From: Candidatus Uhrbacteria bacterium
GTDB lineage: Bacteria > Patescibacteriota > Patescibacteriia > JACQRZ01
Assembly (NCBI GenBank): GCA_016186045.1
Contig: JACPMJ010000007.1
Coordinates: 1-57,322, forward strand
Reading direction: 5' to 3'
DNA length: 57,322 bases
Shown here in pieces: positions 1 through 57,322 of the stretch; position 1 is the stretch's first letter, and each line of letters starts with the position of its first letter. The notes under the pieces are model-generated. The model saw only the letters and a program-made list of their open reading frames with translations. It searched no databases and was not told where the DNA came from. The translations under genes were made by a program, and so were the position numbers.

Positions 1-134
1 AGCAAGAAAAATTCTCTATCGAGTGTATGCTGTCTGGAAACGAGGAACGCCGTATGAGAAAAGAGATACCATCGCACAGGATAAAAAAATATCTGAAAAA
101 TAAGTTATCCACTTGACGGAAGATTCCAGGTCTC
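1..134 (+). mobile_element. IS110 element right end
   Basis: Transposase stop at 101-103, followed by cttgacggaagattccaggtctc. A TTGAC -35-like box close to the end is typical of IS110 right ends. The exact boundary is inferred. Confidence 0.55.
2..103 (+). CDS. IS110-family transposase, C-terminal fragment (truncated by window start)
   Basis: Manual translation from base 2 gives ARKILYRVYAVWKRGTPYEKRDTIAQDKKISEK*. This matches the ARK..R..YAV.K.G.PY tail of IS110/IS116 transposases. Not in the ORF track because it lacks a start. Confidence 0.8.
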   Translation, partial: ARKILYRVYAVWKRGTPYEKRDTIAQDKKISEK

Positions 135-274
135 GAACCTCCTCCTTGGCGAAAAACAGGTGCGTGCCAGCGCGCCAAAAATTCTGAATTCGTTTGGGAA
201 AATGGGGGGAAATCAGTGGGACGCGCTTCGCGCGTCCCACTTTCTGGCTTTGAAAAAGCCGTTGAGTTCTGTAT

Positions 275-349
275 TGGTGCACCCGCCAGGAATCGAACCT
301 GGATCACAAGCTCCGCAAGCTCGCATTCTATCCTTTGAACTACGGGTGC
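275..349 (-). tRNA. tRNA-Arg (anticodon GCG)
   Basis: Reverse complement folds as a cloverleaf: GCACCCG acceptor stem, CGAGC-TTGCGGA-GCTTG anticodon arm, GTTCGATTC T-loop, encoded CCA. Confidence 0.93.
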
Positions 350-434
350 AAAAGAAAGACAAGAAAAACAAAACCCAATAACAATCCCCGCTTACACGGG
401 GATTACTATAGCAATTTTTTTTTGATCACGCAAC

Positions 435-986
435 CTATATCTTCAACGTCCGAAATATCGTATCAAAAAATGGTTCAAATTTATGTTCCAAACTCTCCAC
501 GACATACTGTTGCAAATGTCTCCTCAATGCTTCCGGATCCTCTCCATCTAAAGGAATAGCAAGCATTCCATGGATTCCTCCTTTTTCCTGGATATACAAT
601 ATCGGTTCTTCAACGGCATTTTTGATAATCCAAAAAAGTTCTATTTTCCCAAACGGATATTCCTTACTCCCTACGCCTATTTTTTGATGGTCAATAGCGC
701 ATGTAATGCTCTGTGGCTCCTGCACATGCCGTAAAAACAAGATGGCAGTTGCAATGATAATAAGAACTCCAAAAAGAAAATTCCCCGTTGCAATACTATA
801 CACAAGCAACGCCCCCACAATAAGCCCGGCAATCGTATACCAGAGGAGTCCGCGCTCGTGCCGCTCATATGCCTCAAATGTCCATGCAAAAAGCGGGTAC
901 GCTTGTGTCATCTCTTCTTTGTCGTGTTCTTGTTGCATATATTTCATCTCTCCATAAAGTATACCACACTGATGTATGGTCTTCAA
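435..986 (-). CDS. Conserved CPR membrane protein (DUF5673-like; two TM helices plus a PH-like domain)
   Basis: W...EY.RHER...WY motif followed by two hydrophobic helices. The true start may be slightly downstream. Confidence 0.6.
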   Translation of the reverse strand: MKTIHQCGILYGEMKYMQQEHDKEEMTQAYPLFAWTFEAYERHERGLLWYTIAGLIVGALLVYSIATGNFLFGVLIIIATAILFLRHVQEPQSITCAIDHQKIGVGSKEYPFGKIELFWIIKNAVEEPILYIQEKGGIHGMLAIPLDGEDPEALRRHLQQYVVESLEHKFEPFFDTIFRTLKI

Positions 987-987
987 A

Positions 988-1220
988 TGTCCGATTCGGA
1001 GAGGGAGGGATTTCCGCTCTTCGTCATCTGGATTATTCTATATGATGACTTCATTTGTCCTGGGCAGCAATCAAACATTCACTGGATGTTTGATTGGCAC
1101 AAAGCTTCGGACTTCTCCTCGCTTTGTTGCTGCCCGTTCGAATCCCTTTTCATCTCTTATATTGAACAATAACAGACTATCCTATAGTCTCCTATTGTCC
1201 GATTCGGAGAGGGAGGGATT
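988..1220. repeat. tRNA-linked repeat: 25-bp direct repeats (988-1012 and 1196-1220) enclosing a highly structured spacer
   Basis: tgtccgattcggagagggagggatt occurs twice. The spacer contains the stems gggcagca/tgctgccc, tcaaacat/atgtttga, acaaagc/gctttgt and gtcatc/gatgac. Confidence 0.8.
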
Positions 1221-1295
1221 CGAACCCTCGATACGGTTTTAACGCCGTATAACAGGTTAGCAACCTGCCGCTTTCGACCACTCAGCCACCTCTCC
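1205..1295 (-). tRNA. tRNA-Ser (anticodon GCT)
   Basis: GGAGAGG acceptor stem, GCAGG-TTGCTAA-CCTGT anticodon arm, long variable arm, GTTCGAATC T-loop. CCA is not encoded. Confidence 0.95.
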
Positions 1296-1418
1296 ATAAA
1301 CTGAATAGTTCTACTATACGAAAAAAAGAGTAATGTGTCAATGAACCTTTAACGGATGTCATTGACGGCGAGCTCTTTTTTTCATATACTTCTCATACAT
1401 GCCATATTTTTGCTTTCC

Positions 1419-2639
1419 ATGAAATCATTTTTCAAAAAAATCATCCCGAAAAAACTCATCATTCTGTTTTGGCATAAACCAAAAGCCATGCTTGCGGCTT
1501 TGCTTTTTGGATTTCCCGCACACCGATTGGTCTGTATCGCAGTTGCCGGAACAAAGGGAAAAACAAGCACCGCATACTACCTCAGCCATATTTTGGATTC
1601 CGCAAACATAAAAAATGTACTCTTCTCCACTGGCGCACTCAAGATAGACCGGGAAGAAACACTGAACACACTGAAACTCACCACGCCAACGCCGTTTTTT
1701 CTCCATTCATTTCTTGCAAAAGCTTGCAGACACGGCTGTACGCATGCCATTATAGAGGTGTCATCCCACGCCATTGATCAACATCGCATCTGGGGTATCC
1801 CGTTTTCACTTGCCATCATGACAAACCTTACGCCAGACCACTTGGAATACCACACTGATCATGAAGAATACATTACCGTTCACAAACGCCTCGTGACAAA
1901 AAAAATTACCGCGATCTTTCTGAATGGCGATGATAAAAATCTTTTGCCATTTTCCTCATTTCCGGCGGCAAAACAAATCTTTACAACAGATCCATTCATG
2001 AAAAAAATAAAAGCCGAGTCTCCACTCCCGGGCGCGTTCAATGCGATGAATCTGCTCATGGCGGCATGTGCAGGACGACGATTAAATATATCGGAAAATA
2101 CCATTCTCACGGCAATAAAAACCATGACAAGCGCGCCCGGACGCACGGAAAAAATCAGCGAGGGCCAAAACTTTGACGTGATCGTTGACTACGCGCATTC
2201 CCCGGAATCGCTCAAAAACTTCTTTGAGGCATTCAGGCTCGCATACAAAAAAAATATAATTGCGGTATTTGGCGCATGCGGAGATCGGGATCCGCAACAG
2301 CGCCCGTGGATGGGAAAAATTCTTGATACCTATGCGGATATCTGCATCATCACTACTGACGATCCTTATTCCGAAAACCCAAACGCTATTGCCAGTCATA
2401 TACAAAGCGGTATCATGCAGAAAAAACCCAACGAGACGCTATTTAATATTCCTGATAGAAAAGAGGCGATGCGCAAGGCGTTTTCGCTTGCTCGCGAAGG
2501 CGACTGCGTTTGTATCCTGGGAAAGGGCGCGGAACAATGGCAAGTGTTTGGAGCAAATGGAACAAAAAAAATACCATGGGACGATCGAAAAATTGCGCGG
2601 GAATTGCTCACTCCTCCCGCGCAAACGTCAGGCCAATGA
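1419..2639 (+). CDS. murE: UDP-N-acetylmuramyl-tripeptide synthetase MurE
   Basis: GTKGKTST P-loop, LTTP, EVSSH, TNLTPDHLEYH, DYAHSP and GKGAE motifs. Start placed at MKSFF (1419). Confidence 0.9.
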   Translation: MKSFFKKIIPKKLIILFWHKPKAMLAALLFGFPAHRLVCIAVAGTKGKTSTAYYLSHILDSANIKNVLFSTGALKIDREETLNTLKLTTPTPFFLHSFLAKACRHGCTHAIIEVSSHAIDQHRIWGIPFSLAIMTNLTPDHLEYHTDHEEYITVHKRLVTKKITAIFLNGDDKNLLPFSSFPAAKQIFTTDPFMKKIKAESPLPGAFNAMNLLMAACAGRRLNISENTILTAIKTMTSAPGRTEKISEGQNFDVIVDYAHSPESLKNFFEAFRLAYKKNIIAVFGACGDRDPQQRPWMGKILDTYADICIITTDDPYSENPNAIASHIQSGIMQKKPNETLFNIPDRKEAMRKAFSLAREGDCVCILGKGAEQWQVFGANGTKKIPWDDRKIARELLTPPAQTSGQ

Positions 2640-3306
2640 CATCCTGCGCACCGGCATTCTTCAATGTCCGCGCCGCTTCAATCAACGTTGCGCCGGTGGT
2701 ATACACATCGTCAATAAGATAGATGATGCTCCCCTGTATATTTTCTTTGTCATGGACAGCAAACGCTCCCGCGATATTTTTCATTCGATCAAATCCGGAA
2801 AGCTCCACCTGACTCTGCGTATTCACAACGCGCTCAAGCGCACCTGCGACAATCGGCATCTGCAGTTCTCTCGCATACGCGCGCGCAATCAATTCCGATT
2901 GATTAAACCCGCGATCACGGAATCTTTTCTTATGAATGGGAATAGGGACGACGCGTGCGTGCGTCGCCGTCTCACGCCGGCATGAGACATATGCACGCGC
3001 AAGCAAGACGCCCATCACAGCTCCCACGTCAGCGACATATTCGTACTTCAACGCATGCACCATCTTTCGCGCGAAAGGATCCATATACGAATATGCGGAA
3101 AACAAAAAAGAGACTGGCGTGTTTCTTGCGCAGTCTCCGCAAAACATCCCTTCGCTTTCTTTTTTGCAAATCACGCACCCGCGAAGAATGTATGGCAAAA
3201 TAGCCGTTTGACACTCCTCACATGCCCACATGCCTTCTCTGCCGCACCGCAGACATTGTTTGGGAAATATGGCATCGACAAGCCACCGGAACATTCTTAT
3301 TTCCAT
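2608..3306 (-). CDS. comF: ComF-family double zinc ribbon / phosphoribosyltransferase (competence)
   Basis: FPKQCxxC...CxxC zinc ribbons, RGFNQS, and the IDDVYTTGAT PRT motif. Confidence 0.9.
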   Translation of the reverse strand: MEIRMFRWLVDAIFPKQCLRCGREGMWACEECQTAILPYILRGCVICKKESEGMFCGDCARNTPVSFLFSAYSYMDPFARKMVHALKYEYVADVGAVMGVLLARAYVSCRRETATHARVVPIPIHKKRFRDRGFNQSELIARAYARELQMPIVAGALERVVNTQSQVELSGFDRMKNIAGAFAVHDKENIQGSIIYLIDDVYTTGATLIEAARTLKNAGAQDVIGLTFAREE

Positions 3307-3947
3307 GTCGCGCTATCCACCAGCCACACGCTATCTTCCTTTTTGAATGTCACAAAAATATCCTGGGTATATACTTTGAAATTTGTGGGTGTCCCAATGT
3401 ATTCTCTTCGCTGGGTTGTCACCAAAAATTCCCCCTTGCCGGCAGTTTGATCAATCGACGTCACTTTATATGAAAGCGCCTTGGTGACGACGCCGGTATA
3501 CGACGTGGGAAATGGCTTGCTGGCCCCCTCTGCAATAAGCAGTTCCGATTTCTTCTTGAGGTCCTCTGTCATGTATGGAAATAAATCTTTGATGTTCTCA
3601 AAATTATTCTGGTTTGAAAATGTGCCATACCGATCCACAAACGGCAGGGTTAGCGCGACAAGTTTCGCGGTCACCTCATCCGGCTGTTCTTGGGGCTGTT
3701 GAAGAGGGATCTGTGTGGGAGTCTGTCCGACAGGGGGAGCATTTTGTGCTCCATTTTGGTTTGTAGGGCCCTCCGTATCTACCGGCGCTCCGCCATTGTC
3801 TTCTATGGGGCTTTCAATAATCGGCGTCTCGCTTACCGACGCCTGTTGGGCTTGAAAAAATCGTGTTGTCTGCCATATCACAACGACAATGAGGATCACG
3901 ACGGTTCCGATAAGAGCGGATAAGATGACTTTGAGTCGTATGGGCAT
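3297..3947 (-). CDS. Membrane-anchored protein of the T4SS-like cluster (possible VirB8/NTF2-like fold)
   Basis: N-terminal TM helix, Pro/Gln linker, FVDRYGTFSNQ motif, C-terminal beta strands ending WLVDSATW. Lies immediately downstream of VirB4. The fold is inferred. Confidence 0.55.
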   Translation of the reverse strand: MPIRLKVILSALIGTVVILIVVVIWQTTRFFQAQQASVSETPIIESPIEDNGGAPVDTEGPTNQNGAQNAPPVGQTPTQIPLQQPQEQPDEVTAKLVALTLPFVDRYGTFSNQNNFENIKDLFPYMTEDLKKKSELLIAEGASKPFPTSYTGVVTKALSYKVTSIDQTAGKGEFLVTTQRREYIGTPTNFKVYTQDIFVTFKKEDSVWLVDSATWK

Positions 3948-3982
3948 AGGAATAGTTCTTAGTACTTAGTGTCACTTCACAA

Positions 3983-5869
3983 TTATTTTTTGTGTGTCTC
4001 TTCAAACTCTTTTTTTGCCGCATCTATCTCCAAAAGCTGGCGCGGATCCGTGGTAATAAGCTGATCCTCTGAATATGACGCGACCACCTTGATGGCAACA
4101 TGCTTTTGTCCGGCAAAAAAGATGCCTTCACCGGGCGCGCTTTCCAAAAGAAGATATTTCTCTCCCTCTGTCAGCATAAATGTTTTTTGGATAACATCAA
4201 TAGCTGCCGGGGATTGCTTGAGAAGAATCTGGATTGCGGAATTTGTAAGAATCGCCTTACCGTATTGAGAGTTCAAAAAATCATTCACATCCTGTGTAAT
4301 AGTGGTGACACCAAGATAATACTTGCGACACCGCTTTACTAATGCAAAAATAAATCGCGCGGAATCCTCATGTTGCATCAGCCACCACGCCTCATCAATG
4401 ACGAGAATGCGTTTTTTCCGCTCCGAACGGACCGTATTCCAAATATAATTGACAATCGTATAAATCGCACTCGGCCGCAATTCATCCTCAAGATCGCGAA
4501 CGGAAAATATCACCAATTGGTTGCGCATCTCCACATTTGTCGGATGGTTCAAAAGCCCGGCAAACGTGCCTTCCGTGTATTTCCGCAAACGCATAGGAAG
4601 TGTTCCGGTGCCCTCCATGCCCTCCAATACGTCCAAAAGGTCACTGACAATGGGTGGCTCAGCAGTGGAAAGATCTGTATCAGCAGTGATGTCCTTTTTT
4701 GCATATGTCTCAATAAGCGCGCGATCCATAATGGAATCCTCTTCCTGGGTAAACTGCCCAAGCATAAGCCGCATCAGACCCTTCAGGGTAATCACCGCGC
4801 TTCGGATAATATCCGCGGTAGACACCTGCTCTCCCACGGGCCGCGGAAGATCAAACGGGTTGATCTTGCTTTGCGATGAAAGTGAAATATTAATAAACGT
4901 ACCTCCCACCGCCTCGCACAAATGCTGGTACTCACGCTCTGGGTCGATAATAATCACATCCACGCCCATCATCATGGAGCGCAATACTTCAAGTTTAATG
5001 GTATAGCTTTTGCCTGCTCCGGATGTTGCAAATACCACTTCATTCGCGTTTTGCATGGAAAACCGATCGAAGAGAATGAGACTATTATTATGCCGATTGA
5101 TGCCATAGAGAATGCCAGTATCCGACGTAAGATCGGATGAAATAAATGGAAACGCGGCTGCCGCAGGGGATGTATTCATGTTAAAACCGATTTGAAGCTC
5201 GTCATTGCAGATGGGAATTGTAGAATTGAACCCCTGCTCTGCCTGATATAACACGCGCTTGGTATAGACGATCTTTGAGCCAAATACCCCCTCCATGTCT
5301 TCTGTCAGCCGATCAAGCTCCTCAAGAGATTTTGCGTACAGCGTCACATAGAGACCAACGGAAAAAAAATGCTCAGTGCCTTGCGTAAGGTCGTCGCGAA
5401 GTTGTTCCACATCCCGCAAGGCGGTCTCTGCGGCCGGATCACGCGGCTTTCCCTTGTCCGCGGCCATGCCGATTTCAGCCTGCAGAGTCCCCGCCTTATT
5501 CCGCAGCTGTTTCAGCACCATCTGCACGGGCAAGGGGGCAAAAAAGATGGATATGTCAAACGATGCGCTGTAATTGATAATGGGAGAAAACCAGCCAACC
5601 GCGATATAGCGTGGATAACCTACCACAAAAAGCGTCCGGACAAACTGCGTACCCAAACGCGCGTAGGTTGTCTGAATCTCAAATGATGCCGGAGCGATAA
5701 AATCACGCAAGGCAACCAAGCCACGCCGATAGGCAAACTCTTCCTCCAAGATTTTTTTTTGCGTTTCTTTTGCGCGCGCTTTTTCCGTTTGCGCAGAAAT
5801 TTTTTGCGTTTCTTGCGCAGACGCGCTTTTTTTGACCTCTTTTTTTGGAACTACCGGCTGGAATGCCAT
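3983..5869 (-). CDS. virB4: VirB4/TraC-like type IV secretion ATPase
   Basis: Walker A ATSGAGKS, IIIDPEREY, INPFDL, Walker B VIDEAW, and RCRKY...ITQD. Confidence 0.9.
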   Translation of the reverse strand: MAFQPVVPKKEVKKSASAQETQKISAQTEKARAKETQKKILEEEFAYRRGLVALRDFIAPASFEIQTTYARLGTQFVRTLFVVGYPRYIAVGWFSPIINYSASFDISIFFAPLPVQMVLKQLRNKAGTLQAEIGMAADKGKPRDPAAETALRDVEQLRDDLTQGTEHFFSVGLYVTLYAKSLEELDRLTEDMEGVFGSKIVYTKRVLYQAEQGFNSTIPICNDELQIGFNMNTSPAAAAFPFISSDLTSDTGILYGINRHNNSLILFDRFSMQNANEVVFATSGAGKSYTIKLEVLRSMMMGVDVIIIDPEREYQHLCEAVGGTFINISLSSQSKINPFDLPRPVGEQVSTADIIRSAVITLKGLMRLMLGQFTQEEDSIMDRALIETYAKKDITADTDLSTAEPPIVSDLLDVLEGMEGTGTLPMRLRKYTEGTFAGLLNHPTNVEMRNQLVIFSVRDLEDELRPSAIYTIVNYIWNTVRSERKKRILVIDEAWWLMQHEDSARFIFALVKRCRKYYLGVTTITQDVNDFLNSQYGKAILTNSAIQILLKQSPAAIDVIQKTFMLTEGEKYLLLESAPGEGIFFAGQKHVAIKVVASYSEDQLITTDPRQLLEIDAAKKEFEETHKK

Positions 5870-5881
5870 ATTCGCGGTCCT

Positions 5882-6586
5882 TTAATATTCTTCTATCTGT
5901 AATTTATTCGTCTCCACCATCTTTTCCTGCGGCGCTGTTTCAAAATTATATATGGAATAAAAAAGCTCTATCAGGCTCTGGGTATCCAATTTCGCCGAAT
6001 TCAAACCCAAACTTCGCAAGCCGGACATCACGGTCTCCACCCGCAAATCAAGAAAATGTTTCCGCTGGAAAAACCGCTCACGGCTCAGCACCACGTCTCC
6101 TGACGCGGAAAAAATAGTCTTTGCCTGCTGGATAAAGCCCTTGCGCACGTCTGCCATGGGATTATACGGAACCGCGATAAAAAATTTCTTGTCCATAATC
6201 TGACCAATCTGCACAAGTTCCGAAACGTATTTCCGATACTCCGCCATTTGCATTTTTAAAAGGTCATTTGTCTGTTCTTTTTCTATCTTTTCAAGTCGCG
6301 TCAGGTATTTTGTGATGTCAAATATACGGGATTGCACCACAATCTGTAAAGGAAAATCAATAGTATTCAAAAAATTCTGATATCCCAAAATAGTCGCCTG
6401 CTGTTCGTCTTCTGATTTGAGAAAAAAATTAACGGACGCAACCAAAATCACTGCGCAAAGCGTACCGTCTTTCAAAATGACAGTATCGTTGGTAATTTCG
6501 CGTATCTTGACATATTTTTGTGTTGACGGCGTTGATTTCGTCGCCGCCATACCGGCCGCCTCGGTTGTTTTTTTCTTCGCTGCCAT
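5882..6586 (-). CDS. TraC/VirB4 N-terminal-like T4SS accessory protein
   Basis: STQ...I.EI....V.LKDG...SVNF.LKSEDEQ...FLN..DFPLQIVVQSR pattern. Sits between PrgI and VirB4. Confidence 0.7.
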   Translation of the reverse strand: MAAKKKTTEAAGMAATKSTPSTQKYVKIREITNDTVILKDGTLCAVILVASVNFFLKSEDEQQATILGYQNFLNTIDFPLQIVVQSRIFDITKYLTRLEKIEKEQTNDLLKMQMAEYRKYVSELVQIGQIMDKKFFIAVPYNPMADVRKGFIQQAKTIFSASGDVVLSRERFFQRKHFLDLRVETVMSGLRSLGLNSAKLDTQSLIELFYSIYNFETAPQEKMVETNKLQIEEY

Positions 6587-6625
6587 ATAAGGATTATTGT
6601 ACCATGAAATGCCTGTCTTAAAAAT

Positions 6626-7075
6626 CTAAAAAAGTTCCGTTCCTTCATCGTCCGCGCGCGCGCCCTGATAAATGCCGCCGGTATCCACCACCAGCAGGAG
6701 CTCTGACATGCGCTGGTCTGAAATCCGCTGATGTTTGAGTTCCTCGATTTTTTCTTTTTTCTCTGACGTTTCTTCTTCCATACGCGCAATATTGAATTCC
6801 TTTCTCCATACCATGAGTGGCGGATGCATGACTGCGCGCGTCACATTCAGGATAAAAAAATGAAACGCCTGGCCATTTATCTTCAAAAAACCAAGAATGC
6901 CGCCCACAAGCGCAAGTACGATGGCGATGGGAATAAATAGCGCAAGCGGAAACATTTTATACGTTACAAATATCAGTAGGGCATCCACAAACACAATGGC
7001 AAATTGCCGAACCGTAATAGGTCCCATGATTTTGTCTTCGTTTTCTATAAATTGTGGGACTGTCACTTGTTCCAT
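6626..7075 (-). CDS. PrgI-family (VirB3-like) membrane protein
   Basis: VPQFIENEDKIMGPITVRQF motif plus two TM helices and ING. Confidence 0.85.
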   Translation of the reverse strand: MEQVTVPQFIENEDKIMGPITVRQFAIVFVDALLIFVTYKMFPLALFIPIAIVLALVGGILGFLKINGQAFHFFILNVTRAVMHPPLMVWRKEFNIARMEEETSEKKEKIEELKHQRISDQRMSELLLVVDTGGIYQGARADDEGTELF

Positions 7076-7084
7076 AAGAAAAAT

Positions 7085-10000
7085 TTACATTCGTATCCGT
7101 TCGTTGAGCTCAAGTACGGCATCAAATTCCTGCTCCGTAAGGTATGGCTTTTCTTCAGCCTTCAGCTGGTCAATGACGCTTGTGATGCTCTTGCCCTTTA
7201 TAAGCGCCGTCTGGCCAATCTGCACATAGAGCATATTGATCTCATTCTCGCGCCATGCGGCAATTGCCGTGAGTTTTTTGGTGAATGATTCGCGCTCCAT
7301 CGCCTGAATCTTATCATAGATACGACTGGCGGCGTTCAACGGATCTTCAGACAGCCGGCGAAAATCCTTCAGTGTCAAAATCTTCAATTCTTCTATGGTA
7401 TCCACTAAGCGCGGCGACCGCCTCACATCTGAAAAAGAAACTTTTCCCGGCTGCGGGGGAGCGGATTTCACGCTGACCGGAATATGAAAAATATTTGAAA
7501 ATAGTCCACCGCTCGCAGGCTGTCCGTGCGGCATAACACCGGTAGACAACTCTTGGAGCGTCTGCGGCGCAGATATGGATTCTGGTTCTGGCTTTTGCGT
7601 CTGCGCAGGTATCAAAAGCGATACTGAATCTGTTTTCTCCTGCACAGGTTGTTCAATATTTTTCACTTGTTCTTCTTCCTGCTTTTTTTGCTGTTCTTCC
7701 ACTACCTTCCAAGTACCTTCTTCTGCGCGCGCTTTCTGTGTTTGCTCGGCCTCGCGTTTCTGTTCTTCTTCTGCTTTTCGAGCTTTTTCTTTTTCCGCCT
7801 GCTCTCGCGCGGCTTGCTCGGCTTTTTGCTTTTTTTGCTGTTCTTCCATAGCCTTCCGCGCAATTTCCTCTTCTTTTTTCTTCTCTTCCTCTCGCTTTCT
7901 CTGTTCTTCTTCAGCATATTTTCTTGCGCGCTGTTCTTCGTCATCCTTTTGAACGGATATCTGCGCCGCTTGAGTTGACGGGGCGGTCAAATACGTTCCC
8001 TTCTGTTTTTCAACGATCATGGGTACGCCGTCAACCTCCTCAATAGCAAGCTCAGGTAATCCGGCATGTTGGATATGCGGCATATCCACTGCGCCAAAAA
8101 ATGAATGCGGCTGTTTATGACTCACAACCGCTCCCTCAGTTCCGGCTTCTTTTGCAGTTTGTTGAATGGACAGCTTTTTTGCAAAAAATGTCGGCACCGC
8201 TTTCAATGCTTTCCGAAAAGGGAGTGTGTCTAATTTCAAAGGGATTGCAAAATATGTTTGTTTCACAACAAGTGGTGGCAGAGCCATGTGTACCTTTTCC
8301 TCCAAAAACCCCGGAGAAACGTGCACGGTTTCTTTTTCTTTCTGTGCAAAAGTCATCGGAGGCGGTGCAAATTCTTTTGGCGAGACATATTGGGGAGGTA
8401 TAAGCGACGGTTTTGGCGGATGAGGCGGCACTGGCTTTTTCATGGAAATAGGTATGTTCCTCATGGCGCTCATCTCCGGAAACTGGGGAAGAACAAGTGG
8501 CAGAAAAGGCAGTTTAGGAACGCCATGGGAGGCAACGGGTCGCGATCTGCCAAATTTTTTTGGCTGGGGAGTGAACTCGCGCCGTACCAATTCCTTAATC
8601 TCTTGGACGTCTTTTTTAATAGAAGTTGATGGAGCGCTTACCTCTTTGATATTTATCACGCCCTGTGATATAAGATCCGTAGCCATATTTGCATTCCGCA
8701 CAATCGCATGTGCTGTTTTCACATCCAATCCAAATCCACCGGTCTTTACCGACTCGCTCAGCCGCTCTCGTATTTCAATGGCGGTGCGAATATTTCTTAG
8801 ACGCGTCACGACCGCCTTTTGCAAGCGCGCATGGAACGCCGGATCAGTAATCACAATACCACTCATAGAAAGTACTTCATGCGCAAGTTCCTCATAATTT
8901 TTTCCTGAAAAAGGACTCGGCCGGAGCTGTTCTTCTATCATGATATCTGCTGCGGATATTTCATGGATTGTAGGTGGAGTTTGAAAAAATGCATCACGCG
9001 CCTCCACTACAAGAGGCGCCAAGGAGTGGAGAGACTGGGACGGAGCAGGTAATTCCGGCACTGCCAATATTGATTCCGGCAAAGAAAATGAAGATGCATA
9101 TTCCTCCCTGTCCAAAGGCAAAGGAGCGGCGCTCGCGGCACCAGCTCCCTCTTGTTCGCGTGCAGTGTCTTGCGCCTGCACATCCTGTCTAAAAGGCGAC
9201 AGCGGCGCTGAAGGTGGACGATCATCCGGTGAGGGACTTTCTTCTTCATCATACGAACTCCCTTCTTCGCCATAGGGAATGATTACCCACTGCTCCTGCG
9301 GAATATGCGCAAGACTTTCCGGAAATAGCCGCGCCGTCCGATATACCTCCAAAATATGGCGGAGTATCTCCCTGTCCTGCTCCTGTAAGCGACGGGCGTT
9401 TTTGTTTTGCGCCAGATATTGCGCAATGTGCAAAGTTGAAGGATCACCGTCTGAAAAACTGATAAAATCCTTCAGCCATTCAACAGTATATGAAGAGTAT
9501 GTTTTTCCATCTCGCTCAATATGCGCTCCCTCACCAATGGTCTGCTTATTTTCATAGAGCGCACGAAGAAATTCCGCAGAATAGCCTTTGACATTCAAGA
9601 AAAGATCCACGGCAAGATCGTTAAATGCACGCTTGCCTGTGTCATCTGCGCTTAGATAATCTATAAAATTCTTTTCAATAATATAATGAAACTGCATGCG
9701 CCTTTGATCAAGAGGCAACGCATGAATGTTCCTGATATGCTCTCTCATCTGCTCATTTGCAAATCTCATAAGCGCTTTCAGCAGTATGCTCTTTCCTATA
9801 TATACCCCTTCATCCACACCAAATGCCTGTAATATCTCTCTACTATCCATAAAATAATGCGGAAACGGCGCGACAAACTCGCCCATGATGTCCTGCGCAA
9901 GTTCTTCTGTTTTTTCCGCAGAAAATCCAAAAATCTTTTTGACATGCCGCGGAATGTCTCCCAAGACGACGTCTTTGAGTAATACATCCATAACAATATC

Positions 10001-10147
10001 TTCAAGCATATCCCTCTCTTTTTGCGCCAAATCAAATTTCTCGCTTATCCGTTCAAAGAGCTCGGCATATTCTTCGGATTCCAAGCATGCCACCACATAT
10101 GGCGGAAGCGTTTGGATAAGCCGATTTATTTTATTCATGTCCAGCAT
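7085..10147 (-). CDS. Large hypothetical protein of the T4SS-like cluster (Pro-rich and E/K coiled-coil segments)
   Basis: 1020-aa ORF with low-complexity linkers and a conserved-looking C-terminus (EELK.LTL.DFRRLS.DP...LTEQEFDAV). Co-oriented within the operon. Confidence 0.7.
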   Translation of the reverse strand: MLDMNKINRLIQTLPPYVVACLESEEYAELFERISEKFDLAQKERDMLEDIVMDVLLKDVVLGDIPRHVKKIFGFSAEKTEELAQDIMGEFVAPFPHYFMDSREILQAFGVDEGVYIGKSILLKALMRFANEQMREHIRNIHALPLDQRRMQFHYIIEKNFIDYLSADDTGKRAFNDLAVDLFLNVKGYSAEFLRALYENKQTIGEGAHIERDGKTYSSYTVEWLKDFISFSDGDPSTLHIAQYLAQNKNARRLQEQDREILRHILEVYRTARLFPESLAHIPQEQWVIIPYGEEGSSYDEEESPSPDDRPPSAPLSPFRQDVQAQDTAREQEGAGAASAAPLPLDREEYASSFSLPESILAVPELPAPSQSLHSLAPLVVEARDAFFQTPPTIHEISAADIMIEEQLRPSPFSGKNYEELAHEVLSMSGIVITDPAFHARLQKAVVTRLRNIRTAIEIRERLSESVKTGGFGLDVKTAHAIVRNANMATDLISQGVINIKEVSAPSTSIKKDVQEIKELVRREFTPQPKKFGRSRPVASHGVPKLPFLPLVLPQFPEMSAMRNIPISMKKPVPPHPPKPSLIPPQYVSPKEFAPPPMTFAQKEKETVHVSPGFLEEKVHMALPPLVVKQTYFAIPLKLDTLPFRKALKAVPTFFAKKLSIQQTAKEAGTEGAVVSHKQPHSFFGAVDMPHIQHAGLPELAIEEVDGVPMIVEKQKGTYLTAPSTQAAQISVQKDDEEQRARKYAEEEQRKREEEKKKEEEIARKAMEEQQKKQKAEQAAREQAEKEKARKAEEEQKREAEQTQKARAEEGTWKVVEEQQKKQEEEQVKNIEQPVQEKTDSVSLLIPAQTQKPEPESISAPQTLQELSTGVMPHGQPASGGLFSNIFHIPVSVKSAPPQPGKVSFSDVRRSPRLVDTIEELKILTLKDFRRLSEDPLNAASRIYDKIQAMERESFTKKLTAIAAWRENEINMLYVQIGQTALIKGKSITSVIDQLKAEEKPYLTEQEFDAVLELNERIRM

Positions 10148-10153
10148 ATGCGC

Positions 10154-13100
10154 TTATGATTTCTTTGAATTTTCTTTTTTGTTTATCAAATTACCTTGAG
10201 CTTGGGTAAGAGATCCTAATTGCTCAATTTTTTCTCCTTCACTCAACGCGGTATTCTTCAAAATTCCCGCTTGTTGTTGGTTGAGGGTTTTTAATTTCTT
10301 GTCAGTATTATCGCTCACACCGGATGGTTTCGCGTCTGCCGTTTGTTTTGATTCTCCTTTTGGCGAGTCTGCTGAAGATTTTACGGATGCACCTCCGCCG
10401 GATGATCCGCCAACACTGCCACCTCCGCCACCCCTGCCTGATGGCCCACTACTCACAGCTCGAGCGCCACCGGACGTCTCCTCGCCTCCGCCGGAAAGCC
10501 CACCCAATTCTCGCGCGATTTTTTGTCTTTCTCTGTCAATGGCTCTGGTCTCCTCTGTCCGCTTGTGCGGATCTTGGATAGCTGTCGCCTCCTTGTATAC
10601 TCTATCAAGATCACTCATTTGAGATTGAAGCTCTTGCGTACGCGCTTCTTTTTCTACTTGAGCGTTTTGCGCCTGTCGTTCCGGTCGCCGCTGTGCCTCG
10701 CGCTCCTGAAGCTGTTTCTCAAGACCTTGTATTTCTTTTTGAACATCTTGGAGGCTTCTTCCCCCTGCGTTTTTCTCGCCACGCATCATCGCATCCTTCA
10801 TACTGTTCAGCCGAGAAATCCGTACACCCAACGGCAAATTTTTCGTATCCTCACCCTGCGGAGGAGGCTGTTGGCCCGTATCTTGCATCGTTACTTCTAT
10901 GGTTTCTTTTTGTGCACCTTTGTCACCGGTACCAAACCTGCGATCATCAGATAATTTCTGTTTTTCTTCTTGGATACGCGCTTTCAAATCTTCTATGGTA
11001 TGCCCTTTTGCTTTTTCCTGATCAGTCAAATTCTTTGCGGTTGCTCCCAATGTTACCTTGCGAAGCTCATATCCTTCAGCATTCGGATCCAAACCAAGAA
11101 GCGCCGCCTCCGCCTGTTTGCGCCCTTTTTGAATTCGTTTCTGGTCTTCCTGTTCCTTTGTAAGGTCATTTTCCATTCGTGAAATTTTTCCTGCGTGCGA
11201 TGGCTGGGCAGGCTGAGGCGATAGTTTTGCGGCATGTGCCTCCATTTCCTTGCCAATTTCTTCTTTCACTTCCTTTTCGTTCTTTTCCTTCGCCGGTGGT
11301 GACTCTGGTTTTTGCGCAACTCCACCTCCCATGGGAGTAAGTGTCCTAAAGGGCTTTTGATCAGTCGGCCTCCCTCCGCCAAGCGTCTCCTCCGCCATAC
11401 TCTTGAGATCCTCAAGCTCACTCTTTTCTTTTACCGGCGGTGGCTCTGGTTTTTTAAATAATTCATGCAGTCCTTTTGACTTATCCCACTCCTCCTTTGC
11501 GCCTTTAGCTAGAGAGGTATCTCCTATGGCTTCCCCCGCTTTTTTCGCAAGAACTCCTATATCAGTTGCTTTGTTAATCTCTCCAAATTTTTTCTTTCCT
11601 CCTTCTATCGCTTTGTCAGCTTTGACTGCGGCGGTTCCTACTCCCACCATCACACGGTTTCCAGTAGCCTGTGCTCCTCTTGATAGAGCTCCCTTAGCAG
11701 CAGAAAATGCTTCTCCCGGATTTTTGTATACTGATCCAACCTTTGTTGCCGTAGCCTGAGCTCCGGCTGTAAATTTGCCTCCCACGGTCCGTGCGGCTCC
11801 AAGAGCGGCTTGCATTCCTGTGCTCGCCTTCTCTTTTGCGGCTCCACCTAATTTTCCTAAACCCTCCGCGCCAGCCTTGCCAAGCGCGGGAACATCTGTC
11901 TTTGCCATGGTACCAGCCAGCCGCACAGCGCCCTTTCCGGCTGACTTCAATGCTCCAATACCCGCCCGCCCAGCGGCTCCGGCAATTCCCGGAACTGCTT
12001 TCGCACTGCCTTTTGCAAAACTGCCAATCGCGGCTCCTGCCTTTCCTGCGCCTGTTGCGCCGGCTCGCGCAGCAGCTGCTATACCTGCAGGAGCCGACTT
12101 CGCGAGCTGGACCGCCCCGGCGCCAACCTTTTTCGCGCCTGCTGCACCGGCTTTTGCTCCGGCACCAGCAAGCTTAAATGGCATTGCCGCCGTGCCTGCT
12201 CCTATACTTTTCATTTTATTCATAGCACCTGCGGCTATGCCACCACCTACACTTGAGAGCTCCTGTGCCGCAACAAGGCTTGCCAATAGCATGACAATAC
12301 CCAGGATAAACCCCGCAATGCCCGGCGCAGTGCCGGCTATGGACGTTCCCACAGAAAGCGCTCCTGATTTAGGATCTTTGGAATCTGGCCACTCCTGGTC
12401 CCCAAGCTCCCGATGAATCTGGACATCTGACGCGTCTTTTTTACCCTCAGCCGCATTTTGCGTCACCGCCAGAGAAATCCAAAGAAAAAATGCCAATACC
12501 GGACCCAAAATAACATAATTTGCAAAATTCTTCCACCACCTTCCTGAAAGCTGTTGCGCCATATCTATGGGAACCGCGGAAAGAAAAAACGCAAACGGCG
12601 AAAGCGTCACCAAAAACCAAATCGCAACAATGCGGATAATAAGCTGGATTGCGATAACCGCGAGCACTACCAACGCAATAAAAGAATAAATAAGCCCGAA
12701 AATCAAAGAGATAAAAATAGTGTTATAATTAACGTCACTACCTTCGGTCATCTTCAAGACATTTTGCACGCCAAGCATCGCCATGAAATTTCCCGGGCCT
12801 GCGGCAGAAAACGCACCTACGAACGTCATCATCACCACTTGCGCGAAATCTATGAGTAATCCACAGATGGTACGAGAAAAATTGATGAGAATCGCCATGA
12901 GAATAAGCTTGGGAAGTGTCCGTGAATAATGGTATTTTTCCTGCTGTAAAATGGTGCCTGCCGCAATAGCCAAAAGCACAAGCACAAAAAACATATTGCA
13001 GATATCCCGCACAATACCCCAGCCTTTTGCAACGGCAGTGGAAAAAATAAAGTCATTATAGCTGGCAACTGCTATAATGATATATATGAGAATGGTAATG

Positions 13101-13300
13101 CACTTGCCGACCAATCCAAGAATCAAATTGACCAAATATCCAAATCCTTGTGCGAGTTTTTCTCCAACAGTGCCGATAGCAGTACCCTGGGCATACGCAT
13201 GTTCGGCAAATCCAAATACGCCAATGCCGACTCCCATACAAATGAGCAATAAAAAAAGCACTGCTCTTTTCTTGCGCGCAATTCGTTCACATAGTGCCAT
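10154..13300 (-). CDS. Extended VirB6/TrbL-like polytopic membrane protein
   Basis: GWGIVRDICNMFFVLVLL...A.LINFS, RIVAIWFL..LSP.AF and WWKNF..Y...GP TM core, then a Gly/Ala-rich region and a coiled-coil tail. Confidence 0.75.
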   Translation of the reverse strand: MALCERIARKKRAVLFLLLICMGVGIGVFGFAEHAYAQGTAIGTVGEKLAQGFGYLVNLILGLVGKCITILIYIIIAVASYNDFIFSTAVAKGWGIVRDICNMFFVLVLLAIAAGTILQQEKYHYSRTLPKLILMAILINFSRTICGLLIDFAQVVMMTFVGAFSAAGPGNFMAMLGVQNVLKMTEGSDVNYNTIFISLIFGLIYSFIALVVLAVIAIQLIIRIVAIWFLVTLSPFAFFLSAVPIDMAQQLSGRWWKNFANYVILGPVLAFFLWISLAVTQNAAEGKKDASDVQIHRELGDQEWPDSKDPKSGALSVGTSIAGTAPGIAGFILGIVMLLASLVAAQELSSVGGGIAAGAMNKMKSIGAGTAAMPFKLAGAGAKAGAAGAKKVGAGAVQLAKSAPAGIAAAARAGATGAGKAGAAIGSFAKGSAKAVPGIAGAAGRAGIGALKSAGKGAVRLAGTMAKTDVPALGKAGAEGLGKLGGAAKEKASTGMQAALGAARTVGGKFTAGAQATATKVGSVYKNPGEAFSAAKGALSRGAQATGNRVMVGVGTAAVKADKAIEGGKKKFGEINKATDIGVLAKKAGEAIGDTSLAKGAKEEWDKSKGLHELFKKPEPPPVKEKSELEDLKSMAEETLGGGRPTDQKPFRTLTPMGGGVAQKPESPPAKEKNEKEVKEEIGKEMEAHAAKLSPQPAQPSHAGKISRMENDLTKEQEDQKRIQKGRKQAEAALLGLDPNAEGYELRKVTLGATAKNLTDQEKAKGHTIEDLKARIQEEKQKLSDDRRFGTGDKGAQKETIEVTMQDTGQQPPPQGEDTKNLPLGVRISRLNSMKDAMMRGEKNAGGRSLQDVQKEIQGLEKQLQEREAQRRPERQAQNAQVEKEARTQELQSQMSDLDRVYKEATAIQDPHKRTEETRAIDRERQKIARELGGLSGGGEETSGGARAVSSGPSGRGGGGGSVGGSSGGGASVKSSADSPKGESKQTADAKPSGVSDNTDKKLKTLNQQQAGILKNTALSEGEKIEQLGSLTQAQGNLINKKENSKKS

Positions 13301-13360
13301 ACTTTTCTTCTGCTTTCTTAATATATATAGTATATCACAGTATCAAAAATCAGCGCAGTG

Positions 13361-13405
13361 AATAAAAAAAGACAGAAAACTCTTTTTCTGTCTGGTTGAT
13401 GTCAT
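13361..13405 (-). terminator. Repeat A copy 1 (intrinsic terminator)
   Basis: agacagaaaa-loop-ttttctgtct hairpin followed by a T-run on the minus strand. Confidence 0.75.
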
Positions 13406-13461
13406 TCCTCGGTACGCCATCCGTCAGCTGGCGAATGACTCGAGGATCGGCATTTTTGCCG

Positions 13462-15096
13462 CTATGGGCCGATGAGCGCCTCCTCGCTCACACGGTACAG
13501 CAGATGGCTGTTTGGAGTCCCGGCAAGTATGCCGCCATCATCTGTCAGGAGAAGGTAGAACTTCCGCTCTGACGCAGAGTACACCACGTACTCTATTTTC
13601 CATGCCTGGCCGCAACGTCCCCATTCGCTACAACTGAAACTTACATTCTGATGGTCCGAGTCCGCGAAGTACTGGAGAATCTTATTGCTACTACCGGTCT
13701 GGCGCCAATCTTTGAGATTGTACTGCCAGCGAGCAATGCTCAGATTCTGCATGAAATAGTTGTCGTCGCATACGGATATGGTCCACGGACCGTCGAACAT
13801 GGTCTCGCGACACGCTGAATTTGCGGTATTCCACGAGAAATACCATAGTGCGGTATTAGTTGCTGCCATGCGGGAGTGGAGGAGGTCATACAAGAATCCC
13901 GGCGTGGCGAAGTATTCCGGAATGGCGATGGATGTTTCTCCCGAGGGAATGGTCCCCGCGCGAATCTGCATGGTTTGCGCGGTGGTGTCCCAGCCTTCCA
14001 AGAGCTTTTTCTCCGGATATGTACTCCAGGCATTGAAAAAGTATCTTGGGCCGTTACTGTATCTCTTGCTGTAATCAACGGGGGCGTACTTTATGCAAGA
14101 GCCATACTGGTGAATATACAGGTATTCATAGCCTGGTTCGACGAATTCGAATGACTCCCCGCTATCCGCGATTTTGAACACGCCGGCATGGAGACTGCCA
14201 CTTGATCTGCACATGCGATCATTATCTGAAAATCCAAAGCCATCCATGTAGGTCCAATAGAACGCTGAGATATTGAACCGTATTTCGCCCGTCTGGGAAT
14301 AGGCGATACCGTCTATTCTTGTTTTACCAAGATACGGATTACTGCCTATATAGTACCCCTTATCGCCGGGATACAGAGGTATGTACGGCCCCGCCCCTTT
14401 GATCTCCGTGAGTCTTTCCAAGCCGGGAACGCCGTTTACTTGCGTAAACAACGGTGGCGGAGTGGGCGTGGGTGTAGGTGTTGGAGCGGGCGTAGGCGTG
14501 GGTGTGGGTATGGGTGTGGGTGTTGGAGCGGGTGTAGGAGTTTTACTTGCTATCAACCGCATGGTGACGTTGATAGCCTTATTCTCCATTACCTCCACAG
14601 ACTGGCTCGCCTGTGCCACTACTCTAGTGACATCGTCTTCCGCCCTAACAAGTAGAATAATGGGGCCTACTGGCAGAAATTCACGCGGGGATTTGGGCAG
14701 CGTGACAGAACTTGTCGCAGCATTTTCCACATCACCTGCCGGATAAGCAAATGCTTGAGCGATCTCTGTACCATCAAGCTTGAGCGCCATAAACCTGATC
14801 CACATGGTATTAGATGGAATGACCTGAACACCACGACGTGCCGGCCAACGGATGGTCAGTGTCGCGTGCCGTGCCCATTTCGTAGGATCATCCGCGACAA
14901 TTTTGTTCGCTGATGCACTATCGTCGGAATGTACCGGAACGGACGAGACATCCAAAGAGAGCTTATTGGCTACGGATGGGCTAGACGACTCCTTTGTATT
15001 GAGAGGCACTGTGGAACAGGCGATAAGGAAGCTGGCGAAGATCCACATTGAACCGAGTTGTATCCTCTTGTGCATACTCATCTCCTTACTCCACAA
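13462..15096 (-). CDS. Putative lipoprotein with Pro-Thr stalk; C-terminal domain paralogous to 16455 and 21535
   Basis: Lipobox FLIAC, PTPTP repeat, GLERL motif and LYRVSEEAL terminus. Likely start near 15075 after aaggag. Confidence 0.75.
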   Translation of the reverse strand: MWSKEMSMHKRIQLGSMWIFASFLIACSTVPLNTKESSSPSVANKLSLDVSSVPVHSDDSASANKIVADDPTKWARHATLTIRWPARRGVQVIPSNTMWIRFMALKLDGTEIAQAFAYPAGDVENAATSSVTLPKSPREFLPVGPIILLVRAEDDVTRVVAQASQSVEVMENKAINVTMRLIASKTPTPAPTPTPIPTPTPTPAPTPTPTPTPPPLFTQVNGVPGLERLTEIKGAGPYIPLYPGDKGYYIGSNPYLGKTRIDGIAYSQTGEIRFNISAFYWTYMDGFGFSDNDRMCRSSGSLHAGVFKIADSGESFEFVEPGYEYLYIHQYGSCIKYAPVDYSKRYSNGPRYFFNAWSTYPEKKLLEGWDTTAQTMQIRAGTIPSGETSIAIPEYFATPGFLYDLLHSRMAATNTALWYFSWNTANSACRETMFDGPWTISVCDDNYFMQNLSIARWQYNLKDWRQTGSSNKILQYFADSDHQNVSFSCSEWGRCGQAWKIEYVVYSASERKFYLLLTDDGGILAGTPNSHLLYRVSEEALIGP

Positions 15097-15733
15097 TCAC
15101 GTTCACTTTTCCACCGGATTTGACAGTCACGGACAGAGAGGATGATGCCTTTCCATCCAATGAAGCTGCGATGATAGCGGCAACGCCTTCTGATTGCGAC
15201 CGCACAACGCCATTCTGCACCGAAGCTATCCCCGGATCTGAAGATGACCATGTTACTGAGGAGTTTGTCGAGGTATCTGACATGGTCACAATCGCATTGA
15301 GCTTGACTTCCACTGGATTCAGTTGCCCGTCTGGATTTTGAGCGCTTACATGAATCGTCGTAGACGACTCAGCTCGTATTTGCACTTTGACGGCATATGA
15401 CGCAGGCGTAGGAGTTGGCGTGGGGATTGGCGTTGATACAGGCGTCGCCGTTTGAACGGGCGTTGTTGACGGAGATGAGGTTTGTCCCGCAGACTGGCTG
15501 GGGCTGGGCGTGATATACACTGAAGCGCTCACGCTTGGCGAAACGCTTGGAGATGAGGAGACGTCTGTATTTGGTGCCGGAGACTGGTCTTGCGAACCTG
15601 TAGGAAGCGGCGATTCTGCTGGCTTTGCAGAAGAGCTCGTTTGTGCAGGATCCGATCCATTGAGTGGGGGTATGAGCGCTACACAGCCCGCAAGGGCTAT
15701 GAACGCCAAGGGAAGCGCAGATATCCGCTTCAT
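15086..15733 (-). CDS. Putative lipoprotein with Ser/Pro/Thr stalk and bacterial Ig-like (Big_2) domain
   Basis: Lipobox LAGC. VTWSSSDPGIASV.NGVV...EG.A.I.A.S.DG is the Big_2 signature. SD aaggagga upstream. Confidence 0.8.
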   Translation of the reverse strand: MKRISALPLAFIALAGCVALIPPLNGSDPAQTSSSAKPAESPLPTGSQDQSPAPNTDVSSSPSVSPSVSASVYITPSPSQSAGQTSSPSTTPVQTATPVSTPIPTPTPTPASYAVKVQIRAESSTTIHVSAQNPDGQLNPVEVKLNAIVTMSDTSTNSSVTWSSSDPGIASVQNGVVRSQSEGVAAIIAASLDGKASSSLSVTVKSGGKVNVIVE

Positions 15734-15764
15734 GGGCTTGTATTCCTCCTTTTCTTTATTTTTT

Positions 15765-15820
15765 AAGGTACTGCAAAGGGAATTCTACAACACACAAAAA
15801 ACCGTGTCAAGGAGACACGG
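15765..15820 (-). promoter_or_regulatory. Repeat B copy 1 (diverged): sigma70 promoter TTGACA-N17-TAGAAT with hairpin and GTACCTT motif
   Basis: -35 at 15805-15810, -10 at 15782-15787, hairpin ccgtgtc/gacacgg. Confidence 0.75.
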
Positions 15821-15843
15821 CCATCCTTATTTTGTTTGACGAA

Positions 15844-16284
15844 TCAATTCGTCACTAAATTGAGTTTCATTTTGATAAACTGAATTTCCTGTTCCTGTTT
15901 GTCAACTTGCAACTGAATACGTTTCAACCACTCAATGGCAAACGCATGATCTTCTTCAATACGCTTCATGCGAGTCGCAATCTCCTCCAGTATTCCCAAC
16001 ATGTGCCGATAATCAGTTTTCGTCACCATCGTCTCTTCAATACGTGACAACCGCTCTCCATGATCAACGGCGGTTCCAATAAGCGAATCAAGTTTCTTAT
16101 CATGATCGTCGAGACGAGATTCTATCTTGTCAAACCGCGCGTCATGCTCTGCGAACTTCGCATCCATCTTGTCAAACCGCGCGTCATGCTCTGCGAACTT
16201 CGCATCCATCTTATCAAACCGCGCGTCAATCTTACCAAACAGTTGGTCATGATCCTCAAGTTTTTTAAAAATTTTGTCTTCCAT
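15844..16284 (-). CDS. Coiled-coil protein with internal tandem repeats
   Basis: HDARFDKMDAKFAE repeats encoded by a 42-bp tandem repeat (16124-16228). Start placed at MEDKIF. Confidence 0.7.
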   Translation of the reverse strand: MEDKIFKKLEDHDQLFGKIDARFDKMDAKFAEHDARFDKMDAKFAEHDARFDKIESRLDDHDKKLDSLIGTAVDHGERLSRIEETMVTKTDYRHMLGILEEIATRMKRIEEDHAFAIEWLKRIQLQVDKQEQEIQFIKMKLNLVTN

Positions 16285-16352
16285 ATATTCTTCAGTGATA
16301 TATCTCACCCATTCAGTATACTCTCTCAAAAAGGACGGTCAATAGTGGAAAA

Positions 16353-16398
16353 AATAAAAAGACAGAAAAACGCTGTTTTCTGTCTGGATTGGTGTCAT
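16353..16398 (-). terminator. Repeat A copy 2
   Basis: aataaaaagacagaaaaacgctgttttctgtctggattggtgtcat. Confidence 0.8.
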
Positions 16399-16454
16399 CC
16401 CAGAATGACAGTTTTTAGACAGTCTGAGGCGGACTCCCTCGCAATGACAATGAC

Positions 16455-17558
16455 TTATGGAACGAGCGCCTCCTCGCTGATGCGGTAAAGTCTATCTCCA
16501 TAAGCCTTTACCGACGTCAATATGTAGAATTTTTTTTCACTCTGTGAGTATACGAAGTGGTAGACGACCGCTGGGCCATAGCTACTGCCGAAAGACTTAA
16601 AGTACTCAACAATATTCTTACCGACCACTTCCTTCTCACCCGTTTCGTGAACGCGGAAAATGGAGGTACGGGGATCGCCAGCTATCCGAACAGATGCACT
16701 TGTCCTACCAATGAAGTAGGCGGTGGTACCGGTAAATGCCGTCCGCTCCCGCACAACGGTCAGCGCACGCTCATTCTCACAGGTCGCATCCACGCATGGA
16801 GCCTTTCCATAGTCTGGCCCGTCATCGTACGTTTTATCATCATCCAAACCAAAGATGTCCGCACTGGCGACATCTGACAGCTTGAGCGAGCCGGTGTTCT
16901 TGGTCCAGACGCTTGTGTTGAAAGAAATTTCTTTCTTCGCGACATCCACGCTCTTCACTACCCACGGTGCTACGGAAACACTTGCGGCTTCCGTGAGTTT
17001 GGAAAAGGCGAAGTCCCGCCTGGGATACTCTCCATAGAAAGTCTTTCCTGAATCCGGTTGTCCTGGGATCACTGTTTTTTTCTGACCCAGTGCGATGTAT
17101 TCAAATTCATCCTTGACACTCGTTTTCTTGAAAATCGCGAAATTTCTAAACTGCACTAGTTCAGTATCGCACGTTGAACATAGAAGCGGAGTGGATCCAT
17201 GAGGAATAATCGTCTGGATGTACATATCTCCGGACGCGGAAAGGGCAAGCCCCTCTTGACCTGGGTTATTTTCTTGTCTCTTGCCAAGATATCCACCAAT
17301 TCCCGATACTCTCTCCAGCCCGGCAACACCCTCTACCGGCACAAAATTTATCTTCAGGATATTATCCGGAAGCGGAGTCGGCACTGGCGTAGGAGTGGGT
17401 GACGGGGTAGGGGTAGGCACCGGGGTCGGAGATTGCGCCACCGTAGGCGCGGAAGTTGCGGTTTGCGCGGTGGTGTCCGCTTTTTGCGTTTGTTGCGGCA
17501 CTGATGCCACACAACCGGCGATGGCGACGAGCGCGAGAGGGAGGCTCTTCTTGAACAT
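16455..17558 (-). CDS. Putative lipoprotein with Pro-Thr stalk (paralogue of 21535-22623)
   Basis: MFKKSLPLALVAIAGC lipobox, PTP repeats, Cys pairs, LYRISEEALVP end. Confidence 0.8.
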   Translation of the reverse strand: MFKKSLPLALVAIAGCVASVPQQTQKADTTAQTATSAPTVAQSPTPVPTPTPSPTPTPVPTPLPDNILKINFVPVEGVAGLERVSGIGGYLGKRQENNPGQEGLALSASGDMYIQTIIPHGSTPLLCSTCDTELVQFRNFAIFKKTSVKDEFEYIALGQKKTVIPGQPDSGKTFYGEYPRRDFAFSKLTEAASVSVAPWVVKSVDVAKKEISFNTSVWTKNTGSLKLSDVASADIFGLDDDKTYDDGPDYGKAPCVDATCENERALTVVRERTAFTGTTAYFIGRTSASVRIAGDPRTSIFRVHETGEKEVVGKNIVEYFKSFGSSYGPAVVYHFVYSQSEKKFYILTSVKAYGDRLYRISEEALVP

Positions 17559-17631
17559 GATGGGGTACCCTTTCCTTTCTTTTCTGATGATTGTCATTCC
17601 AGACTCGATCTGGAATCCAGTAATTTATAGC

Positions 17632-17705
17632 CTTTTTGTGAAGGTACGGACTTACAAAAAGAATCCTACACACAAAAAGAGAGGGTGTCAATGGGACACC
17701 CTCTT
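17632..17705 (-). promoter_or_regulatory. Repeat B copy 2: terminator hairpin / promoter TTGACA-N17-TAGGAT plus GTACCTTCACAA
   Basis: -35 at 17686-17691 inside the hairpin gagggtgtc/gacaccctc; -10 at 17663-17668. Confidence 0.8.
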
Positions 17706-17942
17706 CAAATGGCGCTCTGCCAAAAATTGAGTTGTGATTTTTAATTTTTTCGGTACGCGCAATTCATGAATGATAGGAGCCACTGTTTGCCAATCATCTT
17801 CTGTAAAATATCGCCAAAGCATACGGGAAATATATCTGCTATAATATTGCCGTTTCTCGGATTCATTGTGCCATGGCCGTTTGCAAAGCAACCCATCCCA
17901 ATTTGTAAGCGCCTCAATATCGCGCGATGTATAGCGTATCAT
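17688..17942 (-). CDS. Small hypothetical protein coupled to the AbiEii-like gene
   Basis: 84 aa, ATGA overlap with the upstream gene. Its stop TGA lies within the TTGACA of repeat B. Confidence 0.55.
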   Translation of the reverse strand: MIRYTSRDIEALTNWDGLLCKRPWHNESEKRQYYSRYISRMLWRYFTEDDWQTVAPIIHELRVPKKLKITTQFLAERHLKRVSH

Positions 17943-18392
17943 AGTGATACATGTTCAATAAGATATGCAATCTGACGTTCCACACACGCGCGATTTTCTT
18001 CCGCATCGCGAAGAAAAATATGCAGAGGAATGGTAAACGACGTTTTTTTATCTAAAAGTTCTGTTAATAATTTTTCTTCAGTGATAGCACCTAGTCCGAA
18101 TTTTTCTTCCGCAAATTCTTCCAAGTCTTTTAGCAGCCATCCTTGTTGTTTTGTAAGAAACGCAAGATCTATGTAGTCTTTTATCTCGTCACGCGAACAA
18201 AGAGCTGAAGCCTTACTCGCCGCGCTATCCCTCAACCCCGCCGTTCGAATATTTCCAAATAATACAAACTCGTCAATATTTCTATTACCGTCCGCGAAAG
18301 GTATCACAAAACAAGGGATCGCGCTCAAATATACGCACTATCTCCCTCTGTTCGCCGGTTAAATCAATAAACTCTTTTAAATCATGCACCAT
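17939..18392 (-). pseudogene. AbiEii-family nucleotidyltransferase toxin, internally deleted
   Basis: The C-half has KASAL.SR.E.KDY.DL. An upstream frame reads MVHDLKEFIDLTGEQREIVRIFERDPLFCDTF and then stops. The GGT / R.S.D.D catalytic segment is missing. Confidence 0.65.
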
Positions 18393-18431
18393 ACACATTG
18401 ATTATACCAAACGCATACGCTTCGTCAAAAA

Positions 18432-18479
18432 AATAAAAAAGACAGAAAAAACGCTGTTTTCTGTCTGGATTAGTGTCAT
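18432..18479 (-). terminator. Repeat A copy 3
   Basis: Same hairpin and T-run as the other copies. Confidence 0.8.
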
Positions 18480-18676
18480 CTCTTCTTTGTCATTCCAAAT
18501 CCCCGATCGTAGTCGAGGACAGGCCCGATCTGGAATCCAGAATTTTTTATTGATGCCAAGCAAAGCCTCATCGCGAAGTCCTGTCCGGTCAGACTGTCTA
18601 AGATCCTCGGGTCAAGCCCAAGCCTGTCCTCGGATTTGATCCGAGGAATGACATAAAAGGCAGGCTAAGAATGACA
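18474..18676. repeat. Cluster of nested REP-like palindromes filling an empty module
   Basis: tgtcattcc...ggaatccag and ...ggaatgaca units with inner gaggacaggc/gcctgtcctc elements. Confidence 0.75.
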
Positions 18677-18697
18677 GTAATCACACTATTTTACGAG

Positions 18698-18756
18698 CTT
18701 TTTGTGAAGGTACGGACTTTAAAAAGGATTTTACACACAAAAAGAGAGGGTGTCAA
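18698..18756 (-). promoter_or_regulatory. Repeat B copy 3: TTGACA-N17-TAAAAT
   Basis: -35 at 18751-18756 overlaps the ATPase stop codon; -10 at 18728-18733. Confidence 0.75.
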
Positions 18757-19913
18757 TATACCATAAGCGGATTTCCGGATTCAATGAGCTGTACATCTGT
18801 TTCGTATGATTTTGAGAATGACGTTTTCTTAAATGTCTTTTTTTTCCATTTTATTTCATACGCGCTTAGCGCGTCTCCCTCTTTTACGATCAAATCAACT
18901 TCTCCGCCAAAACGAGAACGCCAAAAATAAAGACTTCGTGTTCCGCCGCGCAAGAGATTATCTTTTGCCCATTCCGAGATCACCCAATTTTCCCATAACG
19001 CCCCGATATCGGAACGCAATGGACTCTGAGAAAATTCCTTAAGAATAGCATTTCGGACTCCCGTATCCCAAAAATAAATTTTTTTGCTTTTTGATATCTC
19101 TTTTCGCGGATTTGTGCTAAAAGCAGGCAAACAAAAAATAACATACGTTTGCTCAAGAAGCTCTATATATCGCTCTACAGTCTGTCGAGAAATACCAAGA
19201 GCTATGGATAGCTCATGTACTGAAACCTCCGATCCTATTTGATGCGCAAGAAGCATAAGTAAGCGATGTAATGAGACAGGAGTCTTTACGAGTCCAATTT
19301 GCAAAATATCTTTCAAGAGATAATCAGATGAAAGTTGAATAAGAAATGTTTCTTTTTCATGGGTTGTTATTGCTTCCGGATAGCTCCCGAAAACTATAGA
19401 TTGCATAAGAATTTCATGCACCTGACCTGAGAAATATTTCAATATATGATCATCAGTAAACGTATCGCTATACCATTCTTGAGCAGCGAGTATTTCACGG
19501 AATGCGAGCTGGGGAAGAAATAATTTTTCATTTCGCCCTGCTAAACTTTCTGCCGCTTGATTGAGAAGATTCAAACTTGAAGATCCAAGAAGAAATATTT
19601 TTACCTGGGTACTCGCGTCGTACCATCCTTTTATAATCCGAGCTGCTTCAGGAAGACGTTGTGCTTCATCCAGTACAAAAATCTTAGGGTTACCAAATAA
19701 CAGAATGGCATGAGTAGGATTTAATGAGGAGACAGAAAGAAATCGCTGGCGATCAACCTCAACATCCATATTCAGAAATATCACTTTTTCATCCTTAAAA
19801 ACGTGTTGAATAAGCGTTGTTTTGCCAACCTGCCGCGCACCTACAATAATCCCAATCTTAGATGTATGTAGCATTTTTAAGAGAATATTTTCTGCTTTTC
19901 TTTTTATAAACAT
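18753..19913 (-). CDS. AAA+ ATPase, AAA_14 + DUF4143 family
   Basis: GARQVGKTT, LDEAQ, LGSSS, GSYP, KIYFWDTGVRN, ENWV and EVD...EIK (PD-(D/E)xK-like tail). Confidence 0.9.
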   Translation of the reverse strand: MFIKRKAENILLKMLHTSKIGIIVGARQVGKTTLIQHVFKDEKVIFLNMDVEVDRQRFLSVSSLNPTHAILLFGNPKIFVLDEAQRLPEAARIIKGWYDASTQVKIFLLGSSSLNLLNQAAESLAGRNEKLFLPQLAFREILAAQEWYSDTFTDDHILKYFSGQVHEILMQSIVFGSYPEAITTHEKETFLIQLSSDYLLKDILQIGLVKTPVSLHRLLMLLAHQIGSEVSVHELSIALGISRQTVERYIELLEQTYVIFCLPAFSTNPRKEISKSKKIYFWDTGVRNAILKEFSQSPLRSDIGALWENWVISEWAKDNLLRGGTRSLYFWRSRFGGEVDLIVKEGDALSAYEIKWKKKTFKKTSFSKSYETDVQLIESGNPLMVY

Positions 19914-19997
19914 ACGATTATTCGCATTATAAATAATATTTTATATTATTAAGTATACAATATAGCCTGCTATATTGTCAAATATATTGACTAAAAG

Positions 19998-20056
19998 TAA
20001 TAAAAAAGACAAAAAAACGCTGTTTTCTGTCTGAGGATGTCAATGGGACACCCTCT
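19998..20056 (-). repeat. Repeat A copy 4 fused directly to a remnant of repeat B (collapsed module)
   Basis: taataaaaaagacaaaaaaacgctgttttctgtctg joined to aggatgtcaatgggacaccctct. Confidence 0.75.
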
Positions 20057-20097
20057 CTCCATACTATTCTCACTATATATTTAATAGACGAAACCCT

Positions 20098-21228
20098 TTA
20101 AAGAATCTTTTGTAACGATATGCACCGTATTCTTCCTATCTGCCTCAAAATATGAGGGGGTTTTCTTCTCTTTTTTACCGCGTTCCACTTGCATTCATAC
20201 AAACTCACTCGGGACCCTTGCTCTTCTATGAGATCAATCTCTGCTCCGTCATATGTCCGCCAAAAATATTGCAAAGCAGAAATTCCGTGATACGCGCGAT
20301 ACTTCATCCGTTCGGCAATAATAAAATTCTCCCAGAGTCCGCCCATGTCCGTACGCTCACCTGAAAAATTAAAATTATTTATAATCACGTTCCGAATGCC
20401 GGTATCATAAAAGTATATCTTTTTCAGTTTTGTGATTTCCCGCCGTTTATTTTTTGTATACGGAGGAAGACGAAAAATAATGTAATTTTTTTCCAGTAAA
20501 TCTATATAGCGCTCTACGGTTTTCACATCTATGCCACACGTACGAGAAAGTTCATTCATTGAGTATTCCGATCCTATTTGAAGACCGAGCGCTTTGAGGA
20601 GAGAAAAAAGCACTTGCGGATTCTTCACTTGTTGAAATTCAAAAATGTCCTTATACAGAGCGCTGGATGCCAACTCACGCAAAAGTCTCTCTTTTGAATC
20701 AAAGGATGCCTGAGATACAATCTCAGGATATGATCCGAATATCATAAGATGTTCTATTTTTTTTCGCTGTGAGATCGGATCAAGCTCGGAAAATATTTCT
20801 TCTAACGAAAGAGGATAGAGAATATGCGTGAATTTCCTTCCCGTCAACGATTCTGATGTGGCGTCAAGAAGGTTAATACTTGATGACCCCGTCACGATAA
20901 TCTGTTTTTTCTTCTTATAATAATCCACAAGTATCTTGACTGTCTGTCCGATATCAGCTACTTTCTGACCTTCATCTATAAAAACAATATCATAATCGTT
21001 TACCAATCCTTTTAAAAATAAGCTATTCTTGCCCGCAAGAAGATCCCTGTCATGCGGATCATCACAATTAAATGACAGGATCTTTTTATTCTTAATCGTT
21101 GAGGCATGAAAAATGTCTTGCATGAGCGTAGTCTTGCCTACTTGTCTCGCGCCAATGAGGATGATCACTTTTCCAAGAAAAAAATCCTTTATGATAGTAT
21201 TCCTTAGTTTTCTGCGATAGTGAGTCAT
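20098..21228 (-). CDS. AAA+ ATPase, AAA_14 + DUF4143 family (last codons probably frameshifted)
   Basis: GARQVGKTT, IDEGQ, TGSSS, KIYFYDTGIRN, EID..E...ECK. Confidence 0.9.
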   Translation of the reverse strand: MTHYRRKLRNTIIKDFFLGKVIILIGARQVGKTTLMQDIFHASTIKNKKILSFNCDDPHDRDLLAGKNSLFLKGLVNDYDIVFIDEGQKVADIGQTVKILVDYYKKKKQIIVTGSSSINLLDATSESLTGRKFTHILYPLSLEEIFSELDPISQRKKIEHLMIFGSYPEIVSQASFDSKERLLRELASSALYKDIFEFQQVKNPQVLFSLLKALGLQIGSEYSMNELSRTCGIDVKTVERYIDLLEKNYIIFRLPPYTKNKRREITKLKKIYFYDTGIRNVIINNFNFSGERTDMGGLWENFIIAERMKYRAYHGISALQYFWRTYDGAEIDLIEEQGSRVSLYECKWNAVKKRRKPPHILRQIGRIRCISLQKIL

Positions 21229-21288
21229 AAGCGTAAATTATGGATTACACTCCTTATTTTACACATATTCTTTTTCTTGTCAACCGCG

Positions 21289-21336
21289 TAATAAAAAAGA
21301 CAGAAAAACGCTGTTTTCTGTCTGGACTGGTGTCAT
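21289..21336 (-). terminator. Repeat A copy 5
   Basis: Identical over about 60 bp to copy 7, including ttgtcaaccgcg. Confidence 0.8.
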
Positions 21337-21534
21337 TTCTTCTTTGTCATTCCGAGCGGTCAGCGAGGAATCCCGACGTTAAAAACATGATACCAACGGG
21401 ATCCTTCACGGAGTTTATCCCAGATTGCGATCTGGGGTTCAGGATGACAGAAGTGAGTTTTTAGACGGTCTGAGATCCCGTTGATATAAGTAAAAAGCGT
21501 CGGGATTCTTCGAGCTTTACCCTCAGAATGACAA

Positions 21535-22623
21535 TTACGGAACGAGCGCCTCCTCGCTGATGCGGTAGAGTAAGAAGCCAGTATTCCTCGCGAGTATGTA
21601 GAACTTATGATCTGTCCGTGAGTACACAAAGTTGTGCACCACCTGTACATACGAAGATTTCGTGAAGTATGCGGCAACGCTTTTGCCCACTATCTCTTTT
21701 GCGCCGCTCTCACTGACGCGGAAGATAGTCGTACTTGTTCCTATATCATCCCTGCCAATGAAGTATGCGATTGCACCGGTGAACGCTGTCCGCTCTCGCA
21801 CCACAGAAAGCGCACGATCATCCTCGCATTCCGGAGTATTGCACGATCCTTCCCATGGAAGAATTCTAGCATAAAGACTGGAGAGCAGCACATCTCTGCC
21901 GAAAAAATCTCCGCTCGCGACATCCGAAAGCACGAGGGGCCCCGTATTCTTTGGCCAGACCGCGGTGTCGAAGCTGACCTTCTTACTAGCACGGTCCACG
22001 CTCTTCACCACCCATGGCGCCATGGAGACACTCGCGGCTTCACTCAATTTTGAGAAGGTGAAGTCCTCTCTCTCATAGAGGTAGCCTATTTTCCCGGGAT
22101 CTGAAGAGTTTGGTCCCCAAATGCCTTTTCCTGACATTGCGACGTATTCAAATTCGTCCTCGACGGTTGTCTTCTTAAAGACCGCATAATTGGGGTCATT
22201 GCCTGAACGAGATATATTCATATCACAGGCAGGACAGAGAACAGGAATAGAATTAGTAGGAATCGATACCTGAATATACATATCCCCTGATGCGGAGCTC
22301 GCAATGCCGAAGACCCTAAATTGTGAATATCCATAATTCACAGGAGAAGCGCCGAAAGTTCCGTTATCTATTAGTTCGATTTCGGGCGGCGCGGGCTGAT
22401 CTGGCCAGAATTTCAACTTGAGAATCGATTTCGGAAGCGGAGTGGGTACTGGCGTGGGAGTTGGCTTGGGGGTGGGAGTAGGCGACGGGGTCGGAGATTG
22501 CACCGCCGTTGGCGCGGAAGTTGCGGTTTGCGCGGTGGTGTCCGCTTTTTGCGTTTGTTGCGGCACCGATGCCACACAACCGGCGATGGCGACGAGCGCG
22601 AGAGGGAGGCTCTTCTTGAACAT
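21535..22623 (-). CDS. Putative lipoprotein with Pro-Thr stalk (paralogue of 16455-17558)
   Basis: Same signal peptide/lipobox (IAGC) and C-terminus LYRISEEALVP, with a divergent middle. Confidence 0.8.
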   Translation of the reverse strand: MFKKSLPLALVAIAGCVASVPQQTQKADTTAQTATSAPTAVQSPTPSPTPTPKPTPTPVPTPLPKSILKLKFWPDQPAPPEIELIDNGTFGASPVNYGYSQFRVFGIASSASGDMYIQVSIPTNSIPVLCPACDMNISRSGNDPNYAVFKKTTVEDEFEYVAMSGKGIWGPNSSDPGKIGYLYEREDFTFSKLSEAASVSMAPWVVKSVDRASKKVSFDTAVWPKNTGPLVLSDVASGDFFGRDVLLSSLYARILPWEGSCNTPECEDDRALSVVRERTAFTGAIAYFIGRDDIGTSTTIFRVSESGAKEIVGKSVAAYFTKSSYVQVVHNFVYSRTDHKFYILARNTGFLLYRISEEALVP

Positions 22624-22695
22624 GATGGGGTACCTTTCCTTTCTTTTCTGATGATTGTCATTCCAGACTCGATCTGGAATCCAGTAATTTATAGC

Positions 22696-22767
22696 CTTTT
22701 TGTGAAGGTACGGACTTATAAAAAGAATCCTACAGCTAAAAAGAGAGGGTGTCAATGGGATGCCCTC
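22696..22767 (-). promoter_or_regulatory. Repeat B copy 5: TTGACA-N17-TAGGAT plus GTACCTTCACAA
   Basis: -35 at 22750-22755, -10 at 22727-22732. Nearly identical to copy 2. Confidence 0.8.
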
Positions 22768-22794
22768 GCAACACTCCCTCAATACACACTTCAT

Positions 22795-23217
22795 CTATTT
22801 TTTCAGTTGCCGAAAAATAAATACGATATATTTTGTAAAATCTTTCACATTTGAGCGGAGAAGCGAAAGGAAGAGATGGGTGTCTACACTCTCATATCGG
22901 TGCACTATGCGATTTCGCAAACCAACAATCGGCGCCATTTTCTCCGCAAAATTTTTAGGCAGTATGCCGCGCTCCGCAAGCGTAAAAAATGTGCTTTGAT
23001 AATCTTCAGAGATAGGAAGATTTAGTTCCCGGATAAAATACGTATTGATGTCAATAATAGTATCAACAATAAGCTGAAGAAGCCTTTCCGCAATATGCAA
23101 TTTCCCTGAATCAGATTTGATCTGCTTATCTGAACACGCCAAAAGATCTTCCAATTCTTTGAGGTATTTGTCAATTTCAGTAAGTTTTTTTGTGACAAAC
23201 GCTTTTTCAAACCCCAT
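22795..23217 (-). CDS. hepT: HEPN (DUF86/HepT) RNase toxin, type VII TA
   Basis: RNRIVHRY fits the RX4HXY motif; ERLLQ motif also present. Overlaps the MNT gene. Confidence 0.85.
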   Translation of the reverse strand: MGFEKAFVTKKLTEIDKYLKELEDLLACSDKQIKSDSGKLHIAERLLQLIVDTIIDINTYFIRELNLPISEDYQSTFFTLAERGILPKNFAEKMAPIVGLRNRIVHRYESVDTHLFLSLLRSNVKDFTKYIVFIFRQLKK

Positions 23218-23605
23218 ATTTTTTTGTTAAACGCAAGTGTTGATCCCGATAGAGCGGCGCCGCTTCAACGAATTGCTTAAACGCATATCCACGCATATGC
23301 GCAAAAATAAATTTTTGAGCTTCATACAATACTTTTCCGTCTTTAAAAATCGCATACAGTAACAACGGCGATGTTTTCTTGAGATTCACAATGTCAATGG
23401 CATCATTTGCAAAAAACAACGAGAGATCATATGCCAGCGCGGTTTCTTGCGCAAGAGAAAGTGTTTTCTTTGATTGAAATGCAATATCAATATCGCTCGA
23501 TGGCAGCGCCTTCCCTGTTGCGCGTGAACCAAAAAGCACAAGCAAGCTCAGCGAATACTTCCTTGCAATTTCGGTGATAGTTTTTTTCTTCGATATTTTT
23601 TTCAT
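23207..23605 (-). CDS. mntA: Minimal nucleotidyltransferase antitoxin, type VII TA
   Basis: LFGS-X10-DID motif. Start at MKKISKK after SD gaaggag. Confidence 0.85.
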   Translation of the reverse strand: MKKISKKKTITEIARKYSLSLLVLFGSRATGKALPSSDIDIAFQSKKTLSLAQETALAYDLSLFFANDAIDIVNLKKTSPLLLYAIFKDGKVLYEAQKFIFAHMRGYAFKQFVEAAPLYRDQHLRLTKKYGV

Positions 23606-23673
23606 ATATTTTTCTCCTTCTATCATATCATGAACACCTATCATCGGCAACCATGTCAAAATAATAAACCACG

Positions 23674-23721
23674 TAATAAAAAAGACAGAAAAACGCTGTT
23701 TTCTGTCTGGACTGGTGTCAT
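23674..23721 (-). terminator. Repeat A copy 6
   Basis: Same hairpin and T-run as the other copies. Confidence 0.8.
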
Positions 23722-23841
23722 CCCGAGTCCCTCGGGAATACTCGGGATAAACTCCGTGGAGGGATCCCGAAGCTATACTGTTTTAGCGTCGGGATTGCCA
23801 CGGTCGCTATCGCTTCCTCGCAATGACAGAAACAAGGACTA

Positions 23842-23897
23842 ACTTATAAAAAGAATCCATCACACAAAAAGAGAGGATGTCAAGTGGACACCCTCTT
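23842..23897 (-). promoter_or_regulatory. Repeat B copy 6 (degenerate -10 ATGGAT; GTACCTT motif lost)
   Basis: acttataaaaagaatccatcacacaaaaagagaggatgtcaagtggacaccctc. Confidence 0.7.
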
Positions 23898-23898
23898 C

Positions 23899-25134
23899 TT
23901 ACTTCAGTAAGAAAGGCACAAAATACAATGGATATGCTTTCACTTCTGAAGATATTCTTGGACTATCTTGCCAATATACTCCGAAACATGACGATTGAGG
24001 ATGTAATTTTTGAAATAAGGAAAAATCATAGCGATGCGAGCTCTTTTTCTTAATTTCAACGGCAATCAACCTCTCTTGGAACTGCATGACAAAATCTATT
24101 TCTCTCCCAGTTTTTGTCCGCCAAAATTGAGGTTTAATTTCCCGCTTTATACATTCTTGAAACAACGCGTTCTCCAAAAGCGCTCCATTATCGCCTCGCG
24201 CGTCCAATGAACGAAAATCATTTACCACGCTATTTCTTAATCCGGTATCAAAAAAGTACATTTTGGGATTTTTAACAAGCTCTTTACGCTTATTTGTAAA
24301 ATAGGGCCGAACAAAAGAACAGATGAATGTTTTTTCTAAAAAATTTAATTGCTTTTTAAGCGTTATATATGAATATTCCGAGATAGTACATAATTCCGTG
24401 TAGTCAATCAAATTCCCAATCTGCAATCCAAGCGCCTTGATGAGTTTTTCAAATTTATAATCGTCAATAAGTCCGAGTAGATCCCGTACATCCCGTAAAA
24501 AATATGTACTATAGATATTCTTGAGAACTTCACGTTTTTCATCTAATGACTCTGACGCGAGAACGCGCGGATAACCGCCAAATAACGTATATTCCTCAAA
24601 TAATTTTGAAAAGGTGTATTGTATCTCGTCTGATAGTGAAAGAAGCTTCATTTGCGAAACGCGACGACCATACGAAAGATATGTTTCAGAAAGATGCGGC
24701 GCTTTCCACGTAAGAAACTCTTCAAAATCAAATGGATATAAATTAAAAATAAAAATACGTCCGACGAGATATTTCACCGCTTGCACCGTAAGATCAATAC
24801 TTGATGATCCTGTAACAATAATTTTAAACTGATACTGGTCGTATATATATTTTAATTTTTTTCCCCCTTCGCTCGCATACTGAAATTCATCAATAAAAAG
24901 ATACTTTGATTTTCCATAGATACTGGCAAAATTTTTGATATCTCTTTCAAAAAGGGAGAGCGTATCTCTGTCTTCAAAACTGATCATTTGCGCGGATGAT
25001 AATCTTTTAGCAAGCTCTTTTATAAGCGTCGTTTTACCGCATTGCCGCGGACCAATAATTGCCAAAATCTCAGGAGCTTCCAAATATCGTAAAATAGTGT
25101 TCTCTAATTTCCTTTTAATATACATATAAAACAA
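23899..25134 (-). CDS. AAA+ ATPase, AAA_14 + DUF4143 family
   Basis: GPRQCGKTT, IDEFQ, TGSSS, GGYP, PKMYFFDTGLRN, EIDF...VEIK. Confidence 0.9.
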   Translation of the reverse strand: MFYMYIKRKLENTILRYLEAPEILAIIGPRQCGKTTLIKELAKRLSSAQMISFEDRDTLSLFERDIKNFASIYGKSKYLFIDEFQYASEGGKKLKYIYDQYQFKIIVTGSSSIDLTVQAVKYLVGRIFIFNLYPFDFEEFLTWKAPHLSETYLSYGRRVSQMKLLSLSDEIQYTFSKLFEEYTLFGGYPRVLASESLDEKREVLKNIYSTYFLRDVRDLLGLIDDYKFEKLIKALGLQIGNLIDYTELCTISEYSYITLKKQLNFLEKTFICSFVRPYFTNKRKELVKNPKMYFFDTGLRNSVVNDFRSLDARGDNGALLENALFQECIKREIKPQFWRTKTGREIDFVMQFQERLIAVEIKKKSSHRYDFSLFQKLHPQSSCFGVYWQDSPRISSEVKAYPLYFVPFLLK

Positions 25135-25198
25135 TATATCTTACTAAAATTATAGTACTCTATAAGAGTAGTATATATTTATATTTTTGTCAACCGCG

Positions 25199-25246
25199 TA
25201 ATAAAAAAGACAGAAAAACGCTGTTTTCTGTCTGGACTGGTGTCAT
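25199..25246 (-). terminator. Repeat A copy 7
   Basis: Same hairpin and T-run as the other copies. Confidence 0.8.
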
Positions 25247-25375
25247 CCCAAGCGGAACAATGTCATCCCGAGTCCCTCGGGAATACTCGGGATAAACTCC
25301 GTCGAGGGATCCCGATGTTTTCTACTTATAAATACGGGATTCCTCGTTTCACTCGGAATGACAAAATGAGGGAAA

Positions 25376-25449
25376 TTGTGAAGGTACGAACTTATAAAAA
25401 GAATCCACCACACAAAAAAAGACCGTGTCAAGAGAGACGACGGTCTTTT
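25376..25449 (-). promoter_or_regulatory. Repeat B copy 7 (terminator of the giant gene; degenerate -10 GTGGAT)
   Basis: Hairpin aaaagaccgtgtc/gacgacggtctttt containing TTGACA; gtaccttcacaa retained. Confidence 0.7.
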
Positions 25450-25475
25450 CTAAACCACTTTCCTTTTTCACCTTC

Positions 25476-28400
25476 CTAATGCAATGGAGTATCGCTACTG
25501 CTAAACTCTCCGGGCTGTTTTGTATCTATGGGAAGCTTAAGCGTCTTGCATATCTTTGTCTTCCGACTCCAGTTGTCCATGGCCTCTATGCACACCCTAT
25601 TGCCATCAATCTTACTGTTTCTAAACGTATAACTGTTGAGGGCGAATTTAGGGTTTTTACAAGGAGTCTCCGACGGCTCCGACGACGTACATGGCGGCTG
25701 ATCCTTGTACCCATCTCCTTCATCTTTTACAGGAAGTATGGGAAAGACATTATACGAATCTTCGGGATTCACATCGCTTGAGGATAATGTCACATACCGC
25801 AAAGGAAGCTGATCATTGTCCACGTCAACATAAAATTCTATCTTTACGATCGGCGCGCTCGCGGCTCCGATCTTTATCCAGCTGAAGCTGTCTGCGGCTC
25901 CTTCTTTGTTGTAGATGCCCGGATAGCGTACCGGCCAAGCGGCGTCATTAAACCAGCGCGGCGCTGTTTTTCCCTCTGTTGCTCTGAACCTGCCGCTTGA
26001 GCCAGGCACGCCGCTTGATGACGCATCTTCATATACCTTCGCAAACGGGATGGGATGAGACGCGTAATCAAAATCATCCGCGTTAAAGTTGGATACTGTT
26101 GTGCCGGGAGCGAGAGTATTCAAAATACTCTTATCAAAATCTGAAAGAAAGAGGTTATATGTGGCATTCGTGTCATCCCACAACGGCGGCGGAGTAATCT
26201 TGCTATTATACACATCCAATGAAATCCTCCAGCCATTTGTGGCATCTCCTATGAATTTCGGTTGGCCTGAATACGGACTATTGTCGCTTGTTCGCGCCTC
26301 TAAAACATCTGTAAAATCTTTTATGGGGCTGTTAGCTGTTTTCAGCGCGACAAGAATCGCTTCTCGTTCCCTATCCGGACGGGTGTTTATGACAGCATTA
26401 TAGTTTGTATTACTGCCACTCGTATATTCTGACCACTTACTCCAATCCCAGTTAAATTTCTTCGTATCAAGCTTAAAATCTGCAACCGGAGCGCTTGGGA
26501 GCGAAAAATCAGATACGGGATCAGATGTGATTTCCGCGTTTTTGTTATACAACTTTGGTCTACTCTTGTAATATTGCTCCAATGTCTGCCTTTCACCGGT
26601 CTCATCCTCTGAATGATTTTTCGTTCCATTTGGATCTCTAGCTGCCGCCCGTTCATTGATGGTAAAGCCAAACCGATCTGCACCACTGCCCTTTGAGCCG
26701 TACCACCGCCATTGCGATATGGTGCGTTTCAGGATGATGGGCCCGGTGGACGTGGCACCTGCTTGCATCGTGGTAAGCTGTTTTCCCTTGGCTCCGCCCC
26801 AGTCAGGTTTCTCTACGTTTTTTACGATTGAATAAAACGGCACTGATTTTTTTTCTTGTGCCACGCGCACCACGCGCGCGCAATACACATCCCGATAGGT
26901 CGCCTTTGCGGTGATGTTATATCCGCCTTTTCCCAAAAGTCTGCCTCTTTGGGGGATAGGTATTGACACGCCTTGATTAGTCGCTTCCTCATTTTCTATT
27001 TCTGATTTTGGCGTCAAATTGCAAGAGGGTCCACCCATGTTCGCTCCATTATATTCAAGTACTTCCGTATAGTTTTTCGCGCAGTTGTTTACAAATCTAC
27101 CTTCTGTAGCATCCCAATGCCATTCTGTCTCCACGGTGCCTTTACGCGTGATGGTGGATGGGGGAATAACATCTCCGCCATAGGAATTATACCCAATCGT
27201 GTCCTCTCTCTCTTGGGGATCAGCGTATGCGGATGTGCCATCGGCACGATATCCTCCGGCAGTAGTACTGTATACTTCAACGAGTCTTCCCGTTATCTTG
27301 CCATTATTCGGATCTATTCCTAGGCCTACTAAGCCCTGAGGAGTACCCCCTTTTGTAGAAAAATCTCCTTGATAAAACTCTACCCTTGCGATTGGCACTA
27401 TTTCCCATTTACCGGTGGTTGCATTTTTAACAATTTTCTTTTCCACAGTAGTCACTCTGTCCTTTCTCATCACCGTCTCTTCCGCTTGCATCTTTGTATC
27501 TGCACACGGGTTGGAGGTGCAGGTTTCCACCTTATATCCCGTTTGACTAGAACCAGTTGCCCAGTCGCTCTGGTCTATATCGCCATCTTTATTACTATAC
27601 TCTCTATCGCCATACGACCCCGGTCCTCCGGTTCGAACTTTATCTACTCGATGCGTATTTTTTTCTCCGCAGGTAACCGTGCTTCGTGTTTTACACTCAT
27701 TCCATGTTTGCCCATGACACTCAACAGTTCTTTCACAAACTCTACTGGATCCCACCCAATAATCTTGAAAATGGTAGAAGTCTTGACACGTTCTTTCGGC
27801 ATTAGTTGTGGCATCATCTGGACACTTATACTCTCCTCCTGAGGAATTCTCTCCTGGATTTCCATCACACTCGTCCTTTGGGGGGTCGTTCCCACCAATT
27901 TGACCACCTGTTTTACCAGTACCGCATGCTCCTTCCTCTGCTTTATGAGTAAAAGTATTGGGACCATAGAAGTCCGCAACCGCGGCGTCCCATCCTCCTA
28001 CACAAGGATAAGAGTCTTTGCACTCATAAGGCGTTGTCGTAAAAACCCTTCTCCATGGCTGTTCTTGAGGTATATTAGAAGTACGCCAGTCTTCACTTAT
28101 ACCCGGAACTCCACTCATAGCAGTCACCGGGCTCGGATCGTATGTTGTGACTTTCTTTTTTGCAGGCAATTCCACATACCTTTGCGTACCATTCGCGCAT
28201 TTACCGTCTCCATCATTAGTTGGTCCGGCTCCTCCAAATGCTTTATCCTTAGCCTCATCACACGTCTCCACAATGCGCGCTATGACATCTGTTGTTGGGG
28301 CGAGTACGTTTCTTGCTGGGTAGTCGCTTGGATGCGTTGGGACTCCATCCTTTGTTGTAAGATCTCCCGTGTATGTTTTAGGGTATCCTGAAACATTTGT

Positions 28401-31400
28401 TATAGTTACGAGCCCCTCTGCCACTGATTTTGTCGTCCCCCCTGCATTTTCATTGATCGTAAATTCCGTCACGCGATCCACTCGCATCACAGACTCCCTA
28501 TATGGCACGGCGTTTGACGTAATCACTCGCCCGATACCGGGAATTTCTGCAACAGCAGGCACAGCCACTGTAATAGGGTTTTGGGTAGTATTCTTCAGCA
28601 CCTCCTCATGTTCGCGCACACTAAACTGCGCGCAAAAATAAATGTCATCATTTGAAAAATCCTCTGATAGCCCGGAACCACCAATGGCCGCAGTAGCACT
28701 TGCAGAACTTTCTAAGGCGGCCTGTGTTTCTGTGCGATCAGACGGATACCAATTCAGGCACGCGCCCTTAAAACCGAAATTGGAAATATCACTGCGTGCG
28801 GCAACGTTCAATCCCGGAATTCCAAGAACACCAAAATACGTATCCGAAAACTTGGGATACGGCTCAAGACAGTACCCTTCTATGCCCTGATATTCATCTC
28901 CCTTTTTATTCTCATACTTGCAAGAATCTACTGAAAACTTCCTGTTTTCAAGCGTATCGGCAGAAGATGCCTTGGGGTGATATCGCACATCTGGGGCATC
29001 ACTGCGCGGCCGCACTCGGCAGGAATTAAATACTTCAATCACCGGATCCGCGGGCGACATCACAAGATTCAGACGACCCGGTATTACGGTGGATTTCTGC
29101 GGCCATCCGAACAATGACGTATGCCCGGATACGCCAGCCAAGCGCGTACTCCACCCTCCAAGAAACTGAAAATCAGGCCGTGCCATGCCGGTAAGAGAGG
29201 CAAACGGGATAGGAGTCTTGAGCGCGGCATTATGCGCTTCCTGAGTAGTTTCAGCTGTGGCTGAAGACGTAAATAATGAAGGTTCCAGCGTATTGGTCTT
29301 TTCCGGCTGGTTTATGGTGTTTGAGAATAGGGGATTTGCGCATGTGCCATCTTCTGCGCGCATATTGCATGGCACACGGCTTGTACAGAATACTTTTTGA
29401 GTGGTAGGATCGGTATAATAGAACGCACAATCCAGCCATGTCTTACAGGTGCGATCTAAGCGCACTTTGAGAAGCGTATTCGCGTCATTGGTTGACGTGC
29501 TATTTCCCGGATCTGTCAGATTTATGGGGATGCCGCGCCTGCCGCCGTTTGTATAGTCAGCATAATATGCGGAAGAACCATATTTCAGCCCTTCTACGTT
29601 CGCATCATTAAAAAGTATACACCCTCCATCCACATCCATTTTTCCATTGCACTCTCCTTTGTTTTCCGCATTCGCAAGATAGTAGTACTCGCGTTGGCAA
29701 GATACGCTTGGCGTGCCTCTGCCGTAATCATCCCGCAATGTTTCATCTGTCTTACATTCCGGATCTATAATCTTTCTACAGGTCTTCTGAGACGAGGGGC
29801 AAATCTTGGGTATGTTATTTTCCAGTATGGCATCATCATCTTCCGTGCATTCTTTCTCTGTGCACTCACCATTGCCAAAATTCTTACAGTCCGCATCCGC
29901 GGTGCACGCAACCTCAACCGTAGAGCCTGCGCATGTTTTGTAATACCATACGCCTTTTATCTTGAGTTCGGCAATCTGTGCATTCTTTTGCTCTGAGGTG
30001 AGTGTGGAATCATTTTTTATTTTATTTATATCATTGTCTGTGGGCGTGCGCCATCTACAAAGCTTTTTCCCGGGATTCTTAAAAAAGACATCTTTTTGTC
30101 CGGCAAGTAAAAACGCCTTGCATGAGACGGCATCCAAAGCGCATATTCCTTGCGCCAAATCCTGCAATCTCGCCTCCTCTGGAGTTATTTTCAGATATCG
30201 CGTGATCCAGTCTTCGGTTTTTGTGTCTATACTCAAGCTCCGAGTACTCACGGCGTCACTGATGTCCAAAGTCGGCTTGCCATACGCGGTACAGCCCGCA
30301 TCAGCCGCTTGGCAGGATTTTGTCTGGTCTTGTATGAGATACATGGATGCGGCACTCTGCGCATATGCTTTGCATCCAACCATCTCGTTCGGGCATAGCC
30401 GTTCCACATCTCGGAACACCGCTTGCGCACCCGCGCGATCCGCATACAGCTTACAGCCGATCTGATCTTTTTTTGCGGTGGTCTTGTCTGCCGGATTTGC
30501 CACGCACTCATCCGGCAGGACCCATGAGTCGTCCACGGCATATATCACACCCGATGCCTGCTTGACAATAATGGAGTCAAGTAAAACAGTGGAAAAAGCA
30601 TCAGTAAGATTCTTTGGAGTGACCGTGATGCGCACTCCGGAACCCCCCTGAACCACGGGGTGGACATTGGCTAATTTTGCAAAGGAGAATGTCAGATACC
30701 GCCATGTGTTTGCGGGCAACGTGGAGCTGGCGGAAGAGATCGTCACCGTCCGGCCGTCTGTATCTTCAAAACCCAAAATATCCATCTTCACTTTTGCCTC
30801 TTCTGTGCCAGAAACCTTTATGCTCAAGCCCGCGAGATAGGAGACATCACCCAGCAGAAGCAATCCGTTTTTTTCAAATGTGACAGGCCCGGCAACGGGT
30901 GTAACAGTGACTTTATTCTTCATCTCAAGACTGTGGTTTCCCAAGCTCTCCGACTCATTGGACGCGGTCGCGGGAAGAGAAGTTTCACCTGCGAATGCTG
31001 TCCAGCCGTCTGCGGTATTGTCTTCAAAATTACTATAGTCCACCATGACCACATTGCCCGCGGTAGGATCTCGAAACTCCCTGCATCGAGCAGACGATGA
31101 CGGACACGTCTGGCTCAAAGAAGGAGTTATTTTGTAGATGTTTCCAGCAGTTCCGTCCAACGTGCGACGGTATTCAGTGCAGTCGTCAGTAAGGTATATG
31201 AGCTTGTCCATCTGATAATATTCCGCCTCAAAACCAGCAGTATCCTTTCTGTTTACATACAATTGGCGGCAGTTTGGCGTGGTGATGTTTGGATTGGTAA
31301 ATTGATTATAATAATATGTCGCGTCATCGCCGTTATTTTTTCCGTCTCCGGTGCAGTCACACTGCTCAGTCCCAAAACACGCGGGCGCGCCACTGCTATC

Positions 31401-34400
31401 CGCCTGCACGGTGAATACATCCAAGCGGTATCCGCCCAGATTTGACCCCATGGGGCTATAAAACACCGTTACTTTGTTTGGATCTGTGGGCTTTTTTTCG
31501 CACCATCTGATTTCTTTGAAATAGTCGCGTTTTTCCGCTCCAGCGCCTGTGAGAACGTTTGTGAATTCATCACATCCCGCGTCTGACACTAAACATTGTC
31601 GGACCGTGGGCGATGTGGGAATAAACGCGGCGTTTGTGCTGTCTTGCGCCAGGCCAAGCTGGGATTGAATGCGCGTTTTTTGGATACTGTAGTCGGTCAG
31701 GCCTGCGCACGCCTCCTTGCATCCTGTTTTGGGGCCGGTGGCGGCGATAGGAAACCCTCCCACCTCCTGCGGCGTATACAGCTCGCATCCCACGTACTCC
31801 TCCGCGCAGTGTAAAGTAAACGGCTTGCACTCCTCCCTGCGATACGATGGCTTTGTAAATGGTTTGCCGGTAGTGGCATCATTGACCGTATTGTTCGCGT
31901 CATCGCATTGGTAATAATTTGGCGCGATTTTTGTGTATGTTTCCTTTTCTTTCACCCCCTGATAATCACTGAAAAACGATCCTTGCTCTATCTGTGCGCC
32001 ATAGACATATGTATCACCCGCCTGGGTATACAGATATACACGAAGTTCATCGAGAGGGCTATAATCTTTGAGTGTTGTTTTGGTAAGACTACAACGCTTC
32101 CACGTAGGACCTATGGCACACTTCTGGACTCCTTGATCTGCATCAGATCCAAGCGCAAGAGTAATGACGGAATCTTCTGAGGATTTTGCCCAGAGAGAAA
32201 ATGTAAATGTTTTTCCCGACACGCTATCCAATCCATGGCTTTTTTTATGTAAATGCACACGGTATTCTCCCCCACCACCGCCATTTTCTTTTCGGGTAAT
32301 CTTACCAACTGGCTCTTTTATACCATTTGGAGAAATTTCATTTGTTACACGTTGCCAGGTAATCGTGGGTTGATTTTCTCCATATATACACAAACTCCAG
32401 CTCTCCTCTGTACCCCCGCACCAGCCATTCTTATTTCCCATGATATCTGACTGAGGAGCAAAATTTTTAAACGTAGCGCCTTTTGGTATGACTCCCCTGC
32501 ATCCTTCCGCTTGCGCAGTGCATTCCGCGGCTTTTGGAGTGAAATACGCCTTGTTTGCGGAATCCCAGTCTTTTACTATAGAGTTTTTGGAGGTTCCGGT
32601 GGTCCTATTCGCGCCCATAAAACGTGTCGTACTATACCATGCGCATCCGGCAGTGTTTTCATTGCATGCATCGTGCTTGGGTATGCTGTCTTTCAGATAG
32701 TAGCTGACCCCTTTCGTACTCTTGTCTATAAATTCATCACAGCTTGCGTACAAGGGTTTGCACTGTGTGCCATTGAACCGCCAAATTTTTTTCTCCTCCA
32801 GACAATAGCCATACATCTTGGGAGCGCACTTCCCTTGGGCGCCGTCTTCCAGACAGGATTGCTCATCCAAACAGACCTCTGAACGGACCACGGTTCGCTC
32901 CTCATCATCCATACCGCATGTGGAGGCGGTTAAACAGACATTCTTTTCATCGTCGGATGGTTCGGCCGTCGCATTGATAGCAGATCCGTCAAGTTTTTTT
33001 GTCAGACAGCTTTTGTCGCAACATACGACGCCATCTCCGTTGGTATCGTTTTTACATATGGTCTGCTCCGTATCTTTTGTCTTTCCCTGCACCGGGCCAT
33101 ATCCCTTCACGGCGCAGTACAAGGAGGGCAGTTTCAATACCCAGTTCGGATCCACAAGCCGGAAAAACTTGCTGGATGGATCGTCAAACGCGTCTACCAT
33201 GTTTTGCAAGGTACAGCTTTTTTCGGATCCGCAGGCGTCATCATGATCTCTGATATACAACGCGGCAAATTCCCAGGAAACCGGCAGGACCCGGTATTTC
33301 CGCAAGACAACCAATGAATTATACGGATAATTCGTCTCCCAGCTGGGCTGGATGGCTTCTTCCATGGATCGCGGTTTACTTTGACTGTCAAACCCAAACA
33401 CACCATTTGGATTGAGCCCCGCATTCTCTCCTTTTTTAAACGCATCTATGGCCTCTGTCACGGTCATTTTCTGCTGGACGGCGTTTGCAAACGCGTCTCC
33501 CAGCACGCACGCGTTTGCGCTGGTATCGCATGATGATGAGCGAAGCTGGGAAAGCACATCCATGACTCCGGCATCTATGCCACTTACCCGCGTAAGCGTG
33601 GCTGTGTACTGACGCACTGCGGCGATGCCACCGCTGGACGGCCCCGCGTCGGGATTGTATACGGCGTCCATGACCGCCGCCTGAGCAGGATTTATCGCCT
33701 GAAGCGGAGCGTTCGCAATGGCCGTAACCGCGGCTTGGGCAAGATCCACTCTTTCTTCCGCTTGCCTCACCTCCTGTATCACCCGCGTAACAACGGCTTG
33801 CGCTTGCTCTACTTCTTTTTTTGCTTCTTCTGAGGGAGGAATAGCTCTCGCTCCTTCAAGTACGGCATTTGCGTTATCAAGCTTTTCTTGTGCTAAATCA
33901 AGTTTTGCTTTTTCAGCCAATAGCTTCGCCTTTGCGGCGTTGTCTTTCGCGCTTTTTTCCAACGTGTCCGCGAGTTTATTGAACTCATTGTCTTTTGACG
34001 CCGCCTGCCATTGCTTAATATTTCTCACTAATCCTTGCTTCAGGTAATTCATGCCCTTGCTCAACAGAGAGTCCACAAACGTGCCTACAATATCCGCGGC
34101 GTCTGCCACAAATTTTCCTGTCACGCCTTTTACCGGATCGGAGCTATTTTCCTGGCCCTTTTCTAGTCCACCTTTCAGCTGAGAACGCACAATATCTCCG
34201 GGCGTTTTGATATTTCCCGCCTCGTCCTCCTCCGGCTTAAACGTGAGTTTATCTATGAACTCAGCCATGGTCGCGGCGGCAACTTGTTTTTCATGCGCGT
34301 CAAAAAACGCGGTGTTCGCATTGAATGCCACGCCCACATCGCTGGATTCGGTGTCAAAAAGATCTCCAAGTGTTTTCCAGTTTGCCAAGGATTTCGGATC

Positions 34401-35204
34401 AAATGTCTTAAACTGATCATACAAGTTCCCCCAGTTTTTTGCCAGATCGTTCACATTACAGACGGGCTCTACATCCGGATCTTCCCCCAATGACCCGATG
34501 CCCAGGGAAATTTTGAAAGAGATGTTCGCGTTGGGGTTACAGAGAAATCCCAAAACAGACGCCACCTCTTCCGATGTGCCGCCCTCCTGTCCGCGACGAT
34601 CCGCTTCTGCGCGCTTTGCTTCATTTTTATTCATCTGATTCACATCACCTCGGATATTCTTCGCCTTGGCCTCAGCCGCGTCTGCTTTTTGACCATAATC
34701 TGCCGAGGCCTTTTCAAGACCGTATTGCTTAGCGCTATTTGAATCAGCTCTATAATCTGATCCTTCTTTATCAAGTTTAGCCGCATTTTTTGTCATGTCT
34801 TCCTTCTTTGATCTATTAAAACCTTTTTCAAATCCCTTTGCCATGCCTTCCAAGCCGAAACTCAAAAATTTTCCGCCAATATCTTTCATCTCCTTGTCCC
34901 ACGCCTTGGTGCTCCAGAACGGCTCCTGGCCTTTTTTTCCTGTGGCAAATTCTTGCAGTGCCGTCTCCACCATCTTATGCGCGAGACTTTTTGCCAAACT
35001 CTTTAATGTCTTATATACCGCCGTCTCAAGGCCCACAACAATCGCCTCACCGATCCATTTGCCAATGTTTCCCAAGCTGAAAATTTCCGCATTCGGTAAT
35101 TGCGCCCGCACCGGCGCTGGCCGAAACGCCATATACACGCCCGGCATCAGCATGACAGCGACAAGAAATACGATTAGTGTTTTTTTTGCATGGGAAAGGC
35201 GCAT
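25476..35204 (-). CDS. Giant (3242 aa) secreted Cys-rich surface protein with carbohydrate-binding-like beta-sandwich domains
   Basis: Signal peptide, coiled-coil segment, many CxxxxxGC repeats, and two CBM-like stretches (TFTFSLWAKS...GAQIEQG; SNFEDNTADGW...LLDSI). Domain calls are by pattern only. Confidence 0.75.
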   Translation of the reverse strand: MRLSHAKKTLIVFLVAVMLMPGVYMAFRPAPVRAQLPNAEIFSLGNIGKWIGEAIVVGLETAVYKTLKSLAKSLAHKMVETALQEFATGKKGQEPFWSTKAWDKEMKDIGGKFLSFGLEGMAKGFEKGFNRSKKEDMTKNAAKLDKEGSDYRADSNSAKQYGLEKASADYGQKADAAEAKAKNIRGDVNQMNKNEAKRAEADRRGQEGGTSEEVASVLGFLCNPNANISFKISLGIGSLGEDPDVEPVCNVNDLAKNWGNLYDQFKTFDPKSLANWKTLGDLFDTESSDVGVAFNANTAFFDAHEKQVAAATMAEFIDKLTFKPEEDEAGNIKTPGDIVRSQLKGGLEKGQENSSDPVKGVTGKFVADAADIVGTFVDSLLSKGMNYLKQGLVRNIKQWQAASKDNEFNKLADTLEKSAKDNAAKAKLLAEKAKLDLAQEKLDNANAVLEGARAIPPSEEAKKEVEQAQAVVTRVIQEVRQAEERVDLAQAAVTAIANAPLQAINPAQAAVMDAVYNPDAGPSSGGIAAVRQYTATLTRVSGIDAGVMDVLSQLRSSSCDTSANACVLGDAFANAVQQKMTVTEAIDAFKKGENAGLNPNGVFGFDSQSKPRSMEEAIQPSWETNYPYNSLVVLRKYRVLPVSWEFAALYIRDHDDACGSEKSCTLQNMVDAFDDPSSKFFRLVDPNWVLKLPSLYCAVKGYGPVQGKTKDTEQTICKNDTNGDGVVCCDKSCLTKKLDGSAINATAEPSDDEKNVCLTASTCGMDDEERTVVRSEVCLDEQSCLEDGAQGKCAPKMYGYCLEEKKIWRFNGTQCKPLYASCDEFIDKSTKGVSYYLKDSIPKHDACNENTAGCAWYSTTRFMGANRTTGTSKNSIVKDWDSANKAYFTPKAAECTAQAEGCRGVIPKGATFKNFAPQSDIMGNKNGWCGGTEESWSLCIYGENQPTITWQRVTNEISPNGIKEPVGKITRKENGGGGGEYRVHLHKKSHGLDSVSGKTFTFSLWAKSSEDSVITLALGSDADQGVQKCAIGPTWKRCSLTKTTLKDYSPLDELRVYLYTQAGDTYVYGAQIEQGSFFSDYQGVKEKETYTKIAPNYYQCDDANNTVNDATTGKPFTKPSYRREECKPFTLHCAEEYVGCELYTPQEVGGFPIAATGPKTGCKEACAGLTDYSIQKTRIQSQLGLAQDSTNAAFIPTSPTVRQCLVSDAGCDEFTNVLTGAGAEKRDYFKEIRWCEKKPTDPNKVTVFYSPMGSNLGGYRLDVFTVQADSSGAPACFGTEQCDCTGDGKNNGDDATYYYNQFTNPNITTPNCRQLYVNRKDTAGFEAEYYQMDKLIYLTDDCTEYRRTLDGTAGNIYKITPSLSQTCPSSSARCREFRDPTAGNVVMVDYSNFEDNTADGWTAFAGETSLPATASNESESLGNHSLEMKNKVTVTPVAGPVTFEKNGLLLLGDVSYLAGLSIKVSGTEEAKVKMDILGFEDTDGRTVTISSASSTLPANTWRYLTFSFAKLANVHPVVQGGSGVRITVTPKNLTDAFSTVLLDSIIVKQASGVIYAVDDSWVLPDECVANPADKTTAKKDQIGCKLYADRAGAQAVFRDVERLCPNEMVGCKAYAQSAASMYLIQDQTKSCQAADAGCTAYGKPTLDISDAVSTRSLSIDTKTEDWITRYLKITPEEARLQDLAQGICALDAVSCKAFLLAGQKDVFFKNPGKKLCRWRTPTDNDINKIKNDSTLTSEQKNAQIAELKIKGVWYYKTCAGSTVEVACTADADCKNFGNGECTEKECTEDDDAILENNIPKICPSSQKTCRKIIDPECKTDETLRDDYGRGTPSVSCQREYYYLANAENKGECNGKMDVDGGCILFNDANVEGLKYGSSAYYADYTNGGRRGIPINLTDPGNSTSTNDANTLLKVRLDRTCKTWLDCAFYYTDPTTQKVFCTSRVPCNMRAEDGTCANPLFSNTINQPEKTNTLEPSLFTSSATAETTQEAHNAALKTPIPFASLTGMARPDFQFLGGWSTRLAGVSGHTSLFGWPQKSTVIPGRLNLVMSPADPVIEVFNSCRVRPRSDAPDVRYHPKASSADTLENRKFSVDSCKYENKKGDEYQGIEGYCLEPYPKFSDTYFGVLGIPGLNVAARSDISNFGFKGACLNWYPSDRTETQAALESSASATAAIGGSGLSEDFSNDDIYFCAQFSVREHEEVLKNTTQNPITVAVPAVAEIPGIGRVITSNAVPYRESVMRVDRVTEFTINENAGGTTKSVAEGLVTITNVSGYPKTYTGDLTTKDGVPTHPSDYPARNVLAPTTDVIARIVETCDEAKDKAFGGAGPTNDGDGKCANGTQRYVELPAKKKVTTYDPSPVTAMSGVPGISEDWRTSNIPQEQPWRRVFTTTPYECKDSYPCVGGWDAAVADFYGPNTFTHKAEEGACGTGKTGGQIGGNDPPKDECDGNPGENSSGGEYKCPDDATTNAERTCQDFYHFQDYWVGSSRVCERTVECHGQTWNECKTRSTVTCGEKNTHRVDKVRTGGPGSYGDREYSNKDGDIDQSDWATGSSQTGYKVETCTSNPCADTKMQAEETVMRKDRVTTVEKKIVKNATTGKWEIVPIARVEFYQGDFSTKGGTPQGLVGLGIDPNNGKITGRLVEVYSTTAGGYRADGTSAYADPQEREDTIGYNSYGGDVIPPSTITRKGTVETEWHWDATEGRFVNNCAKNYTEVLEYNGANMGGPSCNLTPKSEIENEEATNQGVSIPIPQRGRLLGKGGYNITAKATYRDVYCARVVRVAQEKKSVPFYSIVKNVEKPDWGGAKGKQLTTMQAGATSTGPIILKRTISQWRWYGSKGSGADRFGFTINERAAARDPNGTKNHSEDETGERQTLEQYYKSRPKLYNKNAEITSDPVSDFSLPSAPVADFKLDTKKFNWDWSKWSEYTSGSNTNYNAVINTRPDREREAILVALKTANSPIKDFTDVLEARTSDNSPYSGQPKFIGDATNGWRISLDVYNSKITPPPLWDDTNATYNLFLSDFDKSILNTLAPGTTVSNFNADDFDYASHPIPFAKVYEDASSSGVPGSSGRFRATEGKTAPRWFNDAAWPVRYPGIYNKEGAADSFSWIKIGAASAPIVKIEFYVDVDNDQLPLRYVTLSSSDVNPEDSYNVFPILPVKDEGDGYKDQPPCTSSEPSETPCKNPKFALNSYTFRNSKIDGNRVCIEAMDNWSRKTKICKTLKLPIDTKQPGEFSSSDTPLH

Positions 35205-35207
35205 AGA

Positions 35208-36158
35208 TTATTGTTTCACCTCTTGATATGCTTGTTTTGCCAATGTTTTGAGTGTCGCGTCATCTATCCTTTTGAGGTCTTCTTCGGAGATCCTGCCGGT
35301 TTTACGTAAAAGGTCACGGAGTTGGTCGGGACTCATGGCATTTGGATCAAACTGCTCTTGCGCAGTAAACGGCTGGGAGGGCGCCGGCTGGACAGCCTGC
35401 GGAATAGAGGGAGTGGACTGATCCCTCGCCTCCTGCTCCTTGATGACCTTTTCGTACGTGGATTCAAATACCTGGCCGTATATATTTTTGAGAGCTGTGT
35501 CATCTACGTTTTTCAAATCTTTTTCAGACATGCCCTGACGCACCAGAAACGCGCGGATCTCCTGCGGAGACAAATTCCGCAAATCCTCAATGGTCATGGG
35601 CGTGTCAAAGCCGGGAATCGTAACCGCAGGCAGGGGAAGCTGGGCTTGTCCGCCAAGCACCGCCTGGCCTCCCAATAACCCGCCGCTCAACTTGGGAATG
35701 TTTTCCGTGCTCGTAGATGCGGAAGTGTTGAAAAGCTCGCTCTGGATATTTCCGCAGGCTCGCTTTGATTCATCGCACAGCGGATCATGGCCGGTGCGCA
35801 GTTCCGTCTTGTCATCATAGCCATCGCCATCACTATCATCCAGAAACGCGCTGGTGCGGTAAATGGTAATTTCATCAAAATCATTCAGGCCGTCCTTGTC
35901 CGTGTCGGCGTTTTTCAATACTTCGTCTGTTTTTTCTTTTTGTTCGTCTTTTGAAAGTTGTTGTACGGGAAGTGGCTTTGATCCGTCCTTGCGCGCAAAT
36001 GGATATTGTATATTTTTTGTGATTCCCTGCAAACCGAATATTGAAATGCCCGCGAATAATAATATAAACAAACCAACGAGCGGACGTTGATCCTGTTTTT
36101 TGGAACTGTGCGTTTCTTGCGCACCGCCCTCGCCTTCTGAAAAATGCTGTTCTTCCAT
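35208..36158 (-). CDS. Membrane-anchored protein with Ca-binding DxDxDG (TSP3-like) repeats
   Basis: TM helix, DTDKDGLNDFDE and DSDGDGYDDKTE...DP motifs, and a duplicated C-terminal helix (R..L...G.SE.DL...DD..L). Confidence 0.75.
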   Translation of the reverse strand: MEEQHFSEGEGGAQETHSSKKQDQRPLVGLFILLFAGISIFGLQGITKNIQYPFARKDGSKPLPVQQLSKDEQKEKTDEVLKNADTDKDGLNDFDEITIYRTSAFLDDSDGDGYDDKTELRTGHDPLCDESKRACGNIQSELFNTSASTSTENIPKLSGGLLGGQAVLGGQAQLPLPAVTIPGFDTPMTIEDLRNLSPQEIRAFLVRQGMSEKDLKNVDDTALKNIYGQVFESTYEKVIKEQEARDQSTPSIPQAVQPAPSQPFTAQEQFDPNAMSPDQLRDLLRKTGRISEEDLKRIDDATLKTLAKQAYQEVKQ

Positions 36159-36225
36159 ACTCTATATGGTCTTACATACAGTATACCGCGCTTTATGTAT
36201 GCGTAAAGTGGATAATGTCTCTCTG

Positions 36226-37269
36226 TCATTCCCGGAACACAGTCTGGGATGACAATAGAAGTTTTGTAACCTCCCGCCACTGACTCACGGAAATTTCCTG
36301 CGCTCGCGCTTTTTCTTGTACATCCGCTTTCTGAAAAGCGCTCAACACATCTGTAAGCGGGATACGAAGTTTTTTTGAGATGCTCTGCGCGCACTGTTTT
36401 CGTTTCGCGGAAAATCCCGCGCGAACGATGGAGAAAAAGAACTTGTCATTCCGAACGGTCAGTGAGGAATCCCGTCGTTCTTTATCAACATCCTTAAACT
36501 TTTGCATATCACTCTCATTTCCTCCTCTGTCATTCCCGCCATCGAGCGGGAATCCAGTATTTGACGTTTTCCTTATAGCTCTGGATCCCCGATCAGAGCC
36601 TGTCCTCAACTTGATTGGGGATCGGGGATGACAATTCTTATACTGTTTAGAATCTTTCACCACCAGCCGCACCACCGCGCTGTCCACGTTTGGCTTGGGA
36701 AAAAAAGAATTTCTCGACACGGGAAATAGGATGCGCGCCTCCGCGTAATACTGCACAGATACCGCGAGTAGACTCATCTGTGGCGGTGATGCGGCGATGC
36801 GCTGTGCGACTTCTTTCTGCATAAGCAGTATCAATTCTTTGGGCCGTGGCGTATTTTCCAAAAACTTTCGTATGATCTGCGAGGTGATATGATACGGAAT
36901 ATTCGCAATCACGCGATATGCGCCGTCTTTTTTACCAAATATCGTATTTGGGATCGCGCGGATGTCGTCTTTCAGAAGTGTGATATTGTCATTCTCGTCT
37001 CCCCCTTTGTCATTCCCGCGAAAGCGGGAATCCAGTATCCAAAAAAGATGCGCATCTATCTCCACGGCAACCACTTTTTTCGCGCGAACAGCAAGCTCTG
37101 CCGTGAGCTCCCCGCTTCCGCTCCCGATCTCCACAATCGTATCCGTTTTTTTTATACCCGCCGCCTCAACTATTTTTCGTATGATATTTGTATCTATCAA
37201 AAAATTTTGTCCGCGCCGGTGCAGAGGCCGGACTCCTGATTCACGCAAAAATTGCATGGGGGTAGGCAT
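36226..37269 (-). CDS. rsmA: 16S rRNA m6,2A dimethyltransferase RsmA/KsgA with in-frame palindromic insertions
   Basis: GQNFL, VEIGSGSG, VEID, NIPY, QKEVA, F.PKPNVDS, F.AKRK, RAQE. Extra segments are encoded by REP-like repeats. Confidence 0.92.
   Translation of the reverse strand: MPTPMQFLRESGVRPLHRRGQNFLIDTNIIRKIVEAAGIKKTDTIVEIGSGSGELTAELAVRAKKVVAVEIDAHLFWILDSRFRGNDKGGDENDNITLLKDDIRAIPNTIFGKKDGAYRVIANIPYHITSQIIRKFLENTPRPKELILLMQKEVAQRIAASPPQMSLLAVSVQYYAEARILFPVSRNSFFPKPNVDSAVVRLVVKDSKQYKNCHPRSPIKLRTGSDRGSRAIRKTSNTGFPLDGGNDRGGNESDMQKFKDVDKERRDSSLTVRNDKFFFSIVRAGFSAKRKQCAQSISKKLRIPLTDVLSAFQKADVQEKARAQEISVSQWREVTKLLLSSQTVFRE
36444..36633. repeat. In-frame compound REP-like insertion in rsmA
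   Basis: Three tgtcatt/atgaca palindromic units. 36571-36633 is the reverse complement of the unit at 53144-53196. Confidence 0.8.
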
Positions 37270-37328
37270 ATATTGACGTACTATCTTTATTTGTGTTATA
37301 CTCCCCTGTGTAGGAGTAATCCTACTAA

Positions 37329-38045
37329 TCACGCGGTCCCGCTCAAAGCGGGATTTTCGCTTTTCATATAGATTCTTTTACCTGTATAGAACTTCCCAAA
37401 ATCTATATATTTATCTTTAACGGCATGCAATTCTCCTGCCACCTTTCCACGCACACCGACGATACTGATTTTTTTACCTTTTATCTTCAGTCGTTCCAAC
37501 GGCGCCAATAAATCCGAGTCGCCAGAAAACAATATGATTCCCGTCACTTTTTCCATGTCATCAAGTATGTCCATAGTCATCTCAACGTCAAAATTACATT
37601 TTGGTTCTTTGATTATTATGCCTGACTTATTAAGCTCATCCATTAGTTCATAAATTTTTTTCTTAACACCACTATCAAACAGGGTCATTGTTCGTCGTTG
37701 AAAAAATAGACCCTCATTAATATTTTTTGAGATAAACTTCATTGATTTCGTCTTTAAAATTGCGCCTGTCATTTTGATACGCCTATGAAATGCTTCTGAA
37801 TTTTTTTGATCTCTTTCATTCAGACCATAATAAACTTTAATTTCTTTTATATTTGAGAAACTAAAAAGCTGTTTTATAACATCTTCCATGCGAAATCTCC
37901 ACCCCAAAACATCCTGCCAATGAAACATATTCGTTAAATCCAAATATGCGAAAATGGATGTTTCTTTAGATATCCATTCTAAATAATCTTTCCTAACTAT
38001 GGATGTATTAAAAATTTTTTGAGGAATATCCATATTTCTTATCAC
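37329..38045 (-). CDS. NYN-domain (LabA/DUF88) putative RNase
   Basis: YLDLTN, KCNFDVEM..D and LFSGDSD motifs. AT-rich relative to its neighbours. Confidence 0.85.
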   Translation of the reverse strand: MIRNMDIPQKIFNTSIVRKDYLEWISKETSIFAYLDLTNMFHWQDVLGWRFRMEDVIKQLFSFSNIKEIKVYYGLNERDQKNSEAFHRRIKMTGAILKTKSMKFISKNINEGLFFQRRTMTLFDSGVKKKIYELMDELNKSGIIIKEPKCNFDVEMTMDILDDMEKVTGIILFSGDSDLLAPLERLKIKGKKISIVGVRGKVAGELHAVKDKYIDFGKFYTGKRIYMKSENPALSGTA

Positions 38046-38051
38046 TGCTCT

Positions 38052-39254
38052 CTACGCATGCCTCCTTCCATTCAGCACAAAATACAGCGCGGTAAAGATG
38101 CCACCAAGGAAAAACGCAAAGTCCCAGCGGCCGGGAAAAAAATAAAACACCAACACACATAATCCCGCGGCAAGAATCTTTCCCACCGTGAGACTCATTT
38201 CAAAAAAAATCACCGTACGAACGATGGAGTGGCGCGTGGCATAGTCATACAGTCCGCTAAACAGTGGAACTGTGAGTATGTTTTTTGAAGTCCGCGAGAA
38301 AAAATCCACCAGAAATACACTCGCGCCTCCGCGCGCAAAAAACCGCATCATCCACCCAAGCGCATAGAGCGCGGTACCTGCCTGAAGCACGCTTTTTCTA
38401 TCTTTGAGGTCTGCCATACGCCCGGCATACAGCGTCACCAATGCCGTGACGAGCGAAGACAGCGCCACAATGCCGCCCGCCTGCACAATATTTCCTACCG
38501 CGACATAGATGAAAATAGGCCAGACAGTAAGCACGATCAGCTCCTCGCCAAACCCAAGGTATCCCACAAAATACCTGCGATTTTCTTTTGCGATGAGAGA
38601 CTGGTATGCCTCGCGGTATTGGAATTGCGACGGAGTAAACTCCTCCCGAGAAAGCAAGAGTGGCAAAGTGGATAACAAAATGGTCACACACATGAATATA
38701 AACAGCGTCGGAAACCCGAAAAAATTCACGATAATACCCCCAATAAGCGGGCCGAAAATAAATGCGGCAGAGTCAAAAACAGTCAAAATACCAATATCCC
38801 TTCCCCGTTCGCCGTATTGGCTGAAAAACGCGAAATCCGCATGGTACCCGGGCCAAAAAAACGTCTTTTGAAACGCGAGCGCGATGATGGAAAGATAAAA
38901 AAACACCGGATGTGACGGAATGGCAATGAGAAAAATAAGGTAGAGTATGAGGATAAGGGATCCGATAATCATGCTGTGGCTAAACCCTTTTTGTTTTGCG
39001 ACTTTTCCACCCAATGGCATGATAAAAAAATACAGCACATATACTGCAAAATAAAAAAACATGATCTTGTGCAGCGGAAAACCTATCGTATACAGATACA
39101 CCGGCTCAAAAAGCATCGCCGCCGCGAGCGCAAAATTTAATATGGTTATGGAAAGATAAAATTCTTTGAGCTTGTGCGGAACACGAGATGGAAAAAAGCT
39201 CCGCTCAAAGCAAAGAAGTGAGGAGACGAGTCGTTTGAGATCGGTATGAAGCAT
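38052..39254 (-). CDS. MFS transporter
   Basis: About 12 hydrophobic helices; G..AD..DRK loop motif. Confidence 0.8.
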   Translation of the reverse strand: MLHTDLKRLVSSLLCFERSFFPSRVPHKLKEFYLSITILNFALAAAMLFEPVYLYTIGFPLHKIMFFYFAVYVLYFFIMPLGGKVAKQKGFSHSMIIGSLILILYLIFLIAIPSHPVFFYLSIIALAFQKTFFWPGYHADFAFFSQYGERGRDIGILTVFDSAAFIFGPLIGGIIVNFFGFPTLFIFMCVTILLSTLPLLLSREEFTPSQFQYREAYQSLIAKENRRYFVGYLGFGEELIVLTVWPIFIYVAVGNIVQAGGIVALSSLVTALVTLYAGRMADLKDRKSVLQAGTALYALGWMMRFFARGGASVFLVDFFSRTSKNILTVPLFSGLYDYATRHSIVRTVIFFEMSLTVGKILAAGLCVLVFYFFPGRWDFAFFLGGIFTALYFVLNGRRHA

Positions 39255-39390
39255 AGTCAGTACTCAGTACTGAGTACTTGGTTGTTAGTACTCGATAATA
39301 ATAAAGATTATTTTTGACGCAACGTAATGATGTGATACTCTACTATTATAACATACGCAACAACTGAGAACTAAGTACTGAGTACTCTAT

Positions 39391-40764
39391 ATGTCCATCT
39401 TCAAAGCATACGACATCCGCGGAACGGTGCCGAATGAAATAAACGAAACCGTTGCGGAGCGTTTTGGAAAAGCATACGCGGAATTTCTCATAGCAAAAAA
39501 TAGTGACGCAAAAAAACCGCTCTCCATCGCCGTTGGTATGGATAACCGCATATCCTCTCCCGCGCTTCATGCACAAGTCATCCGCGCCATGCGTGAAAGC
39601 GACATCAATGTCGTGGATATCGGGCTTTGCTCCACGCCATTTTATTATTTCGCCGTTTCATATCTGGGACTTGATGGCGGCATTATGGTAACCGCATCGC
39701 ATAATCCGCCTCAATATAATGGGTTCAAGCCGGTACTTGCTCGTGCGGCTCCATTAGGAAGCGAGTCCGGGCTGAAAGATATAGAGGCGATGTATGAAAA
39801 AATACCTGTCATTCCCGACCTGATCAGAAATCCAGTATTAGGCACCCTCTCCTCGCGCGACATATTAGGCGAATATATTGACGCGAATCTTGCCTTTGCT
39901 CCGCCTGCGGATATGCAGGACCTCACGGTGACAGTGGATGTGGGAAACGGCGTCTCTTCACTCATGTGCGCAGCGCTGTTTGACCGGCTCTCCTGCAAAC
40001 TCATTCCTTTATATTTTGAATTGGACGGAACGTTTCCAAATCACATGCCAAATCCGCTTATTGAGGAAAATATCAAGACGTTGAAAAAAACAGTGCGAGA
40101 AAAACACGCGAGTCTTGGCATCGCGTTTGACGCGGATGGCGACCGCTCCATATTTGTGGATGAGCGCGGAGAAACAATACCGGCCGATCTGATGACCGCG
40201 TTGGTTGGGCGCGAACTTCTCGCCCTCTATCCGCATGAACATATTCTCTATGACCTCCGCTCAAGCTGGGCGGTGAAAGAAGCCATCGCGGCCGCAGGCG
40301 GCACACCATCCATCTGTCGCGTGGGACATGCATTTATCAAAAAGCAAATGATGGATGAACACGCGCTCTTTGCCGGCGAGGTATCCGGACATTTTTATCT
40401 GCGGTTTGCTAATTTTGGATATTTTGAGGCGCCGCTCGTAGTCACGCTTCTTGTGCTCAATCTTATGGCACGCACAGGAAAGCCACTCTCAGAACTTGTT
40501 CAACCATTGAGGACGTATTTTTCAACGGGAGAGATAAATTTTGAAGTTGCAGATAAGGCGGTGATACTGAAAACCATAGAGACACGCTACGCGGATGCAA
40601 AGAGTATCGCGCATCTTGATGGCGTGAGTATTGAATACGATGACTGGTGGTGCAACGTCCGCGCCTCAAACACTGAAAATCTTTTACGCTTGAATCTGGA
40701 GGCAAAGACGGAAAATTTGCGCGATGAAAAACTCGCGGAGGTACAAAATATAATCCAAAAATAA
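39391..40764 (+). CDS. manB: Phosphomannomutase/phosphoglucomutase
   Basis: FKAYDIRG, TASHNP, DADGDR, GEVSGH, VRASNTE. Confidence 0.9.
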   Translation: MSIFKAYDIRGTVPNEINETVAERFGKAYAEFLIAKNSDAKKPLSIAVGMDNRISSPALHAQVIRAMRESDINVVDIGLCSTPFYYFAVSYLGLDGGIMVTASHNPPQYNGFKPVLARAAPLGSESGLKDIEAMYEKIPVIPDLIRNPVLGTLSSRDILGEYIDANLAFAPPADMQDLTVTVDVGNGVSSLMCAALFDRLSCKLIPLYFELDGTFPNHMPNPLIEENIKTLKKTVREKHASLGIAFDADGDRSIFVDERGETIPADLMTALVGRELLALYPHEHILYDLRSSWAVKEAIAAAGGTPSICRVGHAFIKKQMMDEHALFAGEVSGHFYLRFANFGYFEAPLVVTLLVLNLMARTGKPLSELVQPLRTYFSTGEINFEVADKAVILKTIETRYADAKSIAHLDGVSIEYDDWWCNVRASNTENLLRLNLEAKTENLRDEKLAEVQNIIQK

Positions 40765-40767
40765 TCT

Positions 40768-41586
40768 ATGAACATCGGTATTTTTGACTCGGGATTCGGC
40801 GGACTCACCATACTCAAAGCAATTTCAAAACTTCTTCCGCACTATTCCTACATCTATCTGGGAGATAACGCCCGCTCTCCCTACGGCGACCGCTCTGCGG
40901 ACCGCATCTATGAATTCACGCGCCAAGGCGTGGAATTTCTTTTCAAAAAAGATTGCAAGCTTGTCATCTTGGCATGCAATACCGCCTCCGCGCTCGCGCT
41001 CCGAAAACTTCAACAGGAGTGGCTTATCAAAAATTATCCTGACCGGCGAATTCTTGGCATTATCATCCCTGTAGTAGAAGCGCTCGCGCCGATACAGACA
41101 AAAAAACAAAAACGCGTAGGTGTCATAGGAACGCGCGCCACTATTCTTTCCAATGCGTATAAAAAAGAAAGTGAGAAACGCGGCGGCGCACTCCATGAGC
41201 TCATCCAACAGGCGTGTCCGTTACTCGTGCCACTCATTGAAGAGGGATGGCACAAGACTCCTCCTGCTGCGATGATCATAAAAAAATACATCCGCCCGCT
41301 CAAACTCAAACAGGTGAATGTACTTGTGCTCGGATGCACGCACTATCCGCTGATAAAGGAAAAAATCCAGAGTGTTATAGGAAAAAATGTGCGGCTTATC
41401 GATCCGGGGAGCGTGGTGGCGCACTCGCTCAAATCGTATCTTTCACGACACGCGGAGATTGAGTCTGCACTTACGAAAAATTCTCACCTTGCATTTTTCA
41501 CTACGGACGCATCAGAGCGCGTCGCCTCCCTCGCCTCGCGATTTTGGGGATCGCATATCTCGTTTGAGCTTGCGAAAGTGGAGTAA
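40768..41586 (+). CDS. murI: Glutamate racemase
   Basis: FDSGFGG, ACNTAS, LGCTHYP. Confidence 0.95.
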   Translation: MNIGIFDSGFGGLTILKAISKLLPHYSYIYLGDNARSPYGDRSADRIYEFTRQGVEFLFKKDCKLVILACNTASALALRKLQQEWLIKNYPDRRILGIIIPVVEALAPIQTKKQKRVGVIGTRATILSNAYKKESEKRGGALHELIQQACPLLVPLIEEGWHKTPPAAMIIKKYIRPLKLKQVNVLVLGCTHYPLIKEKIQSVIGKNVRLIDPGSVVAHSLKSYLSRHAEIESALTKNSHLAFFTTDASERVASLASRFWGSHISFELAKVE

Positions 41587-41587
41587 T

Positions 41588-41620
41588 AAAAAAAGAGCGC
41601 ATATACACGCTCTTTTTTTA
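41588..41620. terminator. Bidirectional intrinsic terminator between murI and trpS
   Basis: aaaaaagagcg-loop-cgctctttttt. Confidence 0.75.
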
Positions 41621-42613
41621 TTACTTACTATCTCCCCTCCCCAACCCAACCGCATCTCGCACCTCTGCAAAGGTTTTACTCGCGATCTTTTTTGCCCGCT
41701 TCGCGCCGTCATCCAAAATACTATTTAACAGCTTCTCATCACTGCGAAACTTTTTGTATTTTTTTTGAAACGTCCCAAGAAATTCACAGATCGCGTCCGC
41801 CAAACCTTCTTTGAATTCTTTATACCCCTTCCCCTCATATTTTTTTTCAATATCAGAAATAGGCGTATCCGTAAGCGCGGAATAGATCGTGATAAGATTT
41901 GAGACCGCCGGCTTTTTTTCGCCGAAAATAATCTCCCGCCCGGAGTCTGTCACCGCGTGTTTTATCTTATCTCGCGCCTCATCAATCGTATCCGTAAGAA
42001 GAATATAGTTATATGCGCTGGACGCGGTCTTTGCCATTTTCTTTGTCGGATCATCGAGTCCCATGATGCGAGCGCCAAACTTGTGCAGTACGCCTTCGGG
42101 TATCGGAAACACCTCTCCAAATTGCGCGTTGAATCTGCGCGCAAGTTCGCGAGTAATTTCCATATGTTGCATCTGATCATGGCCAATCGGAACATGCGTC
42201 GCTTTATAGAGTAAAATATCCGCCGCCATCAACACGGGATAATCAAAAAGCGCCGCATTGATATTTTTCGCATCCTCTTTACTCTTTTCCTTGAACTGAT
42301 GCATGAGCTTGAGCTCTGATACCTTCGCAAGAGAATTCAATATCCATGTGAGCTGTGTATGCTCAGCCACCTCGGACTGCACAAAAAGAATATGCCTTTC
42401 AAAATCCACGCCTGCCGCAAGATACGTCGCCGCGACATCAAGCGTCAGCGTACGCAGTTTTGCCGGAACATGACGCACCGTGATTGCATGTAAATCCACA
42501 ATACAAAATACGCATGGATACTCTTTTTGCAAAGAGATCCACTGTTTGATGGAGCCGATATAGTTCCCAATGTGTAGCGTGCCCGTGGGCTGTACGCCGG
42601 AAAAAACAAGCAT
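41621..42613 (-). CDS. trpS: Tryptophanyl-tRNA synthetase
   Basis: SGVQPTG.LHIGNY, YPVLMAADILLY, and KMAKT (KMSKS variant). Confidence 0.95.
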   Translation of the reverse strand: MLVFSGVQPTGTLHIGNYIGSIKQWISLQKEYPCVFCIVDLHAITVRHVPAKLRTLTLDVAATYLAAGVDFERHILFVQSEVAEHTQLTWILNSLAKVSELKLMHQFKEKSKEDAKNINAALFDYPVLMAADILLYKATHVPIGHDQMQHMEITRELARRFNAQFGEVFPIPEGVLHKFGARIMGLDDPTKKMAKTASSAYNYILLTDTIDEARDKIKHAVTDSGREIIFGEKKPAVSNLITIYSALTDTPISDIEKKYEGKGYKEFKEGLADAICEFLGTFQKKYKKFRSDEKLLNSILDDGAKRAKKIASKTFAEVRDAVGLGRGDSK

Positions 42614-42618
42614 AAAAA

Positions 42619-43128
42619 TTACCGAATAGCCGCATGGTGCTCAAGTATCTCAATTCTCTGTTCAAGACGATCATATTTCCCCCTTAACGCCACAAGCTCT
42701 GTGTCAAGGTTTTCATGAAGTTTTATAAACCCATCCATATGCGTTGCGAGTCTGTTCTCTGTTTCGCGAAGCTCATCTTTTGTCGCCATCTGCTCACGCA
42801 TATACTGCTTCATTCCCACTACTTCTGCCACTAACCGATCTTGCGTCTCCTCAAAACGATTTTGCTTCGCATCCATGCCACCTATCTTCGCATCCATGCC
42901 ACCTATCTTCGCATCCATGCCACCTATCTTCGCATCCATGCTGGCAATTTTTTCTGCAAGCAAATCTTGTGTTTCTTCAAAACTGTTTTGCCGCGCACTG
43001 AAACCACCTATCTTCGCATCCATATCAGCAACCCTCACCACTAACCGATCTTGCGTTTCTTCAAAACTGTTTTGCTTCGCCTCAATACTGTCAAGTTTCG
43101 CTACTATTTTTTCTAATATTTTTTCCAT
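42619..43128 (-). CDS. Coiled-coil protein with MDAKIGG tandem repeats
   Basis: 21-bp tandem repeat at 42865-42941; repeated (S/R)FEETQD.L units. Confidence 0.7.
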   Translation of the reverse strand: MEKILEKIVAKLDSIEAKQNSFEETQDRLVVRVADMDAKIGGFSARQNSFEETQDLLAEKIASMDAKIGGMDAKIGGMDAKIGGMDAKQNRFEETQDRLVAEVVGMKQYMREQMATKDELRETENRLATHMDGFIKLHENLDTELVALRGKYDRLEQRIEILEHHAAIR

Positions 43129-43192
43129 ACAATACTTATTATGCTGTATAGTTCTATTGTACGTTACCTATTATGCGCGTCAACTCGCCTTC

Positions 43193-45085
43193 CTACACCC
43201 GTATAATCACAGGAAGTACCATAGGACGCTTTTCTGTCTTGTGAAACAGGAACTGTCCCACGTCATCCCGTATCTTATTGCGCACCGGCACCCAATTCGC
43301 GATGTCTGCCACGTTATTTTCCGATATCAACTTGCGTATCAGCATACGCACGTCATTCATGAGCCGTTCCGCTCCCTTGATGTAAATAAAACCGCGGGAG
43401 ATGATGTCCGGCGACGCGGCAAGCACGCCCTCCTTGTCTATGGTCGCGATAATCACCATCATGCCGTCTTCTGCCAATACCTGCCTGTCCCGCAAAACGA
43501 CACTTCCCACATCTCCCACGCCAAGACCGTCCACCATCACATAATCGCAGTCAAGTTTCACGGGAAGAAGCCTGCCTTGACCCGCATGATTAAATTCCAT
43601 GACCTGTCCATTGTCCAATACGAATACATTTTTTTCATCCCATCCCATCTGATATGCGATCTCCGCGTGATGCACCAGCATGAACCGTTCACCGTGGATG
43701 GGTAAAAAATATTTTGGCCGCACCAATCCAAGCATGAGTTTCATCTCCTCTCGGTATGCATGGCCTGATGTATGCACGTCAAACATTTTGTTGTAAATCA
43801 CATTCGCGCCAAGGCTGTATAAATTATTCATAAGATTCATCACCGCGCGCTCGTTGCCCGGAATAGGCGACGAAGACAAAATCACCGTATCGCCTTTTTG
43901 AATTTTTACATGGCGATGCTCTCCGCGCGACATGCGGCCCAATGCGGACGTCTCCTGTCCCTGGCTTCCCGTGGAGACGATCACAAGCCGATTGTCCGGA
44001 TAATTTCGTATCTGATCGATCTTAACCACTACGCCGCGCGGCACCTTGAGATTCCCAAACTCCACCGCCGTGGCAAGCGTCTTTTCCATGCTCATGCCGG
44101 AAATCGCTACTTTGCGGTTCAAAGCAGACGCGGCATTGATGATCTGCTGGACGCGGCTTACCAATGACGCAAATGTCGCCACGATGATTCTACCTTCCGC
44201 TTTCCTGAAAAGCTGTTCTAAATTGTTTTCTATCTCTTTTTCAGACTGGCAAAATCCCGGCCGCTCCGAATTGGTGCTGTCCGAGCACAAAAGAAGCACA
44301 CCTTCGCCGCCAAATTTTGCAAGTTTCCAAAACTCCGTAGGTAACTGGTCCTGCGGCGTGTGGTCAAATTTCCAATCGCCGGTATGCACCACGGTTCCCA
44401 CTGGCGTGTGCACCGCAATGCCTACGCTATCCGGAATATTATGATTCACGCGAAAGAACGACACCTTAAACACGCCCATCTGAAGAATATCTTCAGGATT
44501 GATAACTGTAAGATTGGTATGGCGCACCAGATTGAACTCCTCCAAGCGGTCGCGAATCATGCCAATGGTCAGCTGTGTTGCATAGATCGTGGGAAATCCC
44601 AGATCTTTCACGTAATACGGAATTGCTCCGGTATGGTCAAGATGGCCATGCGTGATAAACACTCCGCGGAGCTTATGACGATTCTGTTTGACATAATCAA
44701 TTTTGGGAAGCACAAAATCAATGCCCGGCATTCCCTGAATGGGGAACATGAGTCCCATGTCGATGATAATCATATCCTTGCCGTATTCCAAAAGCATCAT
44801 GTTCCGTCCAAACTCGCTCAAGCCACCCAAAGGAATAACTTTCAGTTTTTCTCCTGTGCCAAATACATGCGATACCTGTGGCGCGTGATATACACGCTCT
44901 GCAGGAGGCATGGGATGCCGTGTGCCATGATGTCGTCTCACACCTCTGCGCTGACGGCCCTTACCGCCGCCCTTTGAGGGAAGTGGATGATGCGCAAGAG
45001 GCCCTTGCGCGCCTGATTTCATTTCCATACTAATATCACTTCTATTAAGAATAAGCTGCGCAGAAGCATGCGATGCGTTCTGCAT
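43193..45085 (-). CDS. rnj: Ribonuclease J
   Basis: PLGGL.E.G.NM, THGHLDH, HTGDWKFD, HTSGH, PIHGE. Basic N-terminal extension. Confidence 0.93.
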   Translation of the reverse strand: MQNASHASAQLILNRSDISMEMKSGAQGPLAHHPLPSKGGGKGRQRRGVRRHHGTRHPMPPAERVYHAPQVSHVFGTGEKLKVIPLGGLSEFGRNMMLLEYGKDMIIIDMGLMFPIQGMPGIDFVLPKIDYVKQNRHKLRGVFITHGHLDHTGAIPYYVKDLGFPTIYATQLTIGMIRDRLEEFNLVRHTNLTVINPEDILQMGVFKVSFFRVNHNIPDSVGIAVHTPVGTVVHTGDWKFDHTPQDQLPTEFWKLAKFGGEGVLLLCSDSTNSERPGFCQSEKEIENNLEQLFRKAEGRIIVATFASLVSRVQQIINAASALNRKVAISGMSMEKTLATAVEFGNLKVPRGVVVKIDQIRNYPDNRLVIVSTGSQGQETSALGRMSRGEHRHVKIQKGDTVILSSSPIPGNERAVMNLMNNLYSLGANVIYNKMFDVHTSGHAYREEMKLMLGLVRPKYFLPIHGERFMLVHHAEIAYQMGWDEKNVFVLDNGQVMEFNHAGQGRLLPVKLDCDYVMVDGLGVGDVGSVVLRDRQVLAEDGMMVIIATIDKEGVLAASPDIISRGFIYIKGAERLMNDVRMLIRKLISENNVADIANWVPVRNKIRDDVGQFLFHKTEKRPMVLPVIIRV

Positions 45086-45216
45086 TTTTTTATAAATGTA
45101 AATATACAGTCATTTGCCCCTCGTCCTCCCTTAATTTAAAGACGAGTCCTTACAATATGCTAAAAATGCTTTTTGTAGATATTCTAAAGACATAAGGCAG
45201 ATTCAGAATCAAATTA

Positions 45217-45340
45217 AAGGAGGACGAGAGGATTCGAACCTCCATGGCCTTGCGGCCGATAGCTCCTTCATCCTCCCATATTTGCCGCGAGTGGGAGTCG
45301 AACCCACACATCCTTACGGATACATGGCCCTGAACCCATG
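45217..45340 (-). pseudogene. Two tRNA 3'-half remnants downstream of tRNA-Leu
   Basis: Minus strand reads catgggttcagggccatg-tatccgtaaggatg-tgtgggttcgactcccac-tcgcggca, then ggccgcaaggcc-atggaggttcgaatcctc-tcgtcctcc. Confidence 0.65.
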
Positions 45341-45354
45341 CCCCTCCTTATCAA

Positions 45355-45438
45355 TGCCCCTAAGAGGATTCGAACCTCTAAGGGATTTCTCCCACATGGT
45401 TCTGAACCATGCGCGTATGCCAATTCCGCCATAGGGGC
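45355..45438 (-). tRNA. tRNA-Leu (anticodon CAG)
   Basis: GCCCCTA acceptor stem, CATGG-TTCAGAA-CCATG anticodon arm, variable arm, GTTCGAATC T-loop. Confidence 0.92.
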
Positions 45439-45540
45439 ATTGATAAGGAGGGCAAGTTTCCGCCATAGGGGCATTGATAAGGAGGGCAAGTTTCCGCCAT
45501 AGGGGCATTGATAAGGAGGGCAAGTTTCCGCCATAGGGGC
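45424..45540. repeat. 34-bp tandem repeat (3 full copies plus 1 partial) containing the tRNA-Leu 5' end
   Basis: ttccgccataggggcattgataaggagggcaagt at 45424, 45458 and 45492; partial copy at 45526. Confidence 0.9.
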
Positions 45541-45566
45541 GCGAATACAGTTCTCGGTACTGTGTA

Positions 45567-47369
45567 CTATCTTTTCCACTGCCGTTTTGTCTTGATATGC
45601 CACGCGGAAATATCCGCAAACCGATCTGAAGGATACACGATTTGTTTTTTATCTGCCACGCCTTTCATATCTTTTGTCATCACATAATTATATGAAGGGC
45701 TTACCAAGAAAATTGCCGGTACTTCTTCCACAATGATAGCGCTGAATTTTGTATATCGCTCCGCGCGCTTTTCCGGATCAGCCAGTGTTCGGCCTTCTTC
45801 CAAAAGCGTATCCGCGTCAGCGTTTGAAAATAATGAAAGATTCAGTCCCGGCGCCCTGCTTTGCGACGAGTGCCAATACGGATATACGTCCGGATCGGAT
45901 CCAATGATGGCGCCATACAAAAACGCCTGGTAATTCCGCGGATTAATGACATCTTCCTTAATGCGTGACGAATCTATGGATTGAATCTCTGATGTTACGC
46001 CAACCCCTTTCCAGCTCTCTTGGATGCTCTGTGCCATGGCGATGCTTTCCGTCTTATTGACAGTGGTCATGACGATATGCAACTCGCGCTTTGTGTCGGT
46101 ACCTGCTTTTTCCGCACGCATCATGACGCCACGCTCATCCTCCTGCCAACCCTCTGCATGAAGTAATTCCTTTGCTTTCAAAATATCATACGGATATGTT
46201 TTCCCGTGTTCATCGTATCCAAGGAATCCGGGTAAAATTGGCGAATGGACCACGGTTCCCTCTCCTGCAAGAATATTGGAAACGATCTTTTCCTTGTCAA
46301 TGCCATATGCAAGCGCCTGCCGAACCGCCTTTGCGGAAAAATCTTTGTTTTGCGCCTGGTTCAAAAAAAGCGCGGTATATTGCGGAAGGCTAAACGTATA
46401 ATACCGCAATCCCTTGTCTTGGAGAAGTCTCGTGCGCAATTCATGCGGAAGAAAACTGATGCCATCAACATTTCGATTTTTCAATGCTTGTATGGCAGAC
46501 TCCCCATCCGGGTATAATTTGAATATGAGAGTATGAAGATACGGCTTTCGTCCATAATAATCGTCATTCCGCGCAAGCGTATACGAATGGATCGTCCCAT
46601 CGCTGTCTTTTTTCAATGATTTGAATTTCCATGCGCCAGTCCCAATGGGCCGTAAATTCAGCGCCGCAAGAGAGACTCCCTCCGGTGAAATCTGCTCCCA
46701 CAAGTGTTTCGGGATGATCTGTGTTGTCATAAGATCAATAAACGGAGCAAACGGCTTTTTGATGCCAAACTGGACGGTATCATCATCTTTTTTCTGGACA
46801 TACACGTCTTTGAAACTTGTCGCAAGCGGGCTCTTGATATTTGCATTTTGAATCTGGGTAATGGTGAAAAGAACATCGTCCGCAGTGAATGGCTCACCAT
46901 CATGCCAACGTATATTTTTTCTGAGATAGAATGTGTACGTCAGTCCGTCGGAACTCAATTCATAGCGCTCCGCAAGGTCCGGCACAATGGCGCGGTTCAC
47001 ATCATAGTGCATGAGGCCGGAAAAAATCAGTTTGGAAAGGTCGCGGTCAACGTCATTGTTTTGAAAAAGCACCGGATTGACATACTGTGGCGAACCAATG
47101 AGACTCTCGGTGTATTTTCCTCCCTGCCGGGGAATGCTTTCAGTATTCCACAGGTATAAACGAAATGAAAGGAACGCAACGTTTATGAGAAGCACCAAAA
47201 AAAGAATTTTCACGATGCGATATTCCACCTGTGACAAAATACGCGGAAGATATTTCAGCTGCGCGATGCGGGGCAGATGAAATGTTGAAAGCGATGCTAC
47301 GATTTTTTTATCCAATGCCGCGTGTGACTGATTATTTTTTTTCCAAAATGAAAAGGGAAACTGCTTCAT
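45567..47369 (-). CDS. ABC transporter peptide-binding protein (OppA/DppA, family 5)
   Basis: PDLAE.Y..S.DG.TYTF.LR...WHDGEPFTADDV.FT, PIGTG.WKF, VRQAL..GIDK. Confidence 0.9.
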   Translation of the reverse strand: MKQFPFSFWKKNNQSHAALDKKIVASLSTFHLPRIAQLKYLPRILSQVEYRIVKILFLVLLINVAFLSFRLYLWNTESIPRQGGKYTESLIGSPQYVNPVLFQNNDVDRDLSKLIFSGLMHYDVNRAIVPDLAERYELSSDGLTYTFYLRKNIRWHDGEPFTADDVLFTITQIQNANIKSPLATSFKDVYVQKKDDDTVQFGIKKPFAPFIDLMTTQIIPKHLWEQISPEGVSLAALNLRPIGTGAWKFKSLKKDSDGTIHSYTLARNDDYYGRKPYLHTLIFKLYPDGESAIQALKNRNVDGISFLPHELRTRLLQDKGLRYYTFSLPQYTALFLNQAQNKDFSAKAVRQALAYGIDKEKIVSNILAGEGTVVHSPILPGFLGYDEHGKTYPYDILKAKELLHAEGWQEDERGVMMRAEKAGTDTKRELHIVMTTVNKTESIAMAQSIQESWKGVGVTSEIQSIDSSRIKEDVINPRNYQAFLYGAIIGSDPDVYPYWHSSQSRAPGLNLSLFSNADADTLLEEGRTLADPEKRAERYTKFSAIIVEEVPAIFLVSPSYNYVMTKDMKGVADKKQIVYPSDRFADISAWHIKTKRQWKR

Positions 47370-47405
47370 AATTCAAAAACGAGCGCTATCAAAAAATTTG
47401 AAAAT

Positions 47406-47434
47406 TGTCATCCCCGACCAGATCGGGGATCCAG
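47406..47434. repeat. Simple REP-like palindrome
   Basis: tgtcatccccgaccagatcggggatccag. Confidence 0.75.
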
Positions 47435-47443
47435 TCAAAAAAC

Positions 47444-47662
47444 TTACGGGAAAAAAAGTCGTGCAAGCGAAGAAGAGAGAAAGAGAATCGCAAAAAGAAT
47501 AGTCATGACAAAGAGGGCTTTTTCAACGCCGCGCTTTGCGCGATAAATGTTGCCTTCACCGCCGAAAAGTGAAGAAACACCAGCCCCTCTGCTTTGCATA
47601 AGGATCGTGACAATAAGCAATGCCGCTGATGCCCCCTGAATGATTGTAAGCGCGAGTTTCAT
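47444..47662 (-). CDS. secG: Preprotein translocase subunit SecG
   Basis: ILMQSRGAG..LFGG......RG.EK.L...T, two TM helices. Confidence 0.88.
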   Translation of the reverse strand: MKLALTIIQGASAALLIVTILMQSRGAGVSSLFGGEGNIYRAKRGVEKALFVMTILFAILFLSSSLARLFFP

Positions 47663-47768
47663 ATCTCTTAAGTATACCAGAATGGCGCACCGTGTCAATA
47701 CGTTGCACGGTACTATAAAAAAAGCGCCTTTCTGTCTGCCAGAAAAACGCTTTGAGATTAAGAAAAAC

Positions 47769-49340
47769 CTAGAGGTTTTGGGAAAGATGGAAAATCTCCT
47801 GTACGTACAGGATATCCGCCTTTCTCACCTTTTTGAGAATCGTCTTTTTCTCCTCATCCGTGAAGAGATGAGCCAGACAAAGAAGAAATATCCTATCGCG
47901 CTCTTTCGCCTTCTGACAGAAGAGCTTGGAAATTTCCGTGATCCCTTCTTTCTCGCGGACAGCGCCAATCGTATTTCTTGAGAGAGCCACAAGGCACTCG
48001 CCAATACGTGCACAGATCCGTATATACGAAACATGCGCCTTGTCTCGCGTATGGGTGTCAGATATCTCTTCGTATGCCTCATGGGCGATAGAAAAGAATT
48101 CCGGTACATACATGACGCCGAAATCTTTCCGAAACGTCAGTGTTGAAATGAGAGATGCGCACGCACTAAGTCGCGTAGACGCATCGACGATGTTGTTGAG
48201 TGTCTCACACGCCTTATCTCGATTCCCGTCAAGCATATGAGAGAGCGCGATATACTCAAATGCCTGTACACGATCGATGCCGTATAGCTTATGTGCGACT
48301 TCGAGTGCCTTCTCGTAGTCTCCGCTGTCAGCATACGAACGGACCGCACTCACCTCAAGACTCAACAAATCAGAGACGCTGTTATCTTCTGCCTCCAAAA
48401 GAGCCGCCTCCGGATCTTTGAAGCTCTTCGCTTTGGCGATTTCTGCGCGAACCATATCTATGTGATCCGGATAGAGTTCACAAGAAGCATCCGCTTGTGC
48501 GAGTGCGCGCTCTGCTTCTGCAAGTGCCGCATCCTCATCAACTTTTGCAAATGACTGAAAAAGTGCGATTGAGGCAAACGTGCTCGCACGCTCCAGTGGA
48601 GCGTCTATACGCTCGGCAAGAGAAAGGACGAGAGAGAAATTTTTCTCCTCTCCAAATGTCCAGCGTTCGACCATCTCCTTCAGCAAAAGATCTCTGACGA
48701 GATCTTTCTCTCCCATGATCAGGTCTATGATGTCGTGCTCGCGACCAGCCGCCCGATAGGCGTTGAGAAAAAAAGAATACGGATGATCGTCTACGAGTAT
48801 TCCGTTGAACTTATAGGGAAGAAATTGTTCCGCCGCTTTATGCGCAAGCTGGAAAAACTTTGCCGTTGACGAATGGTGTCTTCTTGCCGCTTCCTCTGCA
48901 AGATCGCAGTACAGCTCAAGAACGAGGTCTCGATCCTTGAGAAACCCGATATCATCAATCGCCTCGTCAAACTTTCCTGCCTTGATTTTTTCCGCAATCA
49001 AATCCCTGCGAGCATATGCCTGCTGAGAATCATCGGAAATTTTCTGCGCCTCCCAGTCCGCCTCGAAGGTCTGACCCTGCTTTGCCTTTGACTTGGCGAT
49101 ATCTGCCTGGATGATGCCAACGGCATGTTCATCATCTTGATCACGCATCCGTACCTGAAGCTTCCGAGCCTCACTCATAAGCCCGGCCCGAGCCAAACTT
49201 CCGGAAAGAGAGCGAATAGCAATTCTTTGGTTGATAGAGTCTTCGATGTCATCAAAAATGACATTTGCGCGCTGTAAAAGCCCAACACCTCTCTCGTAGT
49301 TTTTCGCCGCACCAACGATACGGTTCGTAACATCTTCCAC
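47769..49340 (-). CDS. Alpha-helical repeat (TPR-like) hypothetical protein
   Basis: Repeated A..IA..I.D...R..A pattern. GTG start with SD gaggt. Confidence 0.65.
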   Translation of the reverse strand: MEDVTNRIVGAAKNYERGVGLLQRANVIFDDIEDSINQRIAIRSLSGSLARAGLMSEARKLQVRMRDQDDEHAVGIIQADIAKSKAKQGQTFEADWEAQKISDDSQQAYARRDLIAEKIKAGKFDEAIDDIGFLKDRDLVLELYCDLAEEAARRHHSSTAKFFQLAHKAAEQFLPYKFNGILVDDHPYSFFLNAYRAAGREHDIIDLIMGEKDLVRDLLLKEMVERWTFGEEKNFSLVLSLAERIDAPLERASTFASIALFQSFAKVDEDAALAEAERALAQADASCELYPDHIDMVRAEIAKAKSFKDPEAALLEAEDNSVSDLLSLEVSAVRSYADSGDYEKALEVAHKLYGIDRVQAFEYIALSHMLDGNRDKACETLNNIVDASTRLSACASLISTLTFRKDFGVMYVPEFFSIAHEAYEEISDTHTRDKAHVSYIRICARIGECLVALSRNTIGAVREKEGITEISKLFCQKAKERDRIFLLCLAHLFTDEEKKTILKKVRKADILYVQEIFHLSQNL

Positions 49341-49362
49341 GATATACCTCTTTCATTTTTCA

Positions 49363-49411
49363 TTGTAAATGTGCGTAAAAAAAGCATAGCATGTAAATGC
49401 CATTTTGTCAA
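49363..49411 (-). promoter_or_regulatory. sigma70 promoter TTGACA-N17-TATGCT followed by boxA-like GCACATTTACAA
   Basis: -35 at 49406-49411, -10 at 49383-49388, motif at 49363-49374. Confidence 0.6.
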
Positions 49412-49441
49412 GGAGGCCGCATTCTGCTATGCTTCATACAT

Positions 49442-50164
49442 ATGAACACTCTGCAGAATCAAAATCATCCGCTTATCGTCTTTTCTCTTGCGCTTGCGGC
49501 AATTCTTATGTTTGGCGGCATACTTGCGCTGAAAAAGCCTACTGTAAAAACGCAACATACAAAACAAACTGCGAATCAGGCGGTACAAATAACGAAGCAG
49601 AAGGAGACCGTCCCACGCGAGGTGATACGTGCGCATGCGAATACAGACACATTCGCATACGCGCAAGGACCCAAAGATGCATCCGTGACAGTGGTGGAAT
49701 ACTTTGACTTTCTTTGTCCGTTTTCAAAGCAGTCCGCCCAGACCGTGGAGCGCCTGACACAAACATACGCGACATCATCCGTGCGCTTCGTCTTTCGCCA
49801 GGCTCCTGCCGCAAACGTGTATCCCGCATCATTGCCCGCCTCAAACGCATCGCTCTGCGCAAATGAACAGGGAAAATTTTTCCCCATGTACTCGCTTCTC
49901 TTTGGCCAGCAGAAAAAAATCACCGCGGAAAATTTTTCGTTCTTTGCGTATGAGCTGGGCCTTGATAAAAGCATGTTTGACGCATGCATGGACAGCAGGA
50001 AATATCAAAAGTGGATCTCAAAGGATCTTTCAGACGCTGTCACACTGGGGCTCAATGGCACGCCTACCTGGTTTATCAATGAAAAACGATTTGTGGGCGC
50101 CATGCCGTTTGATGTACTTTCACAGTACATACAGGACGAATTGACAAGTGATAAAAACAATTGA
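49442..50164 (+). CDS. DsbA-family thioredoxin-fold protein (CPFS active site)
   Basis: TM anchor, GP.DA.VTVVEYFDFLCPFS, CA.EQGKF, G.NGTPTWFIN. Confidence 0.85.
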   Translation: MNTLQNQNHPLIVFSLALAAILMFGGILALKKPTVKTQHTKQTANQAVQITKQKETVPREVIRAHANTDTFAYAQGPKDASVTVVEYFDFLCPFSKQSAQTVERLTQTYATSSVRFVFRQAPAANVYPASLPASNASLCANEQGKFFPMYSLLFGQQKKITAENFSFFAYELGLDKSMFDACMDSRKYQKWISKDLSDAVTLGLNGTPTWFINEKRFVGAMPFDVLSQYIQDELTSDKNN

Positions 50165-50256
50165 TTGAAGAGTTCCTCCTCCTACTTTACATTTTTTTAA
50201 AAATGCGATATACTCATTCCTGATACGTCTTTTATCCACATGTCAGGAATTTTTTT

Positions 50257-53121
50257 ATGCTGAACAAAATCGTCGTCCGCGGTTCGCGCGTGCATAATCT
50301 CAAAAATGTCAACATTGATATCCCGCACAACAAGCTCATTGCGTTCACCGGACTTTCCGGCAGCGGAAAATCATCACTCGCGTTTGACACCATTCACGCG
50401 GAAGGACAACGACGGTTCATGGAAAGCCTTTCCAGCTTCACCAAACAGTTCATGGAAAATCTCGATAAGCCGGATGTGGATCAGATAGACGGACTGCCGC
50501 CGACTATCGCTATCGACCAACGCACCTCGTCCGCATCGCCGCGCTCCACAGTGGGCACCTCCACGGAAATATACGACTACCTCCGGCTTCTCTTTTCTCG
50601 CACCGGCACCCCGCATTGCCCGTCATGTAAAAAGCCCATTGTCCGACTTTCAAAACAACAGATCATAGAACACATCCAAGCGCTCATGAAAGAAAAAACA
50701 TCAGAGGTCCTTATTCTCGCACCTATCATCAAACAGGAAAAGCTTGACTTGGATCGTATCACCACAGAACTCCAACGCATTGGCTACCATTCTGTCCGCA
50801 TAGACAAGCTTCTCTACCAGCTCCGTGAGCTTATTCGATCCGGCATTGATGAGACAAAAAAACACACCTTGGAAGTGATCGTGGAAAAAATCCCAAAAAA
50901 CGAACTCCTAAGCTACGACCGCGGCAGACTTATCGGAGTTATCAATACTGCGCTTGAACTGGGAGACGGAACTCTGACCGTCTCACTTCCTGAAAAACGA
51001 AACGAAGTGACCCTGACACAAAATCTGGTGTGTCCTGCATGCCATATTACCATCCCGGAAATTGATCCACGAAGTTTTTCATTCAACAATCCTCTTGGCG
51101 CCTGTTCGGCATGCACTGGTTTGGGATATCTGCTCAAATTCGACCCTGAACTGCTCATCCCAAACAAAAAACTCACCATTGCGCAAGGCGCTATCCAGCC
51201 ACTCAACAAACTCTATGCAAATGCAAGCAGTTATCTTACGCTCATTGATCAAGCGCTCATGAGACATGGGTGTTCCATCCATACTGAAATTGAAAAAATG
51301 ACGCCAACACAACTAGCTGTCCTTTTGCGCGGCGAATCCGGAAAAAAAGCAAAACCACCTGTGAAAGGAAAGGATTTTGATACTCAAAAAGAGGTATCAT
51401 TCACCGGCATCATTCCGTACCTCGAGGGAAAGTATCATGAGACGGATTCCGAATATCTCCAGAAAGAGCTGGAAGACTATATGCGCAGATTCAAATGCTC
51501 CACTTGCGACGGCAAGCGGCTGAAGCCGGAACTCCTTATGGTGCAGGTGAGCGGCCACACCATAGACCAGGTCGTGGCGCTTTCCATTGTCAAACTTATT
51601 GAATTTTTTAATCACATTGATCCTGAAAAAAATAAAAAGCACACACTTTCCGCAGACGCACAAAAAATCACCAAGCCCATCTTGAAGGAGGTGTACAAAC
51701 GCGCACAGGCGCTCCTTGATGTGGGACTCAATTATCTTGTCTTGGATAGAAGCATGACTACACTTTCCGGCGGAGAGGCACAGCGCGTCAAGCTGGCAAA
51801 CCATATCAGCTCGTCATTGGTTGGCGTGGTGTATGTGTTGGACGAGCCATCTATTGGCCTGCACCCAAAAGATACGGAACAGCTTATATCCACCCTGCGC
51901 ATGTTGCGCGACAGCGGCAACACTGTGTTGGTAGTGGAACACGACAAAAAGATTATTATGAGCGCGGACATGATCGTGGACGTGGGTCCTGGCGCGGGAA
52001 AAAACGGCGGAAAAATCATTGCCGCGGGAACACCTGCAGAAGTATTGAAAAACAAACACTCTGTCACTGGGAGATATCTCTCCGGCAATGCATCCATCCC
52101 ACTGCCAAAAAAACTGCGGCAGGGAACGGGTGCGTTCATAGAAATCATCGGGGCGAGTGAGTTTAATCTGAAAAATATTACCGTCAAAATTCCTTTGGGA
52201 AAGATGATTTTTGTTACCGGCCTGTCCGGTTCGGGAAAATCCACACTCATTGTTGAAATTCTCAGTAAGGCGCTCACAAAGAAATTTTATCGCTCCAAAG
52301 ATGAACCGGGAAAGCACAAGGAAATCCGTGGCATGGAACACATTGATAAGGTGGTGGTCATAGATCAATCGCCTATTGGTAGAACGCCGCGCTCAAATCC
52401 CGTCACTTATACAAACATCTTCACGCCAATCAGGGAGTTATTCACCGAACTTCCCGAGGCGAAGATCAAAGGATTCAAGCCGGGACACTTCAGCTTCAAT
52501 GTCAAAGGCGGACGATGTGAGACGTGTATGGGTGAAGGAATGATGCGCATTGACATGCGATTTCTTTCCGATGTCTATGTGGAATGTCCGGATTGCCGTG
52601 GAAAGAGATACAATAAAGAGGCGCTGGAGGTGCACTACGAGGGCATGTCTATTTCTGATGTGCTTGATATGACCGTGGATGAGGCGATTGTCTTTTTTAC
52701 TAAGTATCAGACGATCAAAGAAAAACTCAAGACGCTCTCGGATGTGGGACTGGGATACATCAAGCTCGGACAGCCGGCGAATACGCTCTCCGGCGGAGAG
52801 GCCCAGCGCATTAAACTCGCCTCGGAACTCTCACGCCGATCCACGGGGAAGACGCTGTATATCTTGGACGAGCCCACCACCGGCCTGCACTTTGAGGACA
52901 TCAAACAGCTTCTCAATATTCTCCATCAGCTTGCGGATAAGGGAAACACGGTACTTATTATTGAACACAACATGGATATTATTAAAAACGCGGACTGGAT
53001 TATAGACCTCGGTCCGGAGGGTGGAGAAAAAGGCGGATACGTGGTCGCAGAAGGAACACCTGCGGATATTGTAGCCACTAAAAACAGCTGGACCGGGAAA
53101 TATTTGAAGGAGGTGTTGTGA
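50257..53121 (+). CDS. uvrA: Excinuclease ABC subunit A
   Basis: Two ABC cassettes (GLSGSGKS, LSGGEAQR, LDEP) and zinc fingers. Confidence 0.97.
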   Translation: MLNKIVVRGSRVHNLKNVNIDIPHNKLIAFTGLSGSGKSSLAFDTIHAEGQRRFMESLSSFTKQFMENLDKPDVDQIDGLPPTIAIDQRTSSASPRSTVGTSTEIYDYLRLLFSRTGTPHCPSCKKPIVRLSKQQIIEHIQALMKEKTSEVLILAPIIKQEKLDLDRITTELQRIGYHSVRIDKLLYQLRELIRSGIDETKKHTLEVIVEKIPKNELLSYDRGRLIGVINTALELGDGTLTVSLPEKRNEVTLTQNLVCPACHITIPEIDPRSFSFNNPLGACSACTGLGYLLKFDPELLIPNKKLTIAQGAIQPLNKLYANASSYLTLIDQALMRHGCSIHTEIEKMTPTQLAVLLRGESGKKAKPPVKGKDFDTQKEVSFTGIIPYLEGKYHETDSEYLQKELEDYMRRFKCSTCDGKRLKPELLMVQVSGHTIDQVVALSIVKLIEFFNHIDPEKNKKHTLSADAQKITKPILKEVYKRAQALLDVGLNYLVLDRSMTTLSGGEAQRVKLANHISSSLVGVVYVLDEPSIGLHPKDTEQLISTLRMLRDSGNTVLVVEHDKKIIMSADMIVDVGPGAGKNGGKIIAAGTPAEVLKNKHSVTGRYLSGNASIPLPKKLRQGTGAFIEIIGASEFNLKNITVKIPLGKMIFVTGLSGSGKSTLIVEILSKALTKKFYRSKDEPGKHKEIRGMEHIDKVVVIDQSPIGRTPRSNPVTYTNIFTPIRELFTELPEAKIKGFKPGHFSFNVKGGRCETCMGEGMMRIDMRFLSDVYVECPDCRGKRYNKEALEVHYEGMSISDVLDMTVDEAIVFFTKYQTIKEKLKTLSDVGLGYIKLGQPANTLSGGEAQRIKLASELSRRSTGKTLYILDEPTTGLHFEDIKQLLNILHQLADKGNTVLIIEHNMDIIKNADWIIDLGPEGGEKGGYVVAEGTPADIVATKNSWTGKYLKEVL

Positions 53122-53273
53122 GACCGTTGCAAAACCCTCCGATTGTCATCCCCGATCCCCAATCAAGTTGAGGACAGGCTCTGATCGGGGATCCAGAATT
53201 CTTCTTAAATTAAAAGAACTGGATTCCCGCCTTCGCGGGAATGACATGCTTAGCTGAGTTTTGCAACAGCCTC
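53120..53273. mobile_element. MITE with IS1182/IS5-type TIRs, REP cargo and 6-bp TSD (TGTTGT)
   Basis: gagaccgttgcaaaaccc ... gagttttgcaacagcctc, flanked by tgttgt at 53114-53119 and 53274-53279. Confidence 0.8.
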
Positions 53274-53438
53274 TGTTGTAGAAATTTGACAGATATTCCA
53301 CATGTGCTATAGTACATGTGCTAACCACGGATTCACTCGCAACCCTGAAAGTCCGAGATTCATTTCTCGGATTTTCTTTTTATTTTCATTATGATAAAAT
53401 AACACCACGCTTACGAAATATCTTAAATGCACATACGT

Positions 53439-55861
53439 ATGTATTCCCATAAAAAAATTGAGAAAAAGTGGCAGGCGTATTGGGAGAAAAACAGGACATT
53501 TGAGGCGGCAGAAGATCCTGAAAAGAAAAAACAGTACATCTTGGATATGTTTCCCTATCCTTCGGGCGACGGTCTGCATGTGGGGCATCCGGAAGGGTAT
53601 ACCGCGAATGATATTTTTGCGCGTTACCTACGCATGAATGGATACAACGTCTTGCATCCGATCGGCTTTGACGCGTTCGGTTTGCCTGCGGAAAATTACG
53701 CCATCAAACAAGGAGTCCACCCAAAAGAATCAACGGAAAAAAATATCACGCACATTCGTGAACAATTGCTCGCGTTTGGTTTTTCCTATGACTGGAGTCG
53801 CGAAGTAACCACCTCATCGCAAAAATATTATCACTGGACCCAGTGGCTCTTTCTCCAGCTCTATCGCAAAGGTCTTGCATACAAAAAATCCGCTCCGGTG
53901 AACTGGTGCGAAAGTTGTCAGACCGTGCTTGCAAACGAACAGGTGGTGAGCGGCGAATGCGAGCGATGCCATACCGCCGTCGTTCAAAAAAAATTAGAGC
54001 AATGGTTTTTGAAAGTAACCGCGTACGCGCAAGAACTTCTCTCCGGACTTGAGACATTAGACTGGCCCGCGCCTATCAAAACCGCCCAACGCAATTGGAT
54101 CGGAAAAAGCGAGGGCGCGCATATCTCATTTCCTATTGCGGACTCCCACCTCTCCATCTCCGTATTTACCACTCGACCCGATACACTCTTTGGCGCGACG
54201 TATATGGTACTCGCGCCGGAACACGAATTGGTTGAAAAACTCAAAAAAAGCATGACGAATCAGTACGAAGTGGAGGCGTACCAGAAGGCGACACAGAAAA
54301 AAAGCGAACTCCAGCGCACACAGCTTGAAAAAGAAAAAACCGGCGTCGCGTTGGGCGGCGTCTACGCGATCAATCCCGCCACACAGGAAAATATTCCCAT
54401 CTGGATCGCGGATTATGTCGTGCCGTCATACGCAACGGGCGCGATCATGGCGGTGCCGGCGCATGACAGCCGCGACTTTTCCTTTGCAAAAAAATATCAT
54501 CTCCCTGTTCGGATGGTCGTCTGTCCGCACTACCCCGCGCCCACCTGCCCAATTCTTGATGAGGCGTATGAGGGGGACGGACATCTCGTGGAGTCAGGAA
54601 AATTTACCAGCATGAAGAATATCGAGGCAAAAAAAGCGATCGCAGAGTCAGTGGGTGGCGTACTTCACACGCAATACCGCCTGCGCGACTGGCTGATCTC
54701 GCGCCAACGGTATTGGGGCGCGCCGATTCCTATTATCTATTGCGCAAACTGCGGGACACAAGAAGTGTCAGAGGCGGACCTGCCGGTACTCCTCCCGACA
54801 GATGTAGACTTTCGCCCTACCGGCGAATCCCCGCTTATGCGTTCGAAAAAATTCCACCGCGTCTCCTGTCCGAAATGCGGCAAGCGCGCGCGCAGAGAGT
54901 CTGATACCATGGACACCTTTATGTGCTCCAGCTGGTACTACCTTCGCTATCCATCAGCGGATGACGCGCACCATCCTTTTACACAAGAAAAAACGTCGTA
55001 CTGGTTGCCGGTAGATATGTATGTGGGTGGCGCGGAACACGCGGTCCTGCATCTTCTCTATGCGCGATTTATTACCAAGGCGCTCTGCGATATGGGATTT
55101 CTTTCGTTTGACGAGCCATTTGCACGCCTGCGGAATCAAGGACTTATCTTGGGCGAAGACGGAGAAAAGATGTCCAAGTCTCGCGGCAATGTCATAAACC
55201 CGGATGATATTATTGACGCGTATGGCGCGGATACGATGCGCATCTATATTATGTTTATGGGGCCATTAGAGGACGCGAAACCATGGAACACCTCCAGCAT
55301 CATGGGGTCGCGCAGATTTTTGGATAAGGCGTGGGATATTTTTATGAAAACCGCGGATGAAGATGCGGATGCACAATCTTCGGAATTTCTTACGCGCCTG
55401 CTCCACAAAACAATACAAAAAGTGACCAACGACATCGTCACTTTTCATTTTAATACCGCCATCAGCACGCTCATGATGTTATTAAACGGTATGCAAGATG
55501 CGGTGAAAAAAGGTATACCGGTTGGCAAAAAAACAAAAGAGACATTTCTTTTGCTTCTCTCTCCATTTGCACCGCATATCGCAGAAGAACTTTGGGAGTC
55601 ACTGGGACATGCGGAGACACTTGCCTACCGCGCATGGCCGTTATATGATGAAGCGCTTTTAATAGAAGATGCTGTGACACTTGTTATCCAGATAAACGGA
55701 AAGGTGCGCGATACCATGGAGGTGGCGGCCGGCATTTCGGAAGATGAGGCAAAAAAGCCCTTCAAATGGACTCTATACAAAAATGGATTACAGGAAAAGA
55801 AATCAAAAAAATTATTTTTGTCGGCGGAAAAATTCTCAATATCGTGTGTGGGGAGTCTTAA
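53439..55861 (+). CDS. leuS: Leucyl-tRNA synthetase (apparent 1-base deletion near the 3' end)
   Basis: MFPYPSG.GLHVGH, TTRPDT, DWLISRQRYWG, KMSKS. The canonical C-terminus (KWITGKEIKKIIFVGGKILNIV) is in another frame after the A6 run at 55751-55756. Confidence 0.95.
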
Positions 55862-56000
55862 ATGACAACAGTCTTCGAAGTCATCTGTATGTCGGACCCT
55901 TCGGAGCGCGACTGGCGCGAGACGGAGGAAATTTTCAGCAGAAAATTATCCGTGTCCGACATGCAGGTGACTGAAGAATAGATTGTTGTCATTTAAGACT
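55854..56000. repeat. Long inverted-repeat element between convergent leuS and RNHCP genes
   Basis: agtcttaaatgacaac/gttgtcatttaagact outer arms and agtcatctgtatgtcggac/gtccgacatgcaggtgact inner arms. Confidence 0.75.
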
Positions 56001-56304
56001 GTAAGAGTTTTAGGAGAACATCAAAGGAATCATCCTTTGATGCTTTATTTTTTTTCACATATCCACATCTCACACACGTATGAACAATGACTTGCTCTCC
56101 TTTCTTCACCTCAACTCCCGTTGGCTCCATCATGCCATTACACCCCGCGGCGCGATCTCCCGGATACACATCCACGTGCTTACTCCACAGACATTTTTGA
56201 CAGTGATTTGTATATCCATTTCCATACATCAAAAACCCGCAGTGTCCGCAGATGAAGTCTTCTTTTTTTCTCTGGAATTTTTTTGACTGTGACGTGGTTT
56301 TCAT
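55993..56304 (-). CDS. RNHCP-domain zinc-binding protein
   Basis: F.C..CG.....GYTNHC..CLWSKHVD..PGDRA..C.G.M, H.C..CG. Start placed at MKTTSQ. Confidence 0.85.
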   Translation of the reverse strand: MKTTSQSKKFQRKKEDFICGHCGFLMYGNGYTNHCQKCLWSKHVDVYPGDRAAGCNGMMEPTGVEVKKGEQVIVHTCVRCGYVKKNKASKDDSFDVLLKLLQS

Positions 56305-56464
56305 AGTATATGTCATTCTCTTAGACTTCACTGTGTCATTCCTCGGATCAAGTCCGAGGACAGGCTTGGGCTTGACCCGAGAATCCAGTCTTTCTATACT
56401 CTTTATACAGAAAAAACTTTTATTTTGCAAGATATTTTAAGATTATACGAAAATCTGTAAATCC

Positions 56465-56672
56465 CAGAGCGTTGCAAAACTCTTATTTTGTCATCTCAGA
56501 TCCCCGATCGCAGTCGAGGACAGGCCCGATCTGGGATCCAGTATTTGTTTTAAATAAAAGAAACTGGATTCTCGGGTCAAGTTCCCGATTTTTGAACGAG
56601 ACCTTGAGTTCATAAAAATCGCAATGCCTGTGGTGCCCGAGAATGACACGAGAGGGGTTTTTCAACGGGCTC
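56465..56672. mobile_element. Second MITE with the same TIR family and nested REP cargo
   Basis: cagagcgttgcaaaactc ... gaggggtttttcaacgggctc. The right TIR matches the IS end at 56771-56791 at 19 of 21 positions. No TSD seen. Confidence 0.65.
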
Positions 56673-56770
56673 ACGTACGAGTTACAAAACGTATCTTTTG
56701 TTATTCAAGAATGTCAAAAAAAGCCGTATTTTATAATATATTTCAATAGTATAGAAAAATCTGTAAATCC

Positions 56771-57322
56771 GAGCCCATTGCAAAACCCCTCGCAAATATA
56801 CTGAATTCATGGTAAAATAGAGGAAGAATAAGACATAAAAACACTTCCTCACATATGAAAAACTTTATTATCCCCAATGCATATCTCTCCTCGACCGTAT
56901 ACGACAATCTTGTTCCCAAAGACGACTTTCTCCGCCTCCTTCTCGAGCTCATCGACTGGAGAGAGATGGTATGGGATCTCTGTAAGCTCGCAAAAAACGA
57001 CGAGGGAGGACGTCCTCGATACAATCATGTGCTTCTTTTTAAAATGCTCTTCCTTTCATTTCTCTTTAATACGTCAGACAGAGACACCGAGGAGCTGTGT
57101 ACGAATAATATCCGTTGCAAGTTCTTCCTCGGTCTGGAACTCCAAGAAAACGCTCCGGATTTCACCACGCTGTGCCGATTTCGAAACGATCTCCTCGCGC
57201 AGTTCGGCAAAGAATGGCTGGACGATGTTTTCTCCCAAATCATTGCAGAATGCAAAAAGCTTGGTGTGAAGTTCGGCGCCGTCCACGCCTTGGACGCCAC
57301 GCACAGTATCGCCCGCGTCGAC
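56771..57322 (+). mobile_element. IS1182/IS5-type insertion sequence, left end
   Basis: TIR gagcccattgcaaaacccctc upstream of the transposase. Confidence 0.75.
56855..57322 (+). CDS. IS1182/IS5-family DDE transposase, N-terminal part (DUF772-like; runs off the window)
   Basis: Manual translation: MKNFIIP...LVPKDDFLR...IDW...GGRPRY...LFKMLFL..LFN.SDR..E......KFFLGL....PDFTTLCRFR...ALDAT. Confidence 0.88.
   Translation, partial: MKNFIIPNAYLSSTVYDNLVPKDDFLRLLLELIDWREMVWDLCKLAKNDEGGRPRYNHVLLFKMLFLSFLFNTSDRDTEELCTNNIRCKFFLGLELQENAPDFTTLCRFRNDLLAQFGKEWLDDVFSQIIAECKKLGVKFGAVHALDATHSIARVD

What the first reader, a model, noticed from the sequence alone, without database searches (positions are those of the whole stretch)
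13462..22623. Lipoprotein family with near-identical ends and hypervariable middles
Seen: genes 16455-17558 and 21535-22623 are almost identical in DNA over the promoter, leader, signal peptide and stalk (about 17410-17705 vs 22480-22767) and over the last codons (gaacgagcgcctcctcgctgatgcggta). In between they alternate conserved blocks (SASGDMYIQ, FSKL.EAASVS.APWVVKSVD, RAL.VVRERTAFTG) with unrelated loops. The 544-aa gene shares GLER and LYR.SEEAL. Inference: a repeat beta-sheet (propeller-like) head on a Pro-Thr stalk with diversified loops, consistent with host-attachment or phage-receptor variation by segmental recombination.
Basis: partly seen in the sequence, partly recalled or inferred. 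Interest (0 to 1): 0.7.

Follow-up and report, generated by a model that had tools for sequence, protein, structure and literature searches.

The report
Variable-head lipoprotein array beside Patescibacteria T4SS
A tiny groundwater bacterium has a row of predicted surface-lipoprotein genes beside its secretion-system genes whose front and back ends are nearly identical while the middles are old and very different, likely because ordinary recombination keeps the ends alike and exchanges whole heads that would bind different host-cell surfaces.

Summary
The two genes are 97% identical over promoter and leader and share an exact 29-nt end, but align at only 54% across the head. Silent sites differ at 2/37 leader codons against 79/145 head codons, the level seen between orthologs of two species. 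So the ends were made alike recently and the heads are old. A second species repeats the pattern (10/134 against 62/133), and another genus has a shared leader on unrelated heads. The genes sit in a seven-unit promoter/terminator array inside the Patescibacteria VirB4 locus; four lipoprotein slots are empty. The predicted head has three propeller-like blades plus an alpha/beta insert, and by topology the variable loops fall on one face. Not supported: loop-by-loop segmental shuffling (p=0.19), positive selection, present-day population variation, or dedicated machinery (DGR, integron, Vpma-type switch). Best reading: accessory stalked binding proteins, diversified by whole-head exchange or end conversion through RecA. 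Toxin immunity and passive paralogy remain open. The scan noted similar arrays in other Patescibacteria genomes before.

The parts
25476..35204 (-). Giant 3242-aa Cys-rich predicted surface protein; upstream flank of the variable site
   Evidence: weak CBM_4_9; conserved C-terminal domain in 13 of 13 giants
25390..25446 (-). Repeat A1 (hairpin over a -35 box, -10 degenerate); empty lipoprotein slot filled with REP-like palindromes
25201..25235 (-). Repeat B1, terminator-like hairpin
23899..25134 (-). Cargo: AAA_14-DUF4143 ATPase (PADLOC PDC-S01-like)
23842..23898 (-). Repeat A2 (-10 degenerate); empty slot
23676..23710 (-). Repeat B2
22795..23659 (-). Cargo: nucleotidyltransferase (Polbeta) plus HepT-like HEPN pair
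22714..22770 (-). Repeat A3: hairpin plus sigma70-type promoter-like site of LpB (-35 at 22755, -10 ends 22727)
21535..22623 (-). LpB, 362-aa predicted lipoprotein: leader, Pro-Thr stalk, head from about residue 63
21291..21325 (-). Repeat B3, preceded by REP-like palindromes
20098..21228 (-). Cargo: second AAA_14-DUF4143 ATPase
20000..20058 (-). Left half of repeat A joined directly to repeat B; empty slot, read as a deletion scar
18753..19913 (-). Cargo: third AAA_14-DUF4143 ATPase (30-40% identical to the other two)
18433..18757 (-). Repeat A5 (promoter-like site intact), REP-like elements and repeat B5; empty slot whose end joins an LpB-type upstream REP end to an LpB-type downstream tail
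17688..18328 (-). Cargo: AbiEii-like remnant (weak hit) and an 84-aa ORF
17650..17706 (-). Repeat A6: hairpin plus promoter-like site of LpA (-35 at 17691)
16455..17558 (-). LpA, 367-aa predicted lipoprotein; head 16458-17372 modelled
16354..16387 (-). Repeat B6
15844..16329 (-). Cargo: small coiled-coil protein with 21-nt repeats
15769..15825 (-). Repeat A7, promoter-like site ahead of LpD-LpC; same variant as A1
15086..15733 (-). LpD, 215-aa predicted lipoprotein with related leader, Ser/Pro/Thr stalk and a Big_2-like Ig domain (just under the Pfam cut-off) in place of the head
13462..15075 (-). LpC, 537-aa predicted lipoprotein: N-domain shared with lipoproteins on contigs C15 and C32, Pro-Thr stalk, distant homolog of the head
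13361..13395 (-). Repeat B7 (variant)
10154..13300 (-). VirB6/TrbL-like membrane protein; downstream flank. No Pfam hit itself; its ortholog hits TrbL weakly (E 1e-4, under the cut-off)

Best explanation
This is an accessory array of predicted membrane-anchored lipoproteins inside the conserved Patescibacteria VirB4 locus, in which old, divergent heads sit between recently shared 5' and 3' DNA ends, likely kept alike and reassorted by ordinary RecA recombination, and the heads likely bind variable surfaces of host cells. Shown: the shared ends, the saturated silent sites in the head, the seven-unit repeat structure and its recurrence in relatives. Predicted: lipid anchor, extended stalk, and a head of three propeller-like blades plus an alpha/beta insert with long variable loops on one face. 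Inferred: units multiply by unequal crossing-over at the repeats; the ends are homogenised by gene conversion, or a whole head from the population pool is swapped in between the two arms; genes are lost by deletion between flanking repeats. Inferred with least support: the ligand is a host surface polymer or protein. My split: about 0.8 for the recombination part, about 0.45-0.5 for the binding role.
For: Silent differences among same-residue codons: LpA/LpB leader 2/37, head 79/145, tail 1/9; second species (L009) leader plus stalk 10/134, head 62/133, tail 0/10; control orthologs between the two species 49-51%. In L009 the downstream arm runs on for about 300 nt through terminator B into the next gene. 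In genome G004 two lipoproteins at the same site share promoter, leader (74% over 89 aa) and terminator but have no alignable heads. LpB is closer to a head from another sample (61%) than to LpA (53%); the five closest heads form an unresolved star. RecA and ComEC are in the genome; natural competence is shown for Saccharibacteria (PMC10633639, passages). All 3 filled slots keep a -10 box; 3 of 4 empty slots have lost it. Model pLDDT 81, pTM 0.84; the top fold matches are beta-propellers. Inferred top-face loops have mean identity 0.19 and vary in length, against 0.49 for bottom turns and 0.50 for strands. The same leader/stalk platform carries other distal domains in this genome: Ig-like (LpD) and, through the N-domain shared with LpC, a hydrolase. 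Known Patescibacteria host recognition uses glycan-binding adhesins (10.64898/2026.10.06.756255, abstract).
Against: No ligand, host or expression data. Fold similarity is weak (best Z 7.6, rmsd 5.0 over 191 residues; none of 48,161 chains reaches Z 8) and shows no function. Long variable top loops are general in propellers (recalled), so the one-face pattern is not specific to adhesins. The face was assigned from secondary structure without coordinates, and three of five bottom turns are themselves only 0.26-0.35 conserved. Positive selection is not shown: overall dN/dS is about 0.36/1.09, and no LpA/LpB window has pN above pS. No head variants were seen in four public runs, and the L009-type head is unchanged in three assemblies. 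8 of 11 family genomes with both flanks assembled have no lipoprotein here, so the genes are dispensable. The adhesins shown so far in Patescibacteria are pilus proteins, not lipoproteins.
Confidence: 0.5

Rival explanations
1. The lipoproteins are immunity or decoy proteins against toxins of hosts or competitors (or decoys for phage), collected in tandem like streptococcal TipC or staphylococcal TilA/Lpl.
For: tipC genes encode lipoproteins with conserved start and end blocks, a variable centre and recombination between the blocks (PMC9484751, passages). Tandem DUF576 lipoproteins proved to be lipase immunity (PMC10730906, passages). Hosts attack epibionts through Esx (10.64898/2026.09.08.750141, abstract and passages). 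The other cargo is defence-like: three PDC-S01-like ATPases, a HEPN/nucleotidyltransferase pair, an AbiEii-like remnant. The genome encodes a lipoprotein with a PGAP1-like hydrolase that shares LpC's N-domain.
Against: No cognate toxin in the locus: the giant protein ends in the same conserved domain in 13 of 13 genomes, with or without lipoproteins, and no copies of its 3' end lie in either array. No Pfam, NCBIfam or PADLOC hit for the lipoproteins. Long Pro-Thr stalks suggest display away from the membrane (inference).
Confidence: 0.22
2. Ordinary old paralogs of an accessory surface protein: the core stays under purifying selection, loops drift, and the still-similar ends are converted passively with no benefit from variety.
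For: dN/dS about 0.3 with no clear positive selection; no mosaic signal in the heads; conserved strands alternating with variable loops is the usual pattern of diverged beta-sheet proteins; four of seven slots are empty.
Against: The shared-leader, different-head design recurs in three lineages at this site, once with unrelated heads, which drift cannot produce. The boundary of identity falls at the stalk/head junction in both species.
Confidence: 0.2
3. A site-specific cassette or phase-variation system (integron-like or Mycoplasma Vpma/Vsp-like) in which repeats A and B are recombinase targets.
For: Repeat B occurs 5 times near-exactly and twice as variants, only in this 12 kb of the 928-kb genome. 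Unrelated cargo genes lie between B and A, and two of them stop inside repeat A. The genome has two tyrosine and two large serine recombinases.
Against: All units face one way and each filled slot has its own promoter-like site. No recombinase gene on this contig; no integron integrase over the cut-off. A and B are explained as promoter/terminator elements. No joint at A or B with long sides in public contigs.
Confidence: 0.07
4. Diversity-generating retroelement mutagenesis makes the variable middles.
For: The genome has one reverse transcriptase (contig C3).
Against: No template copy of any head in the assembly, none near the RT; only 103 of 352 head mismatches have A in LpA and 85 have A in LpB; indels are frequent.
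Confidence: 0.01

Closest known systems
Tandem T7SS immunity lipoproteins: streptococcal TipC, staphylococcal TilA/Lpl (DUF576), and the esaG cluster (PMC9484751, PMC10730906; passages read)
   Same: Tandem paralogs beside a secretion locus; conserved blocks at the start and end including the downstream intergenic region; variable centre; gain and loss by homologous recombination; lipoprotein signal (TipC, TilA).
   Different: No sequence or family match; no cognate toxin found; long Pro-Thr stalk; each gene has its own promoter-like site and terminator; unrelated cargo genes are interleaved; no internal DNA homology block.
Mycoplasma variable lipoprotein loci vpma/vsp/vsa (PMC2268961; passages read)
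   Same: Clustered surface lipoproteins with a shared 5' region and different mature parts in a small-genome, host-dependent bacterium.
   Different: No single promoter, no opposed orientations, no adjacent Xer-type recombinase, so no on/off switch is implied.
Patescibacteria T4SS locus (VirB4, TrsD-like, PrgI/VirB3, VirB6; PMC12102498, parts 2-3 of 7 and passages read)
   Same: The array lies inside this locus: VirB4 3983-5869, PrgI 6626-7075, VirB6-like 10154-13300, ComF nearby.
   Different: The paper reports no adhesins such as PrgB and, in what I read, no lipoprotein array; the array is accessory.
Beta-propeller proteins (teneurin NHL domain, sialidases, WD40) as fold neighbours
   Same: Four-stranded blades with velcro-type closure predicted; best Z 7.6.
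   Different: Only three regular blades predicted, the rest helical; rmsd 4-6; no Asp-box in 11 of 11 sequences.
Gracilibacteria hypervariable PTD-repeat surface protein (10.1101/595074; passages read)
   Same: CPR surface protein with a Pro-Thr-rich segment, proposed for host association.
   Different: There the variation is synonymous, cell-to-cell and within the repeat; here the globular head differs between paralogs and no cell-to-cell variation was seen.

Membership tests
Bacterial lipoprotein (Sec/SPII) | Basic N-region, hydrophobic stretch and lipobox cysteine | tested here: met
   LpA/LpB Cys16 after IAG; found by a home-made pattern scan that gave 12 hits genome-wide, several false. 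SignalP was not available.
Bacterial lipoprotein (Sec/SPII) | Lgt and LspA in the genome | tested here: met
   Both over the Pfam cut-off in G000; 16/16 and 14/16 family genomes
Bacterial lipoprotein (Sec/SPII) | Lipidation and surface display | not testable with these tools
   needs proteomics or labelling
Beta-propeller | Repeated four-stranded antiparallel blades | tested here: met
   three blades in the model's secondary structure; the top VIA matches are propeller proteins by their titles
Beta-propeller | Closed ring of 4-8 blades matching a known family | tested here: inconclusive
   best Z 7.6, rmsd 5.0, 191 aligned; Foldseek PDB no E<=0.001; residues 96-209 of the head are irregular or helical
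Sialidase / BNR propeller | Asp-box repeats and RIP motif at the N-terminal blade (motifs recalled) | tested here: not met
   0 of 11 with an Asp-box, 2 of 11 with an RIP string; no BNR Pfam hit
TipC/TilA-type tandem immunity lipoproteins | Sequence homology to these families | tested here: not met
   no Pfam, NCBIfam or PDB-sequence match
TipC/TilA-type tandem immunity lipoproteins | Conserved 5' and 3' blocks around a variable centre in tandem paralogs | tested here: met
TipC/TilA-type tandem immunity lipoproteins | Binds and neutralises a toxin | not testable with these tools
   no candidate toxin in the locus; no complex prediction was run
CDI/Rhs orphan toxin-immunity modules | Stored copies of the giant gene's 3' end paired with immunity genes; swappable C-terminus | tested here: not met
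   no tblastn hit of the giant protein in either array; conserved terminal domain in 13 of 13 giants
Mycoplasma Vpma/Vsp phase-variable loci | Single promoter reached by inversions | tested here: not met
   all genes co-oriented; promoter-like site at each filled slot
Mycoplasma Vpma/Vsp phase-variable loci | Adjacent tyrosine recombinase | tested here: not met
   tyrosine recombinases only on contigs C3 and C14
Integron / CALIN | Integron integrase | tested here: not met
   TIGR02249 under the cut-off; genome 92% complete
Integron / CALIN | attC sites | tested here: inconclusive
   no attC model was run; the repeats fit promoter and terminator patterns; Rfam gave only two chance-level hits
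Diversity-generating retroelement | Template repeat and adenine-specific mismatches | tested here: not met

The most novel reading that the evidence does not exclude
A host-range slot in the Patescibacteria T4SS operon: fixed promoter/leader/stalk and terminator arms let competent cells swap in whole binding heads, from one family with an unusual part-propeller fold or from unrelated families, out of a population-wide pool, so that the array records and sets which hosts an uncultured lineage can attach to.
Probability: 0.25. Interest if true: 0.72.

Novelty: new variant of a known kind. Interest (0 to 1): 0.42.

Why it matters
Hosts of most groundwater Patescibacteria are unknown, and the T4SS survey I read found no adhesins of the monoderm type in the group (PMC12102498). 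If these heads bind hosts, they are small soluble domains that can be expressed and used as probes to pull hosts out of groundwater samples. If they are immunity proteins, they would show epibionts defending against host toxins. Either way the head family is unclassified, with a confident model and no close solved structure. The genetic mechanism itself (tandem lipoproteins, concerted evolution of ends) is familiar, which limits the surprise.

Tried and rejected
Wider distribution: GTDB species scan, 0 of 65 pattern hits confirmed. 61 relatives searched with the full-length profile gave only stalk matches outside G000. The head profile hit 2 of 401 genomes of the class, G000 and G005, both already in the profile. 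The G005 protein resembles the family only at its C-terminus, and its homology is NOT independently shown (hhalign probability 0.3%). I left it in alignment A4, so its hits are circular. The G008 lipoprotein does not match either. The HMM search of 1.84 billion representatives gave 589 hits; only 150 were listed, most on the Pro-Thr stalk, and I read 8 sequences, so weak head homologs may be hidden. My early idea of a donor outside Patescibacteria found no support. ESM Atlas: feature hits under 0.9 and TM under 0.5, leads only. BFVD: one hit at E 7e-4 with TM 0.24. No REP-associated Y1 transposase found in this 92%-complete genome. No RNA holder listed. Joints in public contigs have short sides and lie in REP elements, so I treat them as repeats. 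Leader alleles that cross between LpA and LpB in single contigs (positions 17502, 17568) may be collapsed repeats. In L010 the second unit has the unit-2 leader start joined to the unit-1 head; this is real conversion or misassembly and I cannot tell which. No complex prediction was run. Literature searches (listings and abstract starts only) showed no description of this family or array; supplements were not read and may list these genes.
Full report
Setting. The window is contig C2 of a 928-kb, 92%-complete genome. It occurs in groundwater runs. A protein from a genome of the same family is labelled Candidatus Uhrbacteria, so this is a Patescibacteria lineage. The finding lies between a 3242-aa Cys-rich gene (25476-35204) and a VirB6-like gene (10154-13300), upstream of PrgI, VirB4 and ComF. 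The VirB6 label is weak: it rests on position and a sub-threshold TrbL hit in the ortholog. This is the Patescibacteria T4SS locus of PMC12102498 (parts 2-3 of 7 and passages read).

Observation. Confirmed. LpA (16455-17558) and LpB (21535-22623) are 97.2% identical over 17445-17696, 80.6% over the stalk, 53.5% of alignment columns over the head and 29/29 at the 3' end. LpC (13462-15075) is a distant homolog. LpD (15086-15733) has a related leader and stalk but an Ig-like domain. Contigs of four public runs of one study reproduce both heads without differences and link each to its leader; these runs may include the source sample.

What kind of variation. Among codons with the same residue, silent differences are 2/37 in the leader, 7/21 in the stalk, 79/145 in the head and 1/9 in the tail. 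Three orthologous neighbours compared with a second species (58-79% protein identity) give 49-51%. So the heads are as far apart as genes of two species, or saturated, even inside the conserved blocks, while the ends are recent. The longest exact match within the head is 14 nt. A site-compatibility permutation test on five heads (92 informative sites) gave p=0.19; it has little power, but it gives no support for loop shuffling. Overall dN is 0.36 and dS 1.09; no 20-codon LpA/LpB window has pN above pS, and one 18-codon window of the L009 pair does (0.63 against 0.48) in a poorly aligned loop. Positive selection is therefore not shown. Mismatches are not adenine-biased, and no template copy exists in the assembly or near the one RT gene, which rejects a DGR.

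The array. Two repeats occur only between 13.3 and 25.5 kb of the genome. Repeat A is a hairpin overlapping a TTGACA box; repeat B is a terminator-like hairpin (the promoter scan as a whole finds 29 sites against 23 in shuffles, so the case rests on the position and score of these sites). They define seven units: A, lipoprotein slot, B, own promoter, cargo gene. Three slots are filled (LpB; LpA; LpD plus LpC) and all keep a -10 box 17 nt after the -35. Four are empty, and three of these have lost the -10. One empty slot is a direct A/B junction. Another joins an LpB-type upstream REP end to an LpB-type downstream tail, the product expected from deletion between two short REP ends (inference). 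No lipoprotein remnant was found in the empty slots. Cargo: three AAA_14-DUF4143 ATPases only 30-40% alike, a HEPN/nucleotidyltransferase pair, an AbiEii-like remnant and a coiled-coil protein.

Relatives. A second species (L009-L011, three assemblies 99.7-99.96% alike) has, at the same site, three lipoproteins alternating with two coiled-coil genes and the same A and B elements. Its first two genes repeat the pattern: 10/134 silent differences in leader and stalk, 62/133 in the head, 0/10 in the tail, and a downstream arm of about 300 nt. Leaders are alike within each genome and saturated between genomes. I fetched the site from 14 of the 15 other family genomes; the fifteenth match lay at a contig start. 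Of 11 with both flanks, 3 have lipoprotein-like genes (lipobox judged by eye), 3 have other small genes and 5 have no ORF of 90 aa or more; 1 of the 3 truncated loci also has one. In G004 two lipoproteins share promoter, leader and terminator but have unalignable heads. The head family is small: ten sequences with supported homology, LpA, LpB, LpC, three from L009 and four from unplaced contigs. LpB is nearer to an outside head (61%) than to LpA (53%), but the tree leaves those five heads unresolved. In-place divergence with end conversion and import of whole heads therefore cannot be told apart; both are homologous recombination, and RecA and ComEC are present.

Structure. With 11 aligned rows (one of unproven homology) the LpA head models at pLDDT 81, pTM 0.84 (an earlier 5-row full-length model gave 71 and 0.71). 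The strands form three four-stranded blades, the last closed by an N-terminal strand; head residues 96-209 are hairpins and helices. The top fold matches are propellers but weak (best Z 7.6, rmsd 5.0, 191 aligned; none at Z 8; Foldseek nothing at E 0.001 in PDB). Positions are not independent, I drew the segments after seeing the alignment, and two rows are N-terminally truncated. No sialidase motifs.

Function. Lgt and LspA are present, so lipidation is plausible. A lipid anchor, a long stalk, interchangeable distal domains and one variable face fit a binding protein held away from the cell; host attachment is my leading guess. In Saccharibacteria the adhesins shown so far are pilus proteins that bind host wall glycans (10.64898/2026.10.06.756255, abstract only). 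The gene pattern fits tandem immunity lipoproteins just as well (tipC in PMC9484751, TilA in PMC10730906; passages), the neighbours are defence-like, and hosts do secrete anti-epibiont effectors (10.64898/2026.09.08.750141, abstract and passages). Against immunity, no toxin or orphan toxin tip is in the locus. A Vpma-type switch needs one promoter, inversions and an adjacent recombinase (PMC2268961, passages); none is met.

Novelty. Five literature searches showed no description of this family or array (listings only). Earlier notes of this scan describe similar lipoprotein arrays next to the giant gene in other Patescibacteria genomes and the seven modules of this same stretch; they are unchecked AI notes and not independent support. 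Verdict: a real feature, a new protein family and a new setting for a known kind of system; interest 0.42.

Noticed in passing
window 20170: Contigs of 3 of 4 public runs carry one more base here, so the stop of the 376-aa ATPase may be an assembly error; the gene would end near 20081.
   Followed up: partly
window 25476-35204 against L011:1368-9824: Identity of the giant protein falls from 55-72% in the first half to 34-44% in the last third, yet the terminal domain is conserved across 13 giants. A part around residues 910-1082 has a paralog on contig C15.
   Followed up: partly
G000:C32:15139-17808 and C15:766-2325: Two more lipoproteins share LpC's N-domain; one carries a PGAP1-like alpha/beta hydrolase, a candidate surface lipase.
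   Followed up: partly
G000:C3:30799-32043: A lone reverse transcriptase next to an ATPase-like and a vWA-like gene (both labels from motifs, recalled); a 62-nt repeat occurs at about 29197 and 30726. Possibly a retron-type or other defence RT.
   Followed up: no
whole genome: REP-like palindromes are abundant (94 and 81 copies of two 9-nt ends) although no Y1 transposase was found.
   Followed up: partly
family f1 genomes: Lgt in 16 of 16 and LspA in 14 of 16 genomes: this Patescibacteria family keeps lipoprotein processing.
   Followed up: yes
L010:7684-8949: The second unit has the unit-2 leader start joined to the unit-1 head, unlike L009; conversion or misassembly.
   Followed up: partly
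L023:6187-7873: In G008 the 5' end of the giant gene and the 3' end of the gene before it appear duplicated in tandem; possibly an assembly artefact.
   Followed up: no
window 45424-45540: Three exact 34-nt tandem repeats between the RNase J and ABC-substrate-binding genes.
   Followed up: no
window 42619-43128 and 15844-16329: Small coiled-coil genes built of 21-nt repeats; related ones lie on C10, C14 and C15, and small coiled-coil genes also sit at this hotspot in other genomes.
   Followed up: no
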